A stretch of DNA of 27,816 nt from positions 1 to 27,816 of the forward strand of contig CAYMRT010000178.1 of NCBI GenBank assembly GCA_964392885.1. Direction: 5' to 3'. The notes under the pieces are model-generated. The model was not told where the DNA came from. It searched no databases and saw only the letters and a program-made list of their open reading frames with translations. The position numbers were made by a program, and so were the translations under genes. Numbering within the stretch: position 1 is the first letter of the stretch; each line of letters begins with the position of its first letter. Origin of the DNA: an uncultured Desulfobacterales bacterium. GTDB lineage: Bacteria; Desulfobacterota; Dissulfuribacteria; Dissulfuribacterales; QOAL01. Positions 1 to 27,816 of the stretch are shown here, piece after piece.

Positions 1-609
1 TTACCAGAAGGTGTATCGAAAAACCTTTGTCCTGTTGATATAAAAATCTTTAATTACCACATAAAAGAACACTACAAGGATATAAAAACACTTGCCCTAA
101 AGCTATATGCTAAAAACCCCAAATATGCTCCAAAGCCTGATGAAAGAAAAAAAAGAATAAATGCCATATTCTCTGAAAATAGCTTTATGTACCCGTATCC
201 AGGTCTTTCTAAACTTCTTTCTCATGAAATATTGGCAATGGCCTTTTCAGAAAGGCCACAAATTAGTGATCGGGTGTTTCTTTTGACTTTAGGACTTAAA
301 AAGGCAATTGATGAGGCCTATAGCTCAAAAGGTTTTTTTGTCACCGGATGCCAAATTGATGGAGCAAGACTCATAAGACTGTATAAAAATATTTTACAAG
401 TTAATTGGCGTCTTAAAACTTACAGAGATAGTTCAGGCAACCTATATTTTATTACCAATGAGGTAGGCAAACACGGATATATAAATATGAGTTTTGAAGT
501 TTTAATTACACAAATGTTGACTAGAATTAAAGATGATATTTATCTTAGAGAAGGATTAGAAGGAAATCTGGCGATACGAGTTAGTTCAGTATTTTTATCA
601 ATAATATAA
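1..609 (+). CDS. Conserved hypothetical protein, 5'-truncated by the window edge
   Basis: Frame 1 is open from base 1 (LPEGVSKNLCPVD...) into the listed 187..609 ORF, so the ATG at 187 is internal. The C-terminal NWRLKTYRDSSG...GYINMSFEVLITQMLTRIKDDIYLR resembles deltaproteobacterial hypothetical proteins from memory; function unknown. Confidence 0.75.
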   Translation, partial: LPEGVSKNLCPVDIKIFNYHIKEHYKDIKTLALKLYAKNPKYAPKPDERKKRINAIFSENSFMYPYPGLSKLLSHEILAMAFSERPQISDRVFLLTLGLKKAIDEAYSSKGFFVTGCQIDGARLIRLYKNILQVNWRLKTYRDSSGNLYFITNEVGKHGYINMSFEVLITQMLTRIKDDIYLREGLEGNLAIRVSSVFLSII

Positions 610-633
610 AATTTAAATAAGGAGACTTTTTAT

Positions 634-1416
634 ATGTCAAGTGACTTTGAGGCCTATCTGGATGATTCCCAAATGCTTACAGATGAAAGCACATTCTGTT
701 TTTCATGCACCCCAGAAAAGAAATGCTTTACCAGATGCTGCTACGATATAAATCTTGTGCTTATGCCTTACGATATAATGCAACTAAAAAACAGGCTTGG
801 TATGGATTCAAGCGACTTTTTAAAAAAATATACATCTGTACATGTAGGGTTTGGTTCAGGTCTTCCTGTTGTTACTCTAAAAATGGAAGGCCCGTATCTC
901 AAATGCCCATTCTTAGAAGAAGGAAAAGGCTGCACTGTATATGATGCACGACCGGGTGCATGCAGGACATATCCGCTTGCCAGAATGGCAAAACGTAGCA
1001 AGGAAAAAGAAGGTGTCGAAGAGTTTTACTACATTGTTAGGGAGCCAGACTGCAAAGGTTTTAGAGACTGTCGCGAATGGACAGTAAAAGAGTGGAAAAA
1101 AAACGAAGGGATGGAAGAGTACAACGAAATGAACGATATTTTTGGAGAGCTTCTTCAGGCCAAGACAGAGTCAAATATAGAACATCTAACTGCAGATCAA
1201 ATAGAAATTTTTTATATGGGATGTTATGATATAGATTCTTTCAGAAGAAGTTTTTTAGAAGGTCCTACACTTGAAAGATATATGGAAGACCCTGCTATAA
1301 TAGAGTTAATTTCACAAGATGAAAAAGAGCTGTTAAAATATGCAATGAGATGGGTTAAGAAAAAACTTTTTGAAGGAGGCTGCTTAGCCTGTGGAAGTGC
1401 CTGTAGCACCAAGTAA
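634..1416 (+). CDS. YkgJ family cysteine-cluster (putative Fe-S/zinc-binding) protein
   Basis: Motifs FSC...CFTRCC, CPFL, CTVYDARPGACRTYPL and CKG. AAGGAG RBS at about 619-624. Confidence 0.88.
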   Translation: MSSDFEAYLDDSQMLTDESTFCFSCTPEKKCFTRCCYDINLVLMPYDIMQLKNRLGMDSSDFLKKYTSVHVGFGSGLPVVTLKMEGPYLKCPFLEEGKGCTVYDARPGACRTYPLARMAKRSKEKEGVEEFYYIVREPDCKGFRDCREWTVKEWKKNEGMEEYNEMNDIFGELLQAKTESNIEHLTADQIEIFYMGCYDIDSFRRSFLEGPTLERYMEDPAIIELISQDEKELLKYAMRWVKKKLFEGGCLACGSACSTK

Positions 1417-1534
1417 GATAAATAAGCTTAAAATAATATTGTTTGCAGGATTATTCTTTAGATTTGGCCTCGACCTTATGGCAGAACTCATTTTATATAA
1501 AAAGCGTAAAAAATATCCAGAAAGGAGATAACCA

Positions 1535-1783
1535 ATGTCATTAAAGGCGTATATCTTGATTAATACCCAGATTGGCAAGACATCAGAGGTCCTTAAAAAA
1601 TTAAAAGAGATGTCAGAAATAAAACATCTTGATATTATAATGGGACCTTATGACATAATAGCCCAGGTTGAAACAGACTCTCATGATTCGCTATCTCACA
1701 TAGTAATGCAAAAGCTGCAAAATATTGACGCTATTAAACACACTATGACTTGTACAGTTGTTAATCTAGAAGACGTCAACTAA
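1535..1783 (+). CDS. Stand-alone Lrp/AsnC ligand-binding (RAM) domain protein
   Basis: 82 aa with AYILINT...GPYDIIAQVE...I..T.T pattern and no N-terminal HTH. AAGGAG RBS upstream. Confidence 0.85.
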   Translation: MSLKAYILINTQIGKTSEVLKKLKEMSEIKHLDIIMGPYDIIAQVETDSHDSLSHIVMQKLQNIDAIKHTMTCTVVNLEDVN

Positions 1784-1786
1784 ACA

Positions 1787-2704
1787 TTAATCCCTTGGAA
1801 CTTCCATCATGCGTTCTACTGCCTTATAGGCCCTTTTTCTTGTCTCTTCTGGCACCTTTACCACTGGTCCTTCTTCTCTTAGGGCCCTTAGGATGTCTAT
1901 AAGGCCTGTTTTTTTCATATCTTCGCAAATCATGTCTTCCCAGGCAGGATAAAACCTTTTATCTGGATTTTGTTTTTTTAAAGGATGTAAAAGTCCTACT
2001 TCTGTGGCAACTATAAACTCCTTTTCATTAGATTCCTTTGCGTATTTTAGCATGCCGCTAGTACTTCTTACAACGTGAGCAAGATCCAATACCTCCATTG
2101 GACACTCTGGATGTGCCATAAGAATAGCATTTGGATATTTCTCCATTGCCTGTTTTACTTGCTTGACCTTTAAGTCATCATGAATGGGGCAATAACCATC
2201 CCAGGCATAAATGATCTGATCGGTATGCTTTCTAACCCAGTTGGCAAGATTTCTATCGGGAGTCATTATAACCTCTTTGCTCTTTGTCCACTTAACAACC
2301 TGAATGGCGTTTGCAGATGTACAACATATATCGCTCTCTGCCTTTACCTCTGCAGTTGAATTTACATAAGTTACAACTGGCACCCCTTGATATTTCTTTT
2401 TCATATCTTTTAACTGGGTAGCATTTAACATATCTGCCATAGCACAGCCTGCATCCAAAACAGGGATTATAACCTTCTTGTCAGGGCAAACTATGCTTGC
2501 AGCCTCTGCCATAAAATGCACTCCGCAAAAGACTCTTATATCTGCATCTGTCTTTGAAGCCTGAATACTAAGGGCAAGAGAGTCTCCTGTAAGATCGGCA
2601 ATATCTTGGACATCAGGAACCTGATAATTATGAGCAAGAATTATTGCGTTTTTCTCTTTTGCAAGCCTTTTTATTTCATTTATGAGCCTTGTCTTATCTT
2701 CCAT
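1787..2704 (-). CDS. nadA: Quinolinate synthase NadA
   Basis: ILAHNYQ, GDSLAL, FCGVHFMAE, GCAMAD, YVNSTAEVKA, GYCPIH, AHPEC and ICEDMK. Start placed at ATG 2704 because GGGGAGG precedes it; the ORF track starts at 2719. Confidence 0.96.
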   Translation of the reverse strand: MEDKTRLINEIKRLAKEKNAIILAHNYQVPDVQDIADLTGDSLALSIQASKTDADIRVFCGVHFMAEAASIVCPDKKVIIPVLDAGCAMADMLNATQLKDMKKKYQGVPVVTYVNSTAEVKAESDICCTSANAIQVVKWTKSKEVIMTPDRNLANWVRKHTDQIIYAWDGYCPIHDDLKVKQVKQAMEKYPNAILMAHPECPMEVLDLAHVVRSTSGMLKYAKESNEKEFIVATEVGLLHPLKKQNPDKRFYPAWEDMICEDMKKTGLIDILRALREEGPVVKVPEETRKRAYKAVERMMEVPRD

Positions 2705-2718
2705 AGCCTCCCCTTTCA

Positions 2719-3375
2719 TTATTCAATTTTAAAGACTTCGACACCTTTTGGCGGTTTAAAATGAAAAAGCTCATTAGACAAGCCTTTATTAACTTTAATA
2801 TTTAAAAATTCTATAATTGTCTTACCACCCATCTGATCTTCCAAAATAGTCTTTTTGACAAGAAATGATTTAGGATCAACAAAAAGAAAAAGTACCCTTA
2901 ACTGCGGTATTTTTGTCTTTGGTCTTAATTTAAGCTCTAACAACTGATTGTTTTCCTTACACTCATCAACAAAAAAATCTCGCCTTATGTCTCCCTTTCC
3001 AAAGAAAAAAGCCCTGCTCAGCTTTGATGACAAAAACCTATCTCTTGAAAGCACACTGACTTGTTCAGCCTCTTTCTCATACAAATATACATTTTTATCA
3101 CTTGTAACAATAAGTTGTTCCTCTGGTTCCTTATAATCCCAACGCATTAGATGAGGTCTTTTAAAATAAACCCTTCCTGTAGCGTTTATTCCATTTGGAT
3201 CTCCTAATGTAAAAGTAGTCTGCTTAAAAGAGGCTGTTATGTCAAAGGTCTTATTGTATCTTTCCTGCAAAGAGTCAATAATCTCTTGGACTTGGCAAGG
3301 GAATACAACAGATGCCTTTATTATGAGGATCAATAAAAAAGAACAAACAATAACAGCAATCTTATTGGCCTTCAT
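2719..3375 (-). CDS. lolA: Outer-membrane lipoprotein carrier protein LolA family
   Basis: N-terminal signal/hydrophobic segment; ASFKQTT, GRVYFKRPHLMRWDYKEPEEQLIV and LFHFKPPKGVEV. Confidence 0.9.
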   Translation of the reverse strand: MKANKIAVIVCSFLLILIIKASVVFPCQVQEIIDSLQERYNKTFDITASFKQTTFTLGDPNGINATGRVYFKRPHLMRWDYKEPEEQLIVTSDKNVYLYEKEAEQVSVLSRDRFLSSKLSRAFFFGKGDIRRDFFVDECKENNQLLELKLRPKTKIPQLRVLFLFVDPKSFLVKKTILEDQMGGKTIIEFLNIKVNKGLSNELFHFKPPKGVEVFKIE

Positions 3376-3383
3376 AAGAATCC

Positions 3384-4175
3384 TTATCCTTTATTTATTA
3401 TGTTAAAATATTTGTCTGGTAAATTATCTGGAATTGTAGGAACACTAGAAAACATTGGCTCATGAAGCGGAAGTATTATATCTGCCATTTCCTTTAGCTC
3501 TTTTACAATATCATAGGCCTCGTAAGTATTTACATGAGTACCAGGAGGGATAACATCCATTTCCATTCCAGTTATGCTATTTGGAGGAAAAAAATTTTCA
3601 AGAATGGTACAAAAACCACTTATTGCAGCGATACCTTTGTCAGTTTCTATTAGCACAGACATGCCGCCGCGGGTATGAGCAGGATGATGCACCATCTTAA
3701 TGCCAGGAACAACCTCAAATTCTTCTTTATTAATATGTTCCATCCGCCCTTCTTCGTCTAACTCCTGAATAAAGTCTGCCATATACCTAAAATCAAGTGG
3801 ATGAGGATTGTAACATGAATCAAATTCTAATTCATGTGCAAAAAACCTGGCATTTATGCATTTAAAATCATTTTCACAGTGATCATTGTGAAGATGGGTG
3901 TGAAGAACAAGGTCAATATCAGCAGGTTTAAGACCCCATATTTCTAAACCTTGCTCAAAGGTATGTATCTTCCCTCCAATTGCATTTTCCCTATCTTCAG
4001 ACTGTATTACCCCCAACAGTCCAGTATCTATCAATATGGTTGAGTCTGCCCCTTCCACATACCACATAAAAATTGGGATGGTATATTGCACACCATAATC
4101 GTGCTGATAAGTCATCATTCCTTTGTCAAAGATCTTTGTTCCGACAACTATAGGATGTATCTTATAAGTAGCCAT
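3384..4175 (-). CDS. N-acyl homoserine lactonase-family metallo-beta-lactamase-fold hydrolase
   Basis: ILIDTG, THLHNDH (HxHxDH), PAHTRG and LPLHEP. AGAGGTG RBS. Confidence 0.85.
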   Translation of the reverse strand: MATYKIHPIVVGTKIFDKGMMTYQHDYGVQYTIPIFMWYVEGADSTILIDTGLLGVIQSEDRENAIGGKIHTFEQGLEIWGLKPADIDLVLHTHLHNDHCENDFKCINARFFAHELEFDSCYNPHPLDFRYMADFIQELDEEGRMEHINKEEFEVVPGIKMVHHPAHTRGGMSVLIETDKGIAAISGFCTILENFFPPNSITGMEMDVIPPGTHVNTYEAYDIVKELKEMADIILPLHEPMFSSVPTIPDNLPDKYFNIINKG

Positions 4176-4285
4176 AAGTTCACCTCTTCTAAGATATTAC
4201 ACCTTTAAAAACATAGAGATTTGGTTTAATTTTCACTGTCGTACAAATTGAGTTTAACACTATTGCTAACAGGAGTGTATATAAA

Positions 4286-5422
4286 ATGATTATCATAATG
4301 AAATCAGATGTTGATCCATCAGGTCCAGAAGTAAAACAGTTACTTGATTATCTTTCTCAATTCAAGGACATTCAAACAAGGTCATCTGGCATCCGAGGTG
4401 CCATGAGAGTTGTTAATGAAATATACCTTATTGGTCCTACCCATCACATTCCTACAGAAGTTATTGAGAGGATGCCCGGTGTTGAAAAAGTTGTTAGGGT
4501 CTCGAGCAAATACAGACAAATTGGCAGACATGGCGGACAGCTTGATGATATTGGTTTTGTGTATAATGGAGTTGAGTTTAGCCAACAAAGCTTTTCAGTA
4601 TTTATTGGGCCGTGCGCTGTTGATACCCCAGAAAATGTTGAAACAGTATTTAGAAATATGAAAAGAGTTGGCCTTGTTACATGCAGAATGGGCGTTTATA
4701 AGCCTAGAACTAGCCCTTATGACTTTCAAGGGCACGGTAAGGCCTGCCTGCCATGGCTATTTGAGCTTGCAGGCAAATATGACATTAAAGTCATTGCAAT
4801 GGAGGTGCTTAAGGAAGTCCACATTGAAGAAATATACAACGCCCTTGAAGAGGCAGGAAGGCCAACAGGGGTTATGCTACAAATTGGCACCAGAAATGCT
4901 CAAAATTTTGAACTACTAAAGGCTGCTGGCTCACAACAAGAGTTTCCTGTGCTATACAAAAGGGGAATGGGGCTCAGTCTTGAAGACTCACTTAACGCAT
5001 GTGAATATATTGCAAGCGAAGGAAATAGAAACATAGTATTTTGTCTAAGGGGAGTTCAAACAAGGCTTGGCAATCCACATAGAAACCTTGTTGATTTTGC
5101 ACACATTCCAGTTATCAAAAGACTTACAAGGCTTCCTGTTTGCATAGATCCAACTCACTCAGTTGGCGGAAAAGATAGGGCACCAGATGGAATTTTAGAT
5201 ATATTCCATGCAACAGCCCAAGGTGTTATTGCAGGAGCAAATATGATACTCGTTGAATTTCATCCACGCCCTGAAATGGCACTGTGCGATGGTCATCAAG
5301 CCCTGACGATGCAAGAACTCGACTACTATTTGGCTGATGTGGATGCAGTAAGAAGCTGCTACAAAAAACGTATAGAACTTGCTCAGCAGGCACTTTTTAA
5401 ATCGTGGCAGGACAATGGCTAG
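4286..5422 (+). CDS. aroF: 3-deoxy-7-phosphoheptulonate (DAHP) synthase, type I-beta, with N-terminal regulatory domain
   Basis: GPC, YKPRTSPYDFQG, QIGTRNAQNF, KRG, DPTH, VEFHPRP and CDG. The MIIIMK... N-terminal extension is typical of type I-beta enzymes. AGGAG RBS. Confidence 0.9.
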   Translation: MIIIMKSDVDPSGPEVKQLLDYLSQFKDIQTRSSGIRGAMRVVNEIYLIGPTHHIPTEVIERMPGVEKVVRVSSKYRQIGRHGGQLDDIGFVYNGVEFSQQSFSVFIGPCAVDTPENVETVFRNMKRVGLVTCRMGVYKPRTSPYDFQGHGKACLPWLFELAGKYDIKVIAMEVLKEVHIEEIYNALEEAGRPTGVMLQIGTRNAQNFELLKAAGSQQEFPVLYKRGMGLSLEDSLNACEYIASEGNRNIVFCLRGVQTRLGNPHRNLVDFAHIPVIKRLTRLPVCIDPTHSVGGKDRAPDGILDIFHATAQGVIAGANMILVEFHPRPEMALCDGHQALTMQELDYYLADVDAVRSCYKKRIELAQQALFKSWQDNG

Positions 5423-5434
5423 GAGGAAAATACA

Positions 5435-6157
5435 ATGAATATTCACTATATAATGCATGTACCTTTTGAAGATCCAGCGGCTATATGTGATTGGGCAAAG
5501 AAAATTGGTGCAAAAGAGAGTTATTCAAGGTTGTATGAAGATGTAAACTTTCCAGACATGGAAAATTTTGACCTCCTTGTAATAATGGGCGGGCCAATGG
5601 GTGTACACGATGAAGATCAATATCCATGGCTTAAAGATGAAAAAAGCTTTTTACAAAAGGCAATAAATGCTGGCAAACCTTGCCTTGGCATCTGCTTAGG
5701 CGCTCAACTTCTTGCAAGTTGTTTAGGTGCTGATGTATATAAAAATCTTTATAAAGAGATTGGATTTTTTCCTGTTTCTTTGACACCTCTTGGCTGGAAT
5801 TCGCCAATTTTTGGCAAGATGCCTGCCACCTTTACAGCACTTCACTGGCATGGCGATACTTTTAAAATACCAAATGGCGCACTTCATATTGCAAGTTCAT
5901 CAGGATGTGCAAATCAAGCCTTTGTATATGAAAATAGAATAGTTGGCTTTCAATTTCACATTGAAACTACAAGAAATAGCCTTGAAAACCTTATAAAAAA
6001 TAGCGGTAATGAACTTTTGGAAGAAGGAGAATACATTCAAAAACCAGATGAACTTTTAGATGAAAAACATGATTTTAATGGCATGAACGAAACATTGTTT
6101 ACTTTTCTAGATAGCTTTTCAGATTACTTAAAAAAGGAAAAAATCATAAAACAATGA
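5435..6157 (+). CDS. Type 1 glutamine amidotransferase (GuaA-like stand-alone GATase)
   Basis: MGGPMGV, GICLGAQ (nucleophile Cys), WHGDTF and QFHIE (His-x-Glu). AGGAGG RBS. Confidence 0.9.
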   Translation: MNIHYIMHVPFEDPAAICDWAKKIGAKESYSRLYEDVNFPDMENFDLLVIMGGPMGVHDEDQYPWLKDEKSFLQKAINAGKPCLGICLGAQLLASCLGADVYKNLYKEIGFFPVSLTPLGWNSPIFGKMPATFTALHWHGDTFKIPNGALHIASSSGCANQAFVYENRIVGFQFHIETTRNSLENLIKNSGNELLEEGEYIQKPDELLDEKHDFNGMNETLFTFLDSFSDYLKKEKIIKQ

Positions 6158-6645
6158 GTGCTAAAAGCCGTTTTAAAACGATTGAGGAGCAAGTAGAGGA
6201 ACTTTTACAAAAAGGGCTTAATAAGGACCAAATAAAAGAAAAATTAAAAGATCTCGACTCAGATGGAGAGTTAGAATTTTATTTAAAAAATATCCCTTAT
6301 CCTGCAGATAAAAATAGATATCTCTTTTTAAACATTTCCCTATTTATAACTCTCCTATATATCACTTTAAAAAAACTCTATTTTGCACTTTCTTTTGGCC
6401 AGCTCAGCATTGTGATGTTATTGGCATTGGTAGTGCCAACTGTAAATATTTATATCTTGCGAGAAATTATGCGATTTAGAAGAATTGGGTATCTTTTTTG
6501 CTTAGTACTTTCTGCATTATCTTTGATTAATGCAGAGAACAGGGCGTTTCCTGAAATTGTATTAATACCTATTATGATCTTTTTGTCAGGTTTTTTGTTT
6601 TTTAAACTATTTTATCAATATGAAAGGCACTTAAAGGAGGCTTAA
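6154..6645 (+). CDS. Hypothetical membrane protein (about 4 hydrophobic segments)
   Basis: ATGA overlap with the upstream gene; charged N-terminal ~55 aa followed by hydrophobic helices. Confidence 0.7.
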   Translation: MSAKSRFKTIEEQVEELLQKGLNKDQIKEKLKDLDSDGELEFYLKNIPYPADKNRYLFLNISLFITLLYITLKKLYFALSFGQLSIVMLLALVVPTVNIYILREIMRFRRIGYLFCLVLSALSLINAENRAFPEIVLIPIMIFLSGFLFFKLFYQYERHLKEA

Positions 6646-7047
6646 ATGAAAAGAAACAAGTTTTTATTATTTTTAGTCTTGGCATTTTTAACCATATTTT
6701 ATGGCTGTGCTAGCCAGACTGGCTGGCAACCTGTTGTTGATCCATACAATGACCCTAGAGCTGCCTATATTAATCAAGATCTGATGGAATGTAAAATGCT
6801 TGCCCAAAGAGTTTCTGGTTATACACCAGAAGAGGCAGCTAAGGGAGCTTTAATAGGAGGTGCAGTTGGAGCTGCTGCAGGGGCAGCTATCGGTGCCGCA
6901 GTTGGAGCACCTGGGAAAGGAGCCGCTATTGGAGCTGCTGCAGGTGGCATTGGTAGCGGTACATATAAAGGGCTAAGTGCCGAAGAGGCATACAAAAGGG
7001 CCTATATAAACTGTATGAGAAATAGAGGTCATAAAGTATTAAATTAA
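6646..7047 (+). CDS. Glycine-zipper lipoprotein (YMGG-like)
   Basis: Lipobox-like FYGC after a signal peptide; GALIGGAVGAAAGAAIGAAVG glycine zipper; C-terminal CMRNRGH. AAGGAGG RBS. Confidence 0.85.
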   Translation: MKRNKFLLFLVLAFLTIFYGCASQTGWQPVVDPYNDPRAAYINQDLMECKMLAQRVSGYTPEEAAKGALIGGAVGAAAGAAIGAAVGAPGKGAAIGAAAGGIGSGTYKGLSAEEAYKRAYINCMRNRGHKVLN

Positions 7048-7057
7048 GCCTAACCTA

Positions 7058-7091
7058 AAGAGGCCCTAACCTTATTAGGTCAGGGCCTCTT
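7058..7091. terminator. Intergenic inverted repeat, probable terminator
   Basis: AAGAGGCCCT-A-ACCT-TATT-AGGT-C-AGGGCCTCTT, 11 nt after the lipoprotein stop. The U-tract is weak. Confidence 0.55.
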
Positions 7092-7103
7092 AATATTAAT
7101 ACC

Positions 7104-7132
7104 TTGACAATAAAAAATGCCCCAATTAGTCT
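7104..7132 (+). promoter_or_regulatory. Sigma70-type promoter upstream of the RND operon
   Basis: TTGACA (7104-7109), 17-nt spacer, TAGTCT (7127-7132). Confidence 0.6.
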
Positions 7133-7317
7133 TTTTAATATTCCCGTCTTTACCAATCTATTATTGGAGAGGAGTACAATTTTATAATGTCTGAAAATAC
7201 CCTCTTAGATGTATATCTCTTTTTTATTTTCCCAAAAAATTTTGTGCCATAATTAAGATATAACTGTAAGATCTATAAAATTCATATGTTAATCTAAACT
7301 TAGTATTAGGGGGTAAG

Positions 7318-8406
7318 ATGAAATCTCATAGCAAGTCAAACAAGACAGTATTTGTCTCCATCATCCTGTTTATGATTTTATTTTTATCAGGATGTCAAAA
7401 AGAAGAGCCTGTTAAAAAGGAGGAGATCCAAAGGCCTGTTAAAGTAATGACGGTTAAAGATGCAAGCGAAGTGCTTACCCAAGGTTTCCCTGGAATTGTA
7501 AGGGCATCTAAAAGGACGATCTTGTCTTTTAAAGTCTCTGGGCCCCTTGTAAAGTTACCAGTTGAAGAAGGCCAACATGTCAAAAAAGGGGATCTAATCG
7601 CTCAAATTGATAAAAGGGACTTTTTAAATGCCCTTAAAGAGGCTAAGGCACGTTATCAAGCAGCACAACAGCAATTTATGCGCTACAAAGAGCTTTACGC
7701 CAAAAGACAGGTCTCAAAAGCGGATTTTGACAGATATTTAGCAGCAAAAGAAGTAGCCAAAGCAAAATTGGAAGATGCTAAAAATGCCCTTTGCGATACG
7801 ACTCTAGTTGCCCCTTTTGATGGAGTAATTTCAAAAAGATATGTTGAAAACTTTTATAAGGTGAAGGCAAAAGAGCCAATTGTTAATCTCCAAGACATTT
7901 CAAAAATCGAAGTAATAATAAATGTCCCAGAACTTATAATGGCATCAGTCCGTCAAACCAACTCAACAAAGGTATTTGCAAAATTTGACTCGATTCCTAA
8001 AAAAGAATTTCCGCTGAAGCTAAAGGAATATTCCACTGAAGCAGATCCAGCTACACAGACTTATGAGATGATTTTTACAATGGATCAACCAAAAGAAGCC
8101 GACATACTGCCTGGCATGACAGCAACGGTTATTGCTTATTTTAAAGACACTAAACAAAAATATATTGTTATTCCTGCCTTGGCTGTATTGGAAGCGCCTG
8201 GCAATAAATCTTATGTATGGGTATATGATCCGAGTGCTGGGGTTGTTCACAAAAGATTTGTAGAAATAGGCGAACTTAAAGAGTCATGTTGCATAAAGAT
8301 TACCCAAGGCTTAAACCCTGGCGAGATTGTTGTAGTAGCAGGAGTGACCAAACTTAAAGAAGGCATGAAAGTAAGGCCCTGGGAGCACCAAAAGGAACAA
8401 TTTTAG
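7318..8406 (+). CDS. RND efflux periplasmic adaptor (membrane fusion protein), lipoprotein
   Basis: LSGC lipobox; LSFKVSGPL...VEEGQHVKKGDLIAQID; LVAPFDGVI; ADPATQTY; PGMTA; GLNPGEIVVVAG. Confidence 0.93.
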   Translation: MKSHSKSNKTVFVSIILFMILFLSGCQKEEPVKKEEIQRPVKVMTVKDASEVLTQGFPGIVRASKRTILSFKVSGPLVKLPVEEGQHVKKGDLIAQIDKRDFLNALKEAKARYQAAQQQFMRYKELYAKRQVSKADFDRYLAAKEVAKAKLEDAKNALCDTTLVAPFDGVISKRYVENFYKVKAKEPIVNLQDISKIEVIINVPELIMASVRQTNSTKVFAKFDSIPKKEFPLKLKEYSTEADPATQTYEMIFTMDQPKEADILPGMTATVIAYFKDTKQKYIVIPALAVLEAPGNKSYVWVYDPSAGVVHKRFVEIGELKESCCIKITQGLNPGEIVVVAGVTKLKEGMKVRPWEHQKEQF

Positions 8407-8415
8407 GGTTTAGTT

Positions 8416-11400
8416 ATGAATATTGCTGAATTTTCTATAAAAAAGAGTGTAATTACCTGGACATTAACCTTTGTCATGATAGTCCTTGGATATTTTGCCT
8501 ATCAAGGCCTTCCAAGGTTAGAAGATCCTGAATTTGCCATTAAGGAAGCTGTTATCTTAACCCCTTATCCTGGTGCATCTCCAAAGGAAGTCCAGGAAGA
8601 GGTAACAGAGGTAATTGAGAAGGCATGTCAGGAGATGGGTCAACTTAAAAGAGTTGAATCATATTCCATGAGAGGCATGTCTCTTGTCCATGTAATTATA
8701 AAAGATAAATACAGGAAAGATATTCTTCCGCAGGTCTGGGATGAGCTTCGGAGAAGAATGGCCGACTACGAACACGAGCTTCCTCCCGGAGCCGGACCTA
8801 TTACTGTTAATGATGATTTTGGCGATGTATATGGTGTTTATTTTGCCCTTGTTGGAGACGGCTATACCTTTGCAGAACTTAAAGAAGTAGCGGAGCTTCT
8901 TCAAAGAGAACTCCTGGTTGTTCAAGATGTAAAAAAAGTCGAGCTATTTGGTCTTAGAAAAGAGGCTATTTATGTGCAGATGTCAAGGACTAAAATGGCA
9001 GCCCTTGGCATTACTCAAAACGATATATTTAATGCACTTAAAGCAAAAAATCTTGCTGTTGACTCTGGGAGAATAAAATTTTCTACCCAGTATTTAGCCA
9101 TTAATCCCACAGGTGAATTTAAGTCAGAAAAAGACTTTGAAAATCTCTTCATTGCCTCAAAAGGCGGAAAGTTAATCTTTCTAAAAGATGTGGCTACAGT
9201 AACAAGAGGTTATGTTGATCCACCTCAAAAAATTTTAAGGGTTGATGGCAAGGAAGGAATTGGGATTGCCATTTCCACTGTGCTTGGCGGAAATGCAGTC
9301 ACAATGGGCAATGCAGTGCTTAAACGTTTGGATCAGCTAAAGGGGCAGATCCCAATTGGCATGGAATTAAAAGAAATATCCATGCAGTCAAAATCCGTTA
9401 CAGAAGCAGTAAATGGATTTGTAATAAACCTACTGGAATCTGTAGCCATTGTCATTGTAGTGCTTGCCATATTCATGGGCATAAGATCTGGAATGATTAT
9501 AGGCTTTATACTAATCCTTACAATTGCAGCAACATTTGTGGTAATGGGATATTATCACATTACACTTCAACGAATCTCTCTTGGAGCCCTTATCATCGCC
9601 CTTGGTATGCTAGTTGACAATGCCATTGTAGTGGTGGATGGCATGAAAAATAAAATGAAACAGGGAGTAGATGGGCTTCAGGCTGCAAAGGAAATTGTAA
9701 GCCAAAATGCAATGCCACTTCTTGCTGCCACTGCAGTTGCAATTATGGCCTTTGCCTCAATTGGAGGCATGTCAAATTCAACTGGTGAGTATTGCCAAAC
9801 ACTTTATTATGTGATTTTGATTTCTCTTTCCCTTTCCTGGCTTACTGCTGTTACAACCACTCCTCTAATTACTAAAAAATTTGTACTGAGCAAAAAGGAA
9901 TTAGCTGACAGCGCAGGAGGCCAAGAGGCATATGGAGGCAAATTCTATAAAATTTATAGAACCTTTCTTAGCTATGCCATTAAGTTTAGATGGGTGACAA
10001 TCGCTATTGTAGTTGGGCTTTTTGCTCTTTCTGTTTATGGCTTTGGATATGTAAAGCAACTGTTTTTCCCTGCATCAACCAGGCCTCAATTTATGGTTGA
10101 ATGCTTTTTTAGAGAAGGAATACACATTCTTGAAACAGAAAAGAAAATAGAAAAAATAGAACAATATCTAAAAAAACAGGAAGGTGTAACAATGGTTGCC
10201 TCTGCCATTGGCGGTGGGCATCCACGATTTTTGTTAACCTATTCAACACCTGTTGAAGGAGCGAATCAGTATTCAAGCATACTAGTTTCTGTAAAAGATT
10301 ACAGAATGATAGATGGAATGATTGGAAAGATTCAAAAGGATCTGGAAGACATGTTCCCAGATGCCTGCATAAATGTAAAAAAATTCAATCTTGGTCCTGC
10401 TACAGGAGGCAAAATCCAGCTTAGAATAAATGGCTATGATCCAGAGGTATTAAGAGAGTTGGCACAAAAGGCTGTTGAAATACTGAGAGCAGAAGGTGCA
10501 AAGGCAGTCAGAACAGAATGGGGCGAAAAAGTCAAAGTTCCCGTTCCTATTATTGCAGAAAATAGAGCAATGGCCCTTGGAATAACAAGACCAATGATAG
10601 CCAAGGCCATTGAGGCCAATTATTCCGGAGCAACAGTTGGTGTGTATAGAGAAGGGGTAAATCTTATTCCAATTATAGCCAGAGCCCCAGAATCAGAAAG
10701 AGATACCATTGAAGACCTTAAAGAGATCCAAATTTATAGTCCTGTTGCTAAACGATATATCCCAATTATGCAGGTACTAAATGGTATTGAAACAAGGTGG
10801 GAAAATGCCCGACTTTCACGCTGGCATAGACGACAAATGATAAAAGTACACGCAGACCCTAGAGACGAGCTACCAGCAGAACTTATGGCAAGAGTCAAAC
10901 CAATAATAGAACAAGCCCTTGGAGTGGATTTGGCTGCTTACAGAGGGAAACCACTTCAGGAAGGTGAAAAATGGACAGCCTCAACCATCCCTATAAAATA
11001 TGACGACATAATCCCACTTAAAGGCAAAACTGGTTACTTTATCGCATGGGGTGGCGAACTGGAAGACTCATCTGATTCCCAAAAACAGCTTGCTGCAAAT
11101 ATACCAATATATTTTGGCATGATGATACTTATAGTAATTTTTATGTTTAATGCCTTTAGACAGCCTCTTATTATCTGGCTCACAGTACCTCTTGCTTTAA
11201 TAGGAGTAACGGCGGGACTGCTTCTTCTAAAACAACCCTTTGGTTTTATGGCCCTTTTAGGTCTTATGAGCCTTTCAGGAATGCTTATAAAAAACGCAAT
11301 AGTGTTAATAGACCAAATAGACATAAATATCCGCTCAGGCATGAAAGGCATGGATGCTATCATTGAATCAGGTGTATCAAGGATGCAACCTGTTATGATG

Positions 11401-11556
11401 GCAGCACTTACTACCATGATGGGAATGATACCACTATTCCAAGATGCCTTTTTTGTATCTATGGCTGTTACAATAGTATTTGGCCTTGGTTTTGCCACCT
11501 TATTAACCTTAATATTTGTACCAGTGCTATATGCCACTTTTTTTAAGATCAAATGA
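8416..11556 (+). CDS. RND efflux permease (AcrB/HAE1-like)
   Basis: 1046 aa; LPRLEDPEF, TM4 ALGMLVDNAIVV, TM10 GMLIKNAIVLID and SRMQPVMMAALTT. Confidence 0.95.
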   Translation: MNIAEFSIKKSVITWTLTFVMIVLGYFAYQGLPRLEDPEFAIKEAVILTPYPGASPKEVQEEVTEVIEKACQEMGQLKRVESYSMRGMSLVHVIIKDKYRKDILPQVWDELRRRMADYEHELPPGAGPITVNDDFGDVYGVYFALVGDGYTFAELKEVAELLQRELLVVQDVKKVELFGLRKEAIYVQMSRTKMAALGITQNDIFNALKAKNLAVDSGRIKFSTQYLAINPTGEFKSEKDFENLFIASKGGKLIFLKDVATVTRGYVDPPQKILRVDGKEGIGIAISTVLGGNAVTMGNAVLKRLDQLKGQIPIGMELKEISMQSKSVTEAVNGFVINLLESVAIVIVVLAIFMGIRSGMIIGFILILTIAATFVVMGYYHITLQRISLGALIIALGMLVDNAIVVVDGMKNKMKQGVDGLQAAKEIVSQNAMPLLAATAVAIMAFASIGGMSNSTGEYCQTLYYVILISLSLSWLTAVTTTPLITKKFVLSKKELADSAGGQEAYGGKFYKIYRTFLSYAIKFRWVTIAIVVGLFALSVYGFGYVKQLFFPASTRPQFMVECFFREGIHILETEKKIEKIEQYLKKQEGVTMVASAIGGGHPRFLLTYSTPVEGANQYSSILVSVKDYRMIDGMIGKIQKDLEDMFPDACINVKKFNLGPATGGKIQLRINGYDPEVLRELAQKAVEILRAEGAKAVRTEWGEKVKVPVPIIAENRAMALGITRPMIAKAIEANYSGATVGVYREGVNLIPIIARAPESERDTIEDLKEIQIYSPVAKRYIPIMQVLNGIETRWENARLSRWHRRQMIKVHADPRDELPAELMARVKPIIEQALGVDLAAYRGKPLQEGEKWTASTIPIKYDDIIPLKGKTGYFIAWGGELEDSSDSQKQLAANIPIYFGMMILIVIFMFNAFRQPLIIWLTVPLALIGVTAGLLLLKQPFGFMALLGLMSLSGMLIKNAIVLIDQIDINIRSGMKGMDAIIESGVSRMQPVMMAALTTMMGMIPLFQDAFFVSMAVTIVFGLGFATLLTLIFVPVLYATFFKIK

Positions 11557-13943
11557 TAAAGCCTAGGAGTTTAAATATGACCGGCCTTTTTCGATTAGTA
11601 TTTATTTTTGTAATTTTTACAGGGCTTACAGTTTCAAAAGGCCTTTGTTTAAAGAGCTGCAATGTAGATATTGGCCCTAAAAAAGTAAGGATAGGGATTC
11701 TAACTGATGGACTGACACCAAAAGATAAATCGTTAGTGCAGCTTTACAAAAAAGAAATAGTAAATGTATTCGAACCTGAAATTCAAGTTGAATTTTGTAA
11801 GAACTGGATAATTTCTGCCAAAGGTACATTAAAAGGAGCAAAAAGAGGGTTAAAGAGGCTGTTAAATTCTAATTGGCCTCAAATGATCCTTACACTTGGC
11901 GTAATCTCGTCAACTGCCGCTATAAAATATAGGAATTTAAATAAACCTGTTATTGCCCCATTTATACCTGCCTTTCTTCTTAAAAAAAACGGCAAGATTC
12001 AAATAAAAAATTTTGCCTATATTGATGCGGTCTATTACTTAGAAAAGGACATAAAGACTTTTAAGAAAATTACACCCTTTAAAAAATTGGCAATAGTTCT
12101 TGATAAAAGGGAATACAATCTAATTAAAAACCTCAATATTGTATCAAAAGAACTTGAAAACAGGCTCAATATCAACATTCATCTTGTTTCTGCAGATTCA
12201 TCAGCCAATCAAGTAATTGATAGTATTCCAAAAGAGGTCGAAGCTGTTTTAATAGGTCCACTTTTTCATATTAATGAGCCAGAAGAAAAAAGACTTTACA
12301 GCCTTTTCATCAAAAAAAGATTACCTGCTTTTGCCCTTTGGAATACTCGGCAAGTTCAACTGGGACTCCTTGCATGCGTTGAAGACAAAGATAAAGATCT
12401 CTCCATTGCAAGAAGAAGTGCTGTTGCCCTGTTAGATATACTTCATGGACAACCGCCAGAAAAACTAAAGATAAAGTTTGTAAGAACTCAGCAGCTAACC
12501 ATTAATATGGATACAGCAAGAAGGCTTAATATTTATCCAAGTCTTTTGATACTTACTGGTGCAAACCTGTTAAACAACAAAGAAGAAGATATAAAAAGAA
12601 GACTAAACATAAAAAAAGCTGTAGAAGAAGCGATTGAAGCCAATCTTAGGCTTCAGGCAGCACGTGTCTCAGTAAGCGTTGAAAAATATAGAGTAAAAGA
12701 GGCCATGTCTGCTCTTCTTCCAAGAGTTGACATTGAAACAGGCTATAGGGCAGTGGATCAAGACAGAGCCAAGTCTGCCTCTGGCCTTAGTCCAGAAAGG
12801 GCATGGACAGGGTCTGCCAAAGGTTCTGTGCTTCTTTATTCAGAAAAAAAATGGGCACAATTTACAGCTCAAAAGCATCTTGAGCTTGCCCAGCAAATGA
12901 GGCAGCAAATAGTAAAACTTGACATCACTTATGACGCATCTGTAGCCTATTTAAATGTTTTAAGAGCAAGAACTATTGAGCGCATATATAAGGAAAATCT
13001 TGATCTTACAAAGGCAAATCTTGAACGGGCTCAAATAAAGGTTGCTACCGGAGCGGCAGGCCCTGATGAAGTTTATAGATGGGAATCTAAATTTGCATAC
13101 GACAGAAGATCAGTTCTTTATAAAGAATCTGAAACCATGGATGCCATGCAGGCACTTAATAGGATCCTTCACAGACCAATTGATGAGCCATTTATTCCAG
13201 AAGAAGCTAGCCTTAAAGACCCATTATTCATAATGGGAGATAAATTCTATTTCAAACTAATGGAGAATCCCATTTATTTTAGAAAATTTAAGGCTTTTGC
13301 AACTAAAGAAGCAATGAAATTCAGACCAGAGCTTCATGCAATATCTTATGCCATTAAGGCAAAGGAGAGATTACGGACTGCTGCAAAACGTGAAATTTGG
13401 CTTCCTGACTTCACCATCGACTGGAAAGTGGACCAATATCTTGCAGAAGATGGACACGGCAGAAGAGAAGGAACTTTATTTGATGACACCGACTGGAGCA
13501 TTGGTGTGTTTGCTAGAATTCCACTTTTTGAAGGAGGTAAAACTGTTGCAAAGGCCGGGCGGCTTCAAGAAGAGGTTTCAAAACTTGAGATAGAAAAAAA
13601 TGCACTCATAGAAGCAATTACCCAACATGTGCTTTCAGCAATCAACAAAACAAGGGCATCTTATCCATCAATAATTCTTACCAAAGATGCAGAAGAAGCT
13701 GCCAGAAAAAATCTTGAGTTAATAACTGATTCCTACATTCATGGGATAAAAAATATTATAGATCTTTTAGATGCCCAAAACCAATATTTAAATGCTAGAC
13801 TCGATTCTGCAAATGCTGTTTATAACTTTTTAATTGATTTTATGGGGGTTCAACGGGCAATGGGTGAATTCTTTATCTTTATGCCAGATGATATGCGTAT
13901 CCAATGGATGAATAGAATAAAAAATGAGTTAGGCTTAAATTAG
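11553..13943 (+). CDS. TolC-family outer-membrane factor with N-terminal ABC substrate-binding-like domain
   Basis: 796 aa. From about residue 351: LNIKKAVEEAIEAN, ALLPRV, YLNVLRA, WLPDF, IPLFEGG, IIDLLDAQ (OEP repeats). Residues ~40-330 end in LTINMDTARRLNI, typical of the ABC_sub_bind family. Confidence 0.85.
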   Translation: MIKPRSLNMTGLFRLVFIFVIFTGLTVSKGLCLKSCNVDIGPKKVRIGILTDGLTPKDKSLVQLYKKEIVNVFEPEIQVEFCKNWIISAKGTLKGAKRGLKRLLNSNWPQMILTLGVISSTAAIKYRNLNKPVIAPFIPAFLLKKNGKIQIKNFAYIDAVYYLEKDIKTFKKITPFKKLAIVLDKREYNLIKNLNIVSKELENRLNINIHLVSADSSANQVIDSIPKEVEAVLIGPLFHINEPEEKRLYSLFIKKRLPAFALWNTRQVQLGLLACVEDKDKDLSIARRSAVALLDILHGQPPEKLKIKFVRTQQLTINMDTARRLNIYPSLLILTGANLLNNKEEDIKRRLNIKKAVEEAIEANLRLQAARVSVSVEKYRVKEAMSALLPRVDIETGYRAVDQDRAKSASGLSPERAWTGSAKGSVLLYSEKKWAQFTAQKHLELAQQMRQQIVKLDITYDASVAYLNVLRARTIERIYKENLDLTKANLERAQIKVATGAAGPDEVYRWESKFAYDRRSVLYKESETMDAMQALNRILHRPIDEPFIPEEASLKDPLFIMGDKFYFKLMENPIYFRKFKAFATKEAMKFRPELHAISYAIKAKERLRTAAKREIWLPDFTIDWKVDQYLAEDGHGRREGTLFDDTDWSIGVFARIPLFEGGKTVAKAGRLQEEVSKLEIEKNALIEAITQHVLSAINKTRASYPSIILTKDAEEAARKNLELITDSYIHGIKNIIDLLDAQNQYLNARLDSANAVYNFLIDFMGVQRAMGEFFIFMPDDMRIQWMNRIKNELGLN

Positions 13944-13971
13944 AAATAAAACTGAAAGGAGATCTTTTATT

Positions 13972-14505
13972 ATGAAGCATGTTTTTTTTAAATCAACTTT
14001 AGCATTAATCTTTTTAACTACCATTTTTATGGGAAGCAGCATTGCCGCTGATGCCACACTGAAAATTCTTGCACCGTGGCAAGCAGGCGGCAAAGTTTAC
14101 AAGATTGCACCAAATAAGGTTAAAGTAGTAGGGTCCTTTGATGGAATCATGTATATCGACAGTGGCAAAGGAGATCTTGATGCAGCACTTTTTATGTGTC
14201 CTGGTGTTCAATATATAAATCTTGACACTAAAAAGGCCGAAGTTACAGCAGACTGTGTTATAACAAAGGGAGATAGTAAGATTGCATATGCTACCATTAC
14301 AGCCTCTGGATTGATGGGTGCCCTTAGTGGAAACTTTAAGATAATTGGCGGAGAAAAGAAGTGGAGAGGAATCTCTGGAGAAGGCAAGGTGGTTATTAGA
14401 ACTGCACTTGGCCAAACGGCTCTAAATAAAAAATCTGGTGAAGTAATAAATGCTGCCGCTGGTCTTGCTGTATGGCCAGCATTAAAAGTTAGCCTCCCAA
14501 GATAA
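13972..14505 (+). CDS. Hypothetical secreted protein (beta-rich)
   Basis: Signal peptide ending ...SSIAA; AAGGAG RBS; 28 nt after the TolC stop. Confidence 0.75.
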   Translation: MKHVFFKSTLALIFLTTIFMGSSIAADATLKILAPWQAGGKVYKIAPNKVKVVGSFDGIMYIDSGKGDLDAALFMCPGVQYINLDTKKAEVTADCVITKGDSKIAYATITASGLMGALSGNFKIIGGEKKWRGISGEGKVVIRTALGQTALNKKSGEVINAAAGLAVWPALKVSLPR

Positions 14506-14514
14506 TAAATAAAT

Positions 14515-14538
14515 TAAGGGCTCTTAAAAGGGCCCTTA
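14515..14538. terminator. Intergenic inverted repeat, possible terminator
   Basis: TAAGGGCTCTT-AA-AAGGGCCCTTA (one G-U pair) just after the 13972..14505 stop. No long U-tract. Confidence 0.45.
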
Positions 14539-14573
14539 TTCCTTAATACTTGCAAACACTTTTTGGAATCTTC

Positions 14574-15890
14574 ATGTTACAAGAAAATAATCACACTTTT
14601 TTTGAGCGATTTCTACACTCTCAAACCTCAGGGAGTATAGTTCTCATAATTGCAACTGTTATAGCTGTCTTTTGGGCAAACTCTCCTTGGTCAAAGCTGT
14701 ACTTTGATCTTTGTCATCTAAACATAGGAGTTGTTATTGCAGAAAAAACTTATAAAATGGGGCTTGCCCACTGGATAAAAGATGGGTTAATGACCCTTTT
14801 TTTCTTTGTGGTTGGCCTAGAAATAAAAAGAGAGGTGCTTCTTGGCGAATTATCGTCTTTTAAAAAGGCCTCTTTGCCGGTGCTTGCTGCAATTGGCGGC
14901 TGTGTAACTCCTGCTCTAATTTACTTCTTCTTTAATCCGTCAGGGCCAACAGCTTCAGGCTGGGGAATACCAATGGCAACAGATATAGCCTTTGCCATTG
15001 GCATACTCTCTCTCCTTGGAGACAAGGTACCTACAGGATTAAAAATTTTTCTTACAGCCTTAGCAATTGTAGATGATCTTATTGCAGTTCTTGTAATTGC
15101 GATATTTTACACAGAAGATATTAACTTAATAAGTTTATTAATAGCCTCTGGATTCTTATTTCTTTTTTATGTTGCAGTAAAACTAAACGCCAGACGCCCG
15201 CTATTCTTTCTGTTTCCTGCCTTGGGAGTATGGATAAGCTTTATGTTTTCTGGCATTCACGCCACTGTAGCCGGCGTTTTAATTGCCCTTTTAGTGCCTA
15301 TTCGACCAAGAATTGAGCCAAGCGAATTTTTTCAAGCACTTAAAAATTATTATATATCCCTCAAAGATATGGGCGAAATTACTAAAGAAACCTTGGCAAC
15401 AAACAAAAACCAATGGCTTTTAGTGGAAAAAATTTATCTTACTGTTGAAGACATGATTCCATCTGGAGTATATCTTGAAAAACACTTTCATCCAGTACAG
15501 GCCTTTGTTATTTTGCCACTTTTTGCACTCTTTTCAGCAGGTGTTACTATAACTGCCACCATGATCTCACACTTTCCAGGAGACATAAGCCTTGGAATAA
15601 TCGGAGGGCTGGTTATAGGGAAGCCAATTGGCATTATCTTTTTTAGCTGGCTAGCCATTTTTATAAAAATAGCAGATATGCCAGAAGGGGTTAGGTGGTC
15701 ATATATCTTTGGAGCAGGCCTTTTGGCTGGAATTGGCTTTACAATGTCGATTTTCATAAGCGAGCTTGGCTTTAAAGATCTTGCTCTTATAGATGAAGCG
15801 AAACTAAGTATTTTTATAGCCTCGTTTCTAGCTGGAATTTTAGGATTTTTATTTTTAAGATTTTCTTTAAACAAAAGATATGAGAATTAA
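14574..15890 (+). CDS. nhaA: Na+/H+ antiporter NhaA
   Basis: FFFVVGLEIKRE, GWGIPMATDIAF, LAIVDDL, SGIHAT, GKPIG and GIGFTMSIFI. The ATG at 14574 is preferred over the TTG at 14550. Confidence 0.96.
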   Translation: MLQENNHTFFERFLHSQTSGSIVLIIATVIAVFWANSPWSKLYFDLCHLNIGVVIAEKTYKMGLAHWIKDGLMTLFFFVVGLEIKREVLLGELSSFKKASLPVLAAIGGCVTPALIYFFFNPSGPTASGWGIPMATDIAFAIGILSLLGDKVPTGLKIFLTALAIVDDLIAVLVIAIFYTEDINLISLLIASGFLFLFYVAVKLNARRPLFFLFPALGVWISFMFSGIHATVAGVLIALLVPIRPRIEPSEFFQALKNYYISLKDMGEITKETLATNKNQWLLVEKIYLTVEDMIPSGVYLEKHFHPVQAFVILPLFALFSAGVTITATMISHFPGDISLGIIGGLVIGKPIGIIFFSWLAIFIKIADMPEGVRWSYIFGAGLLAGIGFTMSIFISELGFKDLALIDEAKLSIFIASFLAGILGFLFLRFSLNKRYEN

Positions 15891-16563
15891 AATCCCTATA
15901 AGATATAGCTTTCACAATTTACTTATATGGCTTTTGATTTATCTTGTTGCCTCCCCATTTCTTCAGGCTGGAAGCCATGCATCTTTACTACTCACAGCAT
16001 TTATCTCTTTGGTCTTCTTCTTTGCAGTATGGACAATTCAAAAATATCAAGGATACTTTAAGATATCATTAATATTACTTCTTTTAACATTAGGTCTATT
16101 GTGGTCATCAACCTTTAAAATAATATCATTTCCGCCACTTATGTATTCTATCATATCATTATGCTATTTACTGGTTCTAGTATTTACATTTGGAAAATTT
16201 GTATTTAGTGCAAAAGTAGTTGACTCAAGTCTTATTTGCGCAGCCCTTTGTCTTTATCTTTTAATTGGCATCATTTGGGGGATTTGTTATGAGGCGCTTG
16301 AAATTATTTATCCTGGCTCTTTTCAAGGGGCAGCGATTAATTCATCCCTTTCATCTGTTGAGATTAGACAAAAATTTACCTATTTTAGTTTTATTACATT
16401 AACGACCTTAGGTTATGGAGATATTACTCCCAAATCCCCTCAGGCCTTTGCCCTTTGCCAGACAGAGGCTATTATAGGCCAATTTTTTATGGCTGTGCTA
16501 GTTGCGCGCCTTGTAGGCATCCAAGTAAGTCAACAGTTCTCAAATAAAGACCATGAAAGATAA
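15880..16563 (+). CDS. Potassium channel family protein (Ion_trans_2 pore domain)
   Basis: YFSFITLTTLGYGDITP selectivity filter preceded by several TM helices. Confidence 0.88.
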   Translation: MRIKIPIRYSFHNLLIWLLIYLVASPFLQAGSHASLLLTAFISLVFFFAVWTIQKYQGYFKISLILLLLTLGLLWSSTFKIISFPPLMYSIISLCYLLVLVFTFGKFVFSAKVVDSSLICAALCLYLLIGIIWGICYEALEIIYPGSFQGAAINSSLSSVEIRQKFTYFSFITLTTLGYGDITPKSPQAFALCQTEAIIGQFFMAVLVARLVGIQVSQQFSNKDHER

Positions 16564-17194
16564 CATTACAAAAGACTTACTTCTCTGTCCTAACTGTGAT
16601 CTTGCAATAAAACCGCAACCTGTTAAACCTGGCAATGTACTTATATGTCCCAGATGCGCTACTCCAATACTAGCACCAGTAAACAACAGCATTGAAAAAA
16701 CACTAGCCTTAAGCCTTACAGGACTGATTTTATTTATACCAGCTATCTTTATGCCTCTTTTAACATTCGATGTAATTGGCCTTGAATCATCAGGAAGCAT
16801 CTTTGATAGTGCCATAGCACTTTTATCCTCTGGATTCTATTTCACAGGATTAGCAGTGCTTCTTACAAGCATCATTATTCCAATAACTAAGCTTTCCATA
16901 CTCTTTGTGGTATCCTTTCAGCTTTATGTAAATAGTGCTACAAAAATTACTGCCCTTTTATTTAGATTTTATAAACACATAGATGAATGGGGAATGCTAG
17001 AAGTCTATATGATAGGCATCTTAGTCACCATTATAAAAATGTTACATTTAGCAAAAATTCATTATGATATAGGCTTTTTTTGCTTTATTGCACTACTGAT
17101 TGCTACAATCAGTTCATCTTTATTTTTAGATTCAAACCACTTCTGGGAAAAAATCCATGAGCAAAGAACTAAAGGCAGAAAGCTACAAAGCTAA
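16553..17194 (+). CDS. pqiA: Paraquat-inducible protein A (PqiA-like), first copy/half
   Basis: CPNC...CPRC, LILFIPA...P, WGMLEVYMIGILVTIIKM. Confidence 0.88.
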   Translation: MKDNITKDLLLCPNCDLAIKPQPVKPGNVLICPRCATPILAPVNNSIEKTLALSLTGLILFIPAIFMPLLTFDVIGLESSGSIFDSAIALLSSGFYFTGLAVLLTSIIIPITKLSILFVVSFQLYVNSATKITALLFRFYKHIDEWGMLEVYMIGILVTIIKMLHLAKIHYDIGFFCFIALLIATISSSLFLDSNHFWEKIHEQRTKGRKLQS

Positions 17195-17807
17195 AAGCAA
17201 TTACCCTAAAACAGGAAAAGAGTTGGGCCTTGCACTTTGTCATGACTGCCATCTGGTAATTGATATGTCTAATCAGAAAAAACAGCATGCCATATGCCCT
17301 AGATGTTTTGCATCTGTGCATTTCAGAAAGCCAAACAGCATCACACATACTTGGGCGCTTCTTATAACTTCATTTCTTCTGCTTTTCCCAGCAAATCTGC
17401 TTCCTATAATGAAAGTAGAATTTATGGGCTCAACAGATGCATCAACTATAATGGATGGGATTATTTATTTTTTTAAAGAAGGCTCCTATGGCATTGGATT
17501 TGTTATTCTTGTAGCAAGCATCCTTGTACCACTTTTTAAGATAATAGGAATTTGCCTGATACTTTTATCTCTTCACTTTAAATGGCAAACCTGGCTAAAG
17601 CACAAAACACTTATGTTTAGATTTATAAAATTTATTGGACGCTGGTCAATGTTAGACATATTTGTAATTGCTCTTCTTACTGCCTTGGTAAATTTTGGTT
17701 TTTTTACAACTATTCAAGCAGCACCTGCAGCACCATTTTTCTGTATGGTGGTCATTACTACAATGCTAGCAGCAGAAAGATTTGATACGAGATTAATCTG
17801 GGATTAG
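17157..17807 (+). CDS. pqiA: Paraquat-inducible protein A (PqiA-like), second copy/half
   Basis: CHDC...CPRC, RKPNSI..TWALL, PANLLPIM, IGRWSMLDIFV and FDTRLIWD. Confidence 0.9.
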   Translation: MSKELKAESYKAKSNYPKTGKELGLALCHDCHLVIDMSNQKKQHAICPRCFASVHFRKPNSITHTWALLITSFLLLFPANLLPIMKVEFMGSTDASTIMDGIIYFFKEGSYGIGFVILVASILVPLFKIIGICLILLSLHFKWQTWLKHKTLMFRFIKFIGRWSMLDIFVIALLTALVNFGFFTTIQAAPAAPFFCMVVITTMLAAERFDTRLIWD

Positions 17808-17911
17808 CTAGATACAGCTCATATAACCAATGAGGCAATGATTATGCAATTAAAACAGCTAACCCCTAGTCATTTCTGGCATATATAGCGTAAAAAACCA
17901 AATTTTGGCAT

Positions 17912-17940
17912 TTGACAAAAATAGGCCTCTGTTCTATCTT
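17912..17940 (+). promoter_or_regulatory. Sigma70-type promoter with no downstream co-oriented gene
   Basis: TTGACA (17912-17917), exactly 17 nt, TATCTT (17935-17940). Palindrome CCAAA-T-TTTGG (17898-17908) just upstream. Confidence 0.7.
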
Positions 17941-17946
17941 GTTAGC

Positions 17947-18049
17947 CATTGTTGGGGCATTTACCCCTGCTGGTCCCTCTGTACCATCTCCAACAAAGAC
18001 GACCAACATACCCACCTCCATCCTTCTTTAAACCAGCAGGGGTTTTTTT
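17947..18049 (+). ncRNA. Candidate ~100-nt small RNA with C-rich loop and intrinsic terminator
   Basis: Promoter above; perfect 12-bp stem ACCCCTGCTGGT (17963-17974) / ACCAGCAGGGGT (18032-18043) followed by a T7 run (18043-18049); 57-nt loop with 24 C and 3 G. The 5' end is estimated. Confidence 0.55.
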
Positions 18050-20450
18050 ATTCTTTTTGCTTGTCTTTGTCTTCTTCTCTGGCAAGCTTTGATAAGTACT
18101 TTATTTCCTTATCAACAAGATAAAAAAGCGTACCTTCTGGATAATTACCTTTTTCGTCAATCTCGCCTGCCTTAAGCCCTGTTAATATTTCAATACCTTC
18201 TTCAACGGTTTCTATTGACCAGATATGAAATCTTTCTTTTTTTACAGCCTCTATTACCTCATCTTTTAAGGTAAGATTCCTTACATTTGCACTTGGGATT
18301 ATCACACCTTGGGTACCTGTCAACCCTTTTGCATGACAAAGATCAAAAAAGCCTTCTATCTTTTCTGTAACGCCTCCAACAGGCAAAATTTCCCCTTTTT
18401 GACTGACAGCTCCAGTGCAAGCAATATCTTGTCTTAAAGGTATTTTTGACAATGCAGATAAAAGCGCAAAAAGCTCTGCACTTGAAGCCGAATCTCCATC
18501 TATCATGCCATAGCTTTGCTCAAAACATATGGTAGCAGTTAAACTTAAGGGCTTGTTGTGAGCAAATCTAGAACGCAAATATCCTGCAAGTATCATCACT
18601 CCTTTGGTATGAATCTTCCCGCTTAATTCCGCCTCTCTTTCAATATTTATAACACCTTCTTTACCTAAACTGATATTTACTGTTATTCGAGAGGGCTTAC
18701 CAAAGGTTGTATCTCCCAAATCATAAACTGCAAGACCATTTATTTGGCCCACTGCCTTTCCTTCTGTTTTTATCTTGATTATCTCTTTAACCAAAAGCTC
18801 TTGGAGATGCTCTTGATAAAGAGCTGAACGATATTTTCTCTCTGATATTGCTTTTTGTACATGAAGATTGTTTATAAATGGATCTTTTTGTTTCTCTGCC
18901 CAAAAATTTGCTTCAATCATCAAATCTTCAAGGTCTGTTATCTTTAAAGAAAGCTTTTCCTTTGAGTGAGATAATTCTGTGGCGTATTCAATTAACCTCG
19001 CAACACCAGAACGATGAATGTCTTTGAGTCTGTTCTTTTCCCGCAAATTGGAAATAGCCCTTATAAGCTCCTTTTGTCTTTGAGCATTATTGTCTGTTTC
19101 AGTGTCTAGATGTGACTTTATCTTAAAAAGCTCTTTAAAATCCTCATCATAATTGTAAAGAAGCTGATATATGATTGGATCTCCCATTAAAATTATCTTT
19201 ACATCTAAATCAACCGGCTCTGGTTTGAGTGTCTTTGTAGTAAAGAGACCAAGTTGTTCACCAAGATCTTCTATTTCGAGCTTTTTAGTCCTAAGGGCCC
19301 TTTTTAACGCCTCATAAGCAAAAGGTTTTTTTAAAAGATCAACTGCCTTTAACAACAAAAAACCGCCATTTGCCCTATGAAGGGCACCTGCTTTTATCAT
19401 GGTAAAGTCTGTAAAGAGTGCCCCAAACTGTGCCTGTCGCTCTATTACTCCAAAAAGATTGGTATAGCTTGGATTTGCCTCAAAAACAAACGGCCTGCCT
19501 TTAGCCTTTGAATTGTCAACAAGCACATTAACCTCGTATCTTGCAAAACTAGGAGTCATGCCCGGCATAGGAAAAGGGAGCCCTGGCATAGGGGCCTTTT
19601 GAGGCAAAAAGTCTTTAAAATGAATTACAACATCTTCAAGCACATCATCAAAATACTCTTTAAGCTTTGGATATCTTTCATATTTTCGTTTTAAAGGATC
19701 AATGAGGATCTGAGCTGTCTGACGGGCAACTTGCCTATCCAGCTCTTTAAGCTTTTGCCTTACCTCTTGCTCAAGCTGATGGACCTGACGCATGGTGGCG
19801 CCCATCTCTCTATGTAGTTCTTCGCTTTTGCGCTTTAATTCATCTTGCTCTTCCTTTGTAAGGCGATTTATTTCTTCAGGAGTTAAAGGGCTGCCATCTT
19901 CTTTGGCTGGAATTACCATCATTCCTGTAGGATCAGCCTGAAGTAGAAAATTTTTGGCTCTAACCTTTTTATCTAACTCTTCAAAAGCCTCAGTGCGCCT
20001 TTTATTAAATTCTCTAATAACCTCTTCCTTAGATACAAGATAGGTCTCACCTTCAAAGCTTTTAGGCATATGAAGCTTTAAGTTATCGACAAATTCCATC
20101 ATGTCTTTTTTCAGTTGAATGCCAAAGCCCTTCTCTAACTGCACTGCACGAGGTACATCAGGATTTTTAAAATTATAAATGTAACAGAGATCTCTTGGGG
20201 TGTGATCTTCACTTTCAACTAATTCCTCAAGCTTTGAAATAGCTAAATCTAGAGCACCTGCTTCTTGAAGACCTGCTACATAGCAGTTAAATCCTGCATT
20301 TTTAATCCCAAGTCCAACGTCTAGTGCCCTTTCAGCTCGTTCCTGTGCAAAAACACTTGAATGACTTGGGGCATATTCACTGACAAATTCAAAATCTAAT
20401 TCCTCAGAATCTACAAACAATCTCAACTTATCTGCTGTTAGCTTCTCCAT
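18048..20450 (-). CDS. Lon-family (LonC-like) protease with degenerate AAA module
   Basis: GQINGLAV, PSRIT, IEREAELSG.IH.KG, FEQSYG.IDGDSAS (catalytic Ser), PVGGVTEKIEGF (catalytic Lys), GVIIP..N. AGGAAGGT RBS. Confidence 0.9.
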   Translation of the reverse strand: MEKLTADKLRLFVDSEELDFEFVSEYAPSHSSVFAQERAERALDVGLGIKNAGFNCYVAGLQEAGALDLAISKLEELVESEDHTPRDLCYIYNFKNPDVPRAVQLEKGFGIQLKKDMMEFVDNLKLHMPKSFEGETYLVSKEEVIREFNKRRTEAFEELDKKVRAKNFLLQADPTGMMVIPAKEDGSPLTPEEINRLTKEEQDELKRKSEELHREMGATMRQVHQLEQEVRQKLKELDRQVARQTAQILIDPLKRKYERYPKLKEYFDDVLEDVVIHFKDFLPQKAPMPGLPFPMPGMTPSFARYEVNVLVDNSKAKGRPFVFEANPSYTNLFGVIERQAQFGALFTDFTMIKAGALHRANGGFLLLKAVDLLKKPFAYEALKRALRTKKLEIEDLGEQLGLFTTKTLKPEPVDLDVKIILMGDPIIYQLLYNYDEDFKELFKIKSHLDTETDNNAQRQKELIRAISNLREKNRLKDIHRSGVARLIEYATELSHSKEKLSLKITDLEDLMIEANFWAEKQKDPFINNLHVQKAISERKYRSALYQEHLQELLVKEIIKIKTEGKAVGQINGLAVYDLGDTTFGKPSRITVNISLGKEGVINIEREAELSGKIHTKGVMILAGYLRSRFAHNKPLSLTATICFEQSYGMIDGDSASSAELFALLSALSKIPLRQDIACTGAVSQKGEILPVGGVTEKIEGFFDLCHAKGLTGTQGVIIPSANVRNLTLKDEVIEAVKKERFHIWSIETVEEGIEILTGLKAGEIDEKGNYPEGTLFYLVDKEIKYLSKLAREEDKDKQKE

Positions 20451-20463
20451 TTTATATACCTTC

Positions 20464-21453
20464 CTAACCTATCCTCTTTACTCCCAGATGTTTATAGGCC
20501 TTATCTGTTGCCATGCGTCCTCTTGGCGTTCTGTGAAGATAACCTGCCTGCACAAGAAAAGGCTCATATACCTCCTCAATTGTATGACTGTCTTCTCCAA
20601 TAGTTACAGCAATTGTATCAAGCCCAACAGGCCCTCCATTAAATCTATTAATTATTATAGAAAGAATTTGTCTATCCATTTTATCAAGTCCTTCTTTGTC
20701 AACTTCTAGCATGGATAAAGCTTCATCTGCCACCTCTTTGGTAACGACCCCTCCCGCCTTTACTTCTGCATAGTCTCTCACCCTCCTAAGCAAACGGTTG
20801 GCAATCCTTGGAGTTCCTCTTGAACGCCTTGCTATTTCAAGCGCACCTTCCTGATCTATTTTGACTTTAAGGACTCTTGCAGAACGAAATACAATCTCTT
20901 TGAGTTGCTCATCTGTATAAAAATCCACCCTTAATATCACTCCAAACCTATCTCTAAGAGGTGGAGATAAAAGCCCTGACCTTGTAGTTGCACCAATCAT
21001 TGTAAACCTTGGCAAGTCTATCTTTATAGTTCTAGCACTTGGACCTTGCCCAATTATCAAATCCAACTGAAAATCCTCCATTGCTGGATATAATATCTCT
21101 TCTACAGAAGGACTTAACCTATGAATCTCATCTATGAATAAGATCTCACCACTTTGAAGATTTGTAAGTATGGCAGCAAGATCTCCAGGACGCTCTATTA
21201 CCGGGCCAGATGTACACCTAATTCCAACCCCCATCTCTTTAGCAATAATATGAGCCAAAGTGGTTTTGCCAAGACCAGGATGACCATGGAGAAGACAATG
21301 ATCAAGAGGTTCTTTACGCCTTTTGGCAGCTTCAATAAAAAGAGCAAGACCTTTTTTAAGTTCTTCCTGGCCAACATAATCTCTAAGCCTCTGTGGCCTA
21401 AGAGTTGGCTCTAAAAACACATCTTCTTCTTGCAGTGACGGTGATAAAGGCAT
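20464..21453 (-). CDS. ruvB: Holliday junction branch migration helicase RuvB
   Basis: LRPQRL.DYVGQ, Gx[39 protein letters not shown] and TPRGR. Confidence 0.98.
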
Positions 21454-21455
21454 AA

Positions 21456-22088
21456 TTATCTAACCTTAGATAAAAGATTTAAAGAGGCCTTAATTAAATC
21501 ATTTAGTCCAATATTGCCCTGACTTGCAAGTACCTGTTTTACAACACGTTTTGATTCTGCAGGCTTATACCCTAAATTTAAAAGTGCAGATACAGCATCA
21601 TCTACTATCTCTTCAGAAGGCCAATAACTGTCCTGAGCAGACTTTCTCTTTCCCGTTTCCACACTGGCGTTTTTCTTATTAAGAAGTTTGACAGCCTTTT
21701 CTTTAAGATCAACACAAATTCTTGCAGCAGTCTTTTTACCTACTCCATGCACTGACCGCAACCGGACCGGGTCTCCCCTTGAAATATCTTCTAAAAGAGA
21801 GCTTGGTGACAAAACTGAAAGGATGTTTAATGCAACACGCGGACCTACTCCAGACACCTCAAGAAGCACCTTAAAAAGCTCAAGCCCCTCTTTGTCCATA
21901 AATCCATAAAGGCTGATGTGATCATCCTTTATTATCAAATGCGTAAATATAGTTACTGTATCATTGTTGGGAGATAAAGTGCTAAGACTTGTCTTTGGCA
22001 TCTGTATTTCATAGCCAATTCCATTTACTTCAACTAAGACAGTGGAATCATCTACTTCTATTATTTGCCCCTTGATAAAGCCAATCAC
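21456..22088 (-). CDS. ruvA: Holliday junction branch migration protein RuvA
   Basis: GTG start; [30 protein letters not shown] and ALLNLGYK. Confidence 0.96.
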
Positions 22089-22094
22089 CTGACA

Positions 22095-22610
22095 TCACCT
22101 TGCTACATTTATAGAAATAAACTTTGTTAATTGCATGCTTTGAATATGACAAAGAGCCACCGCCAAGGCATCTGATGCATCTTTCGGATATGTCTTTTTA
22201 AGATTTAATATAAGAGATACCATATGCTGCACCTGTTTTTTTTCAGCCCTGCCATAACCGACCACTGCCTTTTTAATTTCAAGAGGTGAATATTCATAAA
22301 CAGGCAGACCGCTATTTAGAGCTGCCATAATCAGTGAAGCCCTAGCGTGTCCTAACTTTAAGGCTGATTTTACATTCTTGGCAACAAAGACGTCTTCAAT
22401 TGCAAAGGCAACAGGTTTAAACTCATGTATAATATTTGAAATCTCATCATATAGATATTTTAGTTTTGCTGGAAAGGCTAGGTTTGAACTGGTACGTATA
22501 ACTCCTGCATGAACTACCTTTAAATTATTGCTGCCTTTCTGCCAGACAATACCAAAACCCGTTGCAACAGAGCCTGGATCAATTCCAAGTACAGGCCCTC
22601 TATTGACCAT
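22095..22610 (-). CDS. ruvC: Crossover junction endodeoxyribonuclease RuvC
   Basis: LGIDPG, AIEDVF, LKLGHAR, IKKAVVGYGRAEK.QV and DASDALAVA. Confidence 0.97.
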   Translation of the reverse strand: MVNRGPVLGIDPGSVATGFGIVWQKGSNNLKVVHAGVIRTSSNLAFPAKLKYLYDEISNIIHEFKPVAFAIEDVFVAKNVKSALKLGHARASLIMAALNSGLPVYEYSPLEIKKAVVGYGRAEKKQVQHMVSLILNLKKTYPKDASDALAVALCHIQSMQLTKFISINVAR

Positions 22611-23359
22611 TAGGCTACCTTTTGAAGGATCTCTTCTGGAATATCAAAATTGGCATATATATTCTGCACGTCATCATTTTCTTCAAGGGCATTCATCAAT
22701 GCAATTAGTTTTTGAGCCTGATTTTCATCCTCTACCTTTACAATATTTGTTGGTACCATAGTAACTTTTGCAGAAAGAAGCTCAAGCCCCTTATCTTCAA
22801 GGGCCTTTTTTACCTTTGAAAGCTCTTCTGGAGCTGTCTCAATCTCCCATTCGGTGCCACTGTCTTTTATATCATCTGCCCCTGCTTCAAGACAGGCATC
22901 CATTAAAGTATCTTCATCAACCTTATCTTTTTCAACAATTATCAATCCCTTCTTTTCAAATATCCAGGCAACACTTCCTGGCTCACCCAAATTCCCTCCC
23001 CTTTTAGCAAAAATATGCCTTACCTCCGCAACTGTTCTTTGACGATTATCAGTAATAGTCTCAACTAAAACTGCAACGCCGCCAGGACCATAACCCTCGT
23101 AAGTAACCTCTTCATATGCGACACCTTCTAATTCACCTGTCCCCCTTTTTATTGCCCTTTCGATATTGCTCTTTGGCATATTTTGGGCCTTAGCTGACTC
23201 AATAGCAGCTCTAAGCCTAGGATTTGCAGCAGGATCTCCACCACCTAATCTTGCAGCAACAGTTATTTCTTTGATAAGCTTTGTAAAAATCTTTCCCCTT
23301 TTTGCGTCTTGTGCTGCCTTTTTATGCCTTATTGTGCTCCATTTTGAATGTCCAGCCAT
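22610..23359 (-). CDS. yebC: YebC/PmpR family protein
   Basis: [44 protein letters not shown]; canonical position upstream of ruvC. Confidence 0.97.
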
Positions 23360-23408
23360 TTAATGCCTCCAAAATTATTTTTCAATAATTTAAGGGGGTA
23401 AAATTTTA

Positions 23409-24776
23409 TCAAAAACGGCTAATCTTTTCAAAAAACTCTTGAAGATCTCTTTTCAAAAAATTTTGTGCCTTTTTAAGATTCTTTTTATGTCTTAGCCATA
23501 CCTGTTGCCTTGCATTCTTCTCTATAAGCTCAGATACCTTCCCCTTTACTCTATGCCAGAGATCTCTTTCAAACGCATCTTCAAGCTTTACAAGATCGTC
23601 GGGATTTTCACTAAAATTTTTCACTAAATTTGGGAAAGTGATCTTTTGAAAATATACTGAACCCATGCCTACAACAAGCAGTAACCAAATAATCGGCCAC
23701 AAAAGGGTGTCTATAGAAAAATTCCCAGAAACAGTTGAAACAACAAGAGGATCTGAAGGGTAACCTAAAAACAAGTTCATAACTAAGTCGCCCAAAATAA
23801 AGGCCAAAAGTGCAGAAATTCCAACTGCCTTACCAAAGCCCTTTAATTTCTTTGTAAAAATGGATTTAAAACCATCCATAGCCTTTATAATAAGAGACAG
23901 CTCTCTAACAGACTTATCCACTTCTTGTAACATATGAAAAAGACGCATTCTTGGTGCATCTAAAAAAGCCTTTTTAAGTTCTTCTCTTTCCTTATCCCAT
24001 ATCTCAAATCCTTGCGGGATCTTCCTGCCAGGTATCTTGGCATACGTTAAATAAATTCTTGGGATGTCCTTTCTGCCTGTCATTTGAGACAGATTCCAAC
24101 AAAGCGTTCCATATGCCCTAACCAAATCCTCAAGGTTAGCACACTCATCTACCCTATTCATTACAAAGGCAACCCTGTCTTCCCCTGTTGTAGCAGGAAG
24201 GGTAATTCTTATCACCTGATATGTCTCTTTAATAGTCCCGGCCTTATGCGGATCAAACATTAGCACAATTAAGTCTGCAATCTTTGCAAGCTCCCCTATT
24301 ACTCCTAGGTAATCATATCCTCTATCTTTTTCCGTAACAGAATCTAGCATGCCAGGGGTATCGATAATGGCTATGTCAGCCAGATGTTCTACATCTACCT
24401 TTTTCATAACAAGATGAGCTAGAAGTTTTTCTCCAAACCTGCGCAAGCATCCAAAAGGAAGCCTTTCATCGCTAACTATAGAATTGCCAGTCAAGTCTCC
24501 TGGTGCTTCTCCTGCTTCCGGTGCGGTAATGATGGTAAAACTGTCATCTGTAGGTGCCTGACCAGTTCGCTGAATATCCATTCCTAAAAATTCATTTATA
24601 AACGTTGATTTACCAGAAGAATAATTTCCAATAACAAGAACAATCGGTTTCCATTTTAATGGGGTAAGGAGTTCTTCTATGCTACAAAAATAACTGTCAT
24701 AGATTTTACCCAACCTTTCAGGCAAAATACGCTCGATTTCCCTTTTTAACTCAACTGCACTTATATTACCTGCCAT
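23409..24776 (-). CDS. Dynamin-superfamily, EHD/sarcalumenin-like NTPase with C-terminal transmembrane hairpin
   Basis: G1 GNYSSGKST, PTDDSF, G3 IIDTPG, RGYD, FDPHK, G4 NRVD, LVRAYGTLCWNL; two hydrophobic segments at about 23650-23830. AAGGAG RBS. Confidence 0.85.
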   Translation of the reverse strand: MAGNISAVELKREIERILPERLGKIYDSYFCSIEELLTPLKWKPIVLVIGNYSSGKSTFINEFLGMDIQRTGQAPTDDSFTIITAPEAGEAPGDLTGNSIVSDERLPFGCLRRFGEKLLAHLVMKKVDVEHLADIAIIDTPGMLDSVTEKDRGYDYLGVIGELAKIADLIVLMFDPHKAGTIKETYQVIRITLPATTGEDRVAFVMNRVDECANLEDLVRAYGTLCWNLSQMTGRKDIPRIYLTYAKIPGRKIPQGFEIWDKEREELKKAFLDAPRMRLFHMLQEVDKSVRELSLIIKAMDGFKSIFTKKLKGFGKAVGISALLAFILGDLVMNLFLGYPSDPLVVSTVSGNFSIDTLLWPIIWLLLVVGMGSVYFQKITFPNLVKNFSENPDDLVKLEDAFERDLWHRVKGKVSELIEKNARQQVWLRHKKNLKKAQNFLKRDLQEFFEKISRF

Positions 24777-24807
24777 TTTGGCTACTCCTTGGTATTTAGC
24801 TTTTAGG

Positions 24808-24835
24808 ATTCTATAAACATAAAGATAACTTGCAA
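24808..24835 (-). promoter_or_regulatory. Possible sigma70 promoter for the dynamin gene
   Basis: Minus strand TTGCAA, 16-nt spacer, TAGAAT. AT-rich context weakens the call. Confidence 0.35.
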
Positions 24836-24900
24836 TGAATTTTTTTTAAATAGAATAAAATACAAAGAAGAGATTTTTGAAAGGGAAACTTAAAGAATTA

Positions 24901-25857
24901 TTACAGAACTATGGTGCGATCTCGTCCCTGATTTTTAGCCATATAAAGGGCTTTATCCACCCGTTCAAGGGCATGTTCTATATCTTCCTTAGGCTCAACT
25001 TGAGTTACTCCCAATGAAATTGTTAATTGGATATAATTACCTGAAGGATCTATTACAAACTTATAGTTTTTAACCTTTCTTCTTAAACGTTCTGCTAATT
25101 GGAAAGCCTCTTCTTTAATAGTATGGGGAGCCATAATTATAAATTCTTCTCCACCATATCTATAAATTGAATCAGAATCTCTAATCATTTCCTTCCATAT
25201 GTTAGCCAAATTTTGGAGGATTTTATCTCCTGTCTGATGGCCATATGTGTCATTGATCTTTTTAAAATGATCAATATCGCACATTATAAGTGAAAGGGGA
25301 TAATTATATCTTCTAATCTTTGAAAGTTCTTTTTTTAAATCTGCTTCAAGGGCCCGCCTGTTAAAAAGATTTGTAAGAGGATCAATTCTTAATCTACTTC
25401 TCAATTCATCTATTATCTTAGCTTGCTCATTGATCTTTTCTTCTGTTTCTTTAGTCTTTGCCTCAAGGGTCTTATTTATTACTAATAGTTTGGCTATATC
25501 TTCATAAAAGATATTTTCTTTATCTTTTTCATCTAAAGATTGTAGGGAATTTTTCATATCGCTTACTTGCTCTTTAGTTACCTGGACAAAATCTTCAACT
25601 GTATCCTTCACGCCCTCTAAAATATTTTCTGTATCATCCATAAATTTTTGAAGCAGTTTGTAGGTAGTTTCATCAAAATTGCTTTTTTGTCCAATTAATA
25701 AAGTAAGATTTTGGGATTTTGCCACATGCCAAAATTCCTTAGAATATACGTCAGGCCAAGGTAAATTGCCCTTGTTGACCAAGTTTTTTAAAGCTGTTCT
25801 TGCAGTATGAGCCACTTGCTCTGCCAGCTTTTTTTTGATACTTGTTTCGCTTTCCAT
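24901..25857 (-). CDS. Diguanylate cyclase (GGDEF domain) with N-terminal helical/coiled-coil region
   Basis: DPLTNLFNRR, DIDHFKKINDTYGH..GD, RDSD (RxxD I-site) five residues before GGEEF, ADxALY-like VDKALY.AK..GR. Confidence 0.95.
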   Translation of the reverse strand: MESETSIKKKLAEQVAHTARTALKNLVNKGNLPWPDVYSKEFWHVAKSQNLTLLIGQKSNFDETTYKLLQKFMDDTENILEGVKDTVEDFVQVTKEQVSDMKNSLQSLDEKDKENIFYEDIAKLLVINKTLEAKTKETEEKINEQAKIIDELRSRLRIDPLTNLFNRRALEADLKKELSKIRRYNYPLSLIMCDIDHFKKINDTYGHQTGDKILQNLANIWKEMIRDSDSIYRYGGEEFIIMAPHTIKEEAFQLAERLRRKVKNYKFVIDPSGNYIQLTISLGVTQVEPKEDIEHALERVDKALYMAKNQGRDRTIVL

Positions 25858-25923
25858 TTAATAATCCACAAACAAAGTAGTAGACACTTATCTATACTTT
25901 TATATCGAAAAATTAACCAATTC

Positions 25924-25950
25924 AATAAAAAAGGGGGCATTTGCCCCCTT
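25924..25950 (-). terminator. Rho-independent terminator after the barrel gene
   Basis: Minus strand AAGGGGGC-AAAT-GCCCCC followed by TTTTTTATT. Confidence 0.85.
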
Positions 25951-25976
25951 CATCTAAGCTAGATTATAGCCATGGG

Positions 25977-27815
25977 CTAGAAGCTATAGCTTATATACCC
26001 CATAAACAATGAGGTGGTTGAACCCTGATCGCCATATACATAAGGCTCATTGTCATCAAAATAATAAAGGGTGTAATTTAAGGTTAAGCCTAAACCATTA
26101 GACATCCTATAGGTTGTTCCAATATTAAAGTCAAGCTGTTTGTACTCAAGATCTGAGTACTTATCGATAGAATTTAGATAAGCCACATCGTAAAGATGAG
26201 GCATATCTGGATTTACTGCTGAGACATCAAGATCTAACTTGGCATCGCCGGTTGGATACATGCTGTCAAAATTCAACTCGCTAATATTTCCACGGCCAAT
26301 AGTAAATGCCAAATCAGTTGTAAAGCTCCAATTTGGTAAAATAAAATAGGAGATGTTTGCGTTGATGGTATGAGCCTCTGTCCTATAATCCATATCGGTA
26401 TGTTCGGAACCAAACTGGTCCGTTGTAATGAAGTTGCCTCACCCATCGTAGATGGCTATACAATACTGTGACTCGTATTTGTCATACATATATGTATAGC
26501 CAGCACTTACAACTAAGTCTTTAATAGGCGTAAGAGTTCCACTAAAACCAGCAACTATAAAGTCTTGCTGCCAATCGCGTCCATCCACATCATCATTTTG
26601 AGCATATTTATATTTTATGAAAAAGCTAGTATTTAACATGTGGAGTGGATGCCAATGGCTCTTGAGTTGAATCTCATGAACTTGACTCGGTAAATTTGAA
26701 CGAGCAGCAGTTCTTGCCCCATAAATTGCGGGTTCATAAGCTCTTTCAGTTACATAAAGGCCTGCAGGGAGTCCTGCATATTCACCATAACTACCATCTG
26801 GAGTACACTCAGCCTCATAAAGCATGTAAGGATCATCTATATACTCAAATTTATAATCAAAGTCGAATTTGAGATTATGATTTACACGCCAATCTGTATT
26901 AAGGCTAAATATGTGCTCTTTGGTTGATTCGGTAACATTGTGATGTTTATAGTTATCTCTCTTTTCACGCTTAAACTCATATCCAGCAGCAAGCTTTAGC
27001 CCTCTCATTATACGCCATGTTATATCTGCACCAATTTCATAGGTATTGCTGTCATAACCAGAGTAGCGAGTTTCTTCTTCTTCAAAATAAGACCAACCGC
27101 TCTTGGAAATATAACCCTCAGACAGGGTTACTCCGCCACCAGGGGCTCCTGAAGGATTATTTCTTACATTCTTTTTAATATCGACATTGTCATTGTCTAG
27201 CTCTTGATATTTTCCAAAAATATTAATGGAAATCGCCTTAGTAATTCTGCTATGAAAGCGGGCATTAAAAATGCTGCTGTCAAGGTCAAGCTCTTCTCCA
27301 TATTTGCCAGCAAGTATGTCATAAGGATCATCAACAGATTTATTAGTAGCCTCAGAAAACACATAGTTGGCTACGAAGGTATTGTTGGCGTTAATATCCC
27401 AACGGAACTTACCCTTATAAGTATCTTTAGTTGAGTCAGGGGTGCGGCTATAAGGCAACTCACCAGTAGTGCGATCGTACTGGAGCCTGTTTAAAAACAA
27501 CCCTTTTCCTTTTAAACCGTTATAGACGTTTGTTAAGTCTTCATTGTCTGCTTCAAATTCCCTGTGCATATAGGCAAATTCAAAGGCCATTGTGCCAACT
27601 CTTAAACTCAGCTTTGGAGAAAGATCATTGGTCTTTTCATTAATTTCCTGGGCCCTAGACACTATATGACATGCCAAACACTTGCTGTTTGTCATTGCCT
27701 GCTTATGGCCCTTTCTCTGCTCATATCTATGATTAAAGCTAAATTTAAGTTCGGGAATTTGTGGAATATTTACCTTAAACTCCTGATTCAAAAGGGATCT
27801 TTTTATCTCAAACAT
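25977..27815 (-). CDS. MtrB/PioB-like outer-membrane beta-barrel with CxxCH motif and in-frame UGA (putative selenocysteine); GSU2204-family-like; probably 5'-truncated
   Basis: ORF 26439..27815 ends in TGA (26441-26439). The same frame stays open for 15 codons (GNFITTDQFGSEHTD) into ORF 25977..26393, which ends in the barrel beta-signal GYISYSF. CLACH at 27666-27680. The family name is recalled from NCBIfam, not searched. Confidence 0.8.
26405..26422 (-). promoter_or_regulatory. Putative bacterial SECIS element
   Basis: mRNA reads UGA, 16 nt, then CGGA-CCA-GUU-UGG-U-UCCG: a stem with a bulged U and an apical loop starting with G, 23 nt from the UGA. Confidence 0.7.
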
Positions 27816-27816
27816 T

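Follow-up and report, generated by a model that had tools for sequence, protein, structure and literature searches.

A gap between two genes in the DNA analysed here (a contig of 27,816 nucleotides, taken as a whole and called the window below) very probably contains a real small RNA gene. It consists of a promoter and a hairpin that is followed by a U tract, and because the same promoter, hairpin, and U tail are conserved in 27 loci, the unit is more than a chance arrangement. Judged from these sequences, it appears to be an independent gene for a trans-acting sRNA of a new family, since its promoter and hairpin are conserved, it stands in at least four gene contexts, no second copy accompanies it, and no Rfam family matches it. 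The carriers are a clade of uncultured, mostly hydrothermal Thermodesulfobacteriota, heat-loving organisms related to sulfate reducers. The kind of molecule, a C-rich regulatory sRNA, is known; its architecture is unusual and the constraint on its sequence is extraordinary.

The promoter–hairpin unit in the window

The unit lies between the 3′ ends of a PqiA-family gene and a convergent gene for a Lon-like protease. Its parts and neighbours are as follows.

17157–17807, + strand: PqiA-family gene, the upstream neighbour, outside the unit
17808–18047: gap between the 3′ end of the PqiA-family gene and the 3′ end of the Lon-like gene, containing the whole unit
17912–18049, + strand: whole promoter–hairpin unit
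17912–17917, + strand: −35 box TTGACA, exact (promoter scan)
17935–17940, + strand: −10 box TATCTT, after a 17-nt spacer; 10 of 12 consensus matches overall
17947–17962, + strand: predicted 5′ leader, its start near 17947 placed from the position of the −10 box
17963–17974, + strand: 5′ arm of the closing stem, DNA ACCCCTGCTGGT, RNA ACCCCUGCUGGU (inverted-repeat search)
17974–18028, + strand: 55-nt family core, made up of U17974 (the inner stem base) and the first 54 nt of the loop (17975–18028)
17975–18031, + strand: C-rich, G-poor loop of 57 nt, predicted unpaired
17984–17994, + strand: imperfect 11-nt repeat CCAYCUCCAWC, copy 1, motif CCAUCUCCAAC (read from the sequence)
18012–18022, + strand: the same 11-nt repeat, copy 2, motif CCACCUCCAUC, including CACCUCC (18013–18019)
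18032–18043, + strand: 3′ arm of the closing stem, DNA ACCAGCAGGGGT, RNA ACCAGCAGGGGU (inverted-repeat search)
18043–18049, + strand: U7 tract, putative intrinsic terminator tail and possible Hfq-binding 3′ end
18048–20450, − strand: Lon-like protease gene (LonB/LonC type), convergent, its stop codon overlapping the U tract

The initial annotation had described a TTGACA-17-TATCTT promoter, a 12-bp stem, a 57-nt loop with 24 C and 3 G, and a T7 run, and each of these was found exactly where it had been placed. It had also stated that no + strand gene follows, which is correct, as the next gene is the − strand Lon-like gene that ends at 18048. The CACCTCC that it had equated with the core of the 16S anti-Shine-Dalgarno (anti-SD) sequence is present at 18013–18019 and occurs once in the window.

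The two stem arms, each of 12 nt, are 100% complementary and 57 nt apart. The loop between them has the composition A17 C24 G3 T13, and its C-over-G skew is the strongest among all 57-nt windows of the 27.8 kb. An RNA transcribed from this unit would extend from 17947 to 18049 on the + strand, about 100 nt. When compared with a canonical intrinsic terminator (GC-rich stem, loop of 3–8 nt, U tract), the hairpin has the stem and the U7, but its 57-nt loop is far too long; it was absent from the terminator scan because the loop exceeds 8 nt.

Taken alone, without relatives, the window gives weak evidence for an sRNA unit. Six promoter-like sites were found in it against 7.4 expected from shuffled sequences, and the fold energy of the unit was unexceptional (z = −1.65).

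Relatives of the unit and conservation of its core

As the first search set, 80 loci encoding relatives of the window's Lon-like protein were fetched. A pattern that specified the two stem arms only, and was silent on the loop, matched eight of these 80; the loops were identical to that of the window, and the flanks were unrelated. Three further loci came from a motif search. When metagenome contigs were scanned with a 21-mer, 15 loci were obtained, eight of them new lineages and one the window's own contig.

A synteny search was also carried out, in which the sequence of the element was not used. Since the element sits between mltA and a DUF4390 gene in one group of loci, MltA homologues 41–48% identical to the MltA of that group were looked up. 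The element was present in the gap of every locus that keeps the order Mdh–MltA / DUF4390–kinase–regulator (L097, L098, L100, L105, and L107). The loops were identical again, save for one U deleted in L100 and L105. The MltA loci lacking DUF4390 (L099, L101, L102, and L106) had no element. L103 and L104 were added when proteins were searched with the element translated in six frames, an approach that exploits spurious ORF calls. In total, Thermodesulfobacteriota MAGs and metagenomes yielded 27 distinct loci. No diverged copies were found near lon in more distant relatives, and viral contigs gave no match to the element.

The 55-nt core, UCCCUCUGUACCAUCUCCAACAAAGACGACCAACAUACCCACCUCCAUCCUUCUU, was identical in 23 of the 27 loci. 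The deviations are few: L100 and L105 lack the first U, L087 and L094 carry one substitution each, and L104 carries three. Mean pairwise identity was 97% within the element but fell to 33% over the 60 nt before it and to 36% over the 40 nt after it. Nearly all differences within the element fall in a junction of 2–7 nt ahead of the 3′ arm, variable in both sequence and length; the loop measures 54–60 nt across the loci. CACCUCC of the second repeat is invariant (27/27), the 15 metagenome hits having been pre-selected on a 21-mer that itself contains this motif. In L094, a U to C change in the first repeat copy gives CCACCUCCAAC, i.e., CCACCUCC, a second CACCUCC or anti-SD-like heptamer; it is the sole substitution in the first repeat outside L087. 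All three changes of L104 lie outside both C-rich repeats, and the A/C-rich middle of the loop, AACAAAGACGACCAACAUA, is equally invariant, L104 excepted.

For comparison, the Mdh proteins encoded beside the mltA-linked copies are 75–77% identical among three divergent lineages (90% between L097 and L098). Their divergence among carriers equals that from Dissulfurimicrobium, whose locus is without the element.

The most striking property of the unit, that loop and stem hardly vary over their whole length, is invisible from the window alone. Bacterial sRNAs usually evolve fast, with conservation limited to short seeds. Here, a predicted unstructured loop of 55 nt and its stem are essentially frozen, whereas orthologous proteins are 41–77% identical and the intergenic DNA is randomised. 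Constraint as strong as this is not normally known outside the cores of rRNA, tRNA, and housekeeping RNAs. Read from the alignment, it would imply an important interaction in these poorly studied, largely uncultured thermophilic sulfur-cycling bacteria.

Promoter, stem, and strand

Promoter and stem were examined in an alignment of 21 lineages. All 21 showed an exact TTGACA, a spacer of 16–18 nt, and a −10-like hexamer with 3–5 of 6 matches. TTGACA was also present in L097, L098, and L100, and stood at the same spacing in two of the loci read later, L103 having TTGACT. The leaders, of 17–37 nt, are unlike in sequence from one lineage to the next, and only a UU just 5′ of the stem is conserved. 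Although the flanks are otherwise unrelated, nearly all loci have a U-rich tail after the stem; that of L090 is weak. With its own promoter and U-rich tail in at least four gene neighbourhoods, the element has the make-up of an independent transcription unit.

Of the stem cells formed by 12 pairs and 21 lineages, 99.6% are paired. For the outer pair, 14 lineages have A-U, four have U-A, one has G·U, and one has U·G; L100 and L105 have G-C. The stem thus shows one compensatory pair; in addition, two inner pairs change from U-A to U·G, in four and six lineages, the latter by an A to G change in the 3′ arm. The covariation score was reached by none of 500 column shuffles. Wobble and compensatory changes of this type are those of a structured RNA with a conserved helix. 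Since the U·G variants would read as C-A mismatches in a − strand RNA, the RNA is assigned to the + strand of the window. Nine of the 12 pairs never vary, and the inner 10 nt of the 5′ arm are invariant; from the alignment, the arm sequences seem constrained beyond mere pairing.

Loop structure and family assignment

The loop was predicted to be mostly unpaired, with a mean P(unpaired) of 0.75–0.86 at 37 and 60 °C. At both temperatures, the predicted values were 0.93–0.96 for CCCACCUCCAUCC, 0.94–0.96 for the second repeat copy, and 0.74–0.96 for UCCCUCU, CCAUCUCC, and CACCUCC, and the closing stem was predicted to be fully formed. A weak inner helix, AAAGA/UCUUU, is possible; in the mltA-linked group it extends to 7 bp (ACAAAGA/UCUUUGU), with the junction UGUG. 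Neither an aptamer-like loop structure nor a conserved alternative pairing was seen.

A search of the whole window against Rfam 15 at gathering thresholds gave no match, RsaE/RoxS, sX13, the aSD-motif sRNAs, 6S, SRP, tmRNA, RNase P, and 5S being among the families covered. At E ≤ 10, the region 17700–18200 gave only five matches at chance level, all scoring far short of the gathering cut-offs of the eukaryotic, viral, or unrelated families concerned. No tRNA or tmRNA was found in the window or in 15 loci, and the literature search returned no paper with the core motif in a relevant context. As neither Rfam nor the literature contains it, the sRNA family is apparently undescribed. It is small and sharply defined, and can be found with a covariance model built from its loci.

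These results bear on several proposals of the initial annotation. Its independent promoter–terminator unit for a + strand sRNA is borne out by retention in 27 loci and at least four contexts. The C-rich loop, which it expected to be largely single-stranded, has a predicted mean P(unpaired) of about 0.8, and the RNA matches no Rfam family at either threshold, in line with what it had supposed. It had held that a lack of conservation would refute the proposal; promoter, stem, and C-rich motifs are all conserved in the relatives, and the covariation that it suggested looking for is there (99.6% of stem cells paired, 0/500 shuffles). Two further ideas were not supported. A conformational switch, in which 17949–17957 of the leader would pair with the loop or with CCCC of the stem, would depend on a leader that differs in sequence and length (17–37 nt) in every lineage, and is not conserved. 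The palindrome CCAAATTTTGG (17898–17908), suggested as a regulator site, is present in the window but is not found upstream of the −35 box elsewhere; L001 has only TTTTGGCA.

Several known systems resemble the new RNA in part. RoxS/RsaE of Firmicutes are short sRNAs with an intrinsic terminator and several unpaired UCCC/CCCC-type motifs, directed against the G-rich Shine-Dalgarno (SD) regions of many targets. The new RNA is likewise short, with a putative terminator and C-rich motifs, predicted to be unpaired, that are complementary to SD sequences, action on multiple targets being only proposed here. It differs in phylum, in having one loop of 55–57 nt closed by the terminator stem where RoxS/RsaE carry their motifs in small hairpin loops and linkers, and in a conservation that covers every base; it has no Rfam match at E ≤ 10. 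The alpha-proteobacterial aSD-motif sRNAs (CcsR / ‘cuckoo’ / alpha-r14) often exist in several copies, and each repeats CCUCCUCCC in the apical loops of its two or three small hairpins. With these and with sX13 of Xanthomonas, the new RNA shares an anti-SD-like, C-rich, unpaired sequence, which is proposed in those systems to occlude ribosome-binding sites. It has, however, one giant loop bearing CACCUCC, CCAUCUCC, and UCCCUCU, no second copy in the genomes and contigs examined, and no covariance-model match.

In the Qrr sRNAs of Vibrionaceae, an absolutely conserved stretch of 32 nt pairs with several targets, and the genes lie beside luxO, which encodes a sigma-54 regulator. The likeness consists in a long invariant single-stranded segment and, in 10 lineages, a position divergent from an operon with a sigma-54-type response regulator. 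The promoter of the new RNA is sigma-70-like rather than sigma-54, however, its invariant stretch is 55 nt and spans a deeper divergence, and sequence similarity to Qrr is absent. The likeness to rut sites, and to the element in the Salmonella mgtCBR leader that antagonises Rho, is one of composition only: in each case some 60 nt of RNA are rich in C, poor in G, and (here by prediction) unstructured, the 57-nt loop of the new RNA having 24 C and 3 G. Those elements are cis-acting parts of longer transcripts with little sequence conservation, whereas the new RNA is stand-alone and invariant in sequence. Finally, the GC-rich 12-bp stem directly followed by U7 is that of a canonical intrinsic terminator. 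Here, however, the loop has 57 nt instead of 3–8 nt, and the hairpin is the body of the RNA and not an appendage.

Proposed pairing with ribosome-binding regions and possible binding of a conserved machine

As the most likely, though tentative, mechanism, we propose that the loop may pair with G-rich ribosome-binding regions of several mRNAs and so hinder translation initiation. The closing stem would have two roles, ending transcription and keeping the loop accessible as a single-stranded platform; given a loop of 57 nt, far beyond that of canonical terminators, termination at the U tract can only be inferred. UCCCUCU, CCAUCUCC, and CCCACCUCCAUCCUUCUU would then pair with the G-rich ribosome-binding regions of several mRNAs, and this pairing would block initiation as for RoxS/RsaE, sX13, and the alpha-proteobacterial aSD-motif sRNAs. 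The invariance would then result from the overlapping demands of many targets, perhaps with a bound protein adding its own.

The motifs have the form expected for this mechanism. Like those of the C-rich SD-targeting class, they are (predicted) unpaired and complementary to GGAGG-type sites, and the complement of CCCACCUCCAUCCUUCUU, in the 3′ third of the loop, reads as an ideal site: a purine tract, GGAGGUG, 4 nt, and AUG. Pairing energies did not single out targets. For the 26 predicted start regions in the window, which represent about 1% of one genome, the loop gave a mean of −11.8 kcal/mol versus −11.9 ± 0.8 kcal/mol for shuffled loops, and with the Lon start region in 20 loci it paired no better than shuffles. 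Complementarity to SD sequences accounts for only about 20–25 of the 55 invariant bases. Moreover, the stem arms are frozen in sequence as well as in pairing, which counts against a simple base-pairing sRNA, for which there is no such need. Long trans targets were sought in two ways: the 21-mer scan of metagenomes on both strands returned sRNA loci only, and blastn-short over about 0.7 Mb of related loci gave matches all of 13 nt or less. If the RNA is indeed a global SD-occluding regulator, the mechanism reaches a new phylum in a new architecture, with a terminator hairpin that doubles as a display loop.

Complementarity to rRNA was considered separately, with E. coli 16S, 23S, and 5S as proxies. 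The best duplexes, of −35.3, −38.8, and −29.8 kcal/mol, respectively, were no better than those of shuffled loops, 51 of 60 shuffles being as good or better for 16S and 41 of 60 for 23S. A visual resemblance to 16S 1180–1200 and to 5S was dropped for this reason.

Instead of base pairing, or besides it, the loop could be a binding platform for a protein or the ribosome, by which a conserved machine is sequestered or regulated. We regard this as possible but doubtful. Candidate partners are Rho, S1 or the 30S subunit, Era, a cold-shock or KH-domain protein, and Hfq. The near-total invariance suggests such a partner: cores identical in 23 of 27 loci, at an identity of about 75% for Mdh and 41–48% for MltA, represent the level expected of core RNP components. 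The stem arms, too, do not covary freely, and the perfectly conserved consensus −35 box of the aligned lineages suggests strong constitutive expression. A variable junction (2–7 nt) together with a variable leader argues against a compact tertiary fold and for a linear read-out of the loop, and a dimer could bind to the two copies of the 11-nt repeat CCAYCUCCAWC inside the loop. The primary site of Rho prefers 60–80 nt of C-rich, G-poor, unstructured RNA, and the KH domain of Era binds the CACCUCC end of 16S rRNA. With 24 C but only 3 G among its 57 nt, most of them predicted to be unpaired, the loop matches a Rho-binding or rut site in composition, and in composition only. Rho and S1, however, have little sequence specificity and alone would not explain base-by-base invariance, and no protein gene co-localises with the element consistently over all four contexts. 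On the sequence data, binding of a protein or the ribosome would explain the invariance better than base pairing. If such binding is real, the RNA could represent a new class of abundant regulatory RNAs.

In a variant of this idea, which we hold to be unlikely, the RNA would be of a lineage-specific housekeeping type and no ordinary riboregulator. It would be a strongly and constitutively expressed 55-nt platform, single-stranded and with almost no variation, acting as stoichiometric partner, decoy, or regulator of a core machine (30S, S1, or Era through CACCUCC; Rho through the rut-like composition), with every base fixed as in the cores of rRNA.

Genomic contexts and copy number

The element was observed in the following contexts.

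14 loci: secreted DUF4140/DUF4139 gene next on the same strand (convergent with lon in those loci that include lon)
10 loci: convergent with mltA and divergent from a DUF4390–histidine kinase–sigma-54 response regulator operon
Window and L095: U tract abutting the lon stop codon, DUF4139 gene absent
L094, L103, and L104: other neighbours (ANTAR regulator; DnaJ-like; hybrid kinase)

The first context includes L001–L007, L009, L010, L013, L014, L081, and L092, and the DUF4140/DUF4139 gene begins about 10–45 nt past the U tract where a start codon was read. A co-oriented gene downstream in 14 of 27 loci would fit a cis-acting leader or attenuator of that gene, i.e., a regulated terminator, of which the window copy would be a relic left after gene loss. 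This is improbable. No co-oriented gene follows in the window and L095, where the U tract abuts the convergent lon stop, or in 10 loci where it faces the 3′ end of mltA, and the surroundings differ again in L094, L103, and L104; because the element is just as invariant in these contexts, it must be selected without the DUF4139 gene. In addition, an aptamer-like structure and a conserved alternative pairing, as would be expected of a riboswitch or attenuator, are absent, and the leader is variable. Control in cis is at most an added function in some lineages, and as the sole function it is largely refuted.

No second copy was seen in any genome or contig examined, and in the metagenome scan each lineage was represented by a single hit. 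Within one MAG, the element is present at mltA (L105) but missing at lon (L017). From these observations and the lack of matches in viral contigs, we conclude that the element is probably single-copy, old, vertically inherited, and occasionally relocated, and not a repeat. Its occurrence at the same syntenic site in spite of an MltA identity of 41–48% likewise indicates age and vertical inheritance.

The same data make it very improbable that the element functions as DNA, either as a MITE or REP-like repeat with 12-bp terminal inverted repeats, its identity resulting from recent spread, or as a protein-binding site. Perfect 12-bp inverted repeats and identical copies in different contexts with unrelated flanks are indeed what such a repeat would show. 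However, the 27.8-kb window holds one copy and each metagenomic lineage one match, the L105 copy at mltA has no counterpart at lon within its MAG, and the site is shared across genomes with MltA proteins only 41–48% identical. Each copy, moreover, comes with a sigma-70-type promoter, whose distance varies, and nearly all have a U tract; no target-site duplications were evident in the sequences read.

Coding potential and regulatory neighbours

The − strand could in principle encode a small protein (MEVGMLVVFVGDGTEGPAGV...) from a GGAGGUG-N4-AUG start, the + strand RNA being its antisense partner in the style of a type I toxin–antitoxin system. The loop complement, AAGAAGGAUGGAGGUGGGUAUG, is followed by an open frame, of 51 amino acids in the window, and gene callers annotated such ORFs in two metagenomes. 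Past 20 conserved codons, however, the tail is lineage-specific and stops after 1–35 codons, and synonymous changes number zero. The peptide is not hydrophobic, unlike type I toxins, and that side carries no conserved promoter (flank about 36% identical). The C-A mismatches to which the U·G stem variants would correspond on the − strand also speak against it, and this reading has very little to recommend it.

The + strand was rejected as coding sequence, also in the form of a leader peptide with PPP that would melt the terminator. The invariant part has no AUG, GUG, or UUG, junction indels of 1–5 nt shift all + frames, changes of the synonymous type are absent, and L001 has an in-frame stop just upstream, or no start. 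A DRT2-like or retron-like template RNA was also rejected, as no reverse transcriptase is nearby in any context and the loop, at 54–60 nt, is not fixed to a multiple of 3.

The sigma-54 regulator in the neighbourhood of some copies prompted a search for a sigma-54 promoter, and no GG-N10-GC was present at the right spacing. The DUF4390 proteins (PlrP) have been shown genetically to be the third component of NtrYX-type two-component systems, and their genes are often beside rsmB (PMC13001219). In L095, an RsmB/F gene is immediately upstream of the sRNA; together with the link between PlrP and rsmB, this is to be taken as a regulatory lead and not as evidence.

Genomic context of the sRNA gene beside mltA

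Ten of the loci from related genomes and metagenomes (L084, L085, L087, L089, L090, L097, L098, L100, L105 and L107) carry the sRNA gene between mltA and a DUF4390 gene. The operon that adjoins mltA in these loci was found to comprise the DUF4390 gene (PlrP-like; PMC13001219), an NtrY-like kinase gene and a sigma-54 response regulator gene. Wherever this operon lay beside mltA (10/10 loci), the sRNA gene abutted the DUF4390 gene in divergent orientation, and the start of the latter contained or adjoined the sRNA promoter.

A possible recombination breakpoint in the sRNA gene

When two metagenome contigs, L103 (150–235) and L104 (3040–3125), were compared, the 3′ half of the sRNA and the DNA downstream of it were identical. 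The 5′ half differed at four positions, and the upstream DNA was unrelated. From the sequence comparison, this pattern looks like a recombination breakpoint within the sRNA gene, with a 5′ half that appears to have been derived from a lineage with a variant loop.

The lon side

In the window, the sRNA gene and lon are convergent:

17912–18049 (+), sRNA gene (promoter, hairpin and U tract)
18048–20450 (−), lon, Lon-like protease gene

The secreted DUF4140/DUF4139 gene separates the sRNA gene from lon in most relatives, the region compared in L001–L014 being about 1.5–1.9 kb past the lon stop. In contrast, the window and the related locus L095 are without this gene, and the stop codon of lon is overlapped by the U tract of the sRNA (window 18044–18050). 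The protease itself belongs with LonB/LonC rather than with classical LonA; its domains are AAA_32, LonB lid, LonC helical and Lon_C. The window lon is preceded on the minus strand by ruvC-ruvA-ruvB and a yebC homologue.

Other genes of the window

Two ORFs of the PqiA family, each of half size (213 and 216 aa) and with a single PqiA domain, lie side by side at 16553–17807 and overlap by 38 nt. They may represent either one split pqiA or two distinct genes. The next gene 3′ of the pair is the sRNA gene, not one of the MCE/PqiB type.

In a 796-aa ORF (11553–13943), a TolC-like outer-membrane efflux (OEP) domain at the C terminus is joined to an N-terminal part similar to the substrate-binding domain of ABC transporters; HlyD-type and AcrB-type genes lie upstream of the ORF. 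In the outer-membrane component of an RND pump, such a fusion is unusual. Positions 23409–27815, at the right end of the window, carry genes for a dynamin-family GTPase, a GGDEF diguanylate cyclase and an MtrB/PioB-like outer-membrane beta-barrel.

Follow-up and report, generated by a model that had tools for sequence, protein, structure and literature searches.

Comparative evidence that an in-frame UGA joins two annotated ORFs into one OmcL-type selenoprotein gene in an uncultured Desulfobacterales bacterium

Organisation of the interrupted gene

At one end of the window (the whole stretch of DNA analysed here, 27,816 nucleotides), the minus strand carries two called ORFs on either side of a TGA, and the question is whether these are two genes, one damaged gene or a single gene whose UGA is read as selenocysteine (Sec). 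The first-pass annotation had proposed that the in-frame UGA and a SECIS element fuse the two ORFs into one outer-membrane barrel, and comparison with relatives bore this out, with TGA at 32 loci, Cys at 12 and a co-varying hairpin. It had also expected standard annotation to split such a gene, as is indeed the case, since all the public calls retrieved consist of a hypothetical protein of ~630 aa and a second product of 138 aa.

Read on the minus strand from 27815 to 25980, the frame contains one internal stop, the TGA at 26441-26439, and no other, as had been claimed. It translates as ...YESQYCIAIYDG-TGA-GNFITTDQFGSEHTDMDYRTEAH...GYISYSF-TAG, the fused product running across the UGA as ...YCIAIYDG-U-GNFITTDQFGSEHTDMDYR. 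The first part of the gene (26442..27815, minus strand) comprises 458 codons up to Gly458 and has its 5' end cut by the edge of the window and contig; the putative Sec codon (26439..26441, minus strand) specifies residue 459 of the window-encoded part, or approximately residue 634 of the full precursor. The second part (25980..26438, minus strand) adds 153 codons that encode the remainder of loop L11, strands 22-26 and the C-terminal beta-signal GYISYSF (25980-26000, minus strand), and it is this part that supplies the terminal Y-S-F, the Y-x-F ending rightly attributed by the first-pass annotation to the fused product only. Translation places the true stop codon, TAG, at 25977..25979 (minus strand). 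An intrinsic terminator (GAAGGGGGC-AAAT-GCCCCCTTT followed by a T run; 25921..25951, minus strand) lies 26 nt past the TAG and is the only terminator-like site on the minus strand between 25700 and 27816; none was found directly 3' of the TGA in that interval.

The segment from 27815 to 25977 represents the 3' 78% of one gene. Homologues extend ~175 residues further at the N-terminus, where they have a signal peptide. Only one other public contig with this locus was found, by way of the adjacent GGDEF gene, and it begins at the same base; because both contigs end inside the gene, these ~175 residues, signal peptide included, and the upstream partner gene are missing here. The source lineage is uncultured and has a low GC content (37%), and the closest relatives of the window copy are found in MAGs of the Desulfobacterota/Thermodesulfobacteria type. 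Elsewhere, Pfam annotation of 20 window ORFs and precomputed Pfam assignments for the genes at 20464-25857 (locus L050) returned only housekeeping, efflux and repair functions. No selA, selB, selC or selD was seen in the 27.8-kb window by ARAGORN and Pfam scans of the 20 ORFs, and an ARAGORN scan of the window and of the flanks of 39 loci turned up no tRNA-Sec; since none is visible in these regions, the Sec machinery of the source genome is assumed.

The TGA column in related loci

Alignment of homologues, the check that the first-pass annotation had put forward, returned 32 of 49 related genome loci with TGA in this column and conserved in-frame sequence after it, 12 distant loci with TGT or TGC (Cys), Aminicenantes and Acidobacteriota among them, and one locus with GGA (Gly), L031, which together with P0067 and P0097 makes up the three Gly forms known here. 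Among the best-scoring 150 clusters at 50% identity, 103 terminate exactly at the TGA column. All 31 protein homologues compared (40-90% identity) end in databases with ...YCIA[IL]YDG, and all 25 C-terminal homologues are annotated as separate ORFs of ~138 aa. The Cys forms run through the column as one protein of 720-810 aa, in which the equivalent of part 2 is continuous, and part 2 is conserved in frame in all of the TGA loci. On this comparative evidence, we regard the in-frame TGA at 26441-26439 as confirmed as a real selenocysteine codon that joins the two called ORFs.

The SECIS hairpin

The core hairpin (26405..26422, minus strand; CGGACCAGUUUGGUUCCG, read as CGGACCA-GUU-UGGU(U)CCG) starts 16 nt past the UGA (spacer 26438-26423), and the 7-nt stem arm puts the apical loop at 23 nt. 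The stem has 7 bp with one bulge and the loop 3 nt (GUU), or 5 nt when the closing A-U pair is open. By itself this hairpin is marginal, with a ViennaRNA free energy of -7.1 kcal/mol and a z-score of -1.95, and folding 66 nt around the UGA as a single sequence gave nothing better than shuffles (z -0.46). It was comparative analysis that rescued the hairpin: in the hairpin alignment (A2), 87% of cells are paired, four of the seven pairs show compensatory changes and none of 500 shuffles matched the observed covariation score, and in the 19 aligned Sec forms the loop begins with G-U, the G being invariant and the U present in at least 90%. All 17 Sec forms compared have the hairpin (mean z -2.39), and the Cys and Gly forms do not (mean z +0.06).

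As given in Fig. 2 of PMC13188914, from which we took our criteria, the bSECIS consensus consists of an upper stem of 4-16 bp that carries an apical loop of 3-9 nt, G within the first two nucleotides of this loop, usually then G or U, a UGA-to-loop distance of 16-37 nt and a minimum free energy (MFE) of -7.5 kcal/mol or lower. The window hairpin agrees in loop size, stem length, loop G and distance; its MFE of -7.1 kcal/mol falls 0.4 short of the threshold, within the error of the energy model, and the values of its relatives range from -6.7 to -14.4 kcal/mol, with 16 of 17 at -8.0 or lower. The distance of 16 nt and the G-first loop described in the first-pass annotation are thus retained, but the bulged U cannot be kept as a general trait: most relatives have an uninterrupted 7-bp stem and the bulge is peculiar to the window sequence, where it comes from a Ser codon UCC in place of UCG. 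An Rfam search of 25900-26700 at a permissive E-value gave only chance sRNA matches and no SECIS family. The element resembles the SECIS of the Escherichia coli fdhF/fdnG type in being a coding-sequence hairpin that follows closely on the UGA, with a 7-bp upper stem and, 23 nt from the UGA, a loop that starts with G-U; compared with that of fdhF, it is shorter and weaker (~18 nt, -7.1 kcal/mol), no lower stem being detected.

Family assignment and partner gene

The first-pass annotation had named a GSU2204 family. Despite the missing N-terminus, the window product matches NCBIfam NF041027, "GSU2204 family CXXCH-containing (seleno)protein", with 388.4 bits (E 6.5e-116) against a curated cut-off of 350, residues 2-458 aligning to profile positions 142-580 of 580; this 'pt_1' model ends at the Sec/Cys column, and hence exactly at the UGA. 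By this profile match, the gene belongs to the OmcL-type (GSU2204) family. Pfam MtrB_PioB (PF11854) is matched with 59 bits (cut-off 23), and TIGR03509, the MtrB/PioB subfamily, with 27.4 bits, below its cut-off of 240, scores from which we take the protein to represent a sister family of TIGR03509 that presumably works as an MtrB-type sheath. The c-type haem-binding motif CXXCH occurs here as CLACH (27666..27680, minus strand), and all 29 aligned family members, Cys forms included, share S-K-C-x-x-C-H without change.

Papers on EET call the GSU2204 family OmcL and describe it as the porin that partners OmcK (GSU2203), a decaheme cytochrome. GSU2204/OmcL of Geobacter sulfurreducens shares with the window product the CXXCH, the Sec/Cys column and the MtrB/PioB-like barrel, and the family also includes HS1_RS02765 of Ca. 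Desulfofervidus auxilii ('OmcKL conduit'); the window copy shows no difference of kind from GSU2204/OmcL, only the cut at the contig end and the one-base bulge in the SECIS stem. A GSU2203/OmcK decaheme precedes the gene in related loci, the window ending before that point: wherever a related locus includes enough upstream DNA, a gene with ten CXXCH motifs comes immediately before this one. The upstream decahemes match NF041028 at 446 and 399 bits and the DmsE family at 252 bits, and in Desulfobacterota loci the decaheme carries a lipobox. Most of the related loci lack a neighbouring gene for an MtrC-like surface cytochrome.

The family itself is already known as a selenoprotein family. The novelty of the observation was overrated in the first-pass annotation, as there is a curated NCBIfam (seleno)protein model and the selenoproteome reviews of 2022 and 2026 both list the GSU2204 family, without motif or function. 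Zhang & Gladyshev 2008, to whom the family is credited, make no mention of it in their main text, and no experiments on its selenium were found in the literature searched. The ExtKL multihaem cytochrome selenoprotein (NF040886) is likewise catalogued in Geobacter-type EET gene clusters and is found in the same review table. This cytochrome, soluble or periplasmic and with several haems, is not a beta-barrel and is unrelated in family and in Sec context.

Predicted barrel and loop positions

Part 1 and part 2 were modelled separately with AF2, the strand map of part 1 being taken from the 90%-identical P0001. The models give 21 strands for part 1, which has no beta-signal, and five long strands for part 2, and thus a predicted MtrB-like outer-membrane barrel of 26 strands for the fused protein, strands 22-26 and the terminal Phe being contributed by part 2. 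To our knowledge, MtrB has neither a haem motif nor Sec. In a Foldseek search with P0001, the best PDB match was MtrB (6r2q_B, E 9e-12, TM 0.55). MtrB of MtrCAB (PDB 6R2Q chain B) and PioB/MtoB are likewise 26-strand outer-membrane barrels, paired with a decaheme of the DmsE/MtrA family encoded directly upstream.

By strand parity in these models, the conserved HxLxHD motif (L3), the CXXCH (L4, between strands 7 and 8), Cys337 in the long loop L9 (A-E-C-T-P; 26805..26807, minus strand) and Cys452 with Sec in L11 would all be placed on the long-loop side of the barrel, the loops having pLDDT below 50. The long-loop side is conventionally the cell-surface side. L4 and L11 are 14 strands apart, about half a barrel. 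All three Gly forms (L031, P0067 and P0097) retain the CXXCH and one Sec-form cluster, P0113, is without it, which indicates that haem and Sec are not strictly coupled.

Alternative readings of the TGA

A true gene boundary, with a short porin ending at the TGA and a separate 138-aa gene starting from ATG 26393, would agree with every database entry, all of which are split in this way, and with the retention of that ATG as Met in many relatives. We nevertheless find it highly improbable, because the Cys-form homologues are continuous, the predicted strands and beta-signal of the barrel would be divided between the two products, and the TGA has no terminator after it. In addition, the stretch of 45 nt from the TGA to the ATG shows the substitution pattern of coding sequence (18/17/57 by codon position), and the 25 nt before ATG 26393 contain no GGAG-like motif, such as many other window genes have, in line with the first-pass statement that this ATG is without a Shine-Dalgarno sequence. 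A pseudogene, or a TGA introduced by faulty sequencing or assembly, has the in-frame stop itself in its favour and nothing more; with the same TGA in 32 independent assemblies and 103 divergent clusters, and strong purifying selection on both sides of it, this is scarcely credible.

Read-through of the UGA without selenium, by a near-cognate tRNA inserting Trp, Cys or Gly or under a reassigned code, with the hairpin as a generic stimulator, might be suggested by the three family members that have Gly (GGA) at the column and by the Sec machinery being unseen in the window and flanks scanned. It too appears very unlikely: distant homologues have Cys at the column, the hallmark of Sec/Cys pairs, the apical loop has the G-U of the SelB type at the canonical distance, the hairpin is lost where Cys replaces Sec, and both the NCBI curators and the two reviews treat the family as a selenoprotein. 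A reassigned genetic code is ruled out, as TGA serves as the normal stop for four of 26 other window genes.

The upstream cysteines and the redox site

Cys452 (26460..26462, minus strand) precedes Sec by seven residues, and translation, alignment and clusters confirm the coordinates of the C-x6-U motif of the first-pass annotation and its presence in the window's clade, where this Cys is invariant. As a family feature, the motif did not survive: of the 103 Sec-form clusters, 53 have the -7 Cys and 50 do not, and it is absent from the Sec-form locus L036 and from all Cys forms. L031 has kept it although Gly replaces Sec. Moreover, the -7 Cys co-varies with a Cys in L9 (37 clusters with both, 16 with the -7 Cys only, 9 with the L9 Cys only and 41 with neither; odds ratio 10.5, p 1e-7, uncorrected for phylogeny), Cys337 being the L9 partner of Cys452, so that a disulfide between C337 and C452, or a relay of three residues, is no poorer an explanation. 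These cluster counts, L036, L031 and the L9 covariation rule out C-x6-U as a family-defining motif. The reading that Cys452 and Sec459 form a selenenylsulfide redox centre which defines the chemistry of the protein can draw on the invariance within the clade, on the 16 Sec-form clusters that have the -7 Cys without any L9 Cys and on the position of both residues in the same loop, L11; set against the distribution above, and against a selenoproteome review that gives no redox motif for the family, we judge it unlikely.

Less probable still is that Sec (or Cys) serves as the distal axial ligand of a barrel-bound, His/Sec-ligated c-type haem. The CXXCH and the Sec/Cys column are two near-universal, redox-capable features on the same side of the barrel, the Gly-rich flanks (DG-U-GN, EG-C-GG) would suit a loop reaching into such a site, and a native Sec-ligated P450 has been reported (PMC11703216). 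However, two other near-universal His residues (HxLxHD, L3) are available as ligands, the haem motif and Sec can each occur without the other, as described above, and half a barrel separates L4 from L11.

Proposed mechanism

The explanation that we consider very likely is a single OmcL-type gene for an MtrB-like barrel with one CXXCH and one Sec, made by recoding, partnered by OmcK and given a function that is speculative. SelB and Sec-tRNA(Sec) would bind the hairpin while the ribosome is on the UGA, leading to the insertion of Sec; when selenium or SelB is lacking, translation would stop at the UGA and leave a 21-strand fragment unable to close the barrel. Related loci suggest that the gene lies directly downstream of an OmcK-type decaheme (GSU2203 family, DmsE/MtrA-like) and that OmcK and OmcL would constitute a porin-cytochrome conduit of the MtrAB or PioAB kind, in which the decaheme would run through the barrel.

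The functional part of this model, built on predicted structures, is weak. The loops may fold over the outer mouth of the barrel, haem and selenol being the terminal redox site of the conduit and standing in for a separate MtrC-type surface cytochrome, and Cys452 and Cys337 may in the window's clade be a disulfide or resolving pair. Carried to its end, OmcL would be an active component, with the L4 haem and the L11 selenol (resolved by Cys452/Cys337 in this clade) as a surface site fed by OmcK, and would act as a self-contained outer-membrane terminal oxidoreductase, possibly with Se-Fe ligation, replacing MtrC-type cytochromes; we hold this to be a doubtful proposition.

Significance for extracellular electron transfer

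OmcK and OmcL are induced on hematite and magnetite and highly expressed in HotSeep-1, and EET papers treat OmcKL as a candidate conduit that syntrophic sulfate reducers express at high levels, one of these papers naming it among the conduits searched for. A term search of one EET paper (PMC10553843) found no mention of selenium. In one Geobacter paper the matches to 'OmcL' refer to the OrthoMCL algorithm and not to the protein. As all the gene calls retrieved split the gene, porin-cytochrome surveys and metaproteome databases would carry a truncated OmcL and miss the junction peptide.

The status of the family, already catalogued, is unchanged when the EET and selenoprotein literatures are combined; the combination does give a testable idea, namely that this conduit would require selenium for its outer-membrane step, which, if the models are right, would carry its own haem and selenol on outer loops. 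Should OmcL prove to be a haem/selenol oxidoreductase, the assembly of the conduit would depend on selenium supply.

Reading frame and gene limits

On the minus strand of the window, the frame from 27815 to 25980 is interrupted only by a TGA (26441-26439) and translates as ...YESQYCIAIYDG-TGA-GNFITTDQFGSEHTDMDYRTEAH...GYISYSF-TAG, which the ORF finder returned as two pieces, 26439-27815 (458 aa) and 25977-26393 (138 aa). The first-pass annotation had joined these pieces, through a UGA read as selenocysteine (Sec) with a SECIS element, into a single outer-membrane barrel, and its sequence details were all correct when frame, positions and motifs were rechecked: a Cys lies seven residues before the TGA (26462-26460), the hairpin CGGACCAGUUUGGUUCCG is found at 26422-26405 after a 16-nt spacer, the fused product ends in Y-S-F, and the ATG at 26393 lacks the preceding GGAG-like motif that many other window genes have. 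The gene extends beyond the window, as its match to the family model NF041027 starts at profile position 142; homologues carry about 175 extra residues including a signal peptide, and the sole other contig found in public data to carry this locus starts at the identical base. The only terminator-like site on the minus strand in 25700-27816, with none after the TGA, is a strong intrinsic terminator (25921-25951, minus strand; 9-bp stem with six G-C pairs, then a T run) located 26 nt after the TAG, between the barrel gene and the downstream GGDEF gene (24901-25857).

Conservation of the TGA codon and of the SECIS hairpin

In the protein databases, all 31 homologues of the part before the TGA (40-90% identity) stop at the same place, ending ...YCIA[IL]YDG, and the 25 homologues of the part after it are all called as independent ORFs of about 138 aa. 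Among 49 loci from species-representative genomes, the column aligned with the UGA (Sec column) holds TGA in 32, followed by conserved in-frame sequence (GNFITTDQFGSEHTDMDYRTEAHT and variants), TGT or TGC in 12 distant loci (context ..EG-C-GGG..) labelled Aminicenantes, Acidobacteriota, Clostridia, Eubacteriales or "uncultured bacterium", and GGA in one, L031 (L031:7351-7353, JALTHG010000025.1). Fused products complete at both ends are all 717-810 aa long with a signal peptide, and an aromatic-x-Phe C-terminus is found in Sec forms and in several Cys forms. Searching 1.84 billion cluster representatives with a profile yielded 405 relatives; among the best 150 of these, 103 stop exactly at the Sec column after Gly, and clear read-through was seen in four with Cys and two with Gly.

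In bacterial Sec insertion, SelB acts at the SECIS hairpin, and the UGA would be recoded here by this established route, given the features found. On its own the window hairpin is marginal: the 66-nt fold has a z of -0.46, and the 32-nt segment folds at a dG of -7.1 kcal/mol (z -1.95); most of its pairs have probabilities of about 0.55-0.6, the two A-U pairs 0.3-0.4. Judged comparatively, from aligned sequences, the predicted SECIS is clear. Across 19 aligned Sec forms, pairing in its helix (alignment columns 20-26 with 30-36) amounts to 87%, the apical loop begins with an invariant G followed by U in at least 90%, and four of the seven pairs show compensatory changes (e.g. CCA/UGG to CCG/CGG, GGACC/GGUUC to CCCCC/GGGGG); the covariation score was reached by 0 of 500 shuffles and collapses when the 3' partners are slid. 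A hairpin occurs at the same place in all 17 Sec forms folded (mean z -2.39) and is absent there from 13 Cys/Gly forms (mean z +0.06). By the bacterial consensus in the legend to Fig. 2 of PMC13188914, the window hairpin has the expected loop size, stem length, loop G and 23-nt spacing, and is 0.4 short of the legend's -7.5 kcal/mol threshold, which 16 of 17 folded relatives pass (-8.0 to -14.4), the related locus L036 being at -6.7. The bulge noted in the first pass is present but peculiar to the window sequence, where it comes from a UCC instead of a UCG Ser codon.

The two genes called by the ORF finder are contradicted by the in-frame conservation past the TGA, by the Cys read-through forms, by a terminator found only after the TAG and by the coding pattern of the 45 nt that would then be intergenic, with substitutions of 18/17/57 by codon position. 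A pseudogene would not be expected to share its TGA column with 32 loci and 103 clusters, and this reading is likewise contradicted. Read-through without Sec is contradicted by Cys at the column in distant forms, by a SECIS tied to Sec forms and by TGA being a normal stop elsewhere; it terminates four other window genes, so the genetic code is standard. The TGA column is real and the gene very probably encodes a Sec-containing barrel, the original interpretation being borne out by the conserved TGA/Cys column, the covarying hairpin and the coding constraint.

Protein family, predicted barrel fold and probable decaheme partner

With NF041027 ("GSU2204 family CXXCH-containing (seleno)protein", GSU2204_Se_pt_1 for short; OmcL), a model that ends at the UGA, the protein scores 388 bits (cut-off 350), and with Pfam MtrB_PioB 59 bits; it scores far under the cut-off of the stricter MtrB/PioB model TIGR03509, and the part after the UGA is covered by no model. 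The window gene adds to a family whose curated model already names a selenoprotein, and its novelty is therefore low.

Structures were predicted separately for the N-terminal part, from the 90%-identical P0001, and for the C-terminal part, from the window. With the halves modelled apart, 21 and 5 long strands are predicted, a total of 26 that equals the number reportedly found in the MtrB barrel (6R2Q). MtrB in the Mtr complex (6r2q_B) is the best PDB match of the N-terminal part (E 9e-12, TM 0.55). Two independent strand counts, one from the periplasmic N-terminus and one from the C-terminus, agree on 13 loops and 12 tight turns, with HxLxHD in L3, CXXCH in L4, Cys337 in L9, and Cys452 and Sec in L11 (predicted loops have pLDDT <50; residues count the window-encoded part). 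By parity, all five would lie in long loops, conventionally the extracellular side.

Wherever a related locus includes enough DNA upstream, the gene immediately before the barrel gene lies on the same strand, encodes 300-360 aa with 10 CXXCH motifs, and matches NF041028 ("GSU2203 family decaheme c-type cytochrome") at 446 and 399 bits as well as the DmsE/MtrA family; for the window's locus this position would be upstream, past the window end. GSU2203 corresponds to OmcK, and GSU2204 bears the annotation "cytochrome c family protein, putative"; growth with hematite induced both 2.4-2.7-fold (PMC4070692). Murali et al. refer to the pair as the OmcKL conduit, report its expression in HotSeep-1 as four-fold above OetABI, and make no mention of selenium (PMC10553843); in the selenoproteome reviews of 2022 and 2026 the GSU2204 family appears as a one-Sec selenoprotein, without redox motif or function. 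In most Desulfobacterota-type loci the OmcK-like decaheme (L001:4460-5461 and equivalents in L002-L032) bears a lipoprotein signal (..[LIVF]x[GA]C) and is DmsE/MtrA-like by model scores, which suggests a partner inserted into the barrel and not the "extracellular cytochrome" that PMC10553843 assumes. By MtrAB homology and conserved synteny, the conduit would be a 26-strand sheath with the decaheme running through it. The omcK/omcL pair of the closest full locus has FdhD (formate dehydrogenase sulfurtransferase) and MobB genes (L001:2408-3936) just ahead of it.

Other genes of the window

The other window genes are ordinary: NadA, LolA, DAHP synthase, an RND efflux system, NhaA, PqiA, a Lon-like protease, RuvABC, YebC, a dynamin-like GTPase and a GGDEF protein. 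The RND operon encodes HlyD, AcrB and OEP in order (7318-8406, 8416-11556 and 11553-13943, plus strand), and the 796-aa outer-membrane factor carries a PF04392 ABC-transporter substrate-binding-like domain (residues 109-328) before its TolC-like OEP domains, an unusual fusion. PqiA consists of two overlapping ORFs in different frames with one domain each (16553-17194 and 17157-17807, plus strand), which may have arisen by a natural split or by a frameshift. The protease (800 aa, 18048-20450, minus strand; AAA_32, LonC_helical and Lon_C domains) is of LonB/LonC type and adjoins ruvB.

Loop cysteines and the possible role of selenium

A selenenylsulfide in a C-x6-U motif had also been proposed. 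In an alignment of 29 locus sequences, Cys452 and Cys337 are both present in 19 and both absent in 10, independently of Sec: both accompany Gly at the Sec column in L031, Sec stands without either in L036, and Cys forms have neither. Among the 103 Sec-form clusters (from the best 150 of 405 relatives), 53 have the -7 Cys, which is associated with the L9 Cys (37/16/9/41, odds ratio 10.5, p 1.4e-7, not corrected for phylogeny). Since the -7 Cys occurs in only 53 of the 103 and tracks the L9 Cys, not Sec, C-x6-U is a feature of the window's clade, where it is real, and not of the whole OmcL family. It is better read, on these alignments, as part of a putative C337-C452 disulfide or three-residue relay than as a family redox motif; a Cys-Sec interaction within the window's clade is conceivable.

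Gly occupies the Sec column in L031 and in clusters P0067 and P0097. All three keep CXXCH; L031 retains both loop Cys and a degenerate remnant of the hairpin, P0067 and P0097 only the L9 Cys, and they look like natural "Sec-loss" variants. The P0113 representative stops at the Sec column yet has no CXXCH, which means that the coupling of haem and Sec in this family is not strict.

Our preferred guess is that Sec forms a surface-side redox site with a barrel-bound haem. Direct Sec-Fe ligation would be a less likely variant of this site, because two other near-universal His offer alternative ligands, Gly forms keep the haem motif and one Sec-form cluster is without it.
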